Made by a program: the position numbers and the translations under genes. A DNA stretch of 64,000 nucleotides from contig CAWJEM010000011.1 in assembly GCA_963841905.1 (NCBI GenBank), positions 4,064 to 68,063 on the forward strand. The letters are read 5' to 3'. The notes beneath the pieces are model-generated. The model saw only the letters and a program-made list of their open reading frames with translations. It was not told the DNA's origin and did not search any database. Positions 1 through 64,000 of this stretch are shown here, one piece after another; position 1 is the stretch's first letter, and each line of letters begins with the position of its first letter. Origin of the DNA: an uncultured Acidobacteriota bacterium. Its GTDB lineage: Bacteria; Acidobacteriota; Vicinamibacteria; Vicinamibacterales; UBA2999.

Positions 1-732
1 TACTGACCGAATGCCGCGCGCGCACCAGCTCGCGCGTTGTCTGCGGCAGGCACGGGCTCCCACTGAATCCATTTGGCCGCGGGGTACGCCTTGAGAACCG
101 CCTGCAGTTGCCGACCAAGCGTCGGCGACACCACGGTTTCGGTGAGAACTCGAAGCCCCGATCCCTGGGTCGCGGATTGCGCCGACAAGCTGGCGCGAAC
201 CGCCGCGATGAACGCGCTCCACGGTCGAATCTCACCGAGCTGGACAATCGACTGCGAGCGATCGGGGTCGTAAAGCGTCAGGAGCGAGGCCTGCGCGTAG
301 AGATCGGTTGCGCCAAGGCTTCCCGGATGATCGGGGTTGCCCTCGGCCTTCGTGGGGCGTCCCTCATGGCTTTCGACCAAGAGGCCCGTCGCGATGCCGC
401 CGAGAGTCATGGCGGTCGCGAAGAACAGTGGACGGCCGGGGATTACCTCCTCGGGTTGGCGAACGTACGGAACGATCAGCTCCTCGGGTTGAACCGTGCA
501 GGCCGCACTCACGCCTGCAAGCGCGAGCGAGGCACTCATCAACTTGAGGAAGGAACGACGGCCAACCGGATCGATCCACTCGGTGGCGTTCTCGGGGAAC
601 TCGCGGTGGAGGTACTGCTGGAACTCCGGCGTGTCGGCGAGCGACTCGAGGCTGCGCCAGGTACTGCTTGCCCCCGGCGCCTCGCACGCGTGCGCGAATG
701 TCGGCCAGATCCGGTGTCCCCGCCTTCTCCAT
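1..732 (-). CDS. actB: Alternative complex III subunit ActB (Tat-exported molybdopterin-oxidoreductase-like subunit). N-terminal part only; it runs off the window. The frame is broken by an apparent 1-nt insertion at ~660.
   Basis: Minus-strand ATG at 732 gives MEKAGTPDLADIRARVRGAGGKQY. After a 1-nt shift it reads WRSLESLADTPEFQQYLHREFPENATEWIDPVGRRSFLKLMSASLALAG... (twin-arginine signal) and stays open to position 1. It lies directly downstream of actA. It is absent from the ORF track because no stop falls in the window. Confidence 0.8.
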
Positions 733-798
733 GTGTCCCCTAAAACCTTCGCCTTCCGCTTTCGCCCGGCAACGGGCCAAGCGTGCCGGCCTGGCTAG

Positions 799-1512
799 CT
801 ACCGGTGGCAGACCGAGCAGCTCGTCAGCTCTTTCACGCCGGCAATGTTGTAGTCGCGAACCAGCTGTTCGCCAATCTCACGCTGGTCGCCCGCCGGCCG
901 ATACCCCATCGTGACGATCTCTTCGCGCGGCCGCACGAACCGCGCCGGATCGCGATGGCAGTCCAGGCACCACTCCATCTGCAGCGACGATTCCTGCAGC
1001 ATCAGCGGCATCCGGTCGACGCGACCATGACAGGTTTCGCAACCCACCCCCTTCTTCACGTGGATGCTGTGGTTGAAATAGACAAAGTCCGGCAGATCGT
1101 GCACCCGAATCCAGCGTAGCGGTCGGTCCTCACGAAAGCTTGCGCGCACGGGCTCGAGATAGGGGCTGGTCGACCAGATCTGTGAATGACAGTTGATGCA
1201 CGTCTTGGTCGGGGGAATGCCCGCCGAGGACGCCACTTCAACGGACGTATGGCAGTACCGACAATCGATGCCGATCCCGCCGACGTGGTGCTGATGCGAA
1301 AACTGAACGGGCTGCTCGCGGAACGTATTGGCCGAGGTCACAAAGTCTGACCGCTGCAGCATCACGATGAGCCACCCGAGTCCCAGGATCAGGAACAACA
1401 CACCGACCAGACCTGCGCGGGACCACTGATTGGCGCTCTTCGGGAAAACCTGCGGCATGGATCCGAACACTCCGAGTGGATAAACCGAGGACTCTACCCC
1501 GGTTTTGGCCAC
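799..1512 (-). CDS. actA: Alternative complex III pentahaem cytochrome c subunit ActA
   Basis: 237 aa with five CxxCH motifs (CRYCH, CINCH, CETCH, CLDCH, CSVCH) and an N-terminal hydrophobic anchor. actB follows 66 nt downstream. Confidence 0.85.
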   Translation of the reverse strand: MAKTGVESSVYPLGVFGSMPQVFPKSANQWSRAGLVGVLFLILGLGWLIVMLQRSDFVTSANTFREQPVQFSHQHHVGGIGIDCRYCHTSVEVASSAGIPPTKTCINCHSQIWSTSPYLEPVRASFREDRPLRWIRVHDLPDFVYFNHSIHVKKGVGCETCHGRVDRMPLMLQESSLQMEWCLDCHRDPARFVRPREEIVTMGYRPAGDQREIGEQLVRDYNIAGVKELTSCSVCHR

Positions 1513-1580
1513 GCAGGGGACGTTGTGAAAAATTTCTCAAGCTCGGTTATATCAGATCGACCACCCGGCTTCAATGAACA

Positions 1581-1628
1581 GGGCGAAGGGCACTGGGCAT
1601 AGGGCGTAGGGAGGGCTAAGGCCAGAGG
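1581..1628. repeat. Word array W-A: GGGC-type heptamers on the plus strand (GGGCGAA GGGCACT GGGCATA GGGCGTA GGGA GGGCTAA..). Single-armed.
   Basis: Read directly. G3 tracts start at 1581, 1588, 1595, 1602, 1609 and 1613 with period 7. It lies between the TonB-like gene and actA. No complementary arm occurs within 200 nt. Confidence 0.85.
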
Positions 1629-1743
1629 GACCACCTCATCTTGATGAAGGCAACCACTTGTCGCGGGAAGGGTGAGGTTCCGGACGGCCAGCGGTGGAGG
1701 GCCAGCGACCAACCGAACTGCAGGTCCACGCTGTTCGAAGGAT

Positions 1744-1770
1744 CGGCCGGGGCCACCAGGGCCCCGGCCG
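1744..1770 (-). terminator. GC-rich hairpin downstream of the TonB-like gene (11-bp perfect stem, 5-nt loop, no U-tract)
   Basis: CGGCCGGGGCC-ACCAG-GGCCCCGGCCG, located 32 nt after the stop codon at 1802-1804. Confidence 0.4.
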
Positions 1771-1801
1771 CGACTTCTCTATCCGAGCACGCTAACGAGA
1801 T

Positions 1802-4800
1802 CTAGAATCGGCTAACAACCGTCAACTGGAACGCCCGGGCCGGCTGCTGATTGACCATCAGCAGGAAGTTCGAGCTCCAGCTCTGGTACGCGCTGTTGTA
1901 GCTGTATTGGGTGTAGTTACCAGCGTTGAGCAGGTTGAAGAAGTTCCCCGCCACCTCCACCTGGTAGCGCTGATACCGCAGGGTCTTGCCGACCTTCAGG
2001 CCGATCGTCGTGATCAACGGTGACTGAACCTGACCTTCCCCGCGGTTGCTGAACACATAGCGATTGCGGGTCGCCAGCGGATTCGGTTGCGAGGACCCGT
2101 TAGCTAGTCGGACCGAGGGTGGCCCGTACCTGAGCACGTCTGGATCGTTGGCGGCCAGCTGATACAACGGCGATCCCGACCAGGGCCCGGCCTGGAACGT
2201 GGCGCTGGCGGCCACGTTGATGTCCCAGGGAGCCTGCCAGACGCCGCCGAGGTTGCCGCGATACTTCATCCATGTCGGGCCGTAGCTCAGGGCATTGCCC
2301 GTGTCAGGGAGCGAGTTCTCGTCGTTGTTGCCGCGCGGCATGTAGAGATTGGCGTCGTTGGCGAAGTGGTTCGGCTGCACGAAGCGGGCCGGGTCGGTCG
2401 GGTTCCACGTGCCGTCGATCTTGTGCCACTGCCGGGTGAAGCCGGCAATCAATTGGAAGCCCCGCGACATGTTCTTTGTCATGGTCAGCTCCAGCGCTTG
2501 GTACTTGAGCTGACTCCACGTGTTGTTCGTCTGCTGGAAGACGATCCCCTGGTTCGGGTCGACCCGTCCAAAACCCCCGAACGGCTGGCCCGGTCCATCG
2601 GGATAGAAGCCGTTGATGTCGATTCTCGCCCACGTGTCCTTGTACGCGCGGTTGATGTACGCCACATCCAGACCGATTTGCCACCCGAACTGCCGCCGGT
2701 ATCCCACGATGAACTCGTCGACGTACGGCTGATGCAGGTCGGGCGCGATCTGCTGCGCGGCCACGGCAGTCGATGTCGCCGGCAGGAGTTGGATCTCACC
2801 TGCCTCCCCAAACACTCCGTCGAGGTCGTTGTCGTACTCTCGTCGGAACGAAACCGTGTCGTCCGCGCCGAAGATGGTGACCCCGTCTCGTCCCATGACC
2901 TGTTCGCCCATTCGCGCGTAGCTGGCGCGCAGAACGTTCGTGGCATCCTGCGTCAGGAGATAGGTCGCTCCCACTCGCGGCTGCACCGCCCAGGATTTCT
3001 GGCGCGTGATGCCCTTGACCTCGTCAACACGCTTCACGTAGTCGAAGCGCATGCCGAAATTGGCGGTCAGGCGGGCGTCCGGCTTCCAGCTGTCCTGCAG
3101 GTAGAACGCGTAGTTGCTGTCGCGCGCCTGCCGAGTCTGCAGGCTAACGGGATCGGCGTAGTCACGCCGATACGGCACGGTGCCGAGCGAGGGATTGTTG
3201 ACATCGACGACCGTCTGGTATTCGCGGAAGAACCCGTTGTTGACGTACTCCCTCCGCTGGTCGTAGATGTTCTGCGGTTCGAGGAAGAACCCTGTGGCGA
3301 ACTCGTGCGATCCGATCCAGCCTGCCTTGTAGTACGTCGCATCGCCGCGAATCAGAGACAGCGACGCCGGCACGAAGGTTCGCGTCGGTCAGGTTCCCGC
3401 CCTCGAGGATGAGCGAGTTGCCCGTGATGAAACCGCTCGAGATGAGCGTGCCGTCGTAGATAACGATGTTCGGTCCCTGGGCGTCGAACCCGAACGCGTC
3501 GTAGGTGTCGTTGTCGTTGCCGCTCTTGTTGTTGTAGCCGGCCGAGAACGTCGTCGTCATTCTGTCGCCCCACGTCGACGTGATCTTGGCGCTGTAGACG
3601 TTGCCGCCATTCGAGTACACGTTGATGGGATCGAAGTAGTACTGCCAGTTGCTCTGGCCGTGCGTGCGGTCGCGCTGGAAGAACCCCGACAACTCGTGGG
3701 TGGCTCCGAGACGCGAGGTGACCTTCACATATGGCTGGTATCCCTTGATCTGCTGGGGGAACAAGTCTGTGCCGGGATAGTAACTCTGGATGTCGTTGAC
3801 GTTTTTCGAGTTCCGGCTGATCTGAGTCTCGACGGCTGACTTGCGGAACGAGGCGAAGAACCAGACCTTGTCCTTCATGATCGGCCCGCCGAACGAGCCG
3901 TCGAACTGACCGATGTCGGCCTGCACGGGCGTGCCGCCGGTTGTCGTGCATTCCAGGTTCGGGCAGGTTGAATGCTGGGCGAGCGGCGTCCCCGAGAGGT
4001 CGTAAACGGTCTTGTGGTGGGTGTTGTCGTGGTCCCAGCGGAGCGGCTGGTATGCGTACCCGGCGGTCCCTCTGAACGACGTTGCCGCCGCTCTTGGTGA
4101 TCACGTTGATCCCCAGACCGGTGCCCATCGGCGTGGACGCGTCGGACCCGCCCGTCTTGACGTGAATGTCCTGAATCATGTCCGACCCCATCTGCACGTA
4201 GGTGAGCTGGAAGTCGTTGTAGTTGCCCGCCTGCATGCCTTCGAGCTGCACGACGTGGGCGAAGTGTTCCGTGGCGTGCCCGAAGTACACCGATCGCCCG
4301 CTGCCGTCGTCGAAGGGTCTCGAGTGGACGCCAGGCGTCTGCTCGAGGAAGTCAGTCCAGTTCTTCCGGGCGGCAAGCGGCATCTGCTTCTGGAACTCGC
4401 CGTCGATGTTCAGTACGTTGCCGGGCTTGCTGACCTCCAGCATGGGCGAATCGCCCGAGACCGTGATGGTCTCGGCCAGTGTGCCGATCGCCATGACGAT
4501 GTCGACCTGAAAGTTCACGGCCGCGCGCAGCAGAATCCCCTTGCGTTCGTATGCCGAGAACCCCGGGAGCTCTGCGCTGACGGTGTACTCACCCGGGGGC
4601 AAGTTGATCAGACGGTAGTAGCCCGTCTCATCGGTGACGCCAGTTGCCGGCGTGATCATGTCGGGGCTTGTCGCGGTGACCGTGACACCCGGCAGCACTC
4701 CACCCTGTGCATCTTTGACGAAGCCTCGCAGGCTGCTGCCTGTGCTCTGCGCCTCTGCAAAGAACACGCTCGCATTCAATACAACGAGCAGGCAAATCCC

Positions 4801-4821
4801 GAATCGCGTAACACCTCTCAT
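1802..4821 (-). pseudogene. TonB-dependent-receptor-like outer-membrane protein with an N-terminal CarboxypepD_reg domain, interrupted by two +1 frame disruptions (~4077 and ~3355-3385)
   Basis: Three ORF-track pieces (3352..4842, 3162..3926, 1802..3373) join into one ~1000-aa protein. The first junction is ..INVITKSGGNV|FRGTAGYAYQPLRWDH..ADIGQFDGSFGG. The second is ..ILEGGNLTDANL|PASLSLIRGDATYYKAGW. The protein ends ..QLTVVSRF. A GGAGGA RBS precedes the ATG at 4821. An intact paralogue lies at 8796..11651. Confidence 0.8.
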
Positions 4822-4955
4822 GGCGATTCCTCCTGCCGACAAGACAGCAATCGGCCCGTGGGGGCCGCGGTTGACGAACTGACACCTCGGACTCGGACGA
4901 CGAAGCGAGATGCTAGTTTTCGCGGATGATAAGCGATCACTCGCACCGAATAAAG

Positions 4956-7172
4956 CTACTTCGGGAGGGCTTTGAGGAGACCCGCTGCGCGCGGCTCGGC
5001 GGGATCGAGCCGAAGCGCTTCCATCGCCTGAGTCCTGGCCTCAGGAAACCTGCCGAGTTCGGCGTACACCGCGGCGAGGTTGAGGTGGGCGCTGGCGCTC
5101 CCCGGGTCGAGGTGGCAGGCACGCTCGAGATAGGGACGAGCGGTGTGAGGATCGCCGTTCAAGAAGATCGCCAGACCCAGCTTCTCGTGCGCTTCGGCCC
5201 GGTCAGGCGCCAGCTTAACCGCGATCTGCAGCCATCGGATCGCTTCCAGCATGGCGTTTTGCTCGAGTGCCAGCGTCCCGAAGTCGAGCGCAGACTCCTC
5301 AGAAGTTTCTGCCACCGAGTCCGCCATTCCCGATAGTCGCCGGACGGCTTCGTCGGGGCGGCCGGCAAGGACGAGCGCGCGCACGAGCAGCGGGCCGGTG
5401 ACATTGATGTCGTACCGACTGTCGTATGCGGCTTCAAGATGTCCTACGGCTTCAGTGGCGCGCCCGGTCCTGAGCAGCGCTTCTCCGAGCCCGAGCCGGA
5501 TGGCAGGTCGCGGGCCGTCAATCGCGATCGCCTCGACCAGGAGGGCGGCCGCTTCATCCGAGCGCCCCGCATCGAGTAGCGCCTGCGCAACGCTGAACCG
5601 CAGAACCCCAGGGTGAAGATGATCGTGAGACACCTGTTCGACGTATCGGAGCGCATCGTCGAACGACCCTTGCTCGACGAGCCACACGGCCTTGCGCGTT
5701 TGTTCGCCTCCAATCCCATTGTCGAGTCCGAGATTTGAGAACACCACCAGCGAGGCCATCGCAAGGGCACCGGTTGGACGCAGCAGCGCGTTGAACTGGC
5801 GAGCGCGCACCAGGTCGAAACACCGAACGAGCGCGGCGCCAGCCGCGGCGCAGAGCGGCACGAATAGAGGCATCCGGTAGCGATCCGTCACAAAGAAGAG
5901 GACCACCGCTGCTCCGTACACCGGGACGAACATCGCCCAGACCCAATACCCGTGGCGGTTCTTGCGCAGCGCCGGCCAGAACAGGCCGAGCAGGCCAAGC
6001 GGCAGAAGTAGCCACGGACCGATTGCCAGGACGCGAAGGAAAGAGAATGGCTCGCGCGCGTAGAACGCGTAACTGTAGTTGAGTGGAACGTCCACGCGGT
6101 TGAGCAGAATCCTGATCTTGCGTATCCACAACCTCAGTGCATCGGCGGGATGTCCCGTCACCCAGTCGAATGCCCGCCACGCAAAGTAGCTGGAGACCTC
6201 TCCGGGAGAAAGGCTGCGACCCGTACTCGACTCCGCGACGCGAGTCGAATCGTTGGCCTGTCCGGCGATCGATGGAGTGATGCCCGGCACTGGTGTGTAA
6301 GTCCCGTCAGCGCGATCATGGTTGCCGATGTAGAGATTGAGCCCGCCGTGCGAGGCAATCACGACGGCGTCTCCCGACACCGCGTAGTTGCGTGCCGCGT
6401 TGGCTGCGAGGACGGCGAGCAGGGATGCCACCAGCACCGCACCGCGGTTGACCCGAGCCTGCCGCCCCGCCTTCGCCAAGGCTTCCGCCTTCGCCAACGC
6501 TACGGCGGACAAGACGGCGGGCAAGCACTGGTGGACAAATACAACAGCGGCTGCCGCCACAGCAAACACCAGCGCATTGGGTCGATTGAGCGCGAGCAAC
6601 CCCAGTGACGCGCCAGCGACGGCAAAGGCGCCCGTCCCACCACCCGCCATCGACCGCGTGAGAGCGTAGAGAGCACACGACACGAGGAACGGATCCAATG
6701 CAGACTGGAGGATCAGGACTTCGTTGAACGCGAAGATGCCTGTCAGAATCGCGAGTCCGGCAGCGACAAGAGCCGCCCGTTCGCCAAACCAATGCCGAGC
6801 GGTGGCGAAGAGTAATCCCACCGCCGCGGCCCCGAGAGCGATCTGGACCAGTTGCGCCGCAAGCAACGATCCCCCGACCGCAAACACGGCCGCGAGGAAG
6901 TAGACATACAACGGCGACACGAAGAACGCGCCAATGGGCGCAAACACGCCCTCCGCGGCGACTCGCTGACTGAGGGTGACGTAGTACGCGGTGTCGAGTT
7001 CGCCGTGCGGCTGCAGCAATGGGTGGTTCCAAAGCTGCATGAGCACGACCACCTTGACGACGAAGGCCGCTGCCACGATCAACGCGACCCTTCGCCAAGG
7101 GAGGTCCGTGATCGCATGAGCGCCATCGCCCGCGTCAACAACGTCGCGTCGTTCTGCTTGGTGTCGCGCCAA
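4956..7172 (-). CDS. Membrane GT-C-type (ArnT/PMT-like) glycosyltransferase fused to C-terminal TPR repeats
   Basis: The 760-aa ORF has a long multi-pass hydrophobic N-terminal region and C-terminal TPR-like repeats (..EAHEKLGLAIFLNGDPHTARPYLERACHLDP..). The ORF-track start at 7238 lies inside repeat W-B. The in-frame TTG at 7172 is an alternative, so the start is uncertain. Confidence 0.65.
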   Translation of the reverse strand: MARHQAERRDVVDAGDGAHAITDLPWRRVALIVAAAFVVKVVVLMQLWNHPLLQPHGELDTAYYVTLSQRVAAEGVFAPIGAFFVSPLYVYFLAAVFAVGGSLLAAQLVQIALGAAAVGLLFATARHWFGERAALVAAGLAILTGIFAFNEVLILQSALDPFLVSCALYALTRSMAGGGTGAFAVAGASLGLLALNRPNALVFAVAAAAVVFVHQCLPAVLSAVALAKAEALAKAGRQARVNRGAVLVASLLAVLAANAARNYAVSGDAVVIASHGGLNLYIGNHDRADGTYTPVPGITPSIAGQANDSTRVAESSTGRSLSPGEVSSYFAWRAFDWVTGHPADALRLWIRKIRILLNRVDVPLNYSYAFYAREPFSFLRVLAIGPWLLLPLGLLGLFWPALRKNRHGYWVWAMFVPVYGAAVVLFFVTDRYRMPLFVPLCAAAGAALVRCFDLVRARQFNALLRPTGALAMASLVVFSNLGLDNGIGGEQTRKAVWLVEQGSFDDALRYVEQVSHDHLHPGVLRFSVAQALLDAGRSDEAAALLVEAIAIDGPRPAIRLGLGEALLRTGRATEAVGHLEAAYDSRYDINVTGPLLVRALVLAGRPDEAVRRLSGMADSVAETSEESALDFGTLALEQNAMLEAIRWLQIAVKLAPDRAEAHEKLGLAIFLNGDPHTARPYLERACHLDPGSASAHLNLAAVYAELGRFPEARTQAMEALRLDPAEPRAAGLLKALPK

Positions 7173-7178
7173 CGGCAA

Positions 7179-7309
7179 GGTTTCCGGGGTTCCAGGGTTC
7201 CAGGGTTCCAGAGTTCCAGAGTTCCAAGGTTCAATCAAGGTTCATGGTTGCCATTCAGTATCTAGGAACCCTGGAACTTTGGAACTTTGGAACCTTGGAA
7301 CTTTCGAAG
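7179..7309. repeat. Word array W-B: 5 x GTTCC words then 5 x GGAAC words, period 8, forming inverted arms
   Basis: GTTCC starts at 7189, 7197, 7205, 7213 and 7221, plus two degenerate copies. GGAAC starts at 7265, 7273, 7281, 7289 and 7297. It lies between divergent genes. Confidence 0.9.
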
Positions 7310-7332
7310 TAAAGTCCCGCCAGGGGACCGTC

Positions 7333-8703
7333 ATGAAACTCCGTTCCTGGCTCTGGTCGGTGCTCGTCGCCTGCCTGCTGGCGCCGGTTGCGGCCCAGCC
7401 GTCCGCAGAGATCTCATTCGCGCTGACCGGCGACTCCATCATCACCCGGCGCCTCGCGGTGTACGCCGAACCGGCCTTCACGCGCATCATCGACGTCATC
7501 CGGAATGCCGACGTCGCCTTCACGAACCTCGAAATGCTCTTCCACGACTACGAGCCGTATGCGATGAGCGCGAGCGGCGGCACGTACATGCGCGCCGAGC
7601 CCGCGCTCGTGAAGGAGCTCGTGTGGGCGGGGTTCGATCTGGTGTCGCGAGCGAACAATCACTCCGGCGACTACGGCGTTCTCGGGATGAACTTGACGAC
7701 CAAGTACGTGGCCGAAGCCGGCCTCGTACAGGCGGGCGTCGGTCAGAGTCTGGCAGAAGCTCGTGAGGCCAAATTTCTGGAGACACCCAAAGGTCGCGTC
7801 GCGCTCATCTCGATCGCGTCAACCTTCCCCGACCATTCGCGAGCGGGCCGTACGCGCGGCGACATGCCCGCGCGACCGGGTTTGAACCCACTCCGTTTCG
7901 AAACCATCACGACGGTGACGGCGGAGCGGCTCGAAACGCTGAAGCAGATCGCCGGCGAGATCAACGGCCGTCCGGTCACTGCGACCGGCGACTCCTACAC
8001 ATTCTTCGGCCGCCGCTTTACCGTCGGCGCACAACCCGGAATTCGCACCGAGCCCAACAAGGAAGACCTCACCGAGATCGCCGCGGTCGTCAGGAGCGCT
8101 TCCGGCCTCGCGGACTACACGATCGTGACGATTCACGCCCACGAGGGCGGGCGCGATCGTCTGCTTCCGGCCGACTTTCTCGTCACGTTTGCTCGTGCGA
8201 TGGTCGACGCGGGCGCTGACATGTTCGTTGGCCACGGTCCACACGTCTTGCGCGGAGTCGAGATCTACAAGGGCAAGCCGATACTCTATAGCCTCGGCGA
8301 CTTCGTCTTCCAGAACGAGACGCTCCTGCGGCTGCCCAGTGAGAATTACGAGCCGTACGAACTCGGCGCGGCCTCACACGTCAACGACTTCAACGACGCA
8401 CGCTACAACTTCGACAAGACCGGCTTCCCTGCCGATCGGATGATCTGGGAAGCCGTGGTCGCGGTCCCGAAGTTTCGCGGTGAGCAGCTGATGGAGCTCG
8501 CGTTTCATCCCATCACCCTGGGCTTCGGCCAATCGCGCAGCGTGCGCGGCCGGCCGATGTTCGCCGAGGGCGAGCTCGGTCAGAAGATTCTCGGTGACTT
8601 GGTGAAGTTGTCTGCCGCGATGGGTACGAAGATCACCATTCGCAACGGCATCGGCTACGTCGAGCTCCGCGCCGCTGATCAGAGTTCCAGGGTTCCCAAC
8701 TAA
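7333..8703 (+). CDS. CapA/PGA_cap family metallophosphatase-like protein, secreted
   Basis: Signal peptide MKLRSWLWSVLVACLLAPVAAQ begins at ATG 7333. Family motifs SRANNHSGDYG and TIHAHEGGRD are present. The ORF-track start at 7279 lies inside repeat W-B. Confidence 0.75.
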   Translation: MKLRSWLWSVLVACLLAPVAAQPSAEISFALTGDSIITRRLAVYAEPAFTRIIDVIRNADVAFTNLEMLFHDYEPYAMSASGGTYMRAEPALVKELVWAGFDLVSRANNHSGDYGVLGMNLTTKYVAEAGLVQAGVGQSLAEAREAKFLETPKGRVALISIASTFPDHSRAGRTRGDMPARPGLNPLRFETITTVTAERLETLKQIAGEINGRPVTATGDSYTFFGRRFTVGAQPGIRTEPNKEDLTEIAAVVRSASGLADYTIVTIHAHEGGRDRLLPADFLVTFARAMVDAGADMFVGHGPHVLRGVEIYKGKPILYSLGDFVFQNETLLRLPSENYEPYELGAASHVNDFNDARYNFDKTGFPADRMIWEAVVAVPKFRGEQLMELAFHPITLGFGQSRSVRGRPMFAEGELGQKILGDLVKLSAAMGTKITIRNGIGYVELRAADQSSRVPN

Positions 8704-8792
8704 GGTTCCAGAAGTTCCAAGGTTCCAAAGTTCCAAGGGCAGCGTTCAAGTTTGAACTCTGGAACCCTGGAACCCTGGAACCTTGGAACTCT
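8681..8792. repeat. Word array W-C: 6 x GTTCC then 4 x GGAAC, with an apex mini-palindrome GTTCAAgtTTGAAC
   Basis: GTTCC starts at 8684, 8692, 8705, 8714, 8722 and 8730. The apex is at 8744-8757. GGAAC starts at 8761, 8769, 8777 and 8785. It fills the spacer between convergent genes and overlaps the stop codon at 8701-8703. Confidence 0.9.
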
Positions 8793-8795
8793 AAC

Positions 8796-11651
8796 TCACC
8801 AATCGAACTTCGCGCCGAACCGAACGATCCGCGGCGGCACGATGTTGGACGGCCGCAGGAAGTTGCTCCCCGAGGCCAAAGTGATGTTCTGCTCCCCGTT
8901 GTTGTTGAACATGTTGAACACGTCGAAGAATCCCGCCAGGGTGCGGCTGCCACCCAGACGAATCATTTTCTCGACGCGGAGATCGAGGAGCGTGATGTTG
9001 TCCTGACGTATCGTCCCGAGTGGCTCGGCCAGGATGCGCTGCGTGCCAAAGGGCGGGCCGAAGTTGAACTGGAACGTCCGGCCCTGCGGCTGGCCGGACT
9101 GGTGCCGCAGGATGGGCGTCATCTTGATGTTCCACCACGGCGTGTCCCACGTGCCGTGCAGCTTGGCCTGCCACGTCGTGAAATGGTGCCGGCCGTCGAT
9201 GGTATTGATTTCGTCGTTCGGCGTGACCCGAAGATCGTTCTGCTTCACCGTGTTGCCGAAGTAGGCGTTCTCGAACTCCCTCACCCAGGTGTGCGCGAAA
9301 CTCGCCAGCAACGACCAGCGATTGCTGAAGCGCTTGGTGCCAGTGATTTCCCACGTGTAGAAGTCACTGTCGGAATCCGGAATGTTTTTCTGCACGTTGG
9401 CCGCCGGAAGGTTGAACCCTGCCGGCAGGTTGTACCCCTGAATCGGCGCGCCATCGTCAGCATTCCCGCGGGTGTTGTCAGGTCCGAGATCGGGAATCGT
9501 CACGGGGACCGTGTACGCGCTGTACGGACGGTTGACGTCGACGCGCTCGTAGCGCTGCCGCTGACCGCGCCACACCAAGCCGGTCCGTACGCCGAAGTTC
9601 GTCACCAGCTCGCGCTCGAACCACACGGCTGCTTCTCTGGTAAAGGTGTCTTCGAGATCCGGGTCCAGCGATTCGCTCGCCGCGCCGCCGGAGCGCTCGA
9701 TAATCGTCGATCCCTCCTCGCCCGGATCCCAGATGCCGTTGCCGTTCGGGTCGGTCCACGCATATCGCTTGAACCAGCCGCCATTGCGATTCGGGCTGAC
9801 GTTGAACCCAAAGTCGGCTCCCGGGTTCCACCAATACTGTCCGTAATTGAGTTTGACGATCGTCTTGCCGTTGCCCGTGATGTCGTAGGTGAACCCGGCG
9901 CGCGGTGAGACGAGGTTCCAGTTGATCACTTCGTCGACGGCAGCGAAGGTCTGCGGCGTCGGATTGAACCGGCTGACCGGATGCTCCTGTTCGGGGAGGT
10001 AGCCGACGTACTTATCGAAGCGAAGTCCAACGTTGACGGTGAGCCGATTGTTCATCCGCCACGTGTCGTTGACGAACCCCGCGTAGGTCCACAAACCGGT
10101 GATCCCTTCCCCCGGTTCGAAGAGATACACGTCAGTTGGCCTGCCGTTGTCCAGGCGATGCACCACGTCGTTCGGATAACCGTCAATCCAGGTGTCGACC
10201 GTTGTCTCGCGGAACATCTCGCCGCCGACTTTGAAGTTGTGGTTGCCGCCCCAGCCGTCTTTGAAGTAGCTCAACGTGCCGAGTACTTGATTGCGGCGCC
10301 GATCGCGATTCCAGTCGCGATTGCCGCCGGTGATGATGTTGTTCCCGGTGTCCTCGAACCGCGGACCGGTGCCATTGGGATGATTCGGCCAGTTGTAGCC
10401 AAACTGCCCGGCGCGAACTTCGAAGAACGTCTTATCGTTGATGACCGAATTCCATTCGCCCTTCCAGACCCAGCCCCAATACAACTGCTCCCACGTCGAG
10501 TCCTCGTTGACGTTGATGCCGGTCGTGTTGCCGAGCAGGAACGAGTCTTGTCGCAGCGGCTGATGCTTCCGGCCGGCCTGGGCATAACCGATCAGCTTGT
10601 TGTTTTCGCTGAGATTGTAGGTTCCCTTGCCACCGTAGTTGGTCAGCTGTGTCGGGTGAGGCTTGACCGGAAAGTTGGGGATTCTCGCGGCGACATACTG
10701 GTCGCGGAACGATCCGTACCACCACAGGCGATCCCGTATCACGCGGCCGCCGGCGCCCACGTTGACGTCGTGGTACTTGTGCAGCCGATTCAGGTCGCTT
10801 GGCTCCAGGCCGCCAGATGCCGTCAAACCGCGATTGATTTGATCCTGGTCGGTGTTACGCGACTGAATGCTCTCGTTCTCGTAGTCGCCGTAGAACGTCC
10901 CGTGGAAGTCGTTGCCCCCAGACTTGCTGATGAAGTTGGATTGAACGCCCGGCCATGGCATCTCGGCGCTGTGCGCCGCCGCATTGACCGCCACTTCATC
11001 AAACGACCCGTAGTCGTAGTAAAAACCCGCGGCATCGGTGCCCTCTGTCGCGACGATTCCCTCGACCGTGGGCCGGTTCTGACCAGACGTGCCATACGTG
11101 ACGTACCCCGTCTGTGTGCCAGCCGCGCTGCCACCGACGTCGATACGGTTCATCTGGACGCCAGGCGATTCAGCCAGGATGGCCCACAGGTCGCGCGCGC
11201 TCGGCAGGTTCGCCAGCTGCTTGGCGTCGAAGTTGGTGGTGATGGTGGTCGATTGAGTGTCAACCACCGGTGACTCGCCCGTGACCGTGACGCTTTCCTG
11301 CAGCGTCGCGACACCAAGCTCGACGTTCACGGTGGCCGTGAAGCCGAGGGTGACGCGGATTTCGTCACGCCGGACCGTGCCGAATCCAGAGAGCTCGTAG
11401 GTCAGCTGATAGACCCCTGGGGGAATTGCGGGAAAGCGATACTGTCCGTCGCCGGTCGTGACGGCGGTGCGAGTGCCCATCATCGATGGACTCGCAAGCG
11501 TGACGGTCACGCCGGGCAGGATCGCACCCGTGTTATCGGTCACACGACCATTGATTGCGCCGGTCGTTGCACTCACGGCTTGCGCCGCCGCAACAGACGT
11601 GGACAGAAGAAGGAGCGAAAGTGGTAGCGCGAGGAACCGAACCGAGGACAT
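8796..11651 (-). CDS. TonB-dependent-receptor-like outer-membrane protein with a CarboxypepD_reg domain (intact)
   Basis: The signal peptide MSSVRFLALPLSLLLLSTSVAAAQA follows an AAGGGAGG RBS. The protein contains GRVTDNTGAILPGVTVTL..GQYRFPAIPPGVYQL and ends in the barrel terminus ..RFGAKFDW. Confidence 0.85.
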   Translation of the reverse strand: MSSVRFLALPLSLLLLSTSVAAAQAVSATTGAINGRVTDNTGAILPGVTVTLASPSMMGTRTAVTTGDGQYRFPAIPPGVYQLTYELSGFGTVRRDEIRVTLGFTATVNVELGVATLQESVTVTGESPVVDTQSTTITTNFDAKQLANLPSARDLWAILAESPGVQMNRIDVGGSAAGTQTGYVTYGTSGQNRPTVEGIVATEGTDAAGFYYDYGSFDEVAVNAAAHSAEMPWPGVQSNFISKSGGNDFHGTFYGDYENESIQSRNTDQDQINRGLTASGGLEPSDLNRLHKYHDVNVGAGGRVIRDRLWWYGSFRDQYVAARIPNFPVKPHPTQLTNYGGKGTYNLSENNKLIGYAQAGRKHQPLRQDSFLLGNTTGINVNEDSTWEQLYWGWVWKGEWNSVINDKTFFEVRAGQFGYNWPNHPNGTGPRFEDTGNNIITGGNRDWNRDRRRNQVLGTLSYFKDGWGGNHNFKVGGEMFRETTVDTWIDGYPNDVVHRLDNGRPTDVYLFEPGEGITGLWTYAGFVNDTWRMNNRLTVNVGLRFDKYVGYLPEQEHPVSRFNPTPQTFAAVDEVINWNLVSPRAGFTYDITGNGKTIVKLNYGQYWWNPGADFGFNVSPNRNGGWFKRYAWTDPNGNGIWDPGEEGSTIIERSGGAASESLDPDLEDTFTREAAVWFERELVTNFGVRTGLVWRGQRQRYERVDVNRPYSAYTVPVTIPDLGPDNTRGNADDGAPIQGYNLPAGFNLPAANVQKNIPDSDSDFYTWEITGTKRFSNRWSLLASFAHTWVREFENAYFGNTVKQNDLRVTPNDEINTIDGRHHFTTWQAKLHGTWDTPWWNIKMTPILRHQSGQPQGRTFQFNFGPPFGTQRILAEPLGTIRQDNITLLDLRVEKMIRLGGSRTLAGFFDVFNMFNNNGEQNITLASGSNFLRPSNIVPPRIVRFGAKFDW

Positions 11652-11789
11652 GCCGCCTCCCTTCATCCGTTAGGACCCTCGCTGTTCGAGGGTCGAAGAA
11701 AGAACCGGATGTGAACCGCAACACGAACGCCGAACGCCGAAAGTAACAGGGCTCGCCGCGCGGTACGAAGACGAAATGGAAGGCGTGAT

Positions 11790-11795
11790 TATAAT
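11790..11795 (+). promoter_or_regulatory. Candidate -10 box TATAAT for the amidohydrolase gene
   Basis: gTGatTATAAT lies 20 nt upstream of the ATG at 11816. No clear -35 element was seen. Confidence 0.3.
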
Positions 11796-11815
11796 CCCGA
11801 ACCTCGGGGGTCATC

Positions 11816-13543
11816 ATGAGAAGAATTACGCGTGGCGAGTTTCTTGGCTTCGGTGCGGCGCTGGCTGGAGGCATTGGCGCAGCGGCCACCCGAACCGAGA
11901 CGTTTGGTGCCAACGTCGCAGCTCAGTCTCCACCTGGCGGCCCGGCCGCTGAGCCGGACCTGGTCGTAATCAATGCCCGGGTCTACACAGTCGACCAAGC
12001 TCTGCCCCGCGCCGAGGCGTTTGCTGTACGGAACGGCCGGTTCGCCGCCGTTGGCTCAACGGCCGACGTCCGAAATCTGGCAAGTGCGCGCACGCGCGTC
12101 ATCGATGCTCAACAGGCTACGGTCACTCCCGGATTCATCGATACGCACTGTCATGTGAGCGGTGTCAACGAGCTTTACAGTGTCAATGCCAACGTCCGGC
12201 GAGTGCGCGAGCTGCTGGGCAACCTTCGGCAGAAAGCGGACAAGACACCTTCCGGCCAGTGGGTGAGCGCGGTCATGTTCGACGACACCAAGCTCGATGT
12301 TCCCCTCACACGCCAGCATCTAGACGAGGTTTCACGGGAGCATCCGATCGTCGTTGGTCATCGGGGCGGACACACCAGCTGGTACAACTCGAAGGCGTTC
12401 GAACTGGCGGGCATCTCGAAGAGCACGCCCGATCCCGATCACGGCCGCTTCTTTCGCGATTCACAAGGCGAGCTGACCGGACGCGTCGCCGAGCTGGCCC
12501 GCAACGTCTTCAGCAAGGTCGGAACCCGCGAAACCTTCACGCCCGAACAAGAACGCGAACGCGCACGAAACGGGATGCGTCACATCTCGGAGCTCCTCAC
12601 CGCCGCCGGTCTGACCTCGGTCCACGATGCCGGCGCCGATCGGGATCGGATCGTGGCGTACGAGGACGCGCGGACGAACGGCGAGCTGCGTCATCGCGCC
12701 TGTTTTCTCGTTCGCGGAAACTCGACATTTTCGGGATTCAAGGCCGCTGGTATTCACTACGGCTTCGGTGACGAGTGGATTCGCGTCGGCGGCGTCAAGT
12801 ACGGCGCCGACGGCTCGGCGTCGGAGCGCACGATGCGAATGAGCACTCCCTACGTCGGCACCAACGACTACGGCATCCTGACGATGACGCAGGCGGAGAT
12901 TGACGAGGCCGTCGAGGACGCGCATCGGCACAACTTCAGGGTCGCCATTCACGCCAACGGCGACGTCACGATCGACATGGTCCTCCAGGCCTACGAGCGG
13001 GTTTTGGCAAAGTTCCCGCGACCAGACACGCGCCACCGTATTGAACACTGCTCGCTGGTCAATCCCGACCTGCTTCGCCGCATCAATGCGCTTGGCGCCA
13101 TTCCAACACCCTTCTGGACCTACGCGCACTATCACGGGGAGAAGTGGAAGGAATACGGGCCCGAGAAGATGCAGTGGATGTTCGCCCACAAGTCGTTTCT
13201 CGAGACGGGCATCCCCGTTCCCGGGGCCTCCGACTACGGCCCGGGTCCCTTCGAACCGTTGATGGCTATCCAGAGCATGGTCACGCGCAAGGACTACAAC
13301 GGCAACGTCTGGGGGGCCCGACAGCGCGTGACCGTCGACGAAGCGTTGACCATCGCAACCAGACACGGCGCGTTTGCCTCACATGAGGAGCACGTGAAAG
13401 GATCGATCACGGCCGGAAAACTCGCCGATTTCGTGATGCTTGAACGCGACCCCCACGACGTCGACCCCGATACGATCAAGGACATCAAGGTCGTCCGAAC
13501 AGTGGTGGGAGGCCGGACGGTTTTCCCCAAGTCGGAATCCTGA
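11816..13543 (+). CDS. Amidohydrolase family protein (Amidohydro_3-like) with a Tat-type signal
   Basis: 575 aa. The N-terminus is MRRITRGEFLGFGAALAGG. Metal-binding motifs PGFIDTHCHVSG and VAIHANGD are present. Confidence 0.8.
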   Translation: MRRITRGEFLGFGAALAGGIGAAATRTETFGANVAAQSPPGGPAAEPDLVVINARVYTVDQALPRAEAFAVRNGRFAAVGSTADVRNLASARTRVIDAQQATVTPGFIDTHCHVSGVNELYSVNANVRRVRELLGNLRQKADKTPSGQWVSAVMFDDTKLDVPLTRQHLDEVSREHPIVVGHRGGHTSWYNSKAFELAGISKSTPDPDHGRFFRDSQGELTGRVAELARNVFSKVGTRETFTPEQERERARNGMRHISELLTAAGLTSVHDAGADRDRIVAYEDARTNGELRHRACFLVRGNSTFSGFKAAGIHYGFGDEWIRVGGVKYGADGSASERTMRMSTPYVGTNDYGILTMTQAEIDEAVEDAHRHNFRVAIHANGDVTIDMVLQAYERVLAKFPRPDTRHRIEHCSLVNPDLLRRINALGAIPTPFWTYAHYHGEKWKEYGPEKMQWMFAHKSFLETGIPVPGASDYGPGPFEPLMAIQSMVTRKDYNGNVWGARQRVTVDEALTIATRHGAFASHEEHVKGSITAGKLADFVMLERDPHDVDPDTIKDIKVVRTVVGGRTVFPKSES

Positions 13544-13545
13544 TC

Positions 13546-13663
13546 AAAGTTCCGGTTCACGGTTCCAAGGTTCCAAGGTTCCAACGTTCAATGGTGCTCG
13601 GCCAAGATTCGGAACCCTGGAACTTGAACTTTGGAACTCTGGAACCGTGGAACTTTGGAACCC
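13546..13663. repeat. Word array W-D: GTTCC arm (4 copies plus 2 degenerate) and GGAAC arm (6 copies plus 1 degenerate)
   Basis: GTTCC starts at 13549, 13562, 13570 and 13578. GGAAC starts at 13611, 13619, 13633, 13641, 13649 and 13657. The array begins 3 nt after the stop at 13541-13543. Confidence 0.9.
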
Positions 13664-13742
13664 ACTTGCGTTTCACCGTAGTCCAGCCTAGGCTTGTGCC
13701 GCTACCGGCCGTGACCTGCGAGCAGAGTGACGGCCCGCCCAC

Positions 13743-14231
13743 ATGAGCGATCGCAAGTACAAGCAGCGCGGTTATCAGGACGATGACCGCGATCGTCGGC
13801 CACCGCGGCAAGACGGTCAAGCGGGTGGACAGACGCAGGCTCGCCCCGAGCGTCTGCCGGGTGCACCCGCTGGCGCGCGGCGGATTTCGTCCGAAGGGGC
13901 CAAGAACCCCAACATGCCAGGCTTTCGCGAGGTGGCTCGCTGCTCGCGCTGCGGTGCGTTGGTCGACGCGCAGATCTTCTCGCGGAGCAAGTGCGCCAAG
14001 TGCGCTCAGGACTTGCGTTCTTGCGCACAGTGCGTGCATTTCGATCCGGGGGCGCGACTGGAATGCACGCAGCCCATTGTGGCGCGAGTTTCGCCCAAGG
14101 ATGCGGCCAACGAATGCACGTTTTTTTCGCCACGCACCTCGTGGGAGCGCGAGACCTCATCCGCCGTCAGCAGCAAGCCGTCTGAGCCATCCGGCGCGAA
14201 GAAGGCGTTCGACGACCTCTTCAAGTTCTAG
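13743..14231 (+). CDS. Hypothetical Cys-rich (zinc-ribbon-like) protein with a charged, disordered N-terminus
   Basis: 162 aa containing CSRCG..CAKCAQDLRSCAQCVHF..C..C. No family was recognised. Confidence 0.55.
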   Translation: MSDRKYKQRGYQDDDRDRRPPRQDGQAGGQTQARPERLPGAPAGARRISSEGAKNPNMPGFREVARCSRCGALVDAQIFSRSKCAKCAQDLRSCAQCVHFDPGARLECTQPIVARVSPKDAANECTFFSPRTSWERETSSAVSSKPSEPSGAKKAFDDLFKF

Positions 14232-14257
14232 CGTCCCGCCGGTCATACAATCAATGT

Positions 14258-14926
14258 ATGGCTCTGTTGTCGGCACACGACGAGCAAACCCTCACACAGC
14301 ACCTGGCGACAATCGACACGCCGGTCACGCTGCTCCTGTTCACGCAAGCGATCGGCGGATCGGAGACCGGACCGGTCGCCAAGCAGATTCTGACCGAGGT
14401 TGCGCGCCTCAACGACAAGATCACGGTTGAGGAAAAGAGCTTCGTGCTCGACCTCGAGGAACGCTCCAAATACGGCGTGGACAAGGCGCCTGCAATCGTC
14501 ATCCTCCGCGACGGTCAAGACACGCGCATGCGAATGTACGGAGCCCCCACGGGATACGAGTTCGTGGGTCTGATCGAAGCCGTTCACATGGCCGGTAGCG
14601 GCAAGGTCGATCTCGCGCCGACCACACTCGCACTCGTCGCCAAGGTTGACACGCCGACCAATATTCAGGTCTTCAGCACCCCCACCTGACCTCATTGTCC
14701 CAGGGCGGTCGTCCTGGCGCATCAGATGGCATTCTCGAACCCGGTGATCACATCGGCCGCGATCGAAGCTACCGAGTTCATGGATCTCACACGCAGGTAT
14801 CGAGTGTCTGGCGTCCCCAAGACGATCGTCAACGACACCGTGGAGATCATGGGTGCGCTTCCTGAAGAAATGTTCGTGCGCGCAGTGCTGCAATTGCCGG
14901 ATGAAGACGAACCCGCCCCAGCCTGA
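14258..14926 (+). CDS. Two-domain thioredoxin-fold protein disulfide oxidoreductase (PDO/glutaredoxin-like) with in-frame TGA (14687-14689), read as selenocysteine in a U-P-H-C redox motif
   Basis: ORFs 14258..14689 and 14726..14926 share one frame and are separated only by a TGA. The joined sequence is ..IQVFSTPT-U-PHCPRAVVLAHQMAFSNPVITSAAIEATEFMDLTRRYRVSGVPKTIVN. The joined length of 222 aa is typical for the family. Confidence 0.75.
14696..14721 (+). promoter_or_regulatory. Candidate SECIS-like hairpin downstream of the TGA at 14687
   Basis: The stem is tgtcCCAGG-gcggtcgt-CCTGGcgca: a 5-bp core plus 3 outer pairs, with an 8-nt G-rich loop. It starts 7 nt after the TGA. Confidence 0.45.
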
Positions 14927-14936
14927 GGAGGCGCGC

Positions 14937-15836
14937 GTGAGATCGACCATAGCGGCCCGTTCGATCGTCTGCCTGTTCGGCATCGTCGTCACCGGCCTGG
15001 CCATGCCGGAGGCGCGCCAAGGCAAGAAGGTCTACATCTCGGTGGACATGGAGGGGATCAGCGGCGTCAACGGTGACGATCAAACCGCGGCGGGCCAGCC
15101 GGAATACGGCCGGGCGCGCAAACTGATGGCCGAGGACGCCAATGCCGCGATTCGTGGTGCTTTCGACGGCGGTGCAACTGATGTCCTGGTGAACGATTCC
15201 CACGGCAGCCAGCGGAACCTCTTGCCGGAAGATCTCGACCCTCGGGCGCGTCTCATCAGTCACAGCTTCAAGCGCCACGGCATGATGGAGGGGCTCGACG
15301 AGACGTTCGATGCCGTGATCTTTGTCGGCTATCACGCGAAAGCGGATGCCCCGCGAGGGCTCTTCGCCCACACCGGTTCGGGCGTCGTCCGTGACCTTCA
15401 GATCAATGGGCGCTCGGTTGGCGAGGGAGGGATGAACGCGGCTTTCGCCGCATGGTACGGCGTGCCGGTCGTCGTCGTCAGCGGCGACGACGTCGCCGTT
15501 GCGGAGGTCAAGGAATCGGTGCCGAACGTGCGCACTGTGACGGTCAAGCGCGCGATCAACATCCGGGCCGTCGAGCTGAAGCCGCTCCCGACGGCGCGGC
15601 GCGAGATCCAGGACGCCGCACGTGATGGCGTTGCAGGCGCAAAGAAAACGCCTCCCGAGCGCCAGGGGCCGTTCAAGGTCGTTCTGCGGTATCGAAACTT
15701 CACGTTCCCGGAAGTCGCGACAGCGTTTCGCGAAATCGAGCGCGTGGGACCCGATACTATCGCCTTCACCCGCGAAACGATGCCCGAGGCGTATCGACTG
15801 ATTCGGGTGCTCTATCGCTTCATCAATCCTGACTAG
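14937..15836 (+). CDS. M55 family D-aminopeptidase (DppA-like)
   Basis: Motifs KVYISVDMEGISGV, VNDSHGS and VGYHA are present. The GTG at 14937, after the upstream stop, is more plausible than the ORF-track start at 14853, which overlaps the preceding gene. Confidence 0.75.
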   Translation: MRSTIAARSIVCLFGIVVTGLAMPEARQGKKVYISVDMEGISGVNGDDQTAAGQPEYGRARKLMAEDANAAIRGAFDGGATDVLVNDSHGSQRNLLPEDLDPRARLISHSFKRHGMMEGLDETFDAVIFVGYHAKADAPRGLFAHTGSGVVRDLQINGRSVGEGGMNAAFAAWYGVPVVVVSGDDVAVAEVKESVPNVRTVTVKRAINIRAVELKPLPTARREIQDAARDGVAGAKKTPPERQGPFKVVLRYRNFTFPEVATAFREIERVGPDTIAFTRETMPEAYRLIRVLYRFINPD

Positions 15837-15865
15837 GCTGTCCTTCTTGGAGCGCTGCTAAAACA

Positions 15866-16327
15866 CTAGGGGCGGCGGACGACTACACGGCCGAAGTCGC
15901 GCCAGGATCCGTCCTTGCCCTGGACGCGGTCGATGATCTCCATCGAATCATCGGGCATCAGTCGATACGTCGTCTCGCCAAGCTCGGTTTCGGGAGTTCC
16001 CCACTTCGCGACAACGCTCTCATCCACCCGACGTGCATCGATGGGCCGGATCATCCCGCTGTTGTCGAACCATGTACCTCGATAGCGGCCGTCGCCGAGC
16101 GCGCGGTAGTACGCGTGGCCCTCGAAACGGCGCGTTGGGCCCATCTGATTGACGAATGTGAGGCGCAGAAACTGCCCGCCGAGCGTCCACTCCCACGTCA
16201 GCTTGACGCTGGCTGGCATCTCGAGGACCGTACCTTCACCCGACCATTGCCCCGCGAACCTGGCAAGTAGTGGATCCGGCACCGGTTGCAGAACGGCGGC
16301 GACGAACAGAGCGAGGAGCTTGCCCAT
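15866..16327 (-). CDS. Hypothetical secreted protein
   Basis: 153 aa with a short N-terminal hydrophobic leader and protein-like composition. No family was recognised with confidence. Confidence 0.5.
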   Translation of the reverse strand: MGKLLALFVAAVLQPVPDPLLARFAGQWSGEGTVLEMPASVKLTWEWTLGGQFLRLTFVNQMGPTRRFEGHAYYRALGDGRYRGTWFDNSGMIRPIDARRVDESVVAKWGTPETELGETTYRLMPDDSMEIIDRVQGKDGSWRDFGRVVVRRP

Positions 16328-16389
16328 AGTGAATCCATGACGATCGGAGGGTTCAGAAATCGACTGGCCGCCGGGCTTTCACATGCCTT

Positions 16390-16848
16390 CTACGGTCGGA
16401 GGCGCGCGTGCTGGAGCCGTGCGACTGTCTCGGGGTCAATCACCGCATCGATCTGGGTCACCGTCGTACCCTTGAAACGAACCGTGAAGTCGACCAGGAC
16501 TTCAGCACGCTCGCCAAGCCCGCGCAGATGACCGGACATCCAGCACTTTCCTGTCACCAGTTGGTGCTGGTTGGTCGCGGCTTCCTCGAGTTCCCCGCGC
16601 TGCAGGTCAGCGTCGGGCATGGCGTGTTGAATCGCTTTGGCGGTGAATCGCACGCCGGCGACTCCGCGGGTGAGCATCAGTACCAGCGGGTCGTCCGGCG
16701 CTCGTCCATGCATTTGTTCGAATGGCACGCCGTTCAGCGACAACTGGGTGTGCCGAGTGAACACGCCGTCGGGCAAGTCAAGGCTCCTTCGATTGAACCG
16801 CTCGATCAACTCGTCGATGAGCGCGGTCACGCGCGGACTGGCAGCCAT
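16390..16848 (-). CDS. Hypothetical protein (small alpha+beta, possibly NTF2/SnoaL-like)
   Basis: The internal ATG at 16848 gives MAASPRVTALIDELIERFN... (152 aa). The longer ORF-track N-terminus overlaps the Nudix gene and looks non-coding. Confidence 0.45.
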   Translation of the reverse strand: MAASPRVTALIDELIERFNRRSLDLPDGVFTRHTQLSLNGVPFEQMHGRAPDDPLVLMLTRGVAGVRFTAKAIQHAMPDADLQRGELEEAATNQHQLVTGKCWMSGHLRGLGERAEVLVDFTVRFKGTTVTQIDAVIDPETVARLQHARLRP

Positions 16849-17567
16849 CGTCCTTCCCTGAGAAGAAATCGCGTGTCTTCGGGAACTTCCCAGCCCTCCA
16901 ATGGCGGATGACTTGGATCGCCCGGCAGCGTCAGCATGGTGCGCTGCTCGTCGCGAAGAAAGGCCGGCTGGACGCGCACGATGCGGAGCGAGTGAGCCCA
17001 TGCTAGCGCCGTCGTCAGCGAGCTGAAGCGAGCGAATTGCTTCAGGGTCGTCCAGGTTGGCGGCGGCAGCATGATCTCGTGCGCCAGGCACCTGGCAATC
17101 GCGTCGTGCGGGGACATCCACAGCAGATCGGTCGTTTCATCCTGGTCGTGCCGCGCCTCCTGGCCGACCGGCACCTCGACCAGAAAGAATCGCGTATCGT
17201 AGCGGCGCGTCTCGACCTCCGGCGTCACCCAGTGCGCAAACGGCACGAGTGCGTCCGGGTTCACGACGACGCTGGCTTCCTCACGCAGTTCGCGAACGGC
17301 TGCCTGCCGAAACACCTGCTCACGCAGCGGTGTCAGGTCGACGAAACGGGTTGAAACTGGTGACGGAGTCGCGGCGGCGGATGCCTCGTCGGTCTCGTCC
17401 ACGCGGCCGCCGGGAAACACGTATGCTCCACCCATGAAAGCGGCCTTCTCATTCCTTCGAACCATCAGAATCTCGAATGGTTCGCGAGACGACGGTCGCG
17501 CCACGACGACCGTGGCCGCCGGCCGCGGGATGGAAACAGGCACCGGATAAGGATATCGTCTACCCAT
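16827..17567 (-). CDS. Nudix hydrolase family protein
   Basis: A Nudix-box-like segment GGRVDE..AAVRELREEASV is present. The likely start is MGRRYPYPVP at 17567, although the GTG at 17543 is also possible. Confidence 0.65.
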   Translation of the reverse strand: MGRRYPYPVPVSIPRPAATVVVARPSSREPFEILMVRRNEKAAFMGGAYVFPGGRVDETDEASAAATPSPVSTRFVDLTPLREQVFRQAAVRELREEASVVVNPDALVPFAHWVTPEVETRRYDTRFFLVEVPVGQEARHDQDETTDLLWMSPHDAIARCLAHEIMLPPPTWTTLKQFARFSSLTTALAWAHSLRIVRVQPAFLRDEQRTMLTLPGDPSHPPLEGWEVPEDTRFLLREGRWLPVRA

Positions 17568-18321
17568 GATCGTCCGCGAGGATTCTGACTCGATTGCCGT
17601 CTTACGGATGGCGCATGGGAAGGTCAGCGCGCTGGACGTGGAGTTTTGCGATGCGCTGGTCGGATCGATCGACGATATCGCACGCGGCCCCAGGCGCGCG
17701 TTGGTGATGACGGGAACGGGGTCGACGTTTTCCGCTGGCGTCGATCTCTTTCGTGTGCTCAATGAGGGGGCGGATTACCTCAGACGTTTTCTCCCAGCGC
17801 TCGAACAGTACTTGCGAACGCTCCTGACATTTCCTAAGCCTGCGATTGCCGCCGTCAATGGTCACGCGATTGCGGGCGGATGCATAGCCGCCGCCGCCTG
17901 CGATCATCGGCTGATGGCGGCTGGACAGGCCCGGATTGGCGTTGCGGAGCTTGCGGTCGGCGTTCCGTTTCCCATGCTGCCTTTCGAGATCGTCAGGGCT
18001 CGCGTGGACCACACCAGGTTTCGGGACCTGGTGTACACCGGCCGTGTCGTGGAACCGGCGGAAGCTGCCCGCGTGGGGTTCGTCGACGAGGTCGTCGAAG
18101 CCACCGCCCTCCTGCCGCGGGCCATCTCGGTCGCCGAGCGCTTGGCGTCCGTACCGCCCAAGACCTTTGAATTGACCAAGCGAACGTTTACGGCACCGGT
18201 TCTCGCCCGGGTGCAGGCGTCGATTGAGCTCAACGCCGAGGTCCTCACCGCGTGGGAAAGTCCAATCGTCCAGTATCGCGTCCGCGAATATCTCGAGCAG
18301 ACGCTCGGGAAGTCGCGGTGA
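17566..18321 (+). CDS. Enoyl-CoA hydratase/isomerase (crotonase) family protein
   Basis: 251 aa with TGTGSTFSAGVDL and AAVNGHAIAGG motifs. Confidence 0.8.
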   Translation: MIVREDSDSIAVLRMAHGKVSALDVEFCDALVGSIDDIARGPRRALVMTGTGSTFSAGVDLFRVLNEGADYLRRFLPALEQYLRTLLTFPKPAIAAVNGHAIAGGCIAAAACDHRLMAAGQARIGVAELAVGVPFPMLPFEIVRARVDHTRFRDLVYTGRVVEPAEAARVGFVDEVVEATALLPRAISVAERLASVPPKTFELTKRTFTAPVLARVQASIELNAEVLTAWESPIVQYRVREYLEQTLGKSR

Positions 18322-18365
18322 CGTCGAATGTCATCGCTTAGCCGAGAACGTTCGTGCGGGCAAGC

Positions 18366-19205
18366 CTACTTTGCGTCGCCATGCCTCTGTCGTTGGGGTT
18401 TTGACCAGACGAAGAGATAGTCGCGAAAGTCCGGTGCCGGTCGTTCAGGTCGGTCAAACAGATAGCGTACGAGGGCACAGCTGTGACCGGCGAGGGTCAC
18501 CAGCCAAGCCGGCAGCTTGTGATAGCTACGCCATTCCAGTGCGCGCTCCATCCAGCCTCGATACCGCCTCAGCACGGCTACGCGCTTGGTCACGAATTGC
18601 GCCTCCTCGAAATCGCGGGTGAAAACCGCCGGCTCGGAATTCACCCACATTTCGACATTGGCCACGATCCCACCGGGTTTGAGAACGCGGTACATCTCAC
18701 GCGCGATGTCCGCATAGACAGGAACAAAGGACTCGATCGCCGCGGCGTCGGGCAAGACTCCGGCTGCCACGCGGCACGGTGAGCCTGGTTTGAACAAGCT
18801 GTACTTGAGAACACCGCAGACCCAGATCAGGTCCACGGATTCATTGCCGAGTGGAAGGGAAACGCCATCGACTTGCGCGAGAGCCGACTTTGGAGGCAGA
18901 CCGAAACGCCGGGCTGCGACGAGCATTTCGGGAGTGACGTCGACGCCGATGACCTTCAGGCCTTTACTGCCAAAGAACCTCACGATACGCCCAGTTCCAC
19001 AGCCGAAGTCGAGCACGACTCCCGTGTGTTGGTTGAGACCACTGCGGGCGAGCGCAACTTTCGCCCCGAACGACGTCTGAGCGTGCATCAGCAGGTTGAT
19101 GCGCTCGGATCCCCGACGGTACAGGACGGCATCGAGCTCGCCCTTGTCGAGGACGTCCGACCATGGCATGCCGCTGTGATCGAACTCAGCGCGGGGTGTA
19201 GACAT
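18366..19205 (-). CDS. Class I SAM-dependent methyltransferase
   Basis: Motif I VLDFGCGTGR is present. It is the last gene of the wzm-wzt operon and overlaps the upstream gene by 20 nt. Confidence 0.75.
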   Translation of the reverse strand: MSTPRAEFDHSGMPWSDVLDKGELDAVLYRRGSERINLLMHAQTSFGAKVALARSGLNQHTGVVLDFGCGTGRIVRFFGSKGLKVIGVDVTPEMLVAARRFGLPPKSALAQVDGVSLPLGNESVDLIWVCGVLKYSLFKPGSPCRVAAGVLPDAAAIESFVPVYADIAREMYRVLKPGGIVANVEMWVNSEPAVFTRDFEEAQFVTKRVAVLRRYRGWMERALEWRSYHKLPAWLVTLAGHSCALVRYLFDRPERPAPDFRDYLFVWSKPQRQRHGDAK

Positions 19206-20202
19206 CGATCCTTCTCCGAATTCCTGCCTTCCACTCGCCCACGCGACGCCAGAACGGGTTCGTCCAGTCGAATTTCCAGTTCAACTCCCGATGGGCGCCC
19301 CACGACGCCTTGAATTCGGCGAGCCGAGTGTTGTTGCCCGAGCCCCCGAGGTTGACGTAGGTGGCGCCGGCCTCGCAGGCGAAACGCACCGCGTGATCAT
19401 AAAGAGCGCAGACGGGGTACACGTTCGCGAAGTCATGATCGAGTGCTGAGTGCATTAGATACACTCCCACGCCATCTCGCAGAAACATTGCCCCACCGAC
19501 GAGTTTGCCCTCGAGCTCGGCAACGAAAAACTGCGTGACCGAACGCAGCTTGACGAGCTCGTAAGAGAGCTCGAGGGGGTACACGTAGATCCACCCCTTC
19601 TGCGTCACGCGCTCCATGTAGAGCGCGTAGTAGCTCGCGACGTCGCGAGGGTCGTAGGTCTCACGGATTGTGACGCCGCGGCGTACGGATTTGCGGACAT
19701 GATTGCGGAGAGTCGCACTGTAGCCAGAGAACACGCGCTCGTAGCCGCCATCGAGCGGAACGATGCTCGTTTCGCTCCGCGCGAAGCCGACGCCCAGGGA
19801 CGCCAGCCGATCGGCGAGCGGGCCGTGGTCGAAGCGCACGAACCACGTGAAGTGACGGGTGCGCAGCGTGGTGAGCTGCCGGAGGAGGCCGCGAACCGTT
19901 TCCACATCGAGTTCGCCCTGCCAGGTAGGACTTGCGCAGAAGTCGATACGCGTCACGGGAATCGTGCGACCCCACCGGCCCTCGCCAGCCTGAACCATCG
20001 CCATCGTTCGGGGCCGTCCTGAGCCGCGCACCTCCAGGAGGAGTGGGCATTGGCCGTTGTCAGCCGATCGACACCAGGCATCGACGAATTCCGGAGTTGA
20101 AAAGACACTCTCACCGGCCAAGGGAGCGATGGGTAAACGGTCCGGGCCGGGCGGCCCGGCAGCGAGCGCCGTGGGGCCGGCGTGCACTGATTTTCCGATC
20201 AT
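19186..20202 (-). CDS. FemAB/BioF2-like GNAT-fold acyltransferase family protein
   Basis: 338 aa. The C-terminal region ..GATYVNLGGSGNNTRLAEFKASWGA.. resembles Acetyltransf_6/FemAB proteins. Confidence 0.55.
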   Translation of the reverse strand: MIGKSVHAGPTALAAGPPGPDRLPIAPLAGESVFSTPEFVDAWCRSADNGQCPLLLEVRGSGRPRTMAMVQAGEGRWGRTIPVTRIDFCASPTWQGELDVETVRGLLRQLTTLRTRHFTWFVRFDHGPLADRLASLGVGFARSETSIVPLDGGYERVFSGYSATLRNHVRKSVRRGVTIRETYDPRDVASYYALYMERVTQKGWIYVYPLELSYELVKLRSVTQFFVAELEGKLVGGAMFLRDGVGVYLMHSALDHDFANVYPVCALYDHAVRFACEAGATYVNLGGSGNNTRLAEFKASWGAHRELNWKFDWTNPFWRRVGEWKAGIRRRIDVYTPR

Positions 20203-20238
20203 CGCTACAGGTCTACGAAACGGCTACAAACATGGACA

Positions 20239-21540
20239 TCACCGGGAGTGACCGATTGCCTCCCACGCTGACGGAACCCAATACTTGCCCCACCTTGGAT
20301 CGAGCCGGAGATCGCCGAACGGCCCCGGCGTCGGGATGACTTCGATGGCGCTGCACAACCGCACGATGTCGGTAGGCCGGCCCACCGCGTCGGTGATCCA
20401 GGGCGTGAGAAAGTATCGTCCCGGGTAAAGGCCGAGGTTCTCGATCGTGCCTTTGATCCGGAAGCGTCCCTCGACCCTGCCCAATCGCAGGCCGTTGTGT
20501 ATCGACTCGGGATCCAGCAGCGGCTCTCCGCTCGAGCTGTGGATCACGACCCCGAAATTCGGGTCGACCAGCGGCTTGTGAAACTCGGTTTCGAGCTCGA
20601 AGCAGATGCTGTCGCCCAAGCGGAATGTAGTCGAGAGCGTGCCCTCTCGATCGGTCACGGTGAGATGGACGACCCGCGCCTCTCCGGACCCTGTGCGGTC
20701 GGTCCACTCGGTGAGGTCGTGGGTACTCTGCGGGCGCGAATCCGACAGATAATCAGCGACGATCGCCGTCGAGGGACCTTCCCTCTGGATGCGCCCGTCC
20801 TTCAAAAGCATGGCCCTGGTGCAGAGCTGCTGTATCGACGCCATGTTGTGGCTCACAAACAGGATCGTTCGCCCCTCACCGGCCACTCCTTGCATCTTGC
20901 CCAAGCACTTTTCCTGGAACTGAGCATCGCCCACAGCGAGCACCTCATCAACGATGAGGATCTCGGGCTCCAGATGGGCGGCGACGGCAAAGGCCAGGCG
21001 CACATACATGCCGCTGGAATAGCGCTTCACGGGCGTGTCGACGAAGGCCTCGATCTCCGAGAAGGCGATGATTTCATCCAGCTTGCGCCAGATTTCAGCT
21101 TTGGTCATTCCGAGAATGGCGCCGTTCAGAAAGATGTTCTCGCGACCGGTCAGATCGGCATGAAACCCGGTGCCGACTTCCAGCAGACTGGCGATTCGTC
21201 CTCGGACCTTGATGGTCCCGGTGGTTGGCCCCGTGATTTGCGAGAGGATCTTCAACAGGGTGCTTTTGCCGGCGCCGTTCCTCCCGACGATTCCGAGCAC
21301 ATCGCCCTGCTGAAGCTTGAAGCTCACGTCATTCAACGCCCAGATGGTCTCAGCGCTGCGCTGCGTTCGATGCTCCTGATCGACTTTTGAGAGTGGGTCT
21401 GGACGCCCCCGCAGCTTGGCCCACAGACGTTGTAGGTCGTATTCAAGAGTCGTCCCGCCGATCATGCCCAAGCGGTATCTCTTCGTGAGGTTCTCGACGG
21501 AAACGACGGTCATCGCCTCAAACCGTATCCATAAAGTCAC
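20239..21540 (-). CDS. wzt: Polysaccharide/O-antigen ABC exporter ATP-binding protein with a C-terminal Wzt-type extra domain
   Basis: Walker A GRNGAGKST, signature YSSGM and Walker B ILIVDEVLAVGD are present. A further ~170-aa beta-rich C-terminal domain follows. Confidence 0.8.
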   Translation of the reverse strand: MTLWIRFEAMTVVSVENLTKRYRLGMIGGTTLEYDLQRLWAKLRGRPDPLSKVDQEHRTQRSAETIWALNDVSFKLQQGDVLGIVGRNGAGKSTLLKILSQITGPTTGTIKVRGRIASLLEVGTGFHADLTGRENIFLNGAILGMTKAEIWRKLDEIIAFSEIEAFVDTPVKRYSSGMYVRLAFAVAAHLEPEILIVDEVLAVGDAQFQEKCLGKMQGVAGEGRTILFVSHNMASIQQLCTRAMLLKDGRIQREGPSTAIVADYLSDSRPQSTHDLTEWTDRTGSGEARVVHLTVTDREGTLSTTFRLGDSICFELETEFHKPLVDPNFGVVIHSSSGEPLLDPESIHNGLRLGRVEGRFRIKGTIENLGLYPGRYFLTPWITDAVGRPTDIVRLCSAIEVIPTPGPFGDLRLDPRWGKYWVPSAWEAIGHSR

Positions 21541-22519
21541 GCTCGATGTGCGTGAACAACATCATCCCAATTACGAGCCACGCGACCATGGCGATCGCGC
21601 TGACGGCGAGAAGTACCGGATCGACGATTCCCGTCCCAAACACACCGAGTCTGAAGCCTTCAATCAGCGGTGTTAAAGGATTGAGCGTCGCCGCCCACCG
21701 GTACTGCGGAGGCACGAGGGAGAGTGGATAAAGCACGGGCGTCGCAAACATCAGCAACTGGACACCGAACGTGACCAGTCTTGCCAGATCGCGATACCGC
21801 GTGGTGAGCGCAGAAACGATGATGCCACTGGCCACTGCATAGCCAGCCAGTATCAGTAGCAGTACCGGTGCAAGACCCAACCAGGCAGTGAATTCGACGT
21901 CGGTGCCCGTGATCCGATAGTAGGCCAGGACGACAGCAAAGATCCCCAGTTGGATGACGAGCGAGATGAGGTTCGAAATTGCGATCGAGAGTGGGATCGT
22001 GAGGCGGTGAAAATAGACCTTCCCGAGCAGGCTGGCATTTCCGACGAACGTATTCGACGTCGCCGTCAGCGTGTTGGCAAAATAGTTCCAGAACACGATG
22101 CCCGACAGATAGAACAGGAACGGTGGAACACCGTTGGTCGGGAGCCGCGCCACCATCCCGAAGATCAAGGTGTAAGTCAGTGTCGTCAGCAACGGTTGCA
22201 CGACGTGCCACGCCGGGCCGAGGATGGTCTGTTTGTAGGCGGACGTAAAGTCCCGCCACACAAACAGCATGGTCAGATCGCGATATCGCCACAGCTGTCG
22301 CAGTCGCCAATCGAGCCAACCCCGGTGGGCCGTAATGATCGTTGTCCAGCCGTCATCATCCTCGCGAGATTCGCCGTTGACCACCGACGGCCTCGGCCGG
22401 ACGTTTTCAGTTGCGGAAGTCAATTGGTCCTGGAGTTTGCTCTTCAGCACAACGGAGGAGTCGATCTTAGGCTGGGGGGGCGTGGATCTGCCAGCACCCT
22501 GCAAGCACTCACCTCCCAA
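21518..22519 (-). CDS. wzm: ABC-2 type polysaccharide exporter permease
   Basis: Contains ..LWRYRDLTMLFVWRDFTSAYKQTILGPAWHVVQPLL.. followed by multiple TM segments. It overlaps wzt by 23 nt. The N-terminal ~60 aa and the start are uncertain. Confidence 0.75.
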   Translation of the reverse strand: MGGECLQGAGRSTPPQPKIDSSVVLKSKLQDQLTSATENVRPRPSVVNGESREDDDGWTTIITAHRGWLDWRLRQLWRYRDLTMLFVWRDFTSAYKQTILGPAWHVVQPLLTTLTYTLIFGMVARLPTNGVPPFLFYLSGIVFWNYFANTLTATSNTFVGNASLLGKVYFHRLTIPLSIAISNLISLVIQLGIFAVVLAYYRITGTDVEFTAWLGLAPVLLLILAGYAVASGIIVSALTTRYRDLARLVTFGVQLLMFATPVLYPLSLVPPQYRWAATLNPLTPLIEGFRLGVFGTGIVDPVLLAVSAIAMVAWLVIGMMLFTHIERDFMDTV

Positions 22520-22753
22520 ATAGCCATTATCTGTGCATTACGGGCCGAGCGAAAGGGTGTACGACGGCTGCTGGGTTCACGTGGTTGCATCGTTCATCGT
22601 TGCAAAGCGCCCCTTCGTTCCGGGCTCGGGCCGCGTCGAGTGCAGAACATCGTTGGCCATCGCGGTCGCTCAGTGACGGAAAGCTCGACGGCTCGATCGC
22701 CCAAATGCTCCGTCCTTGCCAGCTTAGCGAACGCCACCGCCGCTGACTGAACC

Positions 22754-23926
22754 TCACGTCGCCTGTCGATGCAGCACGACGACGGTTTCGAGGTGGGTCG
22801 TGTGCGGAAACATGTCGACTGGCTGCACGCGTGAGATGCGATAGCCGTGTTTCAGAATCGCGGGCAGCTCGGCCACCAGCGCTTCCGGATTGCAGGAGAC
22901 ATACAGCGCACGCGGCGGGCGGATCTCGCCGAACAGCGTGCGGACGACGACCGGCGGGCATCCGGAACGGGGCGGGTCGAGAATCGCCGCGTCAAACAGT
23001 TCGTCTCGAAGTCGTGGCAGCGCGGCTTCGACCGTCGTGGCGTGGAGCCGCACGTTTGCCGTCGACAGCCGATTCAGCCTGAGGTTTGCTTCGGCGTCGC
23101 GCACGGCAACTGTATTCTCTTCAACCGACGTGACCGCGTGCCCGCGTCTCGCGAGCAGTACGGTGAACAGCCCGCTCCCAGCATAGAGGTCCAGGATCCG
23201 CGACGTCGCGAGAGGTATCTCCTCCAGCACGAGACCGGCGAGGCGCTCCGCAGCCTCGGCATTGGTCTGGAAGAATGTCGTCGGCGACACGAGGAACGAG
23301 ACGCCGGCAATCGATTCGCGCACGTGACTGCGTCCACCAAGCCTGATCGTCTCGCGGCCGACCATGTAAGGACCCGGCCGATCGTGGATGTTCAGATAGA
23401 AGCCGTCCGCAGCGTCTTCGGCTCCAAGAAAGGCACGAATCGGCGTTCGCAGCGACTTGTCGTTGCGAGTGACGACGAGCATGGCGACCGCCTCACGATT
23501 GTCGCGGGTGGTTCGGACGATGAGGTGACGAAGAACGCCGCGCAGCGCCGGCCCGGCCGCCGGCACGTGGGCTCGGGCGAGGTGGTCGTGCAGCGCAAAC
23601 GCCAGCCGGTTGGCCCGGTCGGCATGCACTGGACACTCGACGATTGGGACGACGCGGCGCGAGTGTGCGGCGTAGTGACCAATGGTCGAACCGCGACGAT
23701 CTGGAGCCTCGCCAAAGACGAACGCCGCCTTGTGTCGAAAGCCCCACGGCGCGCCGCTGGCGTCGACCCGCATGCCAATAGCGGCCTCGGCTGCCGGCGA
23801 ACGCGAGCCGAGCGCGGATTGAAGGAGGCCAGCAAGCCGCGCGTGCTTGCGCGCAAGCTGCTCCTGATACGAAAGGTTCTGCCAATCACACCCGCCGCAA
23901 ATCCCAAAGTGCTGGCACCTTTTCAC
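22754..23926 (-). CDS. RNA (uracil-5)-methyltransferase, RlmD/TrmA family
   Basis: It has an N-terminal Cys cluster CQHFGICGGCDWQ, the SAM motif LDLYAGSGLF and the catalytic region YVSCNP. Confidence 0.8.
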   Translation of the reverse strand: MKRCQHFGICGGCDWQNLSYQEQLARKHARLAGLLQSALGSRSPAAEAAIGMRVDASGAPWGFRHKAAFVFGEAPDRRGSTIGHYAAHSRRVVPIVECPVHADRANRLAFALHDHLARAHVPAAGPALRGVLRHLIVRTTRDNREAVAMLVVTRNDKSLRTPIRAFLGAEDAADGFYLNIHDRPGPYMVGRETIRLGGRSHVRESIAGVSFLVSPTTFFQTNAEAAERLAGLVLEEIPLATSRILDLYAGSGLFTVLLARRGHAVTSVEENTVAVRDAEANLRLNRLSTANVRLHATTVEAALPRLRDELFDAAILDPPRSGCPPVVVRTLFGEIRPPRALYVSCNPEALVAELPAILKHGYRISRVQPVDMFPHTTHLETVVVLHRQAT

Positions 23927-23977
23927 AGTGTGGGGTCGCGGCTATTCAACGTTGCTGCCGACCGCAAGTCGTGCCGC

Positions 23978-24424
23978 TTATCGAACGTCCAACAACTCGA
24001 CCTCGAACAGCAGCGTGGCGTTCGGCGGAATAACGCCGCCCGCGCCCTGCGATCCGTAACCCATGCCCGGAGGAATCGTCAGCATGCGGGTGCCGCCGAC
24101 TTTCATCCCGGCGACGCCCTCGTCCCAACCCTGAATGACCTCACCGGCGCCCAGTCGAAACTCGAACGGGTCGCTTCGATCCTTCGAGCTGTCGAACTTT
24201 TGCCCTTTGTGATCCGCAGCGCCCGTGTTGTACAGCCACCCGGTGTAGTGGACACGGACCGTCTGTCCGGCACTTGCTTCGGCACCGGTTCCTGACGTGA
24301 CGTCATTCTTCTGCAGCGCGGTGATTCCTGAATCGGCCATTGGCTCCTCGCCAGCTCCCCTGCAAGCCGGTAGAACACCCAGCGAAGCAGTCAGCACGAT
24401 GATCGCAAGTCTCTGAATCTTCAC
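23978..24424 (-). CDS. FKBP-type peptidyl-prolyl cis-trans isomerase, probable lipoprotein
   Basis: The signal ends ..LGVLPAC. FKBP motifs VHYTGWL, FDSS, GWDEG and LLFEVELLDV are present. Confidence 0.85.
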   Translation of the reverse strand: MKIQRLAIIVLTASLGVLPACRGAGEEPMADSGITALQKNDVTSGTGAEASAGQTVRVHYTGWLYNTGAADHKGQKFDSSKDRSDPFEFRLGAGEVIQGWDEGVAGMKVGGTRMLTIPPGMGYGSQGAGGVIPPNATLLFEVELLDVR

Positions 24425-24506
24425 GGCCTAAAAGCTAGCATGAACCGGTCGGATGAATGAGCGCACGCTACGGACCGTCGTGCAGCACGCAGCCGAATCC
24501 ATCGAC

Positions 24507-24619
24507 TACGAATTTTCGTAACCATGAACGGAACGGATAGCGTGCCTGATTACGAAATTTCGTTGCCTTGGCCAGTAAACCTGGGGCTTCTTCCTGGCGA
24601 ATATTCACGAAATTTCGTA
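24507..24619. promoter_or_regulatory. Three copies of the 14-bp palindrome TACGAAATTTCGTA (candidate operator array)
   Basis: The copies are TACGAAtTTTCGTA (24507-24520), TACGAAATTTCGTt (24551-24564) and cACGAAATTTCGTA (24606-24619). Each is one mismatch from the perfect palindrome. Their starts are spaced by 44 and 55 bp. Confidence 0.7.
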
Positions 24620-24628
24620 GCATGCGGC

Positions 24629-25366
24629 GTGCGTCATACACAGTCCGCTATCCTTCGCGCCGCCGCCGCCCAGACGGAGTCTCAGGTAGCCCAGGCAATC
24701 GTCTCAGGCCTGCTGACGCCGACCGTGGTCCTGGCGCGTCTGTGGCTGACGGACCCTCTCGGCGACCTTTATCTTGTTGGGAGTGCCGGCACACCGGCCG
24801 GCGGTGGCGCTTACAAGGACCTCGACGGACCGTTTGCTCGCATTACTCGGGGTGCCGGAAAGATTGGCCGCGTCGCATCCAGTCGCGAGGCCGTCATCGT
24901 CACGTCTGTCCGCGGCGACGAGGACTGGATCAGCAATCCGGGTTGGATCGCACGTCAGGGTGTTCGGGCCTTCTTCGGCTTTCCGCTGGTCGATGCCGGC
25001 AAGGTCCTGGGCGTGCTGGCCATCTTCGAGCGCTCCTCGCCCACTCCCGATCACATCGAGGAGTTGCGGTTTCTCGCCGACTATTCGGCGGCGCGGCTGG
25101 GGGACGTGCGTGAACGCGGTCCGGTCCCAGCGACTGTCGCCCAGATCAACGACACGGTTACTCGCACGACCGAAACGACTGCGACCTCTCGAGCGCTGAT
25201 CGTGACACGTGAGCAGCTCCGCGCCCTCGAGCGCGAGACAATCGCCAACGCGCTTGGTCAAACGGGCGGGCGCGTCTTCGGTCCACACGGCGCCGCGCGC
25301 CTGCTGGGAATGAAACCGACGACGCTTGCGTCGAGGATCAAGGTGCTCCAGCTGCGGGTGCGATAA
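24629..25366 (+). CDS. GAF-domain protein with a C-terminal Fis-type HTH
   Basis: Contains ..WIARQGVRAFFGFPLVDAGKVLGVLAIFE.. (GAF) and ..GPHGAARLLGMKPTTLASRIKVLQL (HTH). The ORF-track start at 24524 would translate the operator palindromes, so the GTG at 24629 is proposed. The start is uncertain. Confidence 0.6.
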   Translation: MRHTQSAILRAAAAQTESQVAQAIVSGLLTPTVVLARLWLTDPLGDLYLVGSAGTPAGGGAYKDLDGPFARITRGAGKIGRVASSREAVIVTSVRGDEDWISNPGWIARQGVRAFFGFPLVDAGKVLGVLAIFERSSPTPDHIEELRFLADYSAARLGDVRERGPVPATVAQINDTVTRTTETTATSRALIVTREQLRALERETIANALGQTGGRVFGPHGAARLLGMKPTTLASRIKVLQLRVR

Positions 25367-25395
25367 TGGAGGTTGGCGTCACCGACGCCGGGGCC

Positions 25396-25485
25396 GGAGG
25401 GATGGCCGAGTGGTTGATGGCGGCGGTCTTGAAAACCGTTGTACCCGAAAGGGTATCGGGGGTTCGAATCCCTCTCCCTCCGCCA
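25396..25485 (+). tRNA. tRNA-Ser (anticodon UGA)
   Basis: The acceptor stem is GGAGGGA/TCCCTCC followed by G-CCA. The anticodon loop is CTTGAAA, the long variable arm is TACCC-GAAA-GGGTA, and the T-loop is GGTTCGAAT. Length is 90 nt. Confidence 0.9.
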
Positions 25486-25498
25486 ACCTTTCGCTGGC

Positions 25499-25535
25499 GC
25501 TTGCCAAACGAGAGCACGAGCTACGGTTGGCAAGC
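25499..25535 (+). terminator. Hairpin downstream of tRNA-Ser (9-bp stem GCTTGCCAA/TTGGCAAGC, 19-nt loop)
   Basis: Read directly. No U-tract follows. Confidence 0.3.
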
Positions 25536-25928
25536 CACTCGAAGGTTGTCCACCGAGATCATGTCTCCCGCTGTTCAGATCTACACGCGAGTGCAATTTT
25601 GACCCACCAGCTCGCGTGCCCGTGATCGTTTGCGTGCAAAAACGCGCGTTTAGCCACGCGGGAGCGTTTCGTCGATGACGGCACGCGCGTTGCTGTCAGC
25701 CAGCCGGTTCGGCGTGCGTGTCGGTTGTTGATCACGCTGTAGTCCGCCTGCCTTCCAACAACCAATTCTGAGCGTGAAGTGATCGATCGATCCGCACTTG
25801 ACAGTGCTTGTACGTCCAACGACTGGCCGGACCTCCCCGCGTCACGTTGCGTTCCGCATTGCCTCGGCATCTTCGCTCCATGACTCAGCGCACTGCGTCG
25901 CCGTATCCCCCAAGGACGCGGGGAGTCC

Positions 25929-26800
25929 TTGATGATTCGTCGGTTTCTGTTCTGGTCCCTCTGCCTCGCGTGTGTCGTCAGCATCCCGTCGGCGGCCGCG
26001 GGGCAATCCGGCGTCCCAGTCACCATCGCGTGGGACCCAAACAATGACAACTCCGAAGGGTACGCGGTCTTTATCGGCACCCAACCGGGCGTGTACACCG
26101 AAGCGGTTGACGTCGGCCCAAGCACCTCCTTCACCTATTTCAATGGCGCGGTGGGGCGGCGCTATTACTTCACCGTTGCCGCATACAAACCCAAGCCGCA
26201 TCTCGGAGCAAAGGCGCCCCCGGTTTCGGCGGTGATCGAAGCGGCCTCTGGAGTCACTCTCGACCCGCCAATCGTCAGCGGTTCGACCGTCACGCTGCGA
26301 TGGCACGCCAGGAGCAGCTCGGAGATCGTCGACTATGTCATTGAAGCGGGCCGCGCCAGCGGACTGAGCAACGTCTTCCGCGGATCAGTGGGCGTGGTCA
26401 ACGAGCTCACAGCAACGGTTGGACCTGGCACGTTCTTCGTTCGCGTCATCCCCCGTACGACCACACACGTTGGCGTCCCGTCGAACGAGGTCAGCTTTTC
26501 CACGGATGGCGATCGTGGTGGGGCCGGGTGCAGTGCGCCGCCCCCAGCACCCACTGGTGTCTCGGGTTCCGTGCGTAACGGCCTGGTGTCGATCGCGTGG
26601 ACGCCGACGCCTGGCGCAATCGTGTACGGCGTGCAGGCAGGTACTAGCCCCGGCGGGAACAATGTCTTCGAAGGCGTCGTCGGCCACACGCCGTCGCTGA
26701 ACGCGCCGGTGGCGCCTGGCTTTGGCGCCTACGTACGCGCGTGTACGCCATCAATTGGTGCGGGGCCAGTCCACCGTCCCAGGAAGTCGTCGTTCGCTGA
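25929..26800 (+). CDS. Secreted protein with three fibronectin type III-like repeats; apparent 1-nt deletion at ~26741
   Basis: It has a signal peptide. The repeats end ..YYFTVAAY.. and ..FFVRVIPRTTTHVGVPSNEVSF. The third repeat reads ..GAYVRA in frame 0 and VYAINWCGASPPSQEVVVR* in the +2 frame, with its stop at 26798-26800. The ORF-track tail to 26933 overlaps serS. Confidence 0.7.
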
Positions 26801-26848
26801 CGATCGGGCCCGGACGCGCGCCATTTTCGTGCCGGTTTGTCGCGGAGT

Positions 26849-28138
26849 TCACTCGACTCGCTCGATTTTCTGGCGGCCGCCCATGAACGGCCGCAGCGCT
26901 TCGGGAATCACGATCGACCCGTCAGCCTGCTGATAGTTCTCGACGATCGCGATCCACGTACGGCCAACCGCCAGCCCCGATCCGTTGAGTGTGTGAACGA
27001 ATTCGGCCTTGCCCGATCCCTCCGGGCGATACCGAATCGCCGCGCGCCGGGCTTGAAACGCCTCGCAGTTCGAGCAGGACGAGATCTCGCGGTACAGCTT
27101 CTGGCTCGGGAGCCAGACTTCGATGTCATAGGTCTTGGCCGCCTGGAACCCCATGTCGCCCGTGCAGAGAAGAACCGTGCGATACGGTAAGCCGAGCACC
27201 TGCAACACCCGTTCAGCGTCGGCCGTCAACCGCTCGAGTTCGTCATAGGACGTCTCGGGCGCGCTGAACTTCACGAGCTCGACTTTGTCGAACTGGTGCT
27301 GACGGATCAGCCCGCGCACGTCGGCGCCGTAGGACCCGGCCTCGCTCCTGAAACAGGGCGTGTAGGCCGTGTACTTGAGCGGCAACTTGCGGCCGTCGAG
27401 AATCTCGCCGCGATACAGGTTCGTCACTGGCACTTCGGCAGTGGGGATCAAATAGAGATCCCAGTCGCCTGCGATCTTGAAAAGATCCTGCTCGAACTTC
27501 GGCAACTGCCCCGTCCCGTACAGCGTCGCGCTCGATACCAGGAATGGTGGCTCGATTTCGGTGTAGCCATGCGACTCTGAATGCAGGCTCAGCATGAAGT
27601 TGATCAACGCGCGTTCGAGCTGAGCGCCCGCACCGGTCAGAATGGCAAACCTCGCGCCCGAGATCTTCGTCGCCCGCTCGAAGTCGAGTATCCCGAGCGC
27701 CGGGCCGAGGTCGTAATGAGCCTTCGGTTCGAAGTCAAAGGCCGGCGGCTCGCCCCAGGTTCTTACGACGACGTTGTCGGCTGCGCGCGCGCCAACCGGC
27801 ACCGATTCGTGGGGGATGTTCGGGAGGGTGGCAAGGAGGCTCGCGCGTTGCTGTTCGACCGATGACAGCTCAGTCTCCAGTTGCTTGATCTTCTGCGCGC
27901 GCTGCTTGTTGGCATCGACGATCGGCGTTGCATCCAGGCCTTGCCGTTTGGCGCGCGCCACTTCGTCGGCAGCCGCGTTCTGTTCCCGCTTCAGGTTTTC
28001 GAGGATGGGGATCTTTTGGCGGCGCTGCGCCTCGAGCGTCGCCAACTGCTCGAGCTCCGCGCTCAGGTCGACCCCACGTGCGCTGAGACGCTGGCGCACA
28101 GTATCAACTTCGTCACGAATGAATGCAGGGTCCAACAT
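26849..28138 (-). CDS. serS: Seryl-tRNA synthetase
   Basis: Starts [18 protein letters not shown] at 28138. It has an N-terminal coiled coil and class II motifs (..FRSEAGS.., ..GSGLAVGRT..). Length is 429 aa. Confidence 0.9.
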
Positions 28139-28160
28139 GTCGAGAGTTATCCTATAGCGA

Positions 28161-29057
28161 ATGCCGCAGCCCATCAGAAAGGCCGTCTTCCCCGCCGCTG
28201 GTCTCGGAACGCGATTCCTCCCCGCAACGAAAGCCCAACCAAAGGAGATGCTGCCGCTCGTCGACAAGCCCACCATTCAATACGGTGTCGAGGAGGCGGT
28301 GGCTTCGGGTGTCTCCAATCTGATTCTGGTGACCGGCCGCGGCAAGAACGCGATTGAAGATCACTTCGACGTCTCGTCCGAGCTCGAAGCGCTGCTCGAG
28401 CGTCGTGGCAAGACCGATCTCCTCAATGAGATTCGACAGATCTCCAACCTCATCAACGTCGGCTACGTGCGACAGGGCGAGCCACTGGGACTGGGACACG
28501 CCGTACTGGTGACCAAGGCGTTGGTTGGCAATGAGCCGTTTGCCGTCGTCCTGGGGGATGATGTGATCGACGCGAGTCCGCCGGCACTGCAGCAGATGAT
28601 CGAGGTCTACAACCGATTGGACGCCCCGGTGCTCGCGGTCGAGCGCGTCCCTGAATCCGACGTGTCAAACTACGGGATCGTCGACGTCGATCCCGCCGAG
28701 TCGCTGGGACCCACTGTTCATCGCGTGCGCGACCTGGTTGAGAAGCCGCCGCGCTCGGAGGCGCCATCCAACCTCGCGATCATTGGCCGCTACCTGTTGA
28801 CACCCGACATTTATCCCGCGCTCGAGGCGACATCTGAAGATCGGACCGGCGAGATTCAGCTGACCAACGGGCTTCGCCGCCTGCTGAAGTCGAGACCGAT
28901 CTACACCTGCGAAATCTCAGGCGTCAGGCACGACACCGGCAACAAGCTGGGCTACCTGAAAGCGATGGTTTACTTCGCGCTGCGACGACCTGACCTCGCC
29001 GAGCCCTTCCGAGAGTACCTGGAAAGCCTCGATCTCGGGACGCCAGTCAAACGATAG
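28161..29057 (+). CDS. galU: UTP--glucose-1-phosphate uridylyltransferase
   Basis: The N-terminus is [41 protein letters not shown]. Confidence 0.9.
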
Positions 29058-29080
29058 AAGACAGAAACACGGACGATAGC

Positions 29081-29104
29081 CACGAAGAACACGAAGCCAC
29101 GAAG
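29081..29104. repeat. Word array W-J: 3 x CACGAAG, single-armed
   Basis: CACGAAG occurs at 29081, 29090 and 29098, between convergent galU and the zinc-ribbon gene. Confidence 0.8.
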
Positions 29105-29109
29105 ATGAC

Positions 29110-29490
29110 TCACGACGTCGCTGGCGGTTTGGATTCCGGCCTCGACTCACTCTTCGACTCGCTCTTCGAGTCGCTCTTTGTGACAGCTTTGGTCTCGCCC
29201 TTGCCTTCGCTCGACGACTCGCTCGTGGAGGCGGTCTTCGATTCGCCGCTGGCAGCGTCGCCTGATTTATCGGACTTGTCGCCCGTGCCGGCACCGTCGC
29301 TCTTGCCCGCACGTGCATAGTCGGTGATGTACCATCCCGAACCCTTGAACTGGATCGCCGGCGATGAGATCAGCTTCTGAACCGGCCCCGCACCGCACTT
29401 CACGCACGTGGCAATCGGGGCATCCGAAAACTTCTGAATCAGCTCGAAACGATGGCCGCACGCGTCGCACTGATATTCGTAGATTGGCAA
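29110..29490 (-). CDS. FmdB-family putative regulatory zinc-ribbon protein with a low-complexity Ser/Lys/Glu tail
   Basis: The N-terminus is MPIYEYQCDACGHRFELIQKFSDAPIATCVKCG. Confidence 0.8.
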   Translation of the reverse strand: MPIYEYQCDACGHRFELIQKFSDAPIATCVKCGAGPVQKLISSPAIQFKGSGWYITDYARAGKSDGAGTGDKSDKSGDAASGESKTASTSESSSEGKGETKAVTKSDSKSESKSESRPESKPPATS

Positions 29491-29495
29491 CGCCG

Positions 29496-31181
29496 TTACT
29501 CGAGCACGGCGTCGGCCGCGCGAGCGCTCTGGCCGTCGCCCGTTCCGCCTAGCATCAAGCGCCGCAGCGCCCAGAGCGGCGCGGATCCGTGCGACAACAG
29601 CGTGTCATGAAAGGCGCGCAGTGACGGCTTGCCGCCTTGCTGCTCCTGCCAGTCGCGGCGCAGCTTGAGGAGCCCCAATTTTCCGGCGCTGTACACCAGA
29701 TAAGTGGGGTCGAAGGTGCCGCGCTCGGCTTCGCGACGCGCGCTCGACTCCTCGAGAAACGCTTCGTCGCGGAAGAACCGCATCCCCTGCTCGACCGACC
29801 AATCATCCGTATGCAACCGAATCCCGACCACGAACCGCGCGAGCCGGACGAGCGACTCGGCCAGTTGTCCCAGCTTCATGGTGTAGTCGCGACCACCAAA
29901 CCCCGCTTCGAGCATCATCTGTTCGCAGTAATGCGCCCACCCCTCGAGATACGACGAAGGCGCAAACAGCGTCGAGCGGCGCACTTTCGATTCCACGTTG
30001 CGGAGGTGCTGGAAATGCAGGAAGTGACCGGGAAATACCTCGTGGATCGAGATTGTCCACAGCGTCGGGATATTGAAGTCGCGCAGATGCTCCAGTTGAC
30101 GGTCGCGCGGCCACGACGGATCGGCGTCCGTGAGGTAATACATGGCCCGCGACGCGCGCGTCTCGAACGGACCCGGCGTCCACATGCTGGCAAACGACCA
30201 TCGGAAGAACTCGGGGGTCGCGGCGACTTCGACCGTCGCGTCGGATGGCAGCGAGACGATGGCGTTGCGCTGCAGAAAGGTCTGGAGCTCACCGAGTTGC
30301 TCGCGCGCAGTCGCGAGCAGCTGGCCCGGTTCCGGCTGCGTCTGCTGCTTGGCTTTGCGCCACGATTCGACGGGGTCGCCGCCGTTCAGGCGACCCGCGA
30401 GCGTTCGGAATTCCTCCTGCGTCGCATGAAGCTCGCGTTCAGCGATCGCGAGCAGCCGATCGATGGGGGCCGAAATGCCCTCCTCCAGGCGCAGCTTCTG
30501 TTCGAAGTTGTCGCGTCCGAGACGAAACGAGGCCTTGGCCCTCGGACGCACATCGTTCTCGAGATAGTCGACGTACTCACCAATGGATTCGACCGCCTCC
30601 GTTGAAGCGTCGGCGAGATCAGCGAGGAGGTGGAGGTCGTCCAGGCTGTGAAACGCGCGCGGCAGATCGGTATTGATGAACGACATCACGCCGCGCAGGG
30701 TGTCGAGTCCGACCTTAACGAAAATCGCCGGCGGCTCCTTGACGTTGTCCCGAGCGGCCTGAATGAGTCGGGGTGTTTGTCGCAGCTTGGACAGGATGCG
30801 GCGGGCACGTTCCTGCTCAGGGGCGTAATCGAAAATGGCCTGCGCGGCGAGGCTCGACGCGATGACGTCCCCGTACACCTGGGGATTGCGTTCCCACGAT
30901 CGCGTCCCTTCAAGATCGAACTGTCGGGCGCGAATGTTCGACGCCACGATGGCGTGTTCCACTTGCTCGGTCTCTGGTAGCGGCGCGACCGGAATGGCAT
31001 CGAGTCGGCGGGCAAACCCTGCCAGTGCACTCAGATGCGAGTCGATCGCCGGGCGGCGGAAGTCCTCGAGCAGGTCGTCGTGAAGATGAACACCGTCCAG
31101 CGTCGCGCTGGTCGGATGGGCCTCATAGAGGTAGTTCAGGTAGTCGTCGACAAAGTGCGGGAAGGGTTCGGCAGCGTGCAT
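29496..31181 (-). CDS. DUF885 family protein (metallopeptidase-like)
   Basis: 561 aa, containing ..WTISIHEVFPGHFLHFQH... Confidence 0.7.
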   Translation of the reverse strand: MHAAEPFPHFVDDYLNYLYEAHPTSATLDGVHLHDDLLEDFRRPAIDSHLSALAGFARRLDAIPVAPLPETEQVEHAIVASNIRARQFDLEGTRSWERNPQVYGDVIASSLAAQAIFDYAPEQERARRILSKLRQTPRLIQAARDNVKEPPAIFVKVGLDTLRGVMSFINTDLPRAFHSLDDLHLLADLADASTEAVESIGEYVDYLENDVRPRAKASFRLGRDNFEQKLRLEEGISAPIDRLLAIAERELHATQEEFRTLAGRLNGGDPVESWRKAKQQTQPEPGQLLATAREQLGELQTFLQRNAIVSLPSDATVEVAATPEFFRWSFASMWTPGPFETRASRAMYYLTDADPSWPRDRQLEHLRDFNIPTLWTISIHEVFPGHFLHFQHLRNVESKVRRSTLFAPSSYLEGWAHYCEQMMLEAGFGGRDYTMKLGQLAESLVRLARFVVGIRLHTDDWSVEQGMRFFRDEAFLEESSARREAERGTFDPTYLVYSAGKLGLLKLRRDWQEQQGGKPSLRAFHDTLLSHGSAPLWALRRLMLGGTGDGQSARAADAVLE

Positions 31182-31265
31182 GTGTCTTCGAGCAAGCCAG
31201 ATCCTCGGTCCAAGCCGGCTCAGCCGGCATTGGGTGAACTACCAATCGTACAATAAAATCCGCCC

Positions 31266-32127
31266 ATGAAGGGCCCCGAGTCGGGGACGCTCTTCGTCGT
31301 CGCCACCCCGATCGGCAACCTCGAGGACATCACGCTTCGCGCCTTGCGGGTGTTCCGAGAAGTGGCGGTGGTGGCGGCGGAGGATACCCGTCGCAGCGGT
31401 AACCTGCTGCGACACTATGACATACGGACGCCTCTCGTCAGCCTTCACGAGCACAACGAGCATCGGCGACGCGTTCAACTGGTCGCTCGTCTCAAGGCGG
31501 GGGAGTCTATAGCCCTCGTTACTGACGCCGGAACACCGGGCATTTCCGATCCGGGCGCGAGCTTCGTGCGGGCTGCGCGGGATGCGGGCATCAGGGTCGA
31601 ACCGGTGCCTGGGCCAAGTGCTGTCACCGCAACGATGAGCGTAGCCGGCGTCGAGTCCCAAGGATTTGTGTTCCTTGGATTTCTCCCGACTAGGTCAAAA
31701 GCCCGTAAGCCCGTGCTTGCTCGTCTGGTTGAGTTCCCAACGCTCTCGTACATTTGCTTCGAGGCTCCTCATCGCCTCCGGAAGACTCTTCGTGAGCTGC
31801 ATTCTATTTTGGGCAATCGCCAGATTTTTATGGCTCGTGAACTCACCAAGGTTCACGAACAGTGGATGGAGGGCCCGCTGGAGAGACTCGAAGCCGAAAT
31901 TGGCGACCCAAGAGGCGAATTCGTCATAGTCATTCCCCCGAGGTCTGTCGATTCGACCCCCGCTGGCGACCTGACTGATAACGAAGTCAATGCGTTATTT
32001 GGTCAAATAACAGAAACTAACAGCAGGTGGACGACGGGCCAGCATCAGAGAATTGGCTCGTCGGACTGGACGATCGCAGAGGGACGTTTACGCGGCCCTG
32101 GAGAGAGCCAAATTATATGGCAAATAA
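31266..32127 (+). CDS. rsmI: 16S rRNA (cytidine1402-2'-O)-methyltransferase RsmI; apparent 1-nt insertion at ~32022
   Basis: The N-terminus is GTLFVVATPIGNLEDITLRALRVFREV..AAEDTRRSGNLL. After ..FGQITETN the family-typical tail AGGRRASIRELARRTGRSQRDVYAALERAKLYGK* is in the +1 frame, with its stop at 32125-32127. Confidence 0.8.
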
Positions 32128-32227
32128 CCTAGAGCACGTTTGATCTGACCGCCGTCTTGACCAGAGAAAATCTGCTTCCGACAGCTCTCACCGCTCACGC
32201 CAAAACCCCACGGACAATCGCGAACGC

Positions 32228-32406
32228 TTGTATGCCGCCACGTTGGCACTGAATGCCGGCGACCTGGAAGAGGCAGTAACCCTGAACTCGCGATACGCTA
32301 TCTGGCACAGGCGATCGAGGCCAACCCGGAGAACGTTCGCTCGCACGGGTCGATTCCGATCTCGACGCTCTCCGCGGCGGCTGGTTTCACCACGCTGCTC
32401 TCGTAA
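32228..32406 (+). pseudogene. Possible decayed TPR-protein remnant
   Basis: TPR-like strings occur in two different frames: LYAATLALNAGDLEEAV, then LAIRYLAQAIEANPENVR..GFTTLLS*. There is no credible start and no intact ORF. Confidence 0.3.
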
Positions 32407-32441
32407 GACCACTCGGGTTTGGAACGCCCGATCTCCAGCAC

Positions 32442-33866
32442 ATGGCCGACCTTCACGTCGTCATTCTGGCTGCCGGCAGAGGCACTCGCATGAAGTCCGA
32501 GTTGCCGAAGGTGCTGCATCGAGTCGCGGGCCGCGCGTTGATCGATCGCGTCGTCGATACCGCCGGTTCGCTGGCGCCTCACTCGACGACTGTCGTCGTA
32601 GGTCATGGTGCCGACCTCGTGCGATCTCACCTCGCAGGAAGGGCCAATACCCACTTCGTGGTGCAAGAACCCCAGTTGGGGACGGGGCATGCGCTCCTTC
32701 AAACCGCGCCGCTGCTTTCGGGCAAGAGTGGGACCGTCGTCCTCCTCTCGGGGGATGTTCCGCTTCTTTCACGGCAGGCCCTACGCGGGCTGGTCGACAC
32801 TCATCACGAGGCAAACGCCGCCGCGACGGTTCTGACGGCGGTTGCCCCGCGTCCGTTCGGGTACGGTCGCATCGTCCGGTCGCAGGGTCGAATCGTACGC
32901 ATCGTCGAGGAGCAGGACGCCTCCCCCGTACAGCGAAAGATCACCGAGATCAATTCGGGCATCTACGCCTTCGCGCTGGAGTCTTTGTTCGGGGCCCTCG
33001 ACAAGGTGGCCTCTCACAATGCGCAGGGAGAGTACTACCTGCCGGACCTGGTCGCGATTTACCGACGGCGGCGGCGCGTCGTCACCACGTTCAGCGTGGC
33101 GGATCCGGTTGAGATTCGTGGAATCAACAGTCGAACAGAACTTGCTGAGGTAAGCCTGATGGTGCGACAGCAGAAGAACGAAGAGCTCATGGCGGCCGGC
33201 GTCACGTTGATCGATCCGGCGACCACCTACATCGACTCCGATGTGGTCATCGGGCCCGATACGGTCGTCTATCCGTGCGTGTTCATCGAAGGCACGACAC
33301 AAATTGGAGCCGCCTGCGAGATTCACTCGGGAAGCCGGATCGTCAACTCGACCATTGGAGATCGCGCCATCATTCGCAACCACACGGTGATCTCGGATGC
33401 GATCGTCTCCGAAGGCGCGTCGGTCGGCCCGTTTGCGCACCTCCGACCCGGCGCCAATCTGGGCGAGAAGGCGCGGGTGGGTAACTTCGTGGAGCTGAAG
33501 AAGACGACCATGGGCGCTGGCAGCAAGGCAAATCACCTGGCGTATCTCGGGGACACCACCATTGGCGCCGAAGTCAACGTCGGCGCTGGGACGATCACCT
33601 GCAACTACGACGGCGCCGCCAAGCACCAGACGGTCATTGGAGACGGCGCTTTTATCGGCAGCAACTCGACGTTGGTCGCCCCGGTTACGATTGGTCGGGA
33701 AGCTTATGTGGCGGCCGGCTCCGCCATCACGACCGATGTCCCCCCGGGCTCGCTCGGAATCGGACGCGCAAGACAGGAAAACAAAGAGGGGTGGGTCGAG
33801 GCGCGACGGGATAAAGTAACAAGTTCAAAGTCCAAAGTGCAAAGTCCCGATACATCGGCAGAGTAG
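32442..33866 (+). CDS. glmU: Bifunctional UDP-N-acetylglucosamine pyrophosphorylase / glucosamine-1-phosphate N-acetyltransferase
   Basis: The N-terminal motif VILAAGRGTRM and C-terminal left-handed beta-helix hexapeptide repeats are present. Length is 474 aa. Confidence 0.9.
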   Translation: MADLHVVILAAGRGTRMKSELPKVLHRVAGRALIDRVVDTAGSLAPHSTTVVVGHGADLVRSHLAGRANTHFVVQEPQLGTGHALLQTAPLLSGKSGTVVLLSGDVPLLSRQALRGLVDTHHEANAAATVLTAVAPRPFGYGRIVRSQGRIVRIVEEQDASPVQRKITEINSGIYAFALESLFGALDKVASHNAQGEYYLPDLVAIYRRRRRVVTTFSVADPVEIRGINSRTELAEVSLMVRQQKNEELMAAGVTLIDPATTYIDSDVVIGPDTVVYPCVFIEGTTQIGAACEIHSGSRIVNSTIGDRAIIRNHTVISDAIVSEGASVGPFAHLRPGANLGEKARVGNFVELKKTTMGAGSKANHLAYLGDTTIGAEVNVGAGTITCNYDGAAKHQTVIGDGAFIGSNSTLVAPVTIGREAYVAAGSAITTDVPPGSLGIGRARQENKEGWVEARRDKVTSSKSKVQSPDTSAE

Positions 33867-33934
33867 TGTTCATCCATTTCATGGCTTCATTCCGGACGCT
33901 TCACTTTGAACTTGTAACTTGTAACTTGTAACTC
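33814..33934. repeat. Word array W-K: CAAAGT-type words versus 3 x ACTTGTA, with a 13-bp perfect long-range stem
   Basis: ACAAGTTCAAAGT (33819-33831) pairs with ACTTTGAACTTGT (33903-33915). (ACTTGTA)x3 lies at 33910-33930. The left arm lies in the last codons of glmU. Confidence 0.85.
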
Positions 33935-33943
33935 ACCAAAACC

Positions 33944-35788
33944 ATGTGCGGCATCATCGGTTACATCGGGCCCAAGCCGGTCGTTCCTGTGCTGATCGAA
34001 GGACTGCGCCGGCTCGAATACCGCGGCTACGACTCCGCCGGGCTGGCGGTAGTCAATGGCCACGGCATCGATGTCCGTCGGAGCGCGGGCAAGCTGCACA
34101 AGCTCGAAGAGGTCCTTGCAACCGATCCGCTGTCTGGTGTGTACGGGCTCGGCCACACACGATGGGCCACACATGGACGGCCCACTGAGGAGAACGCTCA
34201 CCCGCATCGCGACTGCACCGGCAAGATCGTGGTCGTTCACAACGGCATCATCGAGAACTATCTCGAGCTGAAGCGCGCGCTGCAGGCCCGGGGCCACCGC
34301 TTCGTGACCGAAACCGACACCGAGGTTGTGGCGCACCTGGTCGAGGCCGAGTGGCGAAGTGACGGGCTCGAAAGCGCCGTCCGTCGGGCGTTGAAGCAGT
34401 TGCGTGGACTGTTTGCGATTGTCCTGCTGTCGTCTGATGATCCGGAAAAGATCGTCGCCGTCCGTAATGGGCCGCCGGTCGTCGTGGGACACGGCGACAA
34501 AGAGTGGTTCGTTGCCTCCGATATTCCCGCGATCCTTCAGCACACGCGGGACGTGAGCTTTCTCGACGATCGAGAGATGGCCGTCGTCACGCGGGCAGGC
34601 GTGACGTTCACCAACCTCGACGGACAAGTCATCGACAAGCGGGCCCACCGCATCACATGGGATCCGGTACAGGCGGAAAAGGCTGGCTACAAGCACTTCA
34701 TGCTCAAAGAGATCTTCGAGCAGCCGACCGCCGTGCGCGAAACCATCCTCGGCCGAGTCTCGCAGGACACGGGCCTCGTCTTCCTCGATGAAATCTCGCT
34801 GACCGATGACGACCTGCGGTCGATCGACAAGGTCCAGCTGCTCGCGTGCGGCACATCGTGGCACGCAGGCCTCGTCGGCAAGTTTTTGATCGAGCAGCTG
34901 GCAGGCATCCCGACGGAAGTGGACTACGGGTCAGAGTTTCGGTATCGACGCCCCATCGTCAATGAACGAACGCTAACGGTGGTGATTACCCAGTCAGGCG
35001 AGACCGCCGACACACTGGCCGCGCTTCGCGAAGCAAAGACCAAGGGCGCCCGCAGCCTCGCGATCTGCAACGTTGTTGGCAGCATGGCGACGCGCGAAGC
35101 CGAAGGGACGCTGTACACGCACGCCGGACCCGAGATCGGCGTGGCCTCAACCAAGGCGTTCACCTGCCAACTTGTCGCCTTGCACCTGCTGGCGATGTAC
35201 CTGGGCCAGGTTCGCGGCACACTCGACGAGGCTCGGCGCCGCGCACTCATCGCCGAGCTCCTGGCGTTGCCGCACCTTCTCGACGAGGTCCTCCAAACGA
35301 GCAGGCAGGTGGAGGAGATTGCGGGGCGGTTCTACAACCGGAGTGATTTCCTGTTTCTGGGACGGGGGATCAACTACCCGATTGCGCTCGAAGGTGCGCT
35401 CAAGCTCAAGGAGATCTCCTACATCCACGCAGAAGGCTACCCGGCCGGCGAGATGAAGCACGGCCCAATCGCTCTCATCGACGAGCAGATGCCGGTGGTA
35501 GCGATTGCGACCGCCGATCACGTCTACGAGAAAATGCTGGGAAACATCCAGGAAGCCAAGGCGCGCGGCGGTTCGGTGATCGCAATTGCCTCCTTGGGCG
35601 ATACCACGCTCGACAGCGTGCTGGATCGCAATACTGACTCGATCATTTCACTTCCTGCGATGCCTCCGGAGCTAGCTCCCATTGCAATCGTGATCCCACT
35701 CCAGCTGATTGCCTATCACATCGCGGTGAGGCGCGGGTGTGACGTGGATCAACCGAGGAATCTCGCCAAGAGCGTCACGGTAGAATAG
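33944..35788 (+). CDS. glmS: Glutamine--fructose-6-phosphate aminotransferase
   Basis: The N-terminal nucleophile motif MCGIIGYIG and two SIS domains are present. The protein ends ..AKSVTVE. Length is 614 aa. Confidence 0.95.
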
Positions 35789-35789
35789 T

Positions 35790-35860
35790 CGGTGGCCAGT
35801 GGGCCAGTGGCCAGTGATCGGAGCCGCACCGACCACTGACCACCGACCACTGATCACTGG
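35790..35860. repeat. Word array W-H: GGCCAGTG words versus ACCACTG words
   Basis: The left arm is cggtGGCCAGTGGGCCAGTGGCCAGTGATCgg. The right arm is ccGACCACTGACCACCGACCACTGATCACTGG. CCAGTGATC and GATCACTGG form a 9-bp perfect pair. Confidence 0.85.
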
Positions 35861-35864
35861 CGAA

Positions 35865-38135
35865 ATGGACTTCCTCTCCAGCCTTAATCCCGAACAGCAA
35901 GCTGCCGTTCAACACACGACAGGACCGCTGCTCATCCTCGCGGGCGCGGGGTCGGGCAAGACACGCGTCATCGCGCATCGAATCGCGTACCTGGTCGCTG
36001 AGCGCCTGGCGCCCACCGGCGGCGTGCTCGCCGTGACCTTCACCAACAAGGCGGCCGCGGAAATGCGTCACCGTGTGGAGAGCCTCCTTGGAACCAACTG
36101 CCAGACGATGTGGATTTCCACGTTTCATGCCTTATGCGCTCGGCTGCTGCGTCGCGAGGCGCCCAATATCGGCCTGTCGCGCGACTTCGTCATCTACGAT
36201 TCGAGCGATCAGCAATCGGTGATCAAGCAACTGGTCAAGGAGTACGGCCTCGACGACAGCTCCTATCAACCGCGCGCCGTCCTGGGCCGTATCAGCCACG
36301 CCAAAAATCGGATGGAAGGTCCCGAAGTGTTCGAGAAGAGTTGGAATCCCCGCGATCGTGAAGTGGCGCGCCTCTTCTCGGGATACCTGCGTGCCCTCAA
36401 GGATGCCAGTGCACTCGACTTCGACGATCTGTTGCTCAAGACAGTCGACCTCTTCGAGCGCGTGCCCACGATCCGCGAGAAGTATGCGCAGCGATTCCGG
36501 TTCGTGATGGTTGACGAATATCAGGACACCAATCGACCGCAGTATCTGTTGATCAAGCAGCTCGCCAGCAGCCATCGCAACCTTGCCGTGGTTGGCGATC
36601 CGGATCAGTCGATCTACAAGTGGCGCGGTGCCGATCTTCGCAACATCCTGGATTTCGAAACCGACTTTCCCGAAGCCGTCGTCGTTCGCCTCGAACGCAA
36701 CTACCGTTCGACCCAGGTCATTCTGGACGCCGCTTCGGCGGTGATCGCCAACAATCGGAACCGTAAGGACAAGACGCTGTGGACCGACCGGAAGGGCGGG
36801 GCAAAGATCGTCTACTTCCGCGCCGCTGACGAGCTCGAAGAGGCCGACTACATCACGCGCGTGGCCCGCCAGGCGCTGGCCGACGACGTTGAGCACACGA
36901 TGGCGGTGCTGTACCGGACCAATGCGCAGTCCCGCTCGGTCGAGGATGGTCTCCGGCAGGCCAACATCGCCTACGTCGTGCTCGGTGGCGTCGGGTTCTA
37001 CGAACGCAAGGAAATCAAGGACGCGCTGTCCTACCTCAAGCTGATTCAGAATCCGTACGACGACCTGGCCTTGCGGCGCATCATCAACGTTCCAGCCCGA
37101 GGCATCGGCAAGGGGGTCATGGAGGCGCTCGAACGGGTGGATGTGGGGCAGCCCGACGGCACACTCCCGCCACTGCTCGCCGGGTTGCAGGCTGAGGTCG
37201 TCTCGAACTCCTTGTGGACCCGCCTCGTCACGGCCGTTGACGGGCGGCTCCTGAATCCACGACAGGTAGCGGCTCTCGCCGCGTTTCGGGATCTGATCGT
37301 CTCGCTTGCCGAGATGGCACGCCACGAGTCGGTCTCGATTGCTCTCGGCAAAGTGCTCGATCAGTCAGGGTATCTGCGGGATCTTCGGGAGGATCGGAGC
37401 GAAGAAGCCGAGGCACGAATTGAAAACCTGATGGAGCTCGTGTCCGCGGCGCGAGAGTACGAGACTCGCGAGGCCGAGCCCGCCCTGGCCGGGTTCGTCG
37501 ATCGACTCGCGCTTTTGTCCGACGTCGACAAGGAGCAGGGCAATCGCGAGGCGCGGGTCCTGCTGATGACATTGCACTCCGCCAAAGGCCTGGAGTTTCC
37601 AGTCGTGGTGATGGCCGGCCTCGAAGAAGGTCTGTTCCCGCACTCGCGCTCGGCCGAGGACGAGTCGGAGCTGGAGGAGGAGCGACGACTGTGCTACGTC
37701 GGTATCACTCGGGCGAGGTCCAGGCTCGTGTTGACCAGCGCCGCCCGGCGTCGCGTGTTTGGCGACTACCAGGCCACGCAGCCCTCGCGTTTTCTCGATG
37801 AGATTCCAGCCGACCTTGTGGAGCAGGAGTTTTCGACCTACACCTCACCCTACGCCAGCACGAGAGGCGGGTGGGAGTATCGCGCCAATCCGTACGGTCG
37901 TCGAGGGCGTCCGCCCCGCGCCCGCGACGAGTCCGCGACGTTCGACTACGCGCAAGAAAACCAGGCCGTGCCTGGAGGGTTGGCGGCAGGAAAGAAAGTG
38001 CGCCACGGTCAGTTCGGCGTCGGTACGGTCCTCAGCGTCGAGGAGCTGGACGACGATATGAAACTGGTGGTGCGGTTTGGATCGGTGGGAACGAAGACGT
38101 TGCGCGCTCGTTACGCCAAATTGGAGCTGGCATAG
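35865..38135 (+). CDS. uvrD: ATP-dependent DNA helicase, UvrD/PcrA family
   Basis: Starts MDFLSSLNPEQQAAVQHTTGPLLILAGAGSGKT at 35865. The ORF-track start at 35799 lies in repeat W-H. Confidence 0.9.
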   Translation: MDFLSSLNPEQQAAVQHTTGPLLILAGAGSGKTRVIAHRIAYLVAERLAPTGGVLAVTFTNKAAAEMRHRVESLLGTNCQTMWISTFHALCARLLRREAPNIGLSRDFVIYDSSDQQSVIKQLVKEYGLDDSSYQPRAVLGRISHAKNRMEGPEVFEKSWNPRDREVARLFSGYLRALKDASALDFDDLLLKTVDLFERVPTIREKYAQRFRFVMVDEYQDTNRPQYLLIKQLASSHRNLAVVGDPDQSIYKWRGADLRNILDFETDFPEAVVVRLERNYRSTQVILDAASAVIANNRNRKDKTLWTDRKGGAKIVYFRAADELEEADYITRVARQALADDVEHTMAVLYRTNAQSRSVEDGLRQANIAYVVLGGVGFYERKEIKDALSYLKLIQNPYDDLALRRIINVPARGIGKGVMEALERVDVGQPDGTLPPLLAGLQAEVVSNSLWTRLVTAVDGRLLNPRQVAALAAFRDLIVSLAEMARHESVSIALGKVLDQSGYLRDLREDRSEEAEARIENLMELVSAAREYETREAEPALAGFVDRLALLSDVDKEQGNREARVLLMTLHSAKGLEFPVVVMAGLEEGLFPHSRSAEDESELEEERRLCYVGITRARSRLVLTSAARRRVFGDYQATQPSRFLDEIPADLVEQEFSTYTSPYASTRGGWEYRANPYGRRGRPPRARDESATFDYAQENQAVPGGLAAGKKVRHGQFGVGTVLSVEELDDDMKLVVRFGSVGTKTLRARYAKLELA

Positions 38136-38142
38136 AACGCAG

Positions 38143-38230
38143 CCACAAAGGCACGAAGGAAAGGAACTCTCTCACTTTCGTGACTTCGTGACTTCGTCGC
38201 TACGTCGTGGCTACGTCGTGGCTACGTCGT
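38143..38230. repeat. Word array W-I: a CACGAAG word, 3 x TTCGTSRC (period 8), then about 3 x GCTACGTCGTG (period 11)
   Basis: GGCACGAAGG lies at 38150-38159. TTCGTGAC TTCGTGAC TTCGTCGC lies at 38177-38200. GCTACGTCGTG, about 3 copies, lies at 38199-38230. It sits between convergent genes. Confidence 0.85.
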
Positions 38231-38231
38231 T

Positions 38232-38957
38232 TCAGGCTCCCTGAATCCGCGTGATGATCGGCCGGCCGCTCCGCTGCGCCCCGTCCATCGTGCCCGAGAC
38301 CCGCTGGATCGTGACGACCAAGGTCTTCTGTGAGGTCTGGCCGCCGGGCGCGCGAACTTCGGCGTTGAGCGTCACGTCCTTGCTCAGCAACTCGCCCTGA
38401 AACTTCTCAGGCGCCAGCGGCGGCTGGCCAGGCTGCGACAGGGAGGCTTCGGCCGGACCCGTCGCCGCGGCGAGGGCGGCCTTGGCCGCGGACGTGGCCT
38501 TCTGCATGGTCGCGGCTTCGCCCCGCCACTTCGTCCACTCGGCCTGCATCGTCTGCTGAGCCGCGGAAAGCTTCGCCTTGGGGTCCCGCTCCATCTTGGC
38601 GATGGCTTCGAGCGCTTGGCGATTGTTTGACTCCCATTCGAGCCGTTTCTTGCGATATTCGAGTTCCGCGGCGGTGGCATTCCGCTCGGCATCGATTAGC
38701 GTCTTGAATTCCAGCGGGCTGCGGCGCTCCTCCGATACATTCGTAATTTCGAAGTCAACGACCTCGCCCTGCTGGCGTGGGTCGAATGTGACGGCTGACA
38801 TACGCGCCAGCGTCTCGTTGTCGCGCGTGCGCGCGGCCCGGAAGAACTGATTCAGCGTCTGCTGCTCGGGCGGGGCCGAGCACGCGGCGGTAAGCAACGC
38901 GAGCGGTGCAATTGCCAGAGCAATGGCGATCGTCGCGCGGACCTTCGATACTGACAT
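38232..38957 (-). CDS. Hypothetical coiled-coil protein, probable lipoprotein
   Basis: The signal ..LALLTAAC is present. Its ATG at 38957 abuts the gyrA stop codon (TAGATG). Confidence 0.6.
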   Translation of the reverse strand: MSVSKVRATIAIALAIAPLALLTAACSAPPEQQTLNQFFRAARTRDNETLARMSAVTFDPRQQGEVVDFEITNVSEERRSPLEFKTLIDAERNATAAELEYRKKRLEWESNNRQALEAIAKMERDPKAKLSAAQQTMQAEWTKWRGEAATMQKATSAAKAALAAATGPAEASLSQPGQPPLAPEKFQGELLSKDVTLNAEVRAPGGQTSQKTLVVTIQRVSGTMDGAQRSGRPIITRIQGA

Positions 38958-41459
38958 CTAGCCCTCCTCTGGCGGAGAAGCTACTACTTCTTCATCACGT
39001 TCCACAAGGGCGACCGACACGACGCTGTCGTCCTCCCCGAGATCCATCACGCGAACGCCTTGCGTAGCGCGACCGATGGTGCGGATATCGGCGGCCGGCG
39101 TCCGGAGAATCTTGCCCTGTTGGGTGATGACCAGCAGCTCGTTGTTCTCGTGCACCTGGGCGATGCCGACCACGGGGCCGTTTTTCTCGGTAATCTCCAG
39201 GTTCTTCAGGCCGAGGCCGCCGCGGCTCTGGACGCGATACTCCTCGAGATCGGTCCGCTTGGCATACCCCTTCTGCGTCACCGTCAACAGGGTGCCGCCC
39301 GGTTTGACGACCTCCATGGCCACGACCTGGTCGCCCTCCCGCAACTGAATGCCCCGGACGCCGTACGCCGTTCGTCCCATGCTCCGGACATCATCTTCGC
39401 TGAAGCGGATCGCCATCCCCATTCGTGTGCCGATGAAGATCTGGCTTTCGCCGTCGGACAGTCGGACGGCCATCACCTCGTCGTCTTCTTCAATGCCCAT
39501 CGCGATGATGCCGCCCGCCCGCGGGTTGCTGAACGATGCCAGCTCGGTCTTCTTGATCGAGCCCTTGCGCGTCCCCATGACGATGAAGTGCTTCTCGTCG
39601 AAGTCCAGAACGGGCAACATCGCCGCTGTTTTCTCCCCTGGCTGCATCTGCACGAGGTTGGCGATGGCTTTGCCCTTGCCGTCCGGGCCGACATCCGGGA
39701 TCTCGTGAACCTTGAGCCAATACGCCCGGCCGCGATCCGAGAACACCATCATGTAGGCATGTGTCGAGGCCACGAACAGGTGATTGACGACATCTTCTTC
39801 GCGCGTTCGCATGCCGATGCGGCCTTTGCCGCCTCGCTTTTGATTGCGGTAGGTCGAAATGGGTGTCCGTTTGATGTAGCCGGTATCGGTGACGGTGATC
39901 GCCACGTCCTCGTCCGCGATGAGATCCTCGATGCTCAGCTCGCCTTCCTGGTCCAGGATGGTCGTGCGCCGGTCGTCGCCGAACTTGCTCTGCACCCCGC
40001 GCAGCTCGTCGATGATGATCTCGAGCAGCAATCGATCGCTGGCAAGGATTTCGCGCAAGCTTCCGATGAGCGCGACGAGCTCGCCCAGTTCATCGAGGAT
40101 CTTCTGGCGTTCCAAGCCGGTCAGCCGTTGGAGCTGCATGTCGAGGATGGCCTGGGCCTGCAGCTCACTCAACCCGAATTCGGAGACCAGTCCGGCCTTT
40201 GCCTCCAGTGGATTCTTCGACGCTCGAATCAGCGCGATCACGGCGTCGAGCTTGTCGAGGGCAATCCGCAGGCCCTCGAGGATGTGCGCCCGCGCCTCGG
40301 CCTTGCGAAGCTCGAACTCGATGCGCCGGCGGACGACCTCGCGCCGGAACTGAACGAACTCCTCGATGACCTCTAGCAGCGTCAGCACTCGCGGCCGGCC
40401 GGCAACGATGGCGAGCATGATGATGCCGAACGTCTGCTGCAGCTGCGTGTGTTTGTAGAGGTTGTTGAGGATGACCTCGCCCACTTCGCCGCGCTTCAAC
40501 TCGATCACGACGCGCATGCCGTCGCGATCCGACTCATCACGAATGTCAGAGATGCCTTCGATGGTCTTGTCGCGAACCAGGTCGGCAACGCGTTCGAGCA
40601 GCCTCGCTTTGTTGACCTGATAAGGAATTTCGGTGATGACGATCTGCGATCGATCGCCCTTCTTCATGGGCTCGATCTCCGCCTTGGCGCGCATCTGCAC
40701 GCCACCGCGGCCGGTCAGATACGCCTCGCGGATCCCCGAGCGCCCCACGATGAGCCCGCCGGTGGGGAAGTCGGGACCGGGAATACGCTCGATGAGCCCC
40801 TTGAGCTTCTGCTCCCGCGTCAAGGTCGTCCGCGGCGCCGGTCCGGGCGCCGGAGGCATCAGCGTCTGCTCGATGAGCCACACCGCGCCTTCGATGACCT
40901 CGCGAAGGTTGTGGGGTGGGACGTTGGTCGCCATGCCGACTGCGATACCAGCCGACCCGTTGACCAAAAGACTCGGAAACGGCGTGGGCAGGACCGTCGG
41001 TTCGTGCGTCGTTTCGTCGAAGTTGGGAACGTAGTCGACGGTGTCCCGGTCGAGGTCGGACATCATCGATTCCGACAACGCCTCGAGGCGGGCTTCGGTG
41101 TACCGATAGGCCGCCGGCGGATCCCCATCGACGGACCCAAAGTTGCCCTGGCCGTCGACCAGCGTGTAGCGCATGTTGAAGTCCTGCGCCAAACGGACGA
41201 GCGTATCGTAAGCCGGCGCATCGCCGTGCGGGTGATAGTTGCCGATCACCTCGCCGACGATCTTCGCGCACTTGCGATGCGCACGATTCGAGGCCAGGCC
41301 CATCTGCCGCATGGCGTACAGCACGCGCCGATGCGCCGGTTTCAACCCGTCGCGAACGTCAGGCAGCGCCCGCCCGATGATCACGCTCATCGCGTAATCG
41401 AGGTACGAGCGGCGCATTTCGTCTTCGATGTTTACGGGAATACGTTGTTCGGTGGTCAT
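38958..41459 (-). CDS. gyrA: DNA gyrase subunit A
   Basis: 833 aa. Contains ..NYHPHGDAPAYDTLVRLAQDF.. and the active-site region AAYRYTEARL. Confidence 0.95.
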   Translation of the reverse strand: MTTEQRIPVNIEDEMRRSYLDYAMSVIIGRALPDVRDGLKPAHRRVLYAMRQMGLASNRAHRKCAKIVGEVIGNYHPHGDAPAYDTLVRLAQDFNMRYTLVDGQGNFGSVDGDPPAAYRYTEARLEALSESMMSDLDRDTVDYVPNFDETTHEPTVLPTPFPSLLVNGSAGIAVGMATNVPPHNLREVIEGAVWLIEQTLMPPAPGPAPRTTLTREQKLKGLIERIPGPDFPTGGLIVGRSGIREAYLTGRGGVQMRAKAEIEPMKKGDRSQIVITEIPYQVNKARLLERVADLVRDKTIEGISDIRDESDRDGMRVVIELKRGEVGEVILNNLYKHTQLQQTFGIIMLAIVAGRPRVLTLLEVIEEFVQFRREVVRRRIEFELRKAEARAHILEGLRIALDKLDAVIALIRASKNPLEAKAGLVSEFGLSELQAQAILDMQLQRLTGLERQKILDELGELVALIGSLREILASDRLLLEIIIDELRGVQSKFGDDRRTTILDQEGELSIEDLIADEDVAITVTDTGYIKRTPISTYRNQKRGGKGRIGMRTREEDVVNHLFVASTHAYMMVFSDRGRAYWLKVHEIPDVGPDGKGKAIANLVQMQPGEKTAAMLPVLDFDEKHFIVMGTRKGSIKKTELASFSNPRAGGIIAMGIEEDDEVMAVRLSDGESQIFIGTRMGMAIRFSEDDVRSMGRTAYGVRGIQLREGDQVVAMEVVKPGGTLLTVTQKGYAKRTDLEEYRVQSRGGLGLKNLEITEKNGPVVGIAQVHENNELLVITQQGKILRTPAADIRTIGRATQGVRVMDLGEDDSVVSVALVERDEEVVASPPEEG

Positions 41460-41465
41460 TTCAGA

Positions 41466-41566
41466 AGGGCGTAGGGCATGGGGCTTAGGGCAAAGGGCAG
41501 GGTTGAGGGTTTAGGGAAATGCATCTCTGTTCCCGCTAAGCCCTATGCCCTGTGCCCTACGCCCTG

Positions 41567-41567
<1 letters not shown>
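41466..41567. repeat. Word array W-L: eight G3-containing GGGC-type words versus a CCC-containing complementary arm
   Basis: AGGGCGTAGGGCA (41466-41478) pairs perfectly with TGCCCTACGCCCT (41553-41565). GGGCTTAG (41481-41488) pairs with CTAAGCCC (41536-41543). It fills the gyrB-gyrA spacer. Confidence 0.9.
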
Positions 41568-44197
<2,630 letters not shown>

Positions 44198-44207
44198 TCA
44201 CAAACAA

Positions 44208-44275
44208 GCCTCAGAGGCACAGAGACTCAGAAACTCGTAATGGCTCCCTGTCTCTGAGACTCTGCGTCTCGGGGG
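44208..44275. repeat. Word array W-M: CAGAG-type words versus CTCTG-type words
   Basis: gcctCAGAGgcaCAGAGactCAGAAac .. ctgtCTCTGagaCTCTGcgtctcggggg. About 17 of 21 positions are complementary. It lies in the dnaN-gyrB spacer. Confidence 0.85.
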
Positions 44276-44307
44276 CTTTCCCGTTTATCGGCCTGTCTGT
44301 GCCTCTC

Positions 44308-45420
44308 TCACACCCGCATCGGCATAATCACGTAGGTGTAGTCGTAACCCTCGACGCCGACCGGTCTCATAACCGCCTGACTTACCTCGTCTTTCAACTC
44401 GAGCGCGACCACATCGCTTTCGACAACGTTCAGGAAATCCTGAACATACTGCGCGTTGAAACAAATCGTCAGCGCCGGGCCGCTGTAGTCCACGCTGAGC
44501 GGCTCGCGCGCCTCGCCGAACTCCGGGCTGCTGGAGGTGACCTCGACCCTCCCCTTGTCAATCAGGAACTTCACAGCTCGAGAACGTTCATTCGACAGAA
44601 TCGACACGCGACGGACGGCGCTCGTCAAGCGATCGCGCTCGAACTCGATGCGCTTGTCATTCGCTTTTGGAATGACCTTCTCGTAAGCCGGAAACTGTCC
44701 ATCAATCATTCGCGAGATCAACAGGCGCGGCCCGATCTCGAAAAACAGGTGGTTCTCGCCCCGCTCATAGTGGACGTCGCTGTCGTCCACGACCAGGCGC
44801 GAGAGCTCGGCCAGCGTCTTCCGCGGAAGAATGGCCTTGATCTCGTCACCCGCCGGGCCCGCCGGGTCGCGGCGCGCATTGACCAGCGCGAGACGATGGC
44901 CATCAGTCGCGACCAGCGTCATCGCGTCGGGACGGAGCAGAAACAACGCGCCATTCAAATAAAACCGCGTGTCTTCGCCCGTAATCGCAAATTGCGTCTT
45001 CGCCACCATCTCGCGGAGCGCGTTTCCCTTGATCGTCGATCGCACACCTGCGCCTGCTTCGGGAAGGCTCGGAAAGTCCTCGCGCGGCAGCGTGGGCATT
45101 CGCGACTCAAACTTCTCGGCCGACACCTTCACGCCAGTCCCGCCTTTTTCGGTGGCAAGTTTGACGTCCGACTCGGGCAACGCCCTCACGATCTCGTACA
45201 ACTTCTTCGCGGGTAGTGTTACGGCACCCGCCTGGTCGACGGCAGCTTCGCAACGGCTGCGCAAGGCCACTTCGAGATCGGTGGCGAGAAGCGTCAGCTC
45301 ACTACCGTTCGATTCGAGCAGCACGTTCGCCAGGATGGGAATCGTGTTCTTGCGCTCAACGATCTGCTGGAAGAATTGCAGTTCCCGCACAAGATCGGCT
45401 TTCCTGGCGACCAGTTCCAT
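44308..45420 (-). CDS. dnaN: DNA polymerase III beta sliding clamp
   Basis: 370 aa. The N-terminus is MELVARKADLVRELQFFQQIVERKNTIPILANVLLE and the C-terminus is ..YTYVIMPMRV. Confidence 0.95.
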   Translation of the reverse strand: MELVARKADLVRELQFFQQIVERKNTIPILANVLLESNGSELTLLATDLEVALRSRCEAAVDQAGAVTLPAKKLYEIVRALPESDVKLATEKGGTGVKVSAEKFESRMPTLPREDFPSLPEAGAGVRSTIKGNALREMVAKTQFAITGEDTRFYLNGALFLLRPDAMTLVATDGHRLALVNARRDPAGPAGDEIKAILPRKTLAELSRLVVDDSDVHYERGENHLFFEIGPRLLISRMIDGQFPAYEKVIPKANDKRIEFERDRLTSAVRRVSILSNERSRAVKFLIDKGRVEVTSSSPEFGEAREPLSVDYSGPALTICFNAQYVQDFLNVVESDVVALELKDEVSQAVMRPVGVEGYDYTYVIMPMRV

Positions 45421-45675
45421 GAAATTGTCCCCGGATGGACGGGTCCTTTGGACCCCTGTGTACGACTCAATCTTGAGGTAATGAGAGTAGACAAGAAATT
45501 ATACAGGAAATAGGTGCTGTTGACGAAATTAGCCGTGCTTGTAACCCCAAATCTATCAACAATTTAAACTGTGGATTTTTCTGTGGTACCGGCGTGGACA
45601 ACCGGAGCCTTTCCGGGCTCGTTTGGGGTCGGTTGGAGCCATCAACAAGACGTCAACAGATGGGGTTGTGGAAAT
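45421..45675. other. Candidate oriC / DNA-unwinding region (locally AT-rich dnaA-dnaN spacer with degenerate DnaA boxes)
   Basis: It is visibly more AT-rich than the rest of this high-GC window (..gaaattatacaggaaatagg..caacaatttaaactgtggattttt..). Box-like 9-mers are TGTGGATTT (45570-45578), TGTGGTACC (45582-45590) and TGTGGAAAT (45667-45675). Confidence 0.45.
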
Positions 45676-47013
45676 CTACTTAAACGACTCCAAGAGGCTG
45701 TTGATCAGGTTGTTGAACGCCCCGTCTTTGGTCCGCAAGTCTACGACTTTTTTGATCGAATGAATCACCGTCGAGTGGTGCTTGCCGCCAAAGCTGCGGC
45801 CGATCTCGGGCAGGGACGCATGGGTCAGTGACTTGCACAGATACATGGCGACCTGTCGAGGCATGGCGATCGACTTCGAGTTGTTCCGCGACTTCAGGTC
45901 GGCCAGCTTCAATTGGTAGTAATCAGCGACGAACTTCTGAATCTGCTCAATCGTGATCGCCTTCTCGTCCAAATCCTTTACGTTTCGCAGCACCTCCTGC
46001 GCGAGCTCCAGCGTCAGCGCCTGCCCTCTCAACGACGCGTAAGCGATCAGCCGAATAAGTGACCCTTCGAGCTCGCGAATGTTCGACTTGAAGCGGCTGG
46101 CCATGTACAGCGCCACGCCGTCCGGCAAAGGAACCCCTTCAGTTTCCGCCTTTTTCTTGAGAATTGCGACTTTCGTTTCGATGTCGGGCGGTTGAATATC
46201 GGCAATCAGACCCCACTCGAATCGTGATCGCAACCGCTCCTCGAGCGCCGGGATTTCGTGCGGCGGTCGATCGCTGCTGATGACGATTTGCTTCTGCGCG
46301 TCGTGCAGTGCGTTGAACGTGTGGAAGAACTCGTTCTGCGTGCCTTCCTTTCCCGAGACGAACTGGATGTCGTCAACCAGCAGCAGATCGACGCTGCGAT
46401 AGCGCTCGCGAAAGTCGAGGATGCGGTCAAAACGTAGCGCGTTGATCATCTCGTTCATGAAGCGTTCGGACGAGATGTAGGTGAGCCTCATGCCGCGGCT
46501 GTGCCGAAGGACGTAGTGCCCAATGGCGTGCATCAGATGCGTCTTGCCCAGGCCGACGCCGCCGTAGATGAACAGCGGGTTGTACGAACGTGACGGCGCT
46601 TCGGCGACCGCGCGACAGGCCGCATCGGCAAACTGATTCGAGGGCCCGACGATGAAAGTATCGAATGTGTAGCGTGGGTTGAGGCCCGCCTGGCTGACGA
46701 CGGGATGAGTAGGGTCTGCTTCGAGCAGGGGCGGCTCAGCCACGAGGTCGGGCGACTCCGTCGGGCTTCCATCGTCTGGGATGAAGACCAGTTCCGTGTT
46801 GGGCCTGCCCACGTCCTTGAGCGCTTCGGCCAGCACGACCGAATAGTGCTTGGGAAGCCATTCGGTGAACAGTACGGTTGGGACCTTCACGGCAACCTTG
46901 GCACCGTGGTCGACCAGCATGGACGTAGGTTTGAACCAGGTCGAAAAGCTGTGCCGGCCGACTTTTGATTCGATGCGGCTCAGGACCTGTTCCCAAATCG
47001 AGTTGGCGGACAT
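45676..47013 (-). CDS. dnaA: Chromosomal replication initiator DnaA
   Basis: Starts MSANSIWEQVLSRIESKV at 47013. Walker A is GGVGLGKTHL and the C-terminal DNA-binding helix is ..MPRQVAMYLCKSLT... The ORF-track N-terminal extension to 47139 is unlikely. Confidence 0.95.
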   Translation of the reverse strand: MSANSIWEQVLSRIESKVGRHSFSTWFKPTSMLVDHGAKVAVKVPTVLFTEWLPKHYSVVLAEALKDVGRPNTELVFIPDDGSPTESPDLVAEPPLLEADPTHPVVSQAGLNPRYTFDTFIVGPSNQFADAACRAVAEAPSRSYNPLFIYGGVGLGKTHLMHAIGHYVLRHSRGMRLTYISSERFMNEMINALRFDRILDFRERYRSVDLLLVDDIQFVSGKEGTQNEFFHTFNALHDAQKQIVISSDRPPHEIPALEERLRSRFEWGLIADIQPPDIETKVAILKKKAETEGVPLPDGVALYMASRFKSNIRELEGSLIRLIAYASLRGQALTLELAQEVLRNVKDLDEKAITIEQIQKFVADYYQLKLADLKSRNNSKSIAMPRQVAMYLCKSLTHASLPEIGRSFGGKHHSTVIHSIKKVVDLRTKDGAFNNLINSLLESFK

Positions 47014-47196
47014 GCTCGTAGACGCCCTGAAACTCGGTGCTTTCGGACTTTCGCCTCGCGCCGAGCGCGGTGTTACACGGTCTTTGCAACCGTCACTGCA
47101 ACGAAACAACCGTTTGGAGCCGTTTCTGGCCCTTCGCATCGCGGAAACGCCCGAAAAACGGCGATCCGCCGCTGCCCCGGCCGTGTTTGCTCAGGT

Positions 47197-47228
47197 TTTT
47201 CCACAACCTTTTCCACAGTTGTGGAAAA
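47197..47228. promoter_or_regulatory. Three perfect DnaA-box 9-mers (TTTTCCACA x2 direct plus TGTGGAAAA inverted)
   Basis: The boxes lie at 47197-47205, 47209-47217 and 47220-47228. The last two form the palindrome TTTTCCACAgtTGTGGAAAA. The cluster is ~185-215 nt upstream of dnaA, in the dnaA/rpmH divergent spacer. Confidence 0.75.
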
Positions 47229-47351
47229 CTTCCGCAAGGCGAAACTGCGATCCTAGCATGCCCGTTCCACCGTGACGGAGCTCTTTGACTGTTTGAGCCC
47301 GGCGTTGACACCCGGCTGGTGTAGAATCAGAAGTTTCCTGAGGACTCATCG

Positions 47352-47507
47352 ATGGCGAAGGGTAAGCGTACATTTCAACCAAACAACCGTCATCGCAAAC
47401 GGACCCACGGTTTTTTGGTCCGGATGGCGACCAAGGATGGTCAACAGGTCCTGAAACGCCGCCGGGCGAAGGGACGAAAGCGGTTGACGGTCTCTGACGA
47501 GCGATAG
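47352..47507 (+). CDS. rpmH: 50S ribosomal protein L34
   Basis: [51 protein letters not shown] (51 aa). It is too short to appear in the ORF track. Confidence 0.95.
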
Positions 47508-47554
47508 CTCCGTGGTCGGCACGCTGTGCCCTTATGCCGGCGTGACAGCGCGTC

Positions 47555-47950
47555 ATGCCTCGATTCAGGCCGGCAGAACACATTCGACGTCGTGCGGATT
47601 TCGAGCGCGCCTACGAGACCGGCGCCCGGCTCAGTGGCCAACTCATGACGCTCTTCGTCATAGCCAATGATGGTGACCATGCCCGGCTCGGTATTGCGGC
47701 AACACGCAAGATTGGTGGAGCGGTCGTCCGGAATCGAGCCAAGCGCCTCGCACGCGAACTATTCCGCCACCTGAAGCCTGATACGCACCTCGACATCATC
47801 GTTGTCCCGCGCCGCCAATTCGCCGATGCACCCTACCTCGACCTCGAGCGCGAACTCAGTGAACTCCTCGATCGGGCCCTTCGTCGCCACCCGTCAGCCC
47901 CTGCCGGGGCCCGCCGCAAGCGCGGCGCTCGCCCTTATACGAGCGTATAA
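47555..47950 (+). CDS. rnpA: RNase P protein component
   Basis: Contains ..[28 protein letters not shown].. and follows rpmH. Confidence 0.85.
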
Positions 47951-48161
47951 GTATCTGTTTTCTCCGTGGCTTACAGGCGCTTGCCGGTTCGTCCCGACTT
48001 GCGCCGATTACGCCGCCGAGGCAATCGCTCGCCATGGCCTGGTCCGAGGCGGGTGGCTTGGAATGGTCCGGCTGTGCCGATGCCACCCGTTCGGTGGGTC
48101 GGGATTCGATCCCGTCCCCCACCCGACTGAACATTCATCCCACTCACATCCGACCCGCTGA
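47859..48161 (+). CDS. yidD: Membrane protein insertion efficiency factor YidD
   Basis: The core is [52 protein letters not shown]. The start is uncertain (GTG at 47859 or earlier). It overlaps the end of rnpA. Confidence 0.75.
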
Positions 48162-49849
48162 TGGAACGTCGCGTTCTGCTCGCTATTACGCTCTCCTTCG
48201 TGGTGCTAGTCGCGTTTCAGGCACTGTTCGTCCCGCCGCCTGCGCCGCCTGCCAATACCACGCCGGCAACCGCCGCGACGGTCGCGGCGCCGGAGCCCGT
48301 CGTGCCGGCCCCCCCCGTGACGGCGGCTCCGATCTTGCCTGCTGCCACACCTTCGCTGCTGGTCGGCGACACGGCTGAACGCGAAATCACGGTTGAGACG
48401 CAAAAGGTCCGGGCAGTCTTTAGCAACCGGGGCGGCCGCCTGCGGCATTGGGTCCTCAAGGAGTACAAAAACGATGCGGGACAGCCGCTGGATCTGATTC
48501 CCGAATCCATCCCGACCGATCTGCCGTGGCCATTCTCGCTGCGCGTCGACGACGCCGCAGCCACCACGCGGCTGAACGACGCCCTGTATCGGGTATCTGG
48601 AGCCGAGGGCGCATCCGTTGACGCGACGGCCACGCCGACCACACTCGCCTTCGAACTGGAAACGGCTGAGGGGCTCCGGGCCCGCAAGGTGTTTTCCTTT
48701 GAGCCCGCCTCGTTCGTCGTGTCCTTTACCGCGCAGGTGCAGCAGGGGAACGAGGTGTTGAACCCGACGGTGGAGTGGGGCCCTGGGCTGGGCGACGGCA
48801 TCGCTCGCACACAACCCGGATCCTTCCTGTCACCGGCCTACACGTATCTCGCGCAAGCGATCTACCACCAGGACGGAGAGGTCGTGCGCGCGCCCGCCAC
48901 GTCGATGGGCAGCGGCATCGTCCGGGAAGGCCAGCTCCGCTGGGCAGGGGTGGATGATCATTACTTCATCAGCGCAGTGCTGCAGCCCGCGTCGCCGGCG
49001 CGTCTCGAGTATCGACCGGTGTCGATACCAGCGCCCTCGGGGCCACAGATGATTGGCCAGTACGTGGCCTACGCGGTGCAATTTCCCGCCGCTCCTGAGA
49101 ACGCCCGCTTTTTCGTCGGTCCCAAGCAGCTCGATGTGATGCGAAGCATCGATCCGGAGTTCACGCGCGCCATCTACTTTGGAATGTTCGCCTGGCTGGC
49201 CGCGCCACTGCTCGACGCGCTGCGATGGGTCCACGGATTCGTCGGCGATTGGGGTTGGGCGATTATCGTTCTAACGATCCTCATCAATCTCGCGATGGCG
49301 CCGCTCCGTCACAAGAGCGTTGTTTCGATGCGGAAGATGCAGGAACTGCAGCCGCACATGAAGGCCATTCAGGAACGATACGCCAAGTACAAGATCACCG
49401 ATCCTGAACGGCAGAAGATGAACACGGAGGTCATGGAGCTCTATAAGAGCCGGGGCGTGAATCCAGCCAGTGGCTGCGTGCCAACGCTCCTGACCATGCC
49501 CTTCTTGTTTGCCTTTTACGCCATGCTCGGGCAGGCCATTGAAATTCGCGGGCACGATTTTCTGTGGGTTCCAGACCTGTCGGGCGCCGACACCTACTAC
49601 ATCCTTCCGGTGTTGATGGGGGCCTCGATGTTCTTGCAGATGCGGATGACACCCGCGTCCGCCGACCCGACGCAACAGCGAATCATGATGTTCATGCCCA
49701 TCATGATCACGGTGACGATGCTCTTTGCGCCGGCAGGCTTGGTGATCTACTGGTTTGTCAGCAACCTGTGGACGATTGGCCAGCAGTACTTCACGAACTC
49801 AGTGCTCGGGCATCCGAAGGTGCCGGCGCGCGCCGGCTCGAAGCCGTGA
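48161..49849 (+). CDS. yidC: Membrane protein insertase YidC
   Basis: 562 aa, containing ..WGWAIIVLTILINLAMAPLRHKSVVSMRKMQELQPHMKAIQERY... Confidence 0.95.
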   Translation: MERRVLLAITLSFVVLVAFQALFVPPPAPPANTTPATAATVAAPEPVVPAPPVTAAPILPAATPSLLVGDTAEREITVETQKVRAVFSNRGGRLRHWVLKEYKNDAGQPLDLIPESIPTDLPWPFSLRVDDAAATTRLNDALYRVSGAEGASVDATATPTTLAFELETAEGLRARKVFSFEPASFVVSFTAQVQQGNEVLNPTVEWGPGLGDGIARTQPGSFLSPAYTYLAQAIYHQDGEVVRAPATSMGSGIVREGQLRWAGVDDHYFISAVLQPASPARLEYRPVSIPAPSGPQMIGQYVAYAVQFPAAPENARFFVGPKQLDVMRSIDPEFTRAIYFGMFAWLAAPLLDALRWVHGFVGDWGWAIIVLTILINLAMAPLRHKSVVSMRKMQELQPHMKAIQERYAKYKITDPERQKMNTEVMELYKSRGVNPASGCVPTLLTMPFLFAFYAMLGQAIEIRGHDFLWVPDLSGADTYYILPVLMGASMFLQMRMTPASADPTQQRIMMFMPIMITVTMLFAPAGLVIYWFVSNLWTIGQQYFTNSVLGHPKVPARAGSKP

Positions 49850-49924
49850 ACGGTCGTGTGGACGCACGCTGTCGCCCGCACGCGCTCGCGACAAACGCGC
49901 ACGTGCTCCCGACACTTACGCACT

Positions 49925-50027
49925 CGCCCAATCCGATCGCCCAATCGCCCAATACAATCACTCAATCGCGGAATCACCCATTGCAACCACCCAATCACCC
50001 ACTCACTCATTCACTAGATCCCAATGG
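49925..50027 (+). repeat. Word array W-P: single-stranded C/A-rich octamers of the (C/G)NCCCAAT type running up to the jag start codon
   Basis: The 8-mers are CGCCCAAT x3, CACTCAAT, CGCGGAAT, CACCCATT, CACCCAAT, CACCCACT, CACTCATT, CACTAGAT and CCCAATGG. They are interrupted by the 5-mers ccgat, acaat and gcaac. No complementary arm lies nearby. Confidence 0.85.
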
Positions 50028-50470
50028 CTACACCTGTTGAAATCGGCACGTTCGTTGAGAAGGTCGTCTCCGCGATGGGGCTCACGCTGAAGGCAGAGAC
50101 CGAGGAGATGGAGGACGGCTTGCGCATCAATCTGACGGGTGAGGATGGGTCATTGCTCATTCGACGGCAGGGCGAAGCGCTGGCGGCGCTGCAGCATGTT
50201 GTTGCCGCCGTCTTTCGACAGGAAGTGGACGAGCGCCGGCGACTGGTCGTCGACTGCCTGGGCTATCGTCGTGGCAAGGACGCCGAGTTGAAACAGATGG
50301 CGACGTTTCTCGCCCAGAAGGCGCGTGACACCGGTCTCGCCCAGGAGATTGGCCCACTCAACCCCTACGAACGGCGAATCGTGCACCTGGCCGTTGGCGA
50401 GGTCGAATCGGTCTCTTCGGAGAGCATTGGCGACGCCTTCGAGAAAACCGTGATCATTTCGGTGAAATAG
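50024..50470 (+). CDS. jag: RNA-binding protein Jag/KhpB (KH plus R3H domains)
   Basis: 148 aa with an R3H-type motif ..LNPYERRIVHLAV.. at the conserved position after yidC. Confidence 0.85.
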   Translation: MATPVEIGTFVEKVVSAMGLTLKAETEEMEDGLRINLTGEDGSLLIRRQGEALAALQHVVAAVFRQEVDERRRLVVDCLGYRRGKDAELKQMATFLAQKARDTGLAQEIGPLNPYERRIVHLAVGEVESVSSESIGDAFEKTVIISVK

Positions 50471-50473
50471 CAG

Positions 50474-50516
50474 GGCACGGAAACACGCGCTTCCGTGCCT
50501 TGTCTTTCATCGTTTA
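50474..50516 (+). terminator. Rho-independent terminator after jag
   Basis: The stem is GGCACGGAA-acacgcgc-TTCCGTGCC (9-bp perfect), followed by the T-rich run ttgtctttcatcgttt. Confidence 0.65.
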
Positions 50517-50561
50517 ACCACTGACGGCTACGCCGGCGGCTGAGACTCCGTCGGACCCGCG

Positions 50562-51917
50562 ATGTTTGACACCGATGACACGATTGTCGCAATCGCGACG
50601 CCGATCGGACGCTCCGGGCTGGGTGTCGTCCGGCTCAGTGGTCCCGCATCGGCGACGATCGCGCGCGATCTGGTTCATCGCACCCCGCCGTTCGTCGCTC
50701 GACATGCGACGCTAGCCCGCCTGCGCACGCTGGGCGTGAGTGACGAAGTGATCGTCACGGTCTTCGTCGCGCCTCACTCGTATACCGGCCAGGAGGTCGC
50801 TGAGATCAGCGTGCACGGCAGCCCAATGGTCTTGCAGGGCGTGCTGCGTGAGGCGATCGCGAACGGGGCGCGTTTGGCAGAGCCCGGTGAGTTCACGCTG
50901 CGCGCGTTTTTGAACGGCAAACTCGATCTCGTGCAGGCCGAAGCCGTCGGAGACTTGATCGAAGCGGTCACGCCGCTCCAGGCTCGGGCGGCGTTCGATC
51001 AACTTCAAGGCACGCTGACCGTCCGGATTGCCGGGCTCGAGCAACGCCTCTTTGATTTGACGGCGCGTCTCGAGGCTTCCCTCGATTTTCCGGACGAAGG
51101 CTATCACTTTGTGCAGCGCCAGGCGGCCGGCAACGAGATCAGCGCGTTGACCGAGCAAGTCGCAACAATCCTGGCGCAAGCTGGTCGCGGGCGATTGATA
51201 CGAGAAGGCGCGAGTGTTGCGATTGTCGGGACGCCCAACGTCGGCAAGTCGAGCTTGTTCAACGCGCTGCTCAACGCCGAGCGCGCCATTGTCACGCCGA
51301 TTCCGGGCACGACGCGCGATCTGCTCACCGAACGCGCCGACATTCGTGGCCTGTCGGTCGGCCTGGTTGATACCGCCGGTCTCCGCGATTCGAATGACCT
51401 CGTCGAACAGGAAGGCATCGCTCGCGCGCACCGAGCGGCCGACACGGCCGACCTCAGGCTCGTCGTTCTTGATCGATCGCGGGCGCTTTCTGCGGCCGAT
51501 CGGGCCCTGATTGCCTCGTTGTCACCAGATGCGCGAGTGCTCGTCGTCAACAAAACGGATCTGCCGGCTGTATGGACGGTCGATCAGGAAGCCCTCGCGG
51601 ACGCGGTTGCGGTCTCCACGAAGACGGGCGAGGGACTGCCGCAATTGATGGACCGAATGGCACAGGCACTGGGGGAGCAAAGCGAGACCCATGACGATCC
51701 GCTCGTCACGAACGTGCGCCACATCGCCTTGCTGGAATCGACTCGAGCTGCTCTGAGTCGCGCGCTTGACGCGCTGTCGCCAACGTCGTCACCCTCCGAA
51801 GAGTTCATTCTTGCGGACCTGCAGGAGGCGGCGTCCCACCTTCAAGAAATCACGGGCAAGCGAACCACCGACGATCTGCTGCGTCACATCTTCGAGCGTT
51901 TTTGCATTGGTAAATGA
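50562..51917 (+). CDS. mnmE: tRNA modification GTPase MnmE
   Basis: Contains the G1 motif GTPNVGKSSL and the C-terminal CIGK. Confidence 0.95.
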   Translation: MFDTDDTIVAIATPIGRSGLGVVRLSGPASATIARDLVHRTPPFVARHATLARLRTLGVSDEVIVTVFVAPHSYTGQEVAEISVHGSPMVLQGVLREAIANGARLAEPGEFTLRAFLNGKLDLVQAEAVGDLIEAVTPLQARAAFDQLQGTLTVRIAGLEQRLFDLTARLEASLDFPDEGYHFVQRQAAGNEISALTEQVATILAQAGRGRLIREGASVAIVGTPNVGKSSLFNALLNAERAIVTPIPGTTRDLLTERADIRGLSVGLVDTAGLRDSNDLVEQEGIARAHRAADTADLRLVVLDRSRALSAADRALIASLSPDARVLVVNKTDLPAVWTVDQEALADAVAVSTKTGEGLPQLMDRMAQALGEQSETHDDPLVTNVRHIALLESTRAALSRALDALSPTSSPSEEFILADLQEAASHLQEITGKRTTDDLLRHIFERFCIGK

Positions 51918-52023
51918 ATCGGGGAGGGACGGTCCCTTTGACAAAGACCCCGGTCATCCGGCGCCAGCCGTATGATCAAGAGAGAGCCTAGAATAAGTAA
52001 ATCAGATAGACAGAGCATTATAG

Positions 52024-53898
52024 ATGCCTAAATTCGATGTGGTTGTGGTCGGCGCAGGCCATGCGGGCGTGGAAGCGGCCTGGGCGGCGGCGCGACTTGG
52101 CTGCACGGTGGCCCTTTGTACGCTTTCCAAGCAGACAGTGGCCCTGATGCCCTGCAACCCTGCCATCGGCGGAACCGCTAAAGGCCATCTAGTCAGAGAG
52201 ATAGACGCTCTTGGCGGGCTGATGGCCCGCGCCATCGACGCCACCGGACTGCAGTTCAAGATGCTCAACCGCAGCCGTGGCCCCGCGGTGTGGTCACCTC
52301 GCGCCCAAGCCGACAAGCTGGGCTATAGCGAGTGGGTTCGTCGCGCCTTGGAGGGTCAGTCCATCATTGAATGGAAACTCGGTCGTGTCGGTCGGGTTCT
52401 CCTCGACGCAGGTCGGGTGACTGGTCTCGCCTTTGAGGATGGGTCCGAGATGCAGTGCGCGTCGCTCGTTATCACGACCGGGACTTTCCTCAACGGTCTC
52501 GTTCATGTCGGGAGGGAGCAGCGGCCAGCGGGTCGCGCCGACGAACCGCCATCGCGCGACCTCGCAGAATCGGTCAAGGCGCTGGGTTTTAGGTGGGGCC
52601 GCCTCAAGACCGGAACGCCGCCACGCCTTTCGCGGCGCTCGATCGATTGGTCGGCTGCAGTCGGCCAGGGAGTGTTCCACGTGGAACGGGGCGATGACCC
52701 AGCGGCTCCATTCTCATTCATCACAACCGACACGCCTGTAAACCGCATCGTCTGTCACCTTGTCCACACGACGGACGAGGTCCACGGTCTCGTCCGAGCC
52801 CACATCCACGAATCGCCTTTGTTCAATGGCCAGATCGCCGGAATCGGCCCGAGGTACTGTCCGTCACTCGAGGACAAGGTCATGCGGTTTCCAGAACGGG
52901 ACCGCCATCAGATCTTCCTGGAGCCCGAAGGTATCGACGTGGACGAGATCTACGTCAACGGTTTTTCGATGTGCCTGCCCGGCCCGATTCAGCAGCGTTT
53001 GGTGCGCGCCCTGCCCGGCCTCGAGTCAGCTGAGATGCTGCGACCAGGCTACGCGGTCGAGTACGACTTCATCCAGCCAACCGAGTTGCGAGCGACACTC
53101 GAAACCCACAGGGTCGAGGGGTTGTTTCTAGCGGGCCAGATCAACGGGACGTCTGGCTACGAGGAGGCGGCGGGGCAGGGGATTGTCGCCGGCATTAACG
53201 CCGCGAAGCGCGCGCGGCGCGAATCGCCGCTGATTCTCAGACGAGACCAGGCCTATATCGGCATCATGATCGATGACCTGGTGACCAAGGGGTGTCTCGA
53301 GCCCTATCGGATGTTCACGTCACGGGCCGAGCATCGACTCTTGCTTCGGGTCGATAACGCGGATCTGCGGCTGACGCCGATCGCCCGAGACGCCGGCTTG
53401 GTCGACAACGACCGCTGGGAGCGCTTTGCGTCACGGCGAGAGCGCTTCGAGTGCAACGTCGAGACGCTTCAACGGGTGACCATTCAGTTCACCGGCTCCA
53501 GGACCCCGGTCGCACAAGTCCTGAAACGGTCGGACGTTACACTGGCAGGACTGATCGAGTCGGGTGCCACCTCGATCGAACCCGGCCCCCCAGAGGACCG
53601 CGACCTGGACCTGATCTCGGCAGAAACCGCCATCAAGTACGAGGGTTATCTCCGGCGGCAGGTGGCAGCTGTCGAGCGGAGTCAACGCCAGGAGCACGTT
53701 GGAATTCCGGCGTCGTTTCCGTTCGATCGGGTTCCGGGTCTTTCTCGCGAGCTCGTTCAGCGCTTCTCGGAAACGCGCCCCGAAACTCTTGGTCAAGCGC
53801 TTCGGATTCCGGGAGCGACGCCAGCCGCGGTCGCCGTGCTGTCCGCCTATCTCCGACGGTGGACCGCTGAGCCCATTAGCTCGGAGGCTCTCGGATGA
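52024..53898 (+). CDS. mnmG: tRNA uridine 5-carboxymethylaminomethyl modification enzyme MnmG
   Basis: FAD motif [13 protein letters not shown] is present. Length is 624 aa. Confidence 0.95.
52674..52687. other. parS-like 14-bp perfect palindrome GTTCCACGTGGAAC inside mnmG
   Basis: The 16-mer tGTTCCACGTGGAACg compares with the classical parS consensus tGTTNCACGTGAAACa. It encodes ..VFHVER... Confidence 0.7.
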
Positions 53899-54560
53899 CC
53901 GCTCGCGAGTTTCGCGAGCGGTTACACCGCCGCGCGCGACGCGCTGGCGTCCCGATTGACGCAGACTTGACGCTGGCTTTTGAGCGCTACTACGACCTTC
54001 TCACGCGGTGGAACGCCAAGATCAACTTGACGTCGCGTCTGGAACCGGCCGGCCAGGATGAGAGCATCGACCGCCTCCTGATTGAACCGCTGGTGGCCGC
54101 GCGACACATTCAACCGCAGAGCCGAACGTTGATCGATATCGGTTCCGGGGGCGGATCACCAGCGATCCCTCTCGTGCTTTCGACGCCGCGTCTCCACCTG
54201 CGAATGGTTGAGGCCAAGACGCGGAAGGCGGTGTTCCTGCGCGAGGCGATTCGAGAGCTTCGAATCGGACGCGCCGAGGTTGAGATGTCTCGCTTCGAGG
54301 AGTTGCTCACGCGTCCCGAGCTGCATGAGGCACTGGATGTGGTAACGGTTCGCGCTGTGCGAATGGAGCCGCGCACGCTTCTGAGTCTGCAAGCGTTTCT
54401 CAAGCCCGGTGGCCAGGTGTTTCTCTTTCGTGGGCCTGGCGGCGGCGATGGCGCGGGGACCATTACGCCGCCGCTGTCTTGGACGGCTACCTATCCGCTC
54501 GTCGAATCACTCCGCTCGCGCCTGGTCGTTTTGGAAAAGAAGCCGATCGGAAGGGGCTAA
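53895..54560 (+). CDS. rsmG: 16S rRNA (guanine527-N7)-methyltransferase RsmG
   Basis: The SAM motif [15 protein letters not shown] is present. It overlaps the mnmG stop by 4 nt. Confidence 0.9.
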
Positions 54561-54561
54561 C

Positions 54562-54575
54562 GTTCCACGTGGAAC
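54562..54575. other. parS-like 14-bp perfect palindrome GTTCCACGTGGAAC upstream of parA
   Basis: It begins 2 nt after the rsmG stop. The core is identical to the copy at 52674. Confidence 0.75.
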
Positions 54576-54578
54576 ACT

Positions 54579-54710
54579 GGGCGGGGAACAGGGCACAGGG
54601 CAAGGGCACAACGAACGGCACAACGAAACGGCACAACGAAAAGGGCGGAGCTTGTGGCATCCTGCGCCCTGCGCCCTGCGCCCTGCGCCCTGCGCCCTGC
54701 GCCCTGCGCC
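54579..54710. repeat. Composite word array W-F: a GGGCA-type arm, 3 x GGCACAACGA(n)C units of 12/13/14 nt, and 7 perfect CTGCGCC heptamers
   Basis: The GGGCA-type arm gggcggggaaCAGGGCACAGGGCAAGGGCAC lies at 54579-54609. The GGCACAACGA(n)C units GGCACAACGAAC, GGCACAACGAAAC and GGCACAACGAAAAG lie at 54605-54643. (CTGCGCC)x7 lies at 54662-54710. Confidence 0.9.
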
Positions 54711-54812
54711 CTGAGAACGCTTGCGCGCTGCGATTCCCAGGCGTAAGCTGTGACCCGGCAGGTCTCCCGCAAACGCCTCTAATTCGATGAATTAGGTCAA
54801 AAACCAGAAAAA

Positions 54813-55688
54813 ATGATGCCTCCGGAATTTGGCGCGCCCACCCCTCACCCCGCTCATCACCCTAAACAGCTGACTGCAAAGGTGATAGCTGTGACGAATC
54901 AGAAAGGAGGCGTCGGCAAGACCACCACCGCCATCAACCTCGCCGCCGCACTCGCCCTCAACGGCCACTCGACCCTGGTCATCGACGTCGACCCACAAAG
55001 CAATGCCACGAGCGGCCTGGGGCTCAAGGGACAGACCGCGACCGGCGGCACGATCTATCAGGCGCTCATGACCGGGACGCTATCAGTAGACGATTTCATC
55101 CTTCCCACAACAGTCGAGCGCCTGAGCATCGTTCCCGCGACCCGCGATCTGGCAGGTGCGGAGATCGAGCTCATTCCGCTCGAGCAGCGCGAACGACGTC
55201 TCCGCGCTTTCGCCGAGCCACTTCGATCACGCTTCGAATTCATCATCATCGACTCGCCGCCGTCGCTGGGCTTACTGACCCTCAACGCGCTGGTCGCGGC
55301 CGACACCGTGCTGATCCCTCTCCACTGCGAGTACTTTGCCCTCGAGGGCTTGGCGGATCTCGTGGCAACACTCCGCCGCGTCCGCGCCGCCCTCAACCCC
55401 GGCCTCGACATCGAAGGCGTCCTCCTGACGATGAACGACGAACGGACGAATCTTGGCCAACAAGTTGCGCGTGACGTGCGGGAGTTCTTCAAGGAGAAGG
55501 TCTACACCACGGTGATCCCGCGCAACGTCCGGCTTGCCGAGGCGCCGAGTCACGGCCAGTCGGTGATGACCTACGACCCGCGCTCGCGTGGCGCTGAAGC
55601 GTACGCCGCGTTGGCGAGAGAAGTCTGCACGCGCAACCCGCGCGTGGCCCTCAATCAGACCGCCGGCGCGATGGAGGCCAGTGTTTAG
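54813..55688 (+). CDS. parA: Chromosome partitioning ATPase ParA/Soj
   Basis: The deviant Walker A VIAVTNQKGGVGKTT is present. The start is uncertain (ATG at 54813 or GTG at 54882). Confidence 0.9.
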   Translation: MMPPEFGAPTPHPAHHPKQLTAKVIAVTNQKGGVGKTTTAINLAAALALNGHSTLVIDVDPQSNATSGLGLKGQTATGGTIYQALMTGTLSVDDFILPTTVERLSIVPATRDLAGAEIELIPLEQRERRLRAFAEPLRSRFEFIIIDSPPSLGLLTLNALVAADTVLIPLHCEYFALEGLADLVATLRRVRAALNPGLDIEGVLLTMNDERTNLGQQVARDVREFFKEKVYTTVIPRNVRLAEAPSHGQSVMTYDPRSRGAEAYAALAREVCTRNPRVALNQTAGAMEASV

Positions 55689-55691
55689 TTG

Positions 55692-55835
55692 AAAGGTTCC
55701 AGGGTTCCAAGGTTCTGGTCGAGGCTCACGCGCGAACAGAACTATGGAACCGTGGAACTTTTGGAACCCTGGAACCCTGGAACATTGGAACCCTGGAACA
55801 TTGGAACCTTGGAACCGTGGAACCTTGGAACCTTG
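55692..55835. repeat. Word array W-E: 3 x GTTC(C) words versus 11 x GGAAC words (period 8), between parA and parB
   Basis: GGAAC starts at 55746, 55754, 55763, 55771, 55779, 55787, 55795, 55803, 55811, 55819 and 55827. The left arm aaaGGTTCCagGGTTCCaaGGTTCtgg lies at 55692-55718. Confidence 0.9.
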
Positions 55836-55847
55836 AAAAGGTGAACG

Positions 55848-56741
55848 ATGCCTGATCGCAAACCCGCCCTCGGCAAAGGCCTGAGCGCACTGATTCCCGA
55901 TCTGCCGGACCCGGCGCCGTCGCCCCGCTCCTCACTCGACGTCGACGTCGATCTGTTGGAGCCGAACGATTACCAGCCGCGGGGCGCGATGCACGACGAG
56001 CGGCTCGAGGAGCTGGCGCGATCGATCAAAGCGAACGGCGTGATTCAGCCGATCATCGTGCGGCCGCTCGCCACTCCACCGGGTGCCTCTCCGCGCTTTC
56101 AGATCATCGCCGGTGAGCGACGGTGGCGTGCCGCCCAGCGCGCGGGTCTGACCAGCGTGCCGGTGGTGCTCAAAGACATTGGAGGAGATGAACGGAAGCG
56201 CCGGCTGGAGATCGCGCTCATCGAGAATGTTCAGCGCGAGGACCTCAATCCCATCGAGGAAGCCCACGCATACCAGCGACTCGTCAACGAGTTCGAGATG
56301 CGCCATGAGGACGTCGCGACCGCAGTCGGCAAGGATCGATCGACAATCGCCAACACGCTTCGGCTGCTGAAACTCCCCGCCGAGGTCAGAGAGGAAGTCG
56401 CGTCTGGACAACTATCGATGGGTCACGCGCGCGCCATCGTGTCTCTCGCCGGCGAAGCCGATCAACGGCGCGTTGCTCGTGAGGTGCTGTCACGCGGTCT
56501 CTCCGTTCGCGAGACCGAGGCCATCGTCAAGAAGACGGCCGCGCCGGGTGTCGCCAAGAACACTCCCAGAGCAGAGACCAAGGACGTGCACACGCGCGCA
56601 GCCGAGGAGCAGCTGCGTCTCGCGCTTGGCACGACCGTCACGATCAAGCGCCGTGGCAAGGGCGGCGCCATCGAGATCGCATACCGCAACGACGACGAAC
56701 TACAGCGGCTGTACGAACACCTCACCGATTCGCGACGCTGA
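55848..56741 (+). CDS. parB: Chromosome partitioning protein ParB/Spo0J
   Basis: Contains MPDRKPALGKGLSALIP.., ..IIAGERRWRAA.. and ..LIENVQREDLNPIEEA... Confidence 0.95.
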   Translation: MPDRKPALGKGLSALIPDLPDPAPSPRSSLDVDVDLLEPNDYQPRGAMHDERLEELARSIKANGVIQPIIVRPLATPPGASPRFQIIAGERRWRAAQRAGLTSVPVVLKDIGGDERKRRLEIALIENVQREDLNPIEEAHAYQRLVNEFEMRHEDVATAVGKDRSTIANTLRLLKLPAEVREEVASGQLSMGHARAIVSLAGEADQRRVAREVLSRGLSVRETEAIVKKTAAPGVAKNTPRAETKDVHTRAAEEQLRLALGTTVTIKRRGKGGAIEIAYRNDDELQRLYEHLTDSRR

Positions 56742-56773
56742 TATCGCCGGCGCGGCCGCAGTAAGATCAGTGC

Positions 56774-57823
56774 ATGTCACGGGCCCACAGGAAGCGACTG
56801 ACCGAGATGGTCAGTTGCGCTGGTTGAGCGAGCAAACTCGCGCCCAGCGAGCTCGCTCAGGTTCTGAGCCATCTACCGGCGTCGAATGATCCCCGAGTCC
56901 TGGTCGACTTCAGGACTCATGACGATGCGGGTGTGTACCTGTGGGAGGGCGGCCCGGCGCTGGTGCAGACGGTTGACTTCTTTACACCCATCGTCGACGA
57001 CCCGTACATCTACGGCCAGATCGCCGCCGCCAACGCTTTGAGCGATGTCTATGCGATGGGCGGCCGGCCATTGACGGCACTGGCGATCGCAGGCTTTCCG
57101 AAGAGTGGTCTCGAGCCAGAAGTCATCGCGGCAGTGTTTCAAGGAGGCTTTGACAAGCTGCGTGAAGCCGGCGTCGCCCTGCTTGGCGGACACACCGTGC
57201 AAGACGACGAGATCAAGTTCGGCTACGCCGTAACGGGGGCCGTCGATGCTGCGCGGGTGCTGACGAACGGGGGCGCAAGACCTGGTGACGCGCTCCTTCT
57301 GACCAAACCGCTGGGAACCGGCGTCGTCGGCACCGCAATCAAATTCGATCGCGCGTCCCCGGCACTCGTCGATCAAGCGGTCGAGTCCATGCGCCGGCTG
57401 AATCGCGCAGCGGCCGAAGCCCTCGCGACGATCGACGGCGTGCACGCTTGCACCGACGTGACTGGCTTTGGACTGATCGGACACGGTTCTGAAATGGCCG
57501 TGGCCAGCCGAGTCACCTTCAACATCCGGGCTGCAGACGTCCCGCTATTCGACCACGTGCTCGAGATCGCCCGTCAGAACCGCTCTGGAGGGTTGGCGGC
57601 CAACCGCGAGCACTTCGAAGCTATCGCGCAGATCGACACCAAAGTGCCGGAAGCGCTTCAGGATCTCCTCTTCGACCCTCAAACGTCCGGCGGGCTCTTG
57701 GTGGCCGTCGACCAGCTGCAGGCCGACTTGGCGCTGCAAGCCCTTCTCAGCGCTGGGGTTCAGGCCGTCCGTATTGGAAACGTCGGACCCCGTTCGCAGA
57801 CCGCAGCCCTGGTTATTAGGTGA
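56774..57823 (+). CDS. selD: Selenide, water dikinase (selenophosphate synthetase) with in-frame TGA (56825-56827) read as selenocysteine-18
   Basis: The upstream in-frame sequence is MSRAHRKRLTEMVSCAG-U-ASKLAPSELAQVLSHLPASNDPRVLVDFRTHDDAGVYLWEGG.., continuing into ORF 56933..57823. U sits at the catalytic Cys/Sec position with Lys three residues later. The joined length is 349 aa. Confidence 0.85.
56826..56858 (+). promoter_or_regulatory. Candidate SECIS hairpin overlapping and following the selD TGA
   Basis: The structure is GAGCGAG-caaa-CTCGC-gccca-GCGAG-CTCGCTC: a 7-bp outer stem, a 4-nt bulge, a 5-bp inner stem and a 5-nt loop. Confidence 0.55.
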
Positions 57824-57990
57824 TTTGCCATAATAGGGCCTAACGGGTCACACGCCAGGTCTGCTCTAGGGGGACGGCCGTTTGCGGGCGGGCGGCTGCC
57901 GTATGATATAAACAACTGTTTGGATTTCGGCCGTTGTTCCCTGCAATCGGACATGCACCGGAAACAGAAGACCGTTGAGGGTTTAGCGCG

Positions 57991-58413
57991 GTGATCCCGG
58001 ACATCACATCCCTGTGGGTGATCGGGTTTCTGCTGACGTGTACGTTCCTCCTCAACACGCTCATCTTTCAACCGATCCTTCGTGTGATCGAAGCGCGCGG
58101 CAAGGCTGTGGCCGATGCACGGCAAATGGCGGAGACAGCGGCCGATCGCGCGAACGTCGCCACAACCGAGTACACCCAGAAGCTCAACGCTGCGCGCAGC
58201 GACGTGTATCGAGCGATGGACGAGAACCGCCGCGCGGCGCTCGACTCTCGCGCCGCCCTGCTCAGCGAGACCCGCGCGATCGTCGAGCGCGAGTTGGGGG
58301 ACGCCTCGCGTCGCTTGACGCAGGAAACCGACCAAGCCCGGGCCACTCTCGACCGTGAAGCGGACGCGCTTGCCGGTGCCATCGTCTCGCGCGTCCTCGG
58401 GCGCGCATCCTAG
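57991..58413 (+). CDS. atpF2: F0F1 ATP synthase subunit b' (second b-type stalk subunit)
   Basis: From a GTG start it reads IPDITSLWVIGFLLTCTFLLNTLIFQPILRVIEARG.., then a long amphipathic helix. Confidence 0.8.
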   Translation: MIPDITSLWVIGFLLTCTFLLNTLIFQPILRVIEARGKAVADARQMAETAADRANVATTEYTQKLNAARSDVYRAMDENRRAALDSRAALLSETRAIVERELGDASRRLTQETDQARATLDREADALAGAIVSRVLGRAS

Positions 58414-58464
58414 CGGGGGTCGAACGTGCAGTTGTCGTCGTCGCGCCGCATCGCTTGTGAATTA

Positions 58465-59184
58465 ATGAACAAGGTTTCGCGAAACCTCGTAATTCTCACG
58501 GTTCTCGCGAGTCCTGGTCTCGTCGGGGAGGCGGCCGCGCGTGCGACATCGAGCACGAGGCTGTCTGACCAGGCGGTGCACCAGCCCGCTCCGGCCACCG
58601 CCGACCACACCGCGCCGACACAACCGCCCGCGGAGCACGCCCAACCCGCCGGCGAGCATGCGGCTGACGAGCACGCCGGCGAGGAGCATAGCGTCTGGGC
58701 CGGCCTGCTGTGGCCGACGGTCAACTTTCTAATCCTGGTCGGCGGGCTCTGGTGGTTCCTCAAAGAGCCGTTTGTGAGCTACCTGCGCGAGCGGCACAGC
58801 ACGATTCGCAAGGAATTGGTCGAGGCCGCCAACGTCAAAGCTGGGGCCGCCGCACAGCTCGCCGAGATCGATGCCAAACTCCGCGCGTTGCCTGGAGAGA
58901 TTGCGGCCTTGCGAACCCGCGGCGCGGAAGAGATCGCTGCCGAGGAACAGCGGATCGCGGCGATGGCCGTCGCCGAGCGCGAGCGTCTTCTCGAGCAAAC
59001 GCGTCGCGAGATCGAACTTCAACTCCGGTTGGCGAAACGCGAGCTGGTCGAGCACACCGCAGACTTGGCCGTGAAGCTGGCCTCCGATCAATTACCGCAG
59101 CAGATTTCTCCTGAAGATCACGAACGTCTGGTCCGTCGCTACCTCGATCAGGCGAAGATCAACCCCGGCGAAACGGCGCACTGA
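58465..59184 (+). CDS. atpF: F0F1 ATP synthase subunit b
   Basis: Contains ..LLWPTVNFLILVGGLWWFLKEPFVSYLRERHSTIRKELVEA.. followed by a coiled-coil stalk. The ATG at 58465 is preferred over the ORF-track start at 58426. Confidence 0.8.
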   Translation: MNKVSRNLVILTVLASPGLVGEAAARATSSTRLSDQAVHQPAPATADHTAPTQPPAEHAQPAGEHAADEHAGEEHSVWAGLLWPTVNFLILVGGLWWFLKEPFVSYLRERHSTIRKELVEAANVKAGAAAQLAEIDAKLRALPGEIAALRTRGAEEIAAEEQRIAAMAVAERERLLEQTRREIELQLRLAKRELVEHTADLAVKLASDQLPQQISPEDHERLVRRYLDQAKINPGETAH

Positions 59185-59185
59185 A

Positions 59186-59731
59186 ATGTCATTGAGAACA
59201 TCGGCGACGCGGTACGCGAAAGCCCTGCTCGCGGTTGCCATCCAGGAATCCGATCCGGCTCGAATCGAAGCCGACCTCAGCGAGATTGTCGGCGCCATGA
59301 CGTCGTCATCCGAGCTGCGTCGCGCCATGCTCAATCCTGCTGTGCCGCAGAGTGCGCGCGTCAGCCTCGTGCGAGCTCTCAGCGATCGAGCTGGGGTTCA
59401 AGCGCCGGTCGCCAAGCTCCTGGTCATGCTCGCGGAACGAGGGCGCCTCGAGCTGCTACCCGACCTGCTCGATGTCTACCGCGAGCGGTTGTTGGCGCAT
59501 TCGAACATCGTCCGCGGCCGCGTTACCTCCGCTGTGCCGCTCGCGCCTGAGCGTGTGCATGCGTTGGAGGAGAGCCTGGGAGCGCGAACGGGCAAGCACG
59601 TGCAGCTCGACCCGGCCGTCGACCCGGCGCTCATCGGCGGGGTCGTCGCAAGGATCGGGAGCACGGTGTATGACGGCAGCATTCGGATGCAGCTTCAGAA
59701 GATGCGGCAGCAGATGGTCAGTGATCAGTGA
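59186..59731 (+). CDS. atpH: F0F1 ATP synthase subunit delta (OSCP)
   Basis: 181 aa containing ..RYAKALLAVAIQ.. and ..DPALIGGVVARIGSTVYDGSIRMQL... Confidence 0.9.
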   Translation: MSLRTSATRYAKALLAVAIQESDPARIEADLSEIVGAMTSSSELRRAMLNPAVPQSARVSLVRALSDRAGVQAPVAKLLVMLAERGRLELLPDLLDVYRERLLAHSNIVRGRVTSAVPLAPERVHALEESLGARTGKHVQLDPAVDPALIGGVVARIGSTVYDGSIRMQLQKMRQQMVSDQ

Positions 59732-59760
59732 TCAGTGATCAGGGCGCAGGGCGCAGGGCG
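59719..59760. repeat. Word array W-G: (CAGTGAT)x3 directly followed by (CAGGGCG)x3
   Basis: Perfect heptamer tandems lie at 59719-59739 and 59740-59760. The array overlaps the atpH stop (59729-59731). Confidence 0.9.
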
Positions 59761-59827
59761 CAGAACGGGCAGCGACCGGTAGCCGGCAACCACAGAGGTT
59801 TTGGCAAGGAATCAGGGAACTGCAAAC

Positions 59828-61363
59828 ATGAATCTCAAAGCTGACGAGATTTCCAAAATCATCCGCGAGCAGATCGGAAGCTTCGCGGTTGACGTCGATG
59901 TGGCCGAGGTCGGCACCGTCACGTCGCTGGGCGACGGCATTGCGCGCCTCCATGGCTGCGAGCGAGCCATGGCGGGCGAAATGCTGGAGTTCCCGCACGG
60001 GGTGTTCGGCATCGCGCTGAATCTCGAGGAAGACAGCGTCGGCTGCGTGTTGCTCGGCGAGTATCGCGAGATCAAGGAGGGCGACCCGGTCAAGCGAACG
60101 GGGCGCATCATTTCGGTTCCGGTTGGCGAAGAAATGCTCGGCCGCGTGGTCAATGCGCTTGGTCGGCCGATCGACGGCAAGGGTCCGGTCCTCACCAAAC
60201 AGTTTGCTCCGATCGAGCGTCTGGCTCCCGGCGTCGTCGATCGTCAGCCGGTGCGCGAGCCGCTCCAGACCGGTCTCAAGGCCATCGACGGGATGGTGCC
60301 GATCGGTCGCGGCCAGCGCGAGCTCATCATCGGGGATCGACAGACGGGAAAAACGGCGCTCGCGCTCGACACCATTCTCAATCAGAAGGAAACCGGCGTC
60401 ATCTGCATCTACAACGCGATCGGTCAGAAGCAGTCAACGATCGCGCAGTTGGTGCGAACGCTTGAAGAGAGCGACGCGTTGCGTTACAGCATCGTCGTCG
60501 CCGCGGCGGCGTCCGATCCGGCGCCGATGCTGTACATCAGCCCGTATTCCGCGACGGCGATGGGCGAGTTCTTCCGCGACAGCGGGCGCCACGCCTTGCT
60601 GGTCTACGACGACCTCTCGAAGCACGCCCAGGCCTATCGCGAAATCTCGCTGCTGCTTCGTCGTCCGCCCGGCCGCGAGGCGTATCCCGGTGACGTTTTC
60701 TATCTGCACTCGCGTTTGCTGGAACGGGCCGCGAAGCTGAACGACGCCAACGGCGGAGGCTCGCTGACGTCGCTTCCGATCATCGAAACGCAGGCCGGCG
60801 ACCTCTCGGCGTACATCCCGACGAACGTGATCTCGATCACCGACGGGCAGATCTTCCTGGAGTCCGACTTGTTCAACCAGGGCGTGCGGCCGGCCATCAA
60901 CGTTGGCAACTCGGTGTCGCGCGTCGGCGGTTCGGCTCAGATCAAGGCGATGCGTCAGGTGGCCGGCACGCTGCGGCTCGACCTCGCACAGTATCGCGAG
61001 CTGGCGGCATTCGCGCAGTTCGGTTCGAGCGACCTGGACAAAGCGACCCAGCAGCAGTTGAATCGCGGCGCCCGGCTGGTGGAATTGCTCAAGCAGCCTC
61101 AGTACCAGCCCCTGCCGGTCGAAAAGCAGGTGGCGATTGTCTACGCCGGCACGCAGGGCTTGCTCGACGAGGTCGCGGTGCCTGACGTTCGCGCCTACGA
61201 AACCGAGTTTCATCGCTTCATGGAGTCGCGCTTCGGCAACGTGCTGCAGACGATTCGCGACAAGAAGAATCTGGACGACGAGATCAAGAAGGCATTGGGG
61301 GCGGCGATCAAGGAGTTCAATGAGCAGTTCATCGCCGCGCGCGCGGCGGGAGCGAGGGGCTGA
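59828..61363 (+). CDS. atpA: F0F1 ATP synthase subunit alpha
   Basis: Starts [19 protein letters not shown] at 59828. The P-loop GDRQTGKT is present. Confidence 0.95.
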
Positions 61364-61374
61364 CGACGTACAAG

Positions 61375-61443
61375 CCACCGAGACACAGAGACTCAGAGAT
61401 ACCCATGGTTAAGGGTTCTGAGTCTCTGAGCTCTAGCTGAGGC
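61375..61443. repeat. Word array W-N: CAGAG-type hairpin in the atpA-atpG spacer
   Basis: CAGAGACTCAGA (61386-61397) pairs perfectly with TCTGAGTCTCTG (61418-61429). The flanking words are degenerate. Confidence 0.85.
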
Positions 61444-61463
61444 CCATATGTGGGCGTAACGAC

Positions 61464-62327
61464 ATGCCATCTCTTATCGATATCCGCCGCCGCGTTCGCG
61501 CCGTGAAGTCGACGCAGCAGATTACGAAGGCCATGAAGATGGTCTCGTCATCGAAGCTGCGCCGTGCCCAGGAGCGCATTCTGCGAAGCCGTCCCTACGC
61601 GCAGGAGATGCTGCGAGTGTTCAACAGCCTGGCCACGCGCACCGAAGCGGCCAGGCACGTCTTGCTGCAGGAACAGCCCGGGCAGCGTCCGCTGCTGATC
61701 GTCATCACGGCGGATCGGGGCCTGGCCGGCAGCTTCAACGCGAACGTGATCAAGGGCGCGGCGGAGTTCATTACGGGACACCGGGGTGACGCGAACCACC
61801 AGGTGGCGCTGGCGCTCGTCGGCCGGAAGGGACGGGACTTCTTCCTGCGCCGAGGATTCGACGTCCGGTACGAAGAGATCGGCCTGTTCCAGAACGTCAA
61901 GTGGTCGCACGCGCAGGCGATAGCGAGCACCGCCATCAAGGAGTTTCTCGCGCCCGACATCGGGTCGGTGTATCTCGTCTACAACCAGTTCAAGTCCATC
62001 ATGTCGCAGCAGGTCGTCCTCGAGCGGCTCCTGCCGATCGCGAAGCTCGAACAGGAGCCGTCAGCCGCGACGATCGATTATCTCTTCGAGCCGTCGCCGG
62101 AGCAGCTGCTCGACACGCTGCTCCCGTTCCACGTCGCGGTACAGGTCAATCGCGCCCTGCTCGAGTCTTCGGCGGCCGAGCATGCGGCGCGCATGACGGC
62201 CATGGACAGCGCGACGCGCAACGCGCGGGAGATGGTGGACCGACTCACGCTTTACATGAACAAGGTTCGACAGGCAGCGATCACCCGCGAGATCATCGAG
62301 ATCGTCGCGGGAGCACAGTCCGTGTAG
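61464..62327 (+). CDS. atpG: F0F1 ATP synthase subunit gamma
   Basis: 287 aa. The N-terminus is MPSLIDIRRRVRAVKSTQQITKAMKMVSSSKLRRAQ. Confidence 0.95.
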   Translation: MPSLIDIRRRVRAVKSTQQITKAMKMVSSSKLRRAQERILRSRPYAQEMLRVFNSLATRTEAARHVLLQEQPGQRPLLIVITADRGLAGSFNANVIKGAAEFITGHRGDANHQVALALVGRKGRDFFLRRGFDVRYEEIGLFQNVKWSHAQAIASTAIKEFLAPDIGSVYLVYNQFKSIMSQQVVLERLLPIAKLEQEPSAATIDYLFEPSPEQLLDTLLPFHVAVQVNRALLESSAAEHAARMTAMDSATRNAREMVDRLTLYMNKVRQAAITREIIEIVAGAQSV

Positions 62328-63839
<1,512 letters not shown>

Positions 63840-63848
63840 TAACGGACA

Positions 63849-63919
63849 GGCCTCAGAGACACAGAGTCTCAGAGAACAGGAAATGAAGAGAAGCTCGGAG
63901 ATTCTGAGCCTCTGAGGCC
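63849..63919. repeat. Word array W-O: CAGAG-type hairpin in the atpD-atpC spacer
   Basis: The outer 10-bp perfect stem is GGCCTCAGAG (63849-63858) with CTCTGAGGCC (63910-63919). An internal pair GAGAC..GTCTC is also present. Confidence 0.85.
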
Positions 63920-63937
63920 CGAACGTTGGTGTGAACA

Positions 63938-64000
63938 GTGGCGCTACCAACCAAACTCACCCTCAACATCGTCACCCCCGACCAGTCCCTGTCCTTTGAG
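63938..64000 (+). CDS. atpC: F0F1 ATP synthase subunit epsilon, first 21 codons (runs off window)
   Basis: From a GTG start it reads ALPTKLTLNIVTPDQSLSFE. The position after atpD supports the call. Confidence 0.7.
   Translation, partial: MALPTKLTLNIVTPDQSLSFE

Follow-up and report, generated by a model that had tools for sequence, protein, structure and literature searches.

We analyzed a 64 kb stretch of a Vicinamibacterales genome that spans oriC (hereafter, the window). A glycosyltransferase gene (GT) and a CapA-like gene (CapA) diverge within it from a spacer that is occupied by two facing arrays of short repeats. We compared this spacer with related loci, each identified below by the letter L and a number. 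The features discussed here are:

4956..7172, minus strand: GT-C type (PMT_2) glycosyltransferase gene with C-terminal TPR repeats, assigned by Pfam and homologues
7131..7133, minus strand: the family's usual GT start position by alignment; GCG in the window, GTG in L003 and L121, ATG in L123 and L124
7134..7172, minus strand: segment homologous by alignment to the relatives' conserved GT 5' leader (TTGGCGCGACACC...)
7179..7232, no strand: left arm, with five exact GTTCC words at a period of 8 (7189-7221)
7233..7264, no strand: central spacer of 32 nt, AATCAAGGTTCATGGTTGCCATTCAGTATCTA
7265..7302, no strand: right arm, with five GGAAC words at a period of 8: GGAACCCT GGAACTTT GGAACTTT GGAACCTT GGAACT
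7287..7292, plus strand: candidate CapA -35, TTGGAA, 17 nt upstream of the candidate -10
7310..7315, plus strand: candidate CapA -10, a conserved hexamer, TAAAGT, followed by CC
7314..7332, plus strand: short CapA leader, with a Shine-Dalgarno-like AGGGGA (7322-7327) within a small GUCCC/GGGAC stem
7333..8703, plus strand: CapA/PGA_cap gene (Pfam PF09587, E = 2.4e-52; 456 aa)
8683..8790, no strand: sister GTTCC/GGAAC array that fills the convergent CapA/OMP spacer

An earlier note on this DNA had described a palindrome of five GTTCC and five GGAAC words, and we found both series exactly so, with a period of 8: GTTCC at 7189, 7197, 7205, 7213 and 7221, and GGAAC at 7265, 7273, 7281, 7289 and 7297. 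Degenerate units stand beside the exact words (GTTTCC at 7180, GGTTC at 7228 and 7239, TCGAA at 7304), the left arm being bordered by a degenerate outer unit, GGTTTCCG, and a degenerate inner unit, AGGTTC. TRF reported period-8 repeats at 7178-7232 (6.9 copies) and 7272-7308 (4.6 copies), and an inverted-repeat search recovered arms of 28 nt that are 82% complementary. The two-unit pattern GGTTCCNNGGTTCC, with at most one mismatch allowed, occurs 31 times in the window compared with 0.35 expected, a count matched in none of 100 shuffles. Folding compared with shuffles gave -83.5 kcal/mol (z -8.2) for RNA of the plus strand, -71 kcal/mol (z -7.1) for RNA of the minus strand, and -37.4 kcal/mol (z -6.0) for DNA, the helix of the plus-strand RNA being unbroken thanks to G.U pairs. 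The stem extends for ~34-40 bp around the 32-nt centre, a centre that makes cruciform extrusion unlikely. No match to Rfam 15 reached gathering score; the best hits, at 33 bits or less, were to generic miRNA-precursor hairpins with thresholds of 39-94.

The units themselves carry some information on how the element grew. Like variants adjoin in the left arm, where three copies of GGGTTCCA are followed by two of GAGTTCCA, an arrangement that reads as the signature of local slippage duplication. Variable positions of the left and right arms show no co-variation in register. The left part of the centre consists of decayed repeat units (CAAGGTTCA and TGGTTGCCA), and the centre as a whole is unlike those of other GTTCC arrays in the window.

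The element takes up ~131 of the 160 nt that separate the TTG at 7172 from the ATG at 7333, such that a promoter wholly outside the element would have to lie beyond it. Read on the minus strand, the left arm is a (GGAAC)n array that stops 6 nt short of the GT TTG; on the other side, the element lies 24-30 nt from the CapA ATG. The CapA start at 7333, as proposed earlier, was borne out: it gives a protein of 456 aa with a signal-peptide-like N-terminus, homologues span 444-482 aa, and the best match (99% identity) is also 456 aa long. The proposal that GT starts at 7172 or lower also stands, with the additions that TTG 7172 is the most upstream start supported by homologues and that the family's usual start codon reads GCG at 7133-7131. 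Segment 7134-7172 is in frame with the GT ORF in the window, and TTG 7172 is a possible start. In L123 and L124, a shift of frame or a stop codon cuts the equivalent stretch off from the GT ORF, indicating that this segment is conserved as nucleotides rather than as protein.

Upstream of CapA, the window, L003, L001, L125, L126, L127 and L123 share TA[AC]AGTCC without variation, the sole conserved block in these seven otherwise unalignable loci. Its hexamer at 7310, one base beyond the end of the interval covered by the earlier note (7309), is a candidate -10. The candidate -35, TTGGAA, consists of repeat-unit sequence and matches TTGACA at 4/6 positions; in L123 and L126, TTGCGT is found in its place at 17-18 nt. 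This promoter assignment is a candidate that rests on the conservation of one hexamer and on an 8/12 consensus match, and a sigma-70 consensus scan of 6900-7600 with a threshold of 9/12 returned no site. Since the candidate -10 lies just outside the element and transcription would start ~7 nt downstream of it, CapA mRNA probably excludes the hairpin. Homology to the relatives' CapA-upstream regions starts at ~7303 (TTCGAAGTAAAGTCC), and the leader sequence is kept in L001 and L125. In L123, the hexamer is followed after 6 nt by the CapA ATG, pointing to leaderless CapA transcription at that locus. The CapA leader of L126 itself houses a GGAAC array, placed downstream of the conserved -10 and upstream of the ATG.

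On the GT side, the ancestral -10 region, which reads TCTACAAT or TCTAGAAT in relatives, is absent from the window, and the array has replaced the ancestral GT promoter region. Two promoter-like sequences within the element that can be picked out by eye, TTCCAA-N17-GATACT (centre) and TTGATT-N17-AACTCT, are weak, and the first is altered in L003; we propose neither. The earlier note offered two options, either that both promoters are embedded in the element or that each mRNA carries it as a 5' leader. This choice is too coarse for CapA, where the candidate -10 lies outside the element and only the -35 position falls in repeat units.

The order of genes accounts for the unusual position of the element. 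The window and L003 have the order cytC(-) OMP(-) GT(-) | CapA(+). L123 has the order cytC(-) S9(-) GT(+) OMP(+) CapA(+), and GT(+)-OMP(+) is retained in L121, L122 and L124. Homology to relatives stops at both element borders, at 7172 on the GT side and at ~7303 on the CapA side. These comparisons show that the GT-OMP pair is inverted in the window's lineage and that the element sits at the joint. The divergent position exists because this lineage-specific inversion put the 5' end of GT opposite the 5' end of CapA, and as a by-product of inversion it tells little about the purpose of the arrays. The cytC-CapA interval is rearranged in nearly all relatives examined. Around the other end of the inverted block (~1537-1800) we found a single GGTTCC, an AGGGC-type array, and OMP's own GC-rich hairpin. 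No GTTCC array is present there, which argues against inversion through recombination between two GTTCC arrays. In L001 and L126, where the inversion is absent, CapA nevertheless has GGAAC-type units in front of it; the array may predate the inversion, may have arisen at the joint, or may have mediated the inversion.

We also compared the element with its counterpart in L003, the closest relative. L003 cannot be taken for a near-identical strain: although CapA identity is 99%, a 16.9-kb region shows 91.5% identity with gaps included, and contains 161 small indels. These indels are probably assembly errors, and we therefore cite only whole-unit differences; both sequences have the appearance of long-read assemblies that contain indel errors, such that small array differences carry some uncertainty. 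Errors of this kind may also account for the GCG at 7133-7131 and for two frame changes in OMP (within 1800-4850). Relative to the window, the left arm in L003 is 17 nt shorter, the right arm is 16 nt longer, and 3 of the 32 positions of the centre are substituted. The flanks show almost no differences, and the last three promoter-proximal units are the same apart from one substitution. The left arm has changed in length at its outer end and the right arm at its centre-proximal end, both distal to the candidate promoter, and hence the spacing between the -35 and -10 stays at 17 nt. Sister arrays also differ between the window and L003, and a 32-nt (4 x 8) block of degenerate units distinguishes L001 from L125. 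Turnover goes further in the convergent spacer between CapA (stop codon at 8701-8703) and OMP (stop codon at 8796-8798), where the orthologous position is occupied by CTCCCTGAT 9-mers in L001 and L125 and by GGCAGGTN 8-mers in L126. Thus, three unrelated units are found at one spacer among relatives, with the hairpin architecture kept.

The element belongs to a large class. There are ~14 period-7/8 arrays in the 64 kb of the window. The density of arrays in this genome is ~2.8 per 10 kb; hairpin-forming 7-8-nt arrays make up ~1% of the DNA in this genome, and most spacers examined are filled. Each of the other 13 arrays has a stop codon 0-75 nt away, and for 12 the distance is 42 nt or less. 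The earlier claim thus holds that, of all arrays in the window, the GT|CapA element alone is ruled out as a 3'-end structure. Among ~6 divergent spacers in the window, one is occupied by an array, and the dnaA/rnpA origin spacer is empty. A second, independent divergent spacer, from another acidobacterial genome (L098), is also filled by a GTTCC/GGAAC array, indicating that arrays can persist in promoter regions and might act there. Arrays likewise fill the parA|parB, gyrB|gyrA, glmU|glmS, glmS|uvrD and yidC|jag spacers, where they end 3-9 nt from the downstream start codon. They abut the starts of the essential genes gyrA, parB, glmS, uvrD and jag with no visible Shine-Dalgarno sequence, a placement that may point to involvement in expression instead of neutrality. 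In the comparison loci, context was assigned with a GC3-based gene caller that mis-called several loci, and hence only hand-checked cases are used: L001, automatically called divergent, proved tandem according to the gene calls supplied with it, as did L099 on inspection.

Several unit families share this architecture. The GTTCC family accounts for 4-5 loci in 64 kb, the AGGGC-type for 4, and the CTCAGAGA-type for 3; families other than GTTCC (AGGGCNT, CTCAGAGA, CAGTGAT and CCTGCGC) contain no GGAAC. Arrays occur in Acidobacteriota, Bacteroidota and Planctomycetota. Among related lineages, densities range from 0 to ~5 per 10 kb, and GGTTCC octamer arrays are found in both Acidobacteriota (62-68% GC) and Bacteroidota (45-48% GC). 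The polarity of the arms is close to fixed, with the GTTCC arm first at 33 of 35 paired loci (33:2) and the corresponding polarity in 17/18 for other units. The rule that holds is G > C in the 5' arm, or T > A for the GTTCC family, in which G = C; purine richness and keto richness were each rejected as a single rule because they fail for some families. For T-tailed hairpins, we examined G-rich-first polarity in the 16 candidates present in ~400 kb, which split 8 versus 5. G.U wobble proved to be no indicator of strand: among nine arrays in unidirectional contexts, the sense strand was the better folder in only three, and folding of these arrays gave no sign of selection on the sense RNA.

Inverted pairs of heptamer SSRs have been described from Xanthomonas (GGGAATC) and Nostoc (GGGGAYT), at ~70-75 pairs per genome; they are transcribed, and their function is not known (Rehm et al., 2015; PMC4692102). 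The arrays described here resemble them in having 7-8-nt units repeated 2-26 times, strong intergenic enrichment, and opposite-strand arrays in a 'convergent' orientation that can form stem-loops. Both also sit near stop codons or overlap them, seldom occur between divergent ORFs, and differ extensively in length and sequence from one related species to another; the convergent G-rich orientation of the published repeats corresponds to a G-rich arm on the 5' side here. By contrast, the octamer here has G = C, several unrelated unit families coexist in one genome, and the hosts are Acidobacteriota and Bacteroidota. With its 8-nt unit, convergent arrays 32 nt apart, intergenic multicopy occurrence and variation at the site, the element matches a class that is already known in kind. 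G-quadruplex potential would require at least four G3 tracts, and just three runs of at least three G are present in the left arm (~7186, 7195 and 7203); hence, the G-quadruplex idea central to the published work (PMC4692102) does not apply here. Many sister arrays are built of AAGGTTCC units with GG only, and G-quadruplex potential is thus a property of the published example, not of the architecture. Among the papers searched, none contains these GGTTCC arrays. What is new is the fixed polarity, the unit common to Bacteroidota, the three units at one spacer, and the arrays inside parAB, gyrBA and glmUS.

REP/BIME/REPIN sequences of enterobacteria and pseudomonads are similar in that they are intergenic hairpins in many copies, located after stop codons and within operons, with fixed internal polarity, and are compatible with expression of downstream genes. 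REPs are reported to protect mRNA 3' ends, to act in attenuation, and to interfere with terminating ribosomes when very near a stop codon, roles that would fit the positions seen here. However, REPs are single 20-40-nt palindromes with a GTAG/CGTC tag, near-identical copies and a partner RAYT transposase, whereas the arms here are tandem arrays of variable unit number and the centres are not conserved. These differences argue against a REP/REPIN identity for the element, which has no GTAG/CGTC tag, has arms of tandem octamers, and has copies with unrelated centres. The TAACTGA repeats of Beggiatoaceae, cyanobacteria and Bacteroidetes point toward the downstream start codon and are almost always direct, not inverted (169 direct sets versus 1 indirect; PMC4679880). 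Like these repeats and the cyanobacterial STRR heptamers, the arrays are intergenic, consist of tandem short units, and use a unit common to distant phyla, and like the TAACTGA repeats they often lie immediately upstream of start codons without a Shine-Dalgarno sequence (PMC4679880). Where distant phyla share a unit, as for TAACTGA, one may ask whether a transferable trans-acting factor is involved.

The arrays also have features of intrinsic or bidirectional terminators: they form stable hairpins directly after stop codons, and the convergent CapA/OMP spacer keeps a hairpin while its sequence is replaced. The array at 13556-13663 is followed by a promoter-like site, TTGCGT-N17-TAGGCT, in a terminator-then-promoter layout, and canonical T-tailed hairpins are scarce in these genomes (the 16 in ~400 kb). 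An intrinsic terminator is nevertheless a poor description of the GT|CapA element, which has a ~34-bp stem, a 32-nt centre and no T-run after it (7302-7309 is TTTCGAAG), and from which both flanking genes read away; a terminator scan found only an unrelated site at 6942-6927. For the sister arrays located 3-9 nt from the next start codon in parAB, gyrBA, glmUS and yidC-jag, full termination would not be allowed. Mainly on the strength of these arrays, and also of L098, we agree with the earlier suggestion that the arrays are not simply terminators. Lastly, the element resembles phase-variable promoter repeats in being slippage-prone, in lying in a divergent promoter region, and in varying in copy number. 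In Haemophilus influenzae, a (TA)n tract between the -35 and -10 elements of the divergent hifA/hifB promoters makes them phase-variable. In the inferred CapA promoter, by contrast, the array contributes only the -35, through its promoter-proximal unit, while the candidate -10 stands beyond the array and the observed differences in length are on the distal side. This layout argues against a phase-variable promoter repeat.

The reading that we prefer, and that we judge about as apt to be right as wrong, is that the element is a copy of a genome-wide, rapidly evolving class of palindromic micro-satellites, and a passenger at the inversion joint. Replication slippage within each arm would grow the arrays, and a process at the DNA level, such as template switching in the palindrome or copying between loci, would keep the arms alike. 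At the GT|CapA site, the element would be a passenger rather than a purpose-built regulator. CapA would be transcribed from the -10 at 7310-7315, with the repeat unit TTGGAA at 7287-7292 serving as the -35, to give an mRNA without the hairpin; GT would be transcribed from inside or across the element, with a leader that includes at least left-arm units. Fixed polarity, a GGTTCC unit shared across phyla, and a hairpin kept with three different units argue for a sequence-specific constraint or machinery. Plain slippage explains none of the three, which counts against an account of the arrays as passengers of slippage.

We consider it unlikely that the palindrome is a working regulatory element, with both promoters built in or with a structured 5' leader for stability, processing or translation, such as cleavage of the ~34-bp helix by RNase III. 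The filled spacer, with only 6 nt to the TTG and 24-30 nt to the ATG, would suit such a role, as would the high stability of the hairpin on both strands, the similar design of the L098 divergent spacer, the GGAAC array within the CapA leader of L126, and the lack of any other visible promoter for GT. However, with the conserved -10 situated downstream of the element, CapA mRNA is probably without the hairpin; the junction is recent and lineage-specific; arm lengths and centre differ in the closest relative; and strand asymmetry in folding across the window is unrelated to the direction of transcription.

A reading of the array as a product of recombination or repair strikes us as quite unlikely. 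Here the inversion would have come about through recombination between two hairpin arrays, each of which has the unit in both orientations, or arrays would be scars left at DNA breaks; the element would mark the site of breakage and rejoining and would not serve expression. Consistent with this idea, the element borders coincide with the ends of homology in an interval that has been rearranged in nearly every relative examined, whole arrays have been swapped at one orthologous site, and the polarity, with the G-rich strand of each arm reading 5'->3' inward to the centre, fits extension of both 3' ends of a break. The lack of a GTTCC array at the other inversion end argues against it, as do the GGAAC-type units of L001 and L126, which raise the possibility that the array pre-existed. 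We know of no bacterial enzyme with the break-end unit-adding activity that this reading calls for.

Only a small chance attaches, in our view, to the arrays being non-autonomous mobile elements (MITE- or REPIN-like) spread by a trans-acting transposase, with this copy being an insertion. Each unit family occurs at several loci with polarity fixed within families, the GGTTCC unit is found across phyla, different families have been exchanged at one site, and density varies strongly between related lineages, as such spread would predict. By contrast, we found no core common to the GTTCC loci (centres at 7233-7264, 8739-8760, 13590-13610 and 55716-55745), no conserved termini beyond the units, no direct repeat flanking 7179-7302 and no target-site duplication at 7173-7178 / 7303-7310; copy number is highly variable, and no transposase could be linked. 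Xanthomonas repeats were likewise found to be unlinked to mobile elements (Rehm et al., 2015; PMC4692102).

A more speculative proposal, to which we give a very slim chance, is that the arrays owe their formation or upkeep not to plain slippage but to a dedicated machinery that is sequence-specific and can be transferred horizontally. Such machinery may add or copy units onto 3' ends at breaks or hairpins, or the arrays may represent a new kind of non-autonomous mobile palindrome. If true, one mechanism would explain the polarity, the octamer found in two phyla, the replacement of units, the range of densities, and the presence of a copy at a rearrangement joint.

Acidobacteriota, Bacteroidota and Planctomycetota are rich in ECF sigma factors. 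It is nonetheless highly improbable that a protein, for example a nucleoid-associated or regulatory one, binds the units, or that GGAAC words are ECF-sigma -35s or decoys, with the array recruiting or titrating the factor at both promoters. In favour of this reading, GGAAC(TT) matches the ECF-type -35 consensus and reads outward on both sides, GGAACTT (7281-7287) with TCGAA (7304-7308) 16 nt further on loosely resembles a sigma-E-type promoter, and the GGTTCC unit occurs in genomes of both 45% and 67% GC. Against it, the other unit families have the same architecture without GGAAC, the 8-nt period does not keep phase with the turn of the DNA helix, TCGAA stands in the register of an expected decayed unit, and outward promoters would produce antisense RNA at most arrays, which face the ends of genes.

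As a single element, the palindrome between GT and CapA matters little, and it cautions that a striking palindrome need not reflect regulatory design. The class as a whole merits attention, since its arrays fill spacers within the parAB, gyrBA, glmUS and yidC-jag pairs around the replication origin. The regularities that fall outside slippage and G-quadruplex accounts, namely the fixed polarity, the two-phylum octamer, and the replacement of units with the hairpin kept, are testable handles on why some free-living bacteria accumulate long-unit simple repeats in intergenic regions. The arrays also affect annotation, creating false start codons and extending ORFs. Examples are the ORF-track starts at 7238 (minus strand) and 7279 (plus strand), which the earlier note had placed inside the arms and which we located there in the mechanical ORF list.

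The earlier note had described five GTTCC and five GGAAC words, each with period 8, between the minus-strand glycosyltransferase gene (GT; 4956..7172) and the plus-strand CapA gene (7333..8703). Exact word positions agree with that description: GTTCC lies at 7189, 7197, 7205, 7213 and 7221, and GGAAC at 7265, 7273, 7281, 7289 and 7297. The left arm is prolonged outward, from 7179, by degenerate units GGTTTCCG, and inward by AGGTTC, followed by CAAGGTTCA and TGGTTGCCA within the 32-nt centre (7233-7264). TRF placed 6.9 copies at 7178-7232 and 4.6 copies at 7272-7308, and an inverted-repeat search gave arms of 28 nt that are 82% complementary. The window has 31 occurrences of the two-unit pattern, with one mismatch allowed, where 0.35 would be expected. 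The region folds much more stably than shuffled controls, as RNA of either strand and also as DNA. Within each arm, identical unit variants lie side by side, with no covariation of variable positions between the two arms, a pattern that fits slippage inside the arms. Almost the whole 160-nt interval from 7172 to 7333 is occupied by the element (7179 to ~7302); two start codons of the ORF track, 7238 and 7279, fall inside its arms, as had been noted.

The plus-strand neighbour encodes a CapA/PGA_cap protein (Pfam E = 2.4e-52). From the ATG at 7333 it has 456 aa, the length of a 99%-identical database protein; homologues have 444-482 aa, and the database matches are annotated Vicinamibacterales, phylum Acidobacteriota. 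The minus-strand neighbour encodes a PMT_2 glycosyltransferase with TPR repeats (Pfam), whose homologues have N-termini of two kinds: (M/V)(N/S)D(S/A)A(H/R)A, or MARHR ~15 codons upstream. The codon at the usual start position (7133-7131, minus strand) is GCG in the window, GTG in the closest relative, L003, and in L121, and ATG in L123 and L124 (all loci of relatives with homologous genes); the window frame is open up to TTG at 7172 and 7178. The GCG lies inside a cluster of 5 substitutions in 26 nt between the window and L003. In L123 and L124, the stretch upstream of the usual GT start is either in another frame or blocked by a stop; it is therefore conserved as nucleotides (a leader) and not as protein.

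We compared gene order with that of the relatives, including the TonB-dependent-receptor-like neighbour of GT (OMP).

Gene order at the CapA locus and its homologues
Window and L003: cytC(-) OMP(-) GT(-) / CapA(+)
L123: cytC(-) S9-peptidase(-) GT(+) OMP(+) CapA(+)
L121, L122, L124: GT(+)-OMP(+) pair retained
L001, L125: cytC(-) OMP(+) CapA(+)
L126: OMP fragment present
L127: cytC(-) immediately beside CapA(+)

Since relatives have the order GT(+)-OMP(+), the pair was inverted in the lineage of the window and L003; nearly all relatives have a rearrangement in the interval that holds it. Alignment to L121, L123 and L124 on the GT side extends as far as TTGGCGCGACACC (window 7172) and is then lost, and in place of the relatives' TCTACAAT or TCTAGAAT (-10-like) region upstream of GT the window has repeat units. 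On the CapA side, homology to L001 and L125 begins at TTCG(A/C)AGTAAAGTCC (window ~7303). The breaks at 7172 and ~7303 therefore make the element exactly the stretch between two ancestral flanks. OMP retains its own GC-rich hairpin (1737-1777; compare L122 and L124), and there is no GTTCC array at the other joint of the inverted block, so that arrays cannot be asserted to have mediated the inversion. CapA is preceded by GGAAC-type units in L001 (two, both decayed) and in L126 (five) as well, so that the site may have carried an array beforehand. Most likely, the element in the divergent spacer is a passenger of the inversion, and its proximal units are now promoter and leader sequence. A G-rich AGGGCNN heptamer array lies at 1572-1625, in the upstream spacer of the cytochrome c gene beside the other end of the inverted block; L003 has four ACAGGGC units at the corresponding position. 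The OMP gene (1802-4842, minus strand, downstream of GT) is broken into three reading frames; the window has frame changes near 3390 and 4090, and L003 has at least five. These are probably long-read assembly indels, with pseudogenisation following the inversion as a possible alternative.

A sigma-70 scan found no promoter. One block, TA[AC]AGT then CC, is shared without change by seven otherwise unalignable regions upstream of CapA, and in L123 it stands 6 nt before the ATG. This conservation suggests that the block is the CapA -10, for which the candidate in the window is TAAAGT (7310-7315, plus strand). TTGGAA, built of repeat-unit sequence, lies at 7287-7292, 17 nt upstream of TAAAGT; TTGCGT takes this place in L123 and L126, at 17-18 nt. 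The last repeat units would thus be co-opted as the upstream half of the CapA promoter, and CapA mRNA would start near 7322 and exclude the hairpin. For GT, we found no convincing promoter candidate; its transcription would start within the element or run across it. The earlier note had proposed that the element occupies the divergent promoter region, with either both promoters embedded in it or both mRNAs carrying it. The occupancy stands; the either/or would not fit CapA, whose candidate -10 lies outside the element. In L126, five GGAAC units in a direct rather than inverted array (3300-3375) separate the conserved CapA -10-like hexamer from the start codon of CapA, presumably within the CapA 5' leader. 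A -35-like TTGCGT(TTC) motif directly follows hairpins in the window (13666-13694), L123 (9481-9510) and L126 (3268-3297), 17-18 nt upstream of the TA-rich hexamers TAGGCT, TACAGT and TAAAGT; motif and hexamer may form a local promoter consensus.

The window contains ~14 period-7/8 arrays, mostly inverted pairs, of several unit families.

Array families in the window, by position
7179, 8683, 13556, 55688: GGTTCCNN family
41463, 54584, 59740: AGGGCNT and GGGCACA/CCTGCGC families
44210, 61376, 63841: CTCAGAGA family
33814: AAGTNCA family
35792, 59714: CAGTGAY family

Arrays of period 7-9 amount to ~1% of the window sequence, or 2.8 per 10 kb. Measured from exact stop positions and from start codons read off the sequence, a gene end lies 0-75 nt from each of the other 13 arrays (within 42 nt for 12 of them), confirming that the array between GT and CapA is the only one that cannot be a 3'-end structure.

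Pfam gene content shows that the window includes the chromosomal replication origin region (38958-56741): the minus strand has gyrA, gyrB, dnaN and dnaA, and the plus strand has rnpA, yidC, jag/khpB, mnmE, mnmG, rsmG, parA and parB. The dnaA/rnpA spacer holds three DnaA-box-like TTTTCCACA 9-mers (47197-47228) and no tandem array. Five other spacers in the window are filled by arrays, hairpin or tandem, that stop just 3-9 nt short of the downstream start codon.

Arrays filling the spacers of five gene pairs
33814-33935: glmU/glmS spacer; glmS start 33944
35792-35859: glmS/uvrD spacer; uvrD start 35865
41463-41568: gyrB/gyrA spacer; gyrA start 41459
49924-50014: yidC/jag spacer; jag start 50024
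55688-55838: parA/parB spacer; parB start 55848

No clear Shine-Dalgarno sequence precedes these five starts, save AAGGTG before parB. The gene pairs parA-parB, gyrB-gyrA, glmU-glmS, glmS-uvrD and yidC-jag are normally co-transcribed; if this is true in this organism, their hairpins cannot be efficient terminators. The proposal that the arrays are something other than simple terminators is thus supported by positions inside operons, whereas the original argument for it, from the divergent position, is weak.

A scan for (GGTTCCNN)x3, with one genome per species, returned at least 117 stretches. Many of the matches listed are from Acidobacteriota (Vicinamibacterales, Thermoanaerobaculia, Holophagales, Solibacteraceae), and others listed are from Saprospiraceae, Bacteroidales, Chloroflexales, Planctomycetota and further groups; actinomycete matches may be coding sequence. 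Where both arm types were present (matches listed, L004-L120, plus the window), the GTTCC arm came 5' in 33 of 35 and the GGAAC arm in 2, both exceptions among the matches listed being planctomycetes (L065, L106); 33:2 is a plain count and not a formal probability, the loci sharing phylogenetic descent. For inverted pairs of other units, met by chance in the loci listed, the 5' arm had the higher G-minus-C in 17 of 18. Because an inverted pair reads alike on both strands, this polarity rule is independent of gene and replication direction. The hairpin arrays of GGTTCC(AA/AG) octamers in Saprospiraceae and Bacteroidales (L067, L077, L082, L086, L119; 45-48% GC) have practically the same unit and layout as the arrays of Vicinamibacterales (62-67% GC). 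In three lineages, the convergent spacer between the CapA and OMP stops is wholly occupied by a hairpin array, with unrelated units that all have the G-rich arm 5'.

Arrays in the convergent CapA/OMP spacer
Window, 8683-8790: GTTCC octamers
L001, 7355-7402: CTCCCTGAT 9-mers
L125, 4853-4902: CTCCCTGAT 9-mers
L126, 4745-4830: GGCAGGTN octamers

An unrelated Acidobacteriota MAG provides another divergent spacer (L098, 817-965) that is almost all GTTCC/GGAAC hairpin array (843-958), 25 nt from the ATG (817) of a minus-strand thymidine-phosphorylase-like gene and 6 nt from the GTG (965) of a plus-strand membrane protein ORF.

The closest description is that of the Xanthomonas GGGAATC and Nostoc GGGGAYT repeats, which are intergenic, have 2-26 units, form 70-75 stem-loop-capable pairs per genome in convergent orientation, lie near stop codons or overlap them, seldom occur between divergent ORFs, differ from species to species, and are transcribed, with no established function (Rehm et al., 2015; PMC4692102). 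The element shares all their architectural features; however, it lacks G-quadruplex potential, the focus of that study. In function, the best analogy is with REP/BIME sequences, intergenic palindromes found both within operons and at their ends; they are marked by a tag, uniform copies and a RAYT partner, whereas the element has neither tag nor uniform copies. Membership tests did not place it among intrinsic terminators, MITEs or phase-variable promoter repeats. No Rfam family matches it, and we found no description of GGTTCC arrays of this type in the literature searched. We conclude that the element is a further case of a known, poorly understood kind of bacterial repeat. The most interesting outcome is that fixed polarity, a unit common to several phyla and unit turnover at one site are left unaccounted for, which leaves room for a sequence-specific machinery behind all three, an explanation we consider unlikely.

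The arrays also differ between relatives. L003 is 91.5% identical to the window overall, including gaps, and is not a near-identical strain; because its many small indels resemble long-read errors, we limited the array comparison to whole-unit differences. Compared with the window, L003 has a left arm shorter by 17 nt and a right arm longer by 16 nt, with 3 changes in the 32-nt centre and almost none in the flanks and the three promoter-proximal units. Two neighbouring GTTCC arrays likewise differ in L003, centres included, and a 32-nt block of four decayed units distinguishes L001 from L125. Array density varies strongly among related Vicinamibacterales lineages, from 0 in 35 kb (L121-L124) to 2.8-4.9 per 10 kb (window, L001 and L126). 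L121 is array-free although its GT protein is 93% identical to that of the window.

Follow-up and report, generated by a model that had tools for sequence, protein, structure and literature searches.

A probable selenoprotein gene for a two-unit protein disulfide oxidoreductase in soil Acidobacteriota, with an in-frame UGA and a covarying hairpin

Positions 14258..14926 (+ strand) of the window, by which we mean the whole 64-kb stretch of DNA analyzed here, are one intact gene encoding a 222-residue redox protein in a soil member of the Acidobacteriota (Vicinamibacterales), and its internal TGA almost certainly encodes selenocysteine (Sec). The sequence comparisons show that this is one gene, that the part downstream of its internal UGA is under selection, that the UGA itself is conserved, and that a conserved hairpin with covariation follows it. 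We consider it highly probable that one functional gene here encodes a cytoplasmic protein disulfide oxidoreductase (PDO) of two thioredoxin-fold units, and that the UGA at 14687 is recoded to Sec by means of a SECIS element lying within the coding sequence. From this we infer Sec insertion through the SelB mechanism, as well as a reductase and substrates as the partners of the protein. An earlier reading of this DNA, made from the sequence only, had proposed that the UGA is read as Sec, and this proposal probably holds, being supported by a shared Cys/Sec alignment column, by selection past the codon, by conservation of the TGA, by the hairpin and by a selD gene that itself appears to encode Sec.

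Reading frame, protein family and the Cys/Sec column

An ATG at 14258 opens the frame, which reaches a first TGA at 14687-14689 (ORF 14258..14689, 143 aa) and is then free of stops after 14689 until the TGA at 14924-14926, giving a coding sequence of 222 codons plus the terminal TGA. A second ORF of 66 aa (14726..14926), in frame with the first, begins with an ATG at 14726. The earlier description of two ORFs in a single frame with one intervening TGA was confirmed on the sequence, and translation reproduced the read-through peptide that had been given, ...VFSTPT-U-PHCPRAVVLAHQMA...IEATEFMDLTRRYRVSGVPKTIVN (222 aa); a longer stretch around the UGA reads ...IQVFSTPT-U-PHCPRAVVLAHQMAFS.... The in-frame UGA (14687..14689, + strand) would be the Sec codon for residue U144, the N-terminal, attacking residue of a U-P-H-C redox motif. 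The resolving Cys of this motif, Cys147, is encoded by TGT at 14696..14698 (+ strand) and occupies a column that is invariant in all Sec and Cys forms. A global reassignment of TGA is not indicated, because TGA serves as the ordinary stop of 15 of the 30 family-supported genes in the window, the own terminator of 14258..14926 included. A window-wide scan for other in-frame TGAs between long ORFs returned 282 candidates, which were mostly off-frame noise in G+C-rich DNA, and we claim no additional selenoprotein from it.

With Cys put in at the UGA position, the protein matches the NCBIfam model TIGR02187, 'PDO_seleno_TRX', scoring 230 bits where the cutoff is 185, with residues 7-212 corresponding to profile positions 3-208 of 209, and residues 135-211 match Pfam Thioredoxin_3. 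Full-length matches in the PDB are the PDOs of Aquifex aeolicus (2ywm / 2ayt, E 2e-33), Pyrococcus horikoshii (1j08, E 8e-31) and P. furiosus (1a8l, E 3e-29), the alignment to these structures spanning residues 1-212, and a remoter match is to the N-terminal domain of AhpF (1zyn, 1hyu, E about 1e-13). The identity as a two-domain PDO/glutaredoxin-like protein, first suggested without database searches, is thus borne out by a full-length TIGR02187 match above cutoff and by the PDB PDO alignments, and the product of about 220 aa is predicted to consist of two tandem thioredoxin-fold units. Its 222 aa are, as had been supposed, typical of the family, whose full-length homologues have 212-238 aa. 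The earlier claim of lost cysteines in the N-terminal unit is also correct, as there is no Cys in residues 1-143 and S-E-T-G stands opposite the C-E-S-C of Aquifex. This loss is not specific to 14258..14926, since it is common to all acidobacterial homologues aligned, which carry (S/P)-(E/D/P)-(S/T)-(G/A/V) at this place. By inspection, the N-terminus (MALLSAHDEQTLTQ...) shows no hydrophobic signal-like segment.

Other identities were considered and rejected. The protein is not AhpF proper, as it has 222 aa, ends at 14926 and has no FAD/NADH thioredoxin-reductase-like part (AhpF has about 520 aa); it scores 61 bits with the AhpF model TIGR03140 (cutoff 503) and 83 bits with TIGR03143 (cutoff 688). 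Nor is it a PDO of the archaeal/Aquifex type with two active sites, given the S-E-T-G and the missing CXXC of its N-terminal unit. DsbA, with which it shares the P-H dipeptide, was set aside at 17.7 bits for PF01323 against a cutoff of 25.6, in a match confined to the C-terminal 38 residues.

A search of a large protein collection gave 2,840 matches. The best full-length ones (212-238 aa, 55-72% identity) all have C-P-H-C and align strongly through to the C-terminus, so that the Cys homologues aligned across the TGA, which the sequence-only reading had recommended looking for, were found, with full-length identities of 57-72% in the alignment. In the 16 full-length homologues that were aligned, the first Cys of C-P-H-C falls in every case in the TGA column, and Sec would therefore be located, as proposed, exactly where the C-terminal CxxC has its N-terminal Cys. 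Among metagenome loci of the gene the TGA is kept in 9/9, with an uninterrupted downstream frame. We also scanned one genome per GTDB species and obtained 36 loci, mostly labelled Acidobacteriota or Vicinamibacterales; 33 of these species genomes keep the TGA, and the remaining three, which are the most distant (53-56% identity), have TGC. The nearest genomes in this survey are two uncultured Acidobacteriota MAGs (CAWDJL010000013.1 and CAVTGK010000018.1; 98% identity). Four further Cys-form loci, from three relatives, carry TGC or TGT at the TGA codon.

Hairpin downstream of the UGA and selenocysteine machinery

The hairpin reported earlier at 14696-14721 is present, and its core at 14700..14717 (+ strand), a predicted bacterial SECIS core hairpin, is well supported, whereas the weaker 3-bp lower extension (14696-14698 / 14719-14721) that yields the wider coordinates is not, one of its pairs being unpaired in 11 of 30 sequences. 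The core consists of a 7-bp stem (14700-14706 / 14711-14717) closed by the apical loop GGUC (14707-14710), which starts 17 nt past the UGA, and has a folding energy of -10.7 kcal/mol. The bSECISearch model describes an apical loop of 3-9 nt, an upper stem of 4-16 bp, at least one G in loop positions 1-2 (G then G or U), and a UGA-to-loop spacing of 16-37 nt with a free energy of -7.5 kcal/mol or lower (PMC13188914). The hairpin lies within all four constraints of the model (4-nt loop; 7-bp stem; GG start; 17 nt and -10.7 kcal/mol), and the GG at the start of the loop is invariant in 30 distinct sequences. Taken alone, this hairpin is only modest evidence, because equally good ones occur at 2.6% of random window positions (model-compliant ones at 8%), and its stability is unexceptional for G+C-rich sequence (z -0.65 to -1.2 against shuffles). 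It becomes strong evidence once conservation and covariation are added.

Comparison of close relatives shows no invariant run in the gene longer than the 35 nt at 14687-14721, which comprise the UGA and the hairpin and are bordered on both sides by variable third positions. Across 41 distinct Sec-form genes, codons 149-152 (AGG GCG GTC GTC; Arg, Ala, Val, Val) show zero synonymous variation, compared with 1.3-1.8 bits of codon entropy at the nearby four-fold codons T141, P142, A154 and A158, and no stretch of seven codons in the gene has lower synonymous entropy than 149-155. At the stem pair 14701-14716, 15 of the 30 distinct sequences have C-G, the other 15 have G-C, and none is unpaired. 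Both changes are synonymous (Pro148 CCC/CCG and Leu153 CTG/CTC), so that selection at the protein level cannot explain their correlation. On a neighbor-joining tree built without the hairpin region, and carrying no bootstrap, the switch between C-G and G-C requires at least two events. The observed covariation score was reached by 0 of 500 shuffles, and sliding the 3' partners lowered the paired cells from 95% to 31-57%; the covariation rests on this single pair, as it is the only stem pair that varies. The compensatory pair and the suppressed synonymous variation together uphold the use that had been made of a SECIS-type hairpin as support for the Sec reading.

Cys-form genes offer a control. 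Three of them (L046, L047 and L049) encode the identical P-H-C-P-R-A-V-V-L-A without the GGUC hairpin and with different codons, namely CGC or CGG for Arg and GTG for Val. L049 has TGT at the TGA codon and yet retains AGG, which looks like a recent conversion from Sec to Cys. These three were taken as the control because the Cys forms L041-L043 can fold into another hairpin; a plain loss of the hairpin was rejected for the latter, which can form an alternative one in a shifted register, with the loop GUCA, that does not surpass shuffled sequence (z about +0.3). A scan of the window at the Rfam gathering thresholds found only a tRNA-Ser and no SECIS family, a result that carries little information.

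The window further contains selD, the gene for selenophosphate synthetase (56774..57823, + strand), and the earlier observation that this gene is itself Sec-encoding was corroborated, with its TGA at 56825-56827 (U18) opposite Cys17 of the E. coli protein in the motif G-U-A-S-K. A tblastn search with E. coli SelD gave 41% identity with a stop at Cys17, and TIGR00476 scores 317 bits on the part of selD after the TGA. The motif G-U-A-S-K fits UxxK, which is listed as the signature of Sec-SelD (PMC13188914); since the motif has this form, a regular-expression search for U-G-C-K-type selD motifs gave no match. Among 80 metagenome relatives, the selD TGA is kept in 50, including all those with at least 65% identity and a readable N-terminus, and nearly all of these 50 share a near-invariant downstream sequence able to form a hairpin; in almost every relative that is more distant, TGC or TGT stands at this codon. 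The block that holds selD is origin-proximal, with yidC, mnmE, mnmG, rsmG, parA, parB and selD followed by ATP synthase genes.

No tRNA-Sec was found in the 64-kb window, where the sole tRNA is a tRNA-Ser(UGA), and ARAGORN detected no tRNA-Sec near selD in 44 selD-bearing related loci. Neither selA nor selB is among the annotated ORFs of the window; two ORFs of selA- and selB-like size were rejected as candidates, being mnmE and mnmG. Genes selA, selB and selC are nevertheless likely to be located elsewhere in the genome, because two independent genes, 14258..14926 and selD, each have a conserved UGA plus hairpin, and because a SelD that depends on Sec can be sustained only where Sec is decoded.

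Recoding of the UGA to Cys or Ser, by a selC*-type tRNA(Cys)UCA or by an acidobacterial allo-tRNA acting as an opal suppressor, perhaps with the same hairpin, is in our judgment very unlikely. Such systems have precedents, in that selC* tRNA(Cys)UCA has been described along with a second SelB copy, and Acidobacteria possess allo-tRNAs that are possible nonsense suppressors (PMC5389517); moreover, the identity of the inserted amino acid is beyond sequence analysis alone. However, selC* genes were not found in Acidobacteria in that study (PMC5389517), the window encodes SelD, which is required for Sec synthesis and whose own gene has a like UGA, and the hairpin fits the canonical SECIS model for Sec, the GG loop start included. 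A UGA with a hairpin would also bring Cys insertion no evident gain over a plain Cys codon, and yet this arrangement is kept in 33 species genomes.

Gene calling and selection past the UGA

Standard translation ends at 14689, and the prediction that gene callers would split the gene came true in 9/9 metagenome loci, where the calls are in each case a 143-aa product and, after a gap of 36 nt, a second product of 57-66 aa, the shortest of these being cut by a contig end. The downstream calls carry a Thioredoxin_3 match where one is on record. The closest protein matches (88-99% identity), whose contigs supplied these loci, are 143-aa proteins that end exactly at ...STPT, some of which bear the JGI label 'alkyl hydroperoxide reductase subunit AhpF'. 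Exact-sequence look-ups of the window's own 143-aa fragment and of its selD fragment matched no record. This name is misleading, because the protein has 222 aa and lies far under the cutoffs of the AhpF-type profiles.

These calls could be taken at face value, as two proteins, namely a Cys-less N-terminal unit that ends at the TGA after 143 aa and a C-terminal piece of 66 aa started from the ATG at 14726. Both ORFs exist, and the ATG is available. Decoding of Sec in bacteria is usually inefficient, and given this some 143-aa by-product is probably made. As an account of the locus, however, two separate proteins are extremely improbable, as the 36-nt gap between the ORFs encodes PHCPRAVVLAHQ, which agrees residue for residue with the Cys homologues in the alignment. 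A product started at 14726 would be devoid of the entire redox motif and of the strand and helix with which the thioredoxin fold begins, and the bases ahead of 14726, being those of the hairpin, offer no purine-rich ribosome-binding site.

Reading through as one protein is in agreement with the pattern of selection. Between the window and relatives at 88-90% protein identity, dN/dS is 0.10-0.11 before the TGA and 0.10-0.14 after it, with pS of 0.37-0.38 upstream and 0.28 downstream. As dN/dS after the TGA is like that before, the downstream part must be translated and constrained, and a pseudogene is excluded; conservation does not fade past the TGA, as it should have done had the sequence-only reading been wrong. 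That the TGA is a sequencing error, another way in which that reading could have failed, is contradicted by 42 relatives, assembled independently, that have it (9 on metagenome contigs, 33 in species genomes) at 64-99% protein identity. A broken gene, in which a nonsense mutation or an assembly error produced the TGA and what follows is a remnant in decay, has next to no chance of being correct, for although gene callers give two fragments, these 42 assemblies keep the TGA, selection is the same on its two sides, and no copy contains a frameshift or an extra stop while the downstream PHC and VPK motifs are conserved.

Genomic context, proposed mechanism and known systems

Directly upstream of the PDO gene lies an ORF for a Cys-rich protein of 162 aa (13743..14231, + strand), which ends 26 nt before the PDO start and is a probable operon partner. 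Its product has three CxxC motifs plus two further Cys and no Pfam or NCBIfam match, and its approximately 3,300 homologues are almost all named 'hypothetical protein'. This ORF, the one gene tightly linked to the PDO gene, has the same place in 35/35 genome loci that include upstream sequence, the three Cys-form loci among them. It can be speculated that the 162-aa protein is a partner or substrate of the PDO. A broader proposal, that the Sec-PDO and the upstream protein form a dedicated two-gene redox module and that the Sec form is near order-wide in the Vicinamibacterales, is offered tentatively and is more doubtful than not.

In the mechanism that we propose, the SECIS hairpin (stem 14700-14717) would recruit SelB with Sec-tRNA(Sec) to the ribosome, and Sec would be inserted at the UGA where translation would otherwise stop. 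The active site, U144-P-H-C147, would then reside in the C-terminal unit, and the N-terminal unit is without redox cysteines in a manner comparable to the AhpF N-terminal domain. By analogy with characterized PDO and AhpF-NTD proteins, the selenolate of U144 may attack a substrate disulfide and a selenenylsulfide with Cys147 may form, which a thioredoxin-reductase-like flavoprotein could re-reduce. Electrons might in this way reach a peroxiredoxin or different substrates with disulfides. Two such pathways are established, one from thioredoxin reductase (TrxR) via PDO to peroxiredoxin in archaea and the other from the AhpF-NTD to AhpC, and the electron-shuttle role is suggested by analogy with both. 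The electron-transfer partners are pure analogy, because no thioredoxin reductase or peroxiredoxin is present among the roughly 35 annotated ORFs of the window, and no ahpC/trxB is nearby.

We judge the locus to be a real selenoprotein gene, one that represents neither a new family nor a new mechanism and would not surprise a specialist. The family is not new, because TIGR02187 is already catalogued and the name of the NCBIfam model itself contains 'seleno'. TIGR02187 proteins with UxxC are among the predicted prokaryotic selenoprotein families (PMC13188914 Table 1; PMC1794560 Table 1), the listed members being Carboxydothermus hydrogenoformans ABB15282.1 and one from Symbiobacterium thermophilum (PMC13188914 Table 1; PMC1794560 Tables 1, 3). 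Selenoproteins have also been recorded in Acidobacteria (PMC1794560). Our literature search returned no paper pairing Vicinamibacter with selenocysteine or selenoproteins, and the clade-wide acidobacterial Sec form therefore seems not to have been specifically described.

The value of the finding for annotation is that public metagenome data systematically split this gene into a 143-aa 'AhpF' and a 57-66-aa thioredoxin fragment, and for this reason protein catalogues lack a redox-active protein from a soil lineage that is widespread. Sec decoding, Sec-SelD and the Sec-PDO appear to be kept across many Vicinamibacterales species. This extends a selenoprotein family reported chiefly from anaerobes and thermophiles to a clade of soil acidobacteria, and it hints that an abundant group of soil bacteria may require selenium. 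The cultured representatives of the Vicinamibacterales are aerobes. If members of this clade are indeed aerobic and the Sec reading is true, there would be a clade-wide dependence on selenium, counter to the generalization that aerobic bacteria rarely retain selenoproteins (PMC13188914).

Compared with known TIGR02187 selenoproteins, the acidobacterial protein is alike in its full-length match to the model, in its two units of about 220 aa, in having a predicted Sec as the first residue of the C-terminal UxxC and in a predicted SECIS inside the coding sequence just past the UGA. It differs in its host, a soil member of the Acidobacteriota, as opposed to the thermophilic, anaerobic Firmicutes/Symbiobacterium of the known members. 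The Sec form is also the rule in the acidobacterial clade (33/36 species genomes), whereas the 2006 survey counted the family in C. hydrogenoformans and S. thermophilum, with a handful of members (PMC1794560). With the PDOs 2ayt/2ywm, 1j08 and 1a8l it shares full-length homology, tandem thioredoxin folds and a C-terminal motif at the same alignment position; the PDOs of hyperthermophiles, however, carry a CXXC in each unit (CESC and CGYC in that of Aquifex), where SETG and U-P-H-C are found here.

The N-terminal domain of AhpF (1zyn, 1hyu, 4o5q), homologous over residues 12-194 (E 2.5e-13), resembles the protein in having two thioredoxin folds with a redox dithiol only in the second, and provides what may be the best functional analogy, that of an electron carrier from a TrxR-like flavoprotein to a peroxiredoxin. 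Unlike AhpF, the protein is a separate chain of 222 aa and lacks the fused FAD/NADH part. As for the hairpin, the textbook bacterial SECIS is that of E. coli fdhF, a stem-loop inside the coding sequence after the UGA with the apical tetraloop GGUC. Counted from the U of the UGA, this loop occupies nucleotides 22-25 in E. coli fdhF and nucleotides 21-24 here, whereas the stem sequence is unrelated and its upper part has no evident bulged U; the binding of SelB to the acidobacterial hairpin is a prediction.

Companion gene and relatives of the PDO locus

The protein disulfide oxidoreductase (PDO) gene (window 14258-14926, plus strand) lies directly downstream of an ORF for an uncharacterised 162-aa protein (window 13743-14231, plus strand), and this arrangement recurs in all related genome loci that include upstream sequence (35/35), with selenocysteine (Sec) and cysteine forms alike. 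The N-terminus of this protein is basic/acidic and of low complexity, and its C-terminal half is Cys-rich, containing three CxxC motifs and two further cysteines. Searches of Pfam and NCBIfam gave no match to it, and nearly all of its approximately 3,300 homologues are without a name. Its sequence is more strongly conserved than that of the PDO itself.

Among the relatives carrying the Cys form, locus L049 (GCA_964653955.1, CAZZGM010000013.1) encodes its PDO at 2501-3160 with TGT in place of TGA. The rare AGG arginine codon is retained in this orthologue, as are part of the SECIS-stem codons, and the SECIS hairpin no longer folds. L049 possibly represents a recent Sec-to-Cys conversion that left behind a decaying "fossil" SECIS. 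Apart from the Cys-form relatives, loci L016, L031 and L036 come from three MAGs labelled "uncultured cyanobacterium" or "Acidimicrobiia", with a PDO gene and neighbourhood that are otherwise acidobacterial (identity 67-69%). We consider mislabelled or mis-binned assemblies a more likely explanation for these labels than horizontal transfer.

Other genes of the window

A multihaem cytochrome c7/c3-type protein of 237 aa is encoded near the window start (799-1512, minus strand), and the Cys-form relative L047 has a similar gene close to its PDO locus. This may be informative as to whether the hosts live as strict aerobes. Two overlapping ORFs in different frames on the minus strand encode parts of one TonB-dependent-type outer-membrane protein. 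The ORF at 3352-4842 supplies its N-terminal CarboxypepD_reg domain, and the one at 1802-3373 its beta-barrel part (positions 297-816 of the OMP_b-brl_4 profile). The pair has the appearance of either a frameshift within the gene or an indel in the assembly; the intact 956-aa paralogue is located at window 8796-11666.

The sole tRNA of the window is a tRNA-Ser with anticodon UGA (25396-25485, plus strand), not a tRNA-Sec, and the seryl-tRNA synthetase gene (26849-28276, minus strand) lies about 1.4 kb from it. gyrA occupies 38958-41459 (minus strand). Also, an origin-proximal block is observable within 48161-63839, in the order yidC, mnmE, mnmG, rsmG, parA and parB, followed by selD and the genes for ATP synthase, with parB and atpF flanking selD.

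selD as a selenoprotein gene

selD (window 56774-57823, plus strand) is a selenoprotein gene in its own right, with UGA at 56825-56827 in the motif G-U-A-S-K. Among 80 metagenome relatives fetched, the N-terminus was readable in 77, and 50 of these retain the TGA. A near-invariant sequence 3' of the TGA is common to almost all of these 50. This sequence can form two candidate SECIS structures: a nested stem including the UGA itself and, 33 nt downstream, a further hairpin, GCUCAG-GUN-CUGAGY. The inner hairpin lies just 14 nt away from the UGA, short of the 16-37 nt spacing in the consensus model of the bacterial SECIS (PMC13188914).

Follow-up and report, generated by a model that had tools for sequence, protein, structure and literature searches.

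Tandem repeats with a 7-nt unit have long been known to be over-represented in bacteria and, to our knowledge, neither the cause nor the function of this excess is understood. REP/BIME elements of Enterobacteria and Pseudomonas are transcribed, GC-rich imperfect palindromes that reside in intergenic spacers and serve as mRNA 3' stabilizers or attenuators; REPs are dispersed copies of one conserved sequence of 20-40 bp that is mobilized by the RAYT transposase. The closest known case to the repeats described here is that of the G-rich heptamers of Xanthomonas (GGGAATC) and Nostoc (GGGGAYT, the cyanobacterial STRR), about 90% of which are intergenic and situated near the upstream stop codon (Rehm et al. 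2015, PMC4692102). Dozens of these form convergent inverted pairs that can fold into stem-loops, and whichever strand is read, the G-rich array comes first; at a given intergenic site, related genomes differ widely in both the number and the sequence of the units (PMC4692102). The repeats show an association with housekeeping genes and have no agreed function (PMC4692102). In the adhesin gene hmw1A of H. influenzae, a phase-variable (ATCTTTC)n repeat is part of a hairpin in the 5' UTR, the other arm of which is G-rich; RNase III processes this hairpin, and expression scales inversely with the repeat length (PMC12721329).

We analyzed a repeat block located between rsmG and parA in the window, that is, the whole 64-kb stretch of DNA from a soil member of the Acidobacteriota. 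The block, its anchors and the adjacent sister element are as follows.

parS, 54562-54575 (unstranded): perfect palindrome GTTCCACGTGGAAC, one base past the rsmG stop codon TAA (54558-54560); left anchor of the variable block
Whole block, 54579-54713: G-rich heptamer arm, then three units of 12, 13 and 14 nt, then seven perfect copies of CTGCGCC
5' arm, 54579-54610, plus strand: G/purine-rich, 4-5 degenerate GGGCNNN heptamers
Three tandem units, 54605-54643, plus strand: 12, 13 and 14 nt, each consisting of GGCACAACGAA and an A-run; inner flank of the 5' arm
Loop or apical segment, 54644-54660, plus strand: GGGCGGAGCTTGTGGCATC, separating the two arms
3' arm, 54661-54713, plus strand: C/pyrimidine-rich, seven perfect CTGCGCC and a partial eighth
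Putative parAB promoter, 54721-54749, plus strand: -35 TTGCGC at 54721-54726, 17-nt spacer, -10 TAAGCT at 54744-54749 within CGTAAGCT
Leader motif, 54791-54801, plus strand: ATTAGGTCAAA, conserved, 12 nt before parA begins, with TAGG.C.AA unchanged throughout alignment A1
parA, 54813-55688, plus strand: the second ATG, at 54816, is the start in public gene calls; homologues have ParA/CbiA Pfam matches
parA-parB sister element, 55693-55835, plus strand: (AAGGTTCC) x2.9, a loop and (TGGAACCY) x11.2

The earlier note on this DNA described three stacked features between parS (54562-54575) and the parA start (54813/54816), and both the features and their placement hold up in the sequence and in the output of TRF. 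The first (54579-54609, GGGCGGGGAACAGGGCACAGGGCAAGGGCAC) is called as GGGCACA x4.0 with an 85% match, the second (54605-54643, GGCACAACGAAC / GGCACAACGAAAC / GGCACAACGAAAAG) as 2.9 copies of period 13 with a 96% match, and the third, with seven perfect CTGCGCC at 54662-54710, as 7.6 copies at 54661-54713 with a 100% match. The CTGCGCC tract is well above chance expectation: the heptamer double unit has 8 matches in the window compared to 0.18 +/- 0.39 in 100 dinucleotide shuffles, none of which reaches 8.

As in Xanthomonas and Nostoc, the block consists of tandem heptamers with G3-4 runs, namely, GGGCACA x4 on the plus strand and GGGCGCA x7.6 on the minus strand, although the units (GGGCNNN and CTGCGCC) depart from the GGGNATC and GGGGAYT consensus of those repeats. 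A closer unit, GGGATTC, is found in L001 (at 68% identity, the closest locus among the GTDB ParA matches listed), a more distant member of the Acidobacteriota that also has paired heptamer arrays. The phylum, Acidobacteriota, is itself a difference, and in the full-text literature that we searched, such arrays were nowhere described in Acidobacteria. The likeness to hmw1A lies in a heptamer repeat of mutable number that makes up one arm of a long hairpin, with a G-rich other arm; the block, however, is located upstream of what appears to be the promoter of a housekeeping operon rather than in a 5'-UTR.

Several other readings of the block were rejected. It is not a CRISPR array because the units are too short and there are no unique spacers. 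Nor is it a coding sequence: mechanical ORFs that run across the block are not conserved, as the block itself is not. An assembly artifact is excluded by the recurrence of the arrays in independent JGI and ENA assemblies. Across the whole window, the only match to Rfam 15 is a tRNA, and a permissive Rfam search of 54400-55900 yielded only chance matches of miRNA hairpins to the parA-parB element.

Comparison of the orthologous loci, all of which share the frame of rsmG stop, parS, variable block, promoter and parA, shows that, at the sequence level, the block is hypervariable between relatives. The nucleotide sequences of rsmG and parA in the window are 95.5-97.1% identical to those of L210 and of the near-clonal pair L081/L082, and yet, there are 7 copies of CTGCGCC in the window compared to 1 in L210 and 0 in L081/L082. 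These counts bear out the description of the tract in the earlier note as slippage-prone: its copy number is not invariant. The 3' arm of L083 contains 2 CTGCGCC copies among about 9 degenerate NNCGCCC units. The left arm encompasses 5 GGGC units in the window, 10 in L210, 7 in L081 and 15 in L083, and the units themselves differ at the orthologous site (GGGCACA, CAGGGCT, AGGGCCA, AGGGCAT). Accordingly variable is the block length, which is 144 nt in the window, 155 in L210, 68 in L081 and 291 in L083, compared to 51 nt in L085 and 12-21 nt in L086-L089, where there are no repeats. Shared sequence includes the terminal GCCCTGA of the 3' arm, which is conserved even in the repeat-free L085, and AGCTTG(T/C)GGCATCC of the loop segment, which is common to the window and L210. 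The three units with a growing A-run that the earlier note reported do exist, but their multiplication is specific to this lineage: L210 has a single unit (GGGCACAACGAA), and L083 carries other, homologous units (GGGCAGACGAA/GGGCAGAA, period 19, x3.1). Taken together, the comparison shows that the arrays are not conserved as sequence and are rapidly remodeled as whole units are gained and lost, and the seven CTGCGCC look like a very recent expansion that involved the 3' arm only.

In contrast to the block, its anchors are stable. The position of parS is retained in L081-L089 and L210, and a second copy of parS is located at 52674-52687. Downstream, TTGC and CGTAAGCT are invariant across the 8 lineages of alignment A1, at a spacing of 17-18 nt and always past the block, suggestive of a sigma-70-like parAB promoter. 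A generic promoter and terminator scanner shows no enrichment and misses this conserved element, the match to its consensus being too weak. In a metagenome scan, the promoter 15-mer CCAGGCGTAAGCTGT gave at least 120 chance matches, none of those listed being beside parS or the parA leader. Exact-protein look-ups with the window ParA (291-aa and 290-aa forms), RsmG and P0129, which is identical to the window ParA from the second Met onward, found no identical record.

The arrangement of the anchors bears on the proposal that the block is a contingency locus, in which heptamer copy number switches or tunes parAB transcription through promoter geometry. Close relatives do differ in copy number, the tract approaches the -35 element to within 7 nt and determines how far parS, where ParB loads, is from the promoter, and the heptamer repeats of hmw1A are a precedent for tuning of expression in H. 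influenzae (PMC12721329). However, because the repeats stop 7 nt upstream of -35, copy number cannot change the -35/-10 spacing. In 8 lineages, the block lies outside this interval, and the only geometric effect is on the parS-promoter distance, which grows from 12-21 nt to 68-291 nt; the change in parAB promoter geometry anticipated in the earlier note is thus not borne out beyond this shift. That note had also named a transcription start downstream of the block as evidence against its proposal; the putative promoter does lie downstream, with the start itself placed by conservation. Furthermore, parAB is a housekeeping operon, the neighbors of the tract, rsmG and parA, are not surface, antigenic or restriction-modification genes, and similar arrays adjoin gyrA, glmS, atpA, pcrA and other genes, so that there is nothing parA-specific about them. 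Repeat variation amounts to 7, 1 and 0 copies among relatives at about 96-97% identity, but the rsmG-parA block is identical within both near-clonal pairs (L081/L082 and L083/L084); therefore, strain-level change is demonstrated only for the sister array. We consider a contingency locus highly improbable.

The two arms of the block are complementary in part, as pointed out in the earlier note: GGGCACA and TGCGCCC pair at 6 of the 7 positions, the A.C mismatch on the plus strand being a G.U wobble on the minus strand, and the two arms are paired with each other in the minimum-energy fold of either strand. The z-score of the fold of the whole rsmG-parA spacer is -2.6 for the plus strand and -4.1 for the minus strand, and the apical segment (54644-54660) forms a small hairpin in the minimum-energy fold of the plus strand. 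Either arm folded alone yields a slipped hairpin of -19 to -23 kcal/mol that is based on the GCGC core.

Given the G-runs, the G-rich arms could instead fold as G-quadruplexes (G4) that regulate transcription or replication, as proposed for GGGAATC of Xanthomonas. The canonical G3N1-7 motif (at least 4 G3+ tracts, 1-7 nt apart) is present on both strands, with 5 tracts on the plus strand (54579-54609) and 7 on the minus strand (54661-54713, the complement of the right arm), related heptamers form G4 in vitro (PMC4692102), and there are at least 4 GGGC tracts in the left arm of all array-bearing orthologues. In the G4-aware RNA model, a G4 is the predicted structure of the isolated left arm (-11.2 vs -1.8 kcal/mol). 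Under the RNA parameters of the ViennaRNA G4 model, however, (GGCGCAG)7 prefers the slipped GCGC hairpin (-23.1 kcal/mol), and, in the sequence context, the inter-arm hairpin wins (-83.8). The canonical motif that the earlier note saw on the minus strand is there, as a G3N4 pattern, and is present also in the left arm on the plus strand, but the heptamer tract itself favors a hairpin in silico. The right arm of L081 is down to about 2 tracts, and a G4 does not define the class because most of the sister arrays in the same genome (GGTTCCAR, CAGTGRT, CACGAAG, AAGTCCA) lack G3 tracts. In our assessment, a G4 element is highly improbable; the evidence for both the G-quadruplex and the phase-variable promoter is weak.

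The rsmG-parA block is one case of a widespread intergenic pattern that is not specific to parA. Our survey of arrays covered the origin-proximal 64 kb and 20-kb syntenic loci. Tandem arrays with units of 7-9 nt occupy 12 of the 34 intergenic spacers of the 64-kb window and are absent from coding sequence, which accounts for about 91% of it; in 10 of the 11 elements, the array starts 0-19 nt past a stop codon (measured by hand from array and gene coordinates), a strong intergenic bias near the upstream stop that resembles the one in Xanthomonas and Nostoc. The spacers with arrays include glmU-glmS, glmS-pcrA, gyrB-gyrA, yidC-jag, rsmG-parA, parA-parB and atpH-atpA. Most arrays consist of a 5' arm and a reverse-complementary 3' arm, resulting in a long imperfect hairpin, and the 9 paired elements of the window, in which the purine-rich arm is the 5' one in 8 of the 8 independent skewed loci, recall the convergent inverted pairs of Xanthomonas and Nostoc. 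Unlike in those genomes, there are several unrelated unit families, whose periods are 7, 8 and 9 and most of which contain no G-tracts. Of the spacers tested, nine fold far better than shuffled sequence, e.g. -75.9 vs -41.0 +/- 3.8 for element A, -52/-59 vs -24.2 +/- 3.5 for element B and -71/-84 vs -55.1 +/- 4.7 for element H, the rsmG-parA spacer. The sense strand is not always the better folder: for the co-directional elements E, G and H, folding favors the antisense strand by 9-13 kcal/mol because mismatches that are A.C on the sense strand are G.U on the antisense strand.

Like intrinsic terminators, these elements place a GC-rich stem-loop within about 20 nt of a stop codon, but both the stem and the loop are far larger, and the elements are found inside operons, 5-13 nt before the next start codon. 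Because the arrays often end at this distance from the next start, they probably form part of transcripts and do not terminate these efficiently. At the rsmG-parA block, there is no T-run past either arm on either strand, and a terminator scanner detects nothing; in the region, canonical terminator motifs number 12 compared to 13.6 expected, showing no enrichment. The filling of co-directional and convergent intergenic or intercistronic spacers with hairpins resembles REP/BIME, from which the present elements differ: they are tandem arrays that arose in place, their units are particular to each locus, and we saw no head motif conserved among them.

Two sister spacers illustrate how such elements change. 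In the parA-parB spacer, the array has 11.2 copies in the window, 4.8 in L210, 7 in L081/L082, 6 in L083 and 4 in L084; the ParA proteins of L083 and L084 are identical, and the two loci differ over 1,645 nt by 7 substitutions and one 17-nt indel, with the indel and 5 of the 7 substitutions falling in the array spacer. The simple stem found in the jag-mnmE spacer of the window, GGCACGGAA...TTCCGTGCC, is inflated in L083, between unchanged flanks, to (CACGGAAA)3 (GCACGAAG)3 ... (CTTCGTGNN)3 (TTCCGGGC)3, with the arms matched 3/3 and 3/3. The hairpin that L085 carries there is made of an unrelated 9-mer repeat. Such direct comparative evidence for the inflation of a simple stem sets this case apart from those of Xanthomonas and Nostoc.

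A small number of unit families are seen repeatedly, at loci that are unlinked (GGTTCCAR x4, AGGGCNN x3, CAGTGRT x2). This recurrence is not explained by slippage of arbitrary stems, and it speaks for the units being iterated binding sites for a DNA- or RNA-binding protein, such as a nucleoid-associated protein, a relative of ParB or a post-transcriptional regulator. TGGAACCY of the parA-parB element contains the parS half-site GGAAC, the window adjoins the replication origin, and the TAACTGA repeats of Beggiatoaceae have been proposed as regulator sites (PMC4679880). Nevertheless, the units of the orthologous block change freely from one relative to another, five or more unrelated unit families would call for five different binders, and the heptamer block lacks similarity to parS, with no match to the consensus of the ParB site (tGTTNCACGTGNAACa, a palindrome of 14-16 bp) inside it. 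A protein-binding array, therefore, appears extremely improbable.

The explanation that we favor, and consider somewhat probable, is that the block represents, at this locus, a class of inflated hairpins that is spread across the genome in this Acidobacteriota lineage, each a stem-loop that slippage has expanded into a probably transcribed, dsRNA-type stem of unconstrained sequence. Each element would comprise a purine/G-rich array of 7-nt units as the 5' arm, a short loop and a complementary pyrimidine/C-rich array as the 3' arm. Replication slippage would act on a pre-existing intergenic stem-loop, favored by the self-complementary GCGC core of every unit, which would allow either strand to fold back out of register; in this way, the seven CTGCGCC would have grown from the unit that is single in the ~97% identical L210. 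The rough mirror symmetry of the arms would be maintained either by correction of one arm on the template of the other or by selection for pairing. As for function, which is less certain, the element would be carried on the mnmE-mnmG-rsmG transcript, as its 3' end or a read-through portion, with the parAB start site probably downstream, and the long imperfect dsRNA stem would serve as a 3' stabilizer or insulator, or as an RNase III-type processing site. If so, pairing capacity alone would matter, and the exact sequence and the copy number would be irrelevant.

The same lack of constraint on sequence and copy number at the orthologous site, together with the close relatives L085-L089, which have no repeat block, is compatible with neutral debris: hairpin-prone repeats of 7-8 nt could expand by slippage in tolerant intergenic DNA without any function, the hairpin being a by-product of templated repair. 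This possibility is further favored by the A.C mismatches on the sense strand, by unbalanced arms (about 5 vs 7.6 units in H, 2.9 vs 11.2 in I, and about 6 vs about 1.5 in the L081 version of H), and by the comparable repeats of Xanthomonas and Nostoc that are without demonstrated function (PMC4692102). Arrays also occur in spacers of every orientation (7 of 25 co-directional, 3 of 4 convergent and 2 of 5 divergent, numbers too small for a test), with element A (7178-7308) located between divergent genes. The better folding of the antisense strand in E, G and H is not predicted under selection on the sense RNA, and a DNA-level or neutral process fits it better. Conversely, the jag-mnmE stem-loop just past the stop codon keeps its position across lineages while its sequence turns over, suggestive of selection on the underlying hairpin; the two arms often agree in unit number (4.5/4.5 in B, 3.9/3.6 in D, 4.9/4.3 in G, and the jag-mnmE element of L083), and the polarity of the 8 skewed loci is uniform. 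Neutral debris seems to us rather unlikely, and the inflated hairpin remains our preferred reading.

For genome annotation and assembly, these blocks call for caution: they are hypervariable, break short-read assemblies (contig L084 starts inside such an array), yield spurious ORFs, and should not be taken as regulators specific to the adjacent gene. For biology, the relatives, which are 77-97% identical in parA, provide a clean natural series that runs from no repeat through a simple hairpin to inflated mirrored arrays and is bounded by invariant anchors, parS and the promoter. Thus, the origin of the repeats, by slippage-driven inflation of stems, as well as possible roles in RNA processing or insulation, become directly testable. 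A broader and more speculative proposal, which we regard as unlikely, is that stem inflation is a lineage-wide, sequence-independent process that remodels ordinary intergenic stem-loops as mirrored tandem units of 7-9 nt, the purine-rich arm always being the 5' one, that the resulting stems function in RNase III-type processing or stability, and that their rapid length polymorphism tunes the flanking housekeeping cistrons. If this is true, length polymorphism would tune the parS-promoter spacing and the parA:parB ratio, and the arrays would constitute a chromosome-wide layer of mutable regulation beyond the classical contingency genes.

Between rsmG and parA, a composite repeat block (54579-54713) follows a perfect parS site. 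In syntenic loci, dnaA and dnaN lie a few kb upstream, which marks the locus as a replication-origin region.

Features of the mnmE-parB region
50562-51917, +, mnmE
52024-53898, +, mnmG
53895-54560, +, rsmG
54562-54575, perfect parS, GTTCCACGTGGAAC, between rsmG and the block
54579-54609, G-rich segment GGGCGGGGAACAGGGCACAGGGCAAGGGCAC (TRF: GGGCACA x4.0, 85% match)
54605-54643, tandem units of 12, 13 and 14 nt, GGCACAACGAAC / GGCACAACGAAAC / GGCACAACGAAAAG (TRF: 13-mer x2.9, 96%)
54662-54710, seven perfect CTGCGCC copies, with a partial eighth (TRF: CCTGCGC x7.6, 100%)
54721-54726, TTGC motif
54742-54749, CGTAAGCT
54791-54801, leader motif ATTAGGTCAAA
54813-55688, +, parA, 3' of the block
55848-56741, +, parB, 3' of parA

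Both sequence reading and TRF bear out the three features that the earlier note had described in this block, and the double heptamer has 8 matches in the window compared to 0.18 expected from shuffles. A second perfect parS (GTTCCACGTGGAAC, 52674-52687) precedes the post-rsmG site by 1.9 kb and falls within the mnmG gene.

The surroundings of the block are conserved. In all syntenic loci compared, which were reached through ParA homologues with 79-98% identity, parS lies directly 3' of the rsmG stop codon, and upstream of parA, TTGC and CGTAAGCT are invariant and separated by 17 (once 18) nt, followed by the leader motif and the parA start. The leader motif is near-invariant in lineages with 79-98% identical ParA and, at ~12 nt before the parA start, is too distant for a Shine-Dalgarno site. 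Given the fixed spacing and invariance, TTGCnn / 17 nt / TAAGCT most likely represents the parAB promoter, which a generic promoter scanner misses because the motif departs too much from the E. coli consensus. By sequence comparison, the stretch between parS and the putative -35 element is hypervariable.

Length and repeat content of the parS-to--35 stretch in the window and in loci from other genomes
Window: 144 nt; 5 GGGC units, 3 x 13-mer, 7 CTGCGCC
L210 (rsmG 96.4%, parA 97.1% nt identity): 155 nt; 10 GGGC units, one GGGCACAACGAA, one CTGCGCC
L081/L082 (rsmG 95.5%, parA 96.8% nt identity): 68 nt; 7 GGGC units, no CTGCGCC, right (3') arm shrunk to GAGCCCTGA
L083/L084 (84-87% nt identity): 291 nt; 15 GGGC units, GGGCAGACGAA units, a loop of about 90 nt, about 9 degenerate NNCGCCC units
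L085 (parA 77% nt identity): 51 nt; no repeats
L086-L089 (ParA protein 79-84% identical): 12-21 nt; no repeats

It follows from this comparison that the seven perfect CTGCGCC copies are a recent, one-arm expansion of a unit that is single in a close relative, that an older unit was locally triplicated to give the 12/13/14-nt series, and that the terminal GCCCTGA is the sole ancestral piece of the block. The changeable copy number anticipated for this tract is seen between relatives (7, 1 and 0 CTGCGCC), but the block is identical in L083 and L084, and L081 is separated from L082 by one substitution and no indel; change between strains is apparent for the array class, not yet for the rsmG-parA block itself. 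In the long-read assemblies L088, L089 and L210 (ENA ERZ250395xx), dnaA, yidC, mnmE and mnmG are fragmented, which suggests frameshift errors and calls for caution on single-base homopolymer lengths in the repeats, such as A-runs. The short-read contig L084 starts inside the block (L084:1), and in L081/L082, an automatic gene call of 59 aa on the minus strand overlaps it (L081:2466-2645). Such arrays disrupt assemblies and produce spurious ORFs.

The earlier note proposed that copy number changes in the heptamer tract alter the geometry of the parAB promoter. The tract, however, ends 7 nt upstream of the putative -35 element and so is outside the -35/-10 interval. Copy number does shift the distance between parS and the promoter (12-21 nt without repeats vs 68-291 nt with repeats) and, speculatively, this distance could matter if parS-bound ParB represses parAB. 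Nevertheless, parAB is a housekeeping operon and identical constructions lie beside many unrelated genes, so that a contingency promoter is a weak and highly improbable explanation.

Between the two arms of the block, 6 of the 7 positions of each unit are complementary, in agreement with the partial complementarity noted earlier, the mismatch being A.C on the plus strand and G.U on the minus strand. The 252-nt rsmG-parA spacer folds with z = -2.6 (plus strand) and -4.1 (minus strand), and the block with -71.1/-83.8, compared to -55.1 +/- 4.7 for shuffled sequence. GCGC, which is self-complementary, is present in every CTGCGCC unit, and either arm on its own is predicted to form slipped hairpins (-19 to -23 kcal/mol). 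The sequence does carry the minus-strand G-quadruplex pattern suggested previously, and a quadruplex is predicted for the left (5') arm on its own, but a G4-aware model favours hairpins for the heptamer tract, and G-tracts are absent from most sister arrays, making a G-quadruplex element very doubtful. The comparison and folding results show the block to be a hypermutable, hairpin-forming pair of tandem-repeat arrays, unconstrained in sequence, upstream of a conserved promoter motif.

This block has many counterparts. In a TRF census of the whole 64-kb window, arrays of period 7-9 were found in 12 of the 34 spacers of at least 30 nt, and none in coding sequence, which accounts for ~91% of the window.

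Sister arrays in the window (left arm / right arm)
7178-7232 / 7272-7308, AGGGTTCC x6.9 / TGGAACTT x4.6
8702-8738 / 8754-8789, AAGGTTCC / GAACCCTG
13561-13589 / 13618-13661, GGTTCCAA / TGGAACTT
33821-33847 / 33909-33933, AAGTCCA / AACTTGT, glmU-glmS
35792-35816 / 35827-35859, GTGGCCA / CACTGAC
38177-38230, TTCGTGAC, TCGTGGCTACG tandem arrays; TRF calls no inverted pair
41466-41499 / 41536-41566, AGGGCAT / GCCCTAC
55693-55715 / 55745-55835, AAGGTTCC x2.9, loop, TGGAACCT (TGGAACCY) x11.2, parA-parB
59718-59763, TCAGTGA x3.6, then directly CAGGGCG x3.4, atpH-atpA

Nine elements fold far below the energies of mononucleotide shuffles (e.g. -75.9 vs -41.0 +/- 3.8; -52.2/-59.5 vs -24.2 +/- 3.5). The flanking genes are housekeeping by Pfam (glmU-glmS, glmS-pcrA, gyrB-gyrA, rsmG-parA, parA-parB, atpH-atpA), and a few of the unit families are found at more than one unlinked locus (GGTTCCAR at 4, AGGGCNN at 3, CAGTGRT at 2, CACGAAG at 2 or 3). 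Thus, across the 64 kb of this genome and the syntenic loci of about 20 kb, the block is one of a genome-wide class, as judged from the window, and is not peculiar to parA. In all 8 independent, compositionally skewed loci (including the co-directional window elements E, G and H, the last being the block, as well as L001:5684-5770, L083, L085 and L089:17242-17320), the 5' arm is purine/G-rich, so that the same arm type is 5' on both strands.

Several individual arrays have additional features. The commonest unit, TGGAACYT / GGTTCCAR (7178-7308, 8702-8789, 13561-13661, 55693-55835), contains the parS half-site core GGAAC and resembles the -35 element of ECF sigma factors, GGAACTT. The strong element at 7178-7308 (spacer 7101-7333, -75.9 kcal/mol) is flanked by divergent genes, for a PMT_2/TPR glycosyltransferase and a PGA_cap protein, and is associated with no gene's 3' end. 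In the glmU-glmS element, the left arm (33821-33866) sits within the last ~15 codons of glmU, whose C-terminal coding end the array appears to have invaded or lengthened. The atpH stop codon falls within the TCAGTGA array and, because the unit contains TGA, all reading frames are closed within three units; the adjoining CAGGGCG array is the reverse complement of the block's heptamer, without a complementary partner arm, and L210 has 4.6 and 3.0 copies of these arrays. The yidC-jag spacer (window 49863-50006; L210:5029-5124) holds a different flavour of intergenic repeat, namely, C/A-rich arrays CAATCGCC / CAATCACC with periods 8, 13, 21 and 29, lacking a G-rich partner arm and folding weakly on the plus strand, a type conserved between the two genomes.

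Other spacers indicate how such hairpins become inflated. Between jag and mnmE, the window has a simple 13-bp stem-loop, GGCACGGAA-ACACGCGC-TTCCGTGCC (50474-50499), where L083 (2873-3009), with the same flanks, has nested octamer arrays, (CACGGAAA) x3, (GCACGAAG) x3, loop, (CTTCGTGNN) x3, (TTCCGGGC) x3; L085 (5778-5860) has an unrelated 9-mer hairpin, (GAGATCAGG) x4.4 / CTCCCTG-type, and L086-L089 have ordinary GC-rich stems. Thus, the position of the post-stop stem-loop is conserved while its sequence turns over and, on this comparison, the stems of some lineages are inflated into mirrored tandem arrays. In the parA-parB spacer, the right arm has 11.2 units in the window, 4.8 in L210, 7 in L081/82, 6 in L083 and 4 in L084. 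The latter two loci, with identical ParA proteins, differ over 1,645 nt by 7 substitutions, 5 of them within this spacer, and one 17-nt indel, which corresponds to two octamer units (plus one base) of its array. Slipped GCGC hairpins of either arm of the block are the kind of intermediate that would be expected to promote replication slippage, and the rough mirroring of the arms might reflect templated correction between them, of which quasi-palindrome template switching is a known form, or else selection for pairing. In L086, an IS110-family transposase gene is inserted after parB between inverted 9-mer arrays, CCGCAGATT x2.9 (11791-11816) and ATCTGCGGC x3.0 (13574-13600); these arrays may be the halves of a repeat hairpin split by the insertion, or may belong to the insertion itself.

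In operons that are normally co-transcribed, several arrays stop just 5-13 nt short of the following start codon (13 nt before parB for the parA-parB array), so the arrays are probably transcribed and would not be efficient terminators. No array arm in the window is followed by a U-tract, which rules out an intrinsic terminator, and the region shows no excess of canonical terminator motifs (12 found vs 13.6 expected). The block would form the end of the mnmEG-rsmG transcript and, if active at all, would act as a long imperfect dsRNA stem, serving either to stabilise or insulate the 3' end or as an RNase III-type processing site. The nearest mechanistic precedent is the (ATCTTTC)n repeat of H. 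influenzae hmw1A, which folds with a G-rich arm into a hairpin in the 5' UTR, is cut by RNase III and, through its length, sets expression (PMC12721329). Three findings speak against a function in the sense RNA: in elements E, G and H, folding is better by 9-13 kcal/mol on the antisense strand, the arms are often unequal in length, and one element sits between divergent genes. A purely neutral origin of the arrays, although unlikely, is therefore a serious rival to this dsRNA-stem reading.

The block is not a REP/BIME element (there is no dispersed conserved palindrome), a CRISPR array, itself a parS or, according to an Rfam search, a member of an Rfam family. Among described repeats, the nearest match is to the intergenic G-rich heptamers of Xanthomonas (GGGAATC) and Nostoc (GGGGAYT), with about 185 per genome, about 90% intergenic at a mean of 28 nt from the upstream stop codon, and 70-75 convergent inverted pairs per genome; these repeats are transcribed, at a given site their length differs between Xcc and Xac, and no function has been settled (PMC4692102). 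The block has all these behaviours in common, its transcription being inferred, and the purine-rich-5' polarity matches the "convergent" arrangement in Xanthomonas, but its units fall outside the sequence definition GGGNATC, and its genome, from a different phylum, has several unrelated unit families with periods 7-9. A full-text literature search found no reports of such arrays in Acidobacteria. Overall, the block belongs, as a variant, with the intergenic heptamer/octamer repeat hairpins, which are known but poorly understood, and it does not serve parA as a dedicated regulator. The most useful addition is the comparison among loci: in close relatives, the same sites are empty, hold a simple hairpin, or are inflated.
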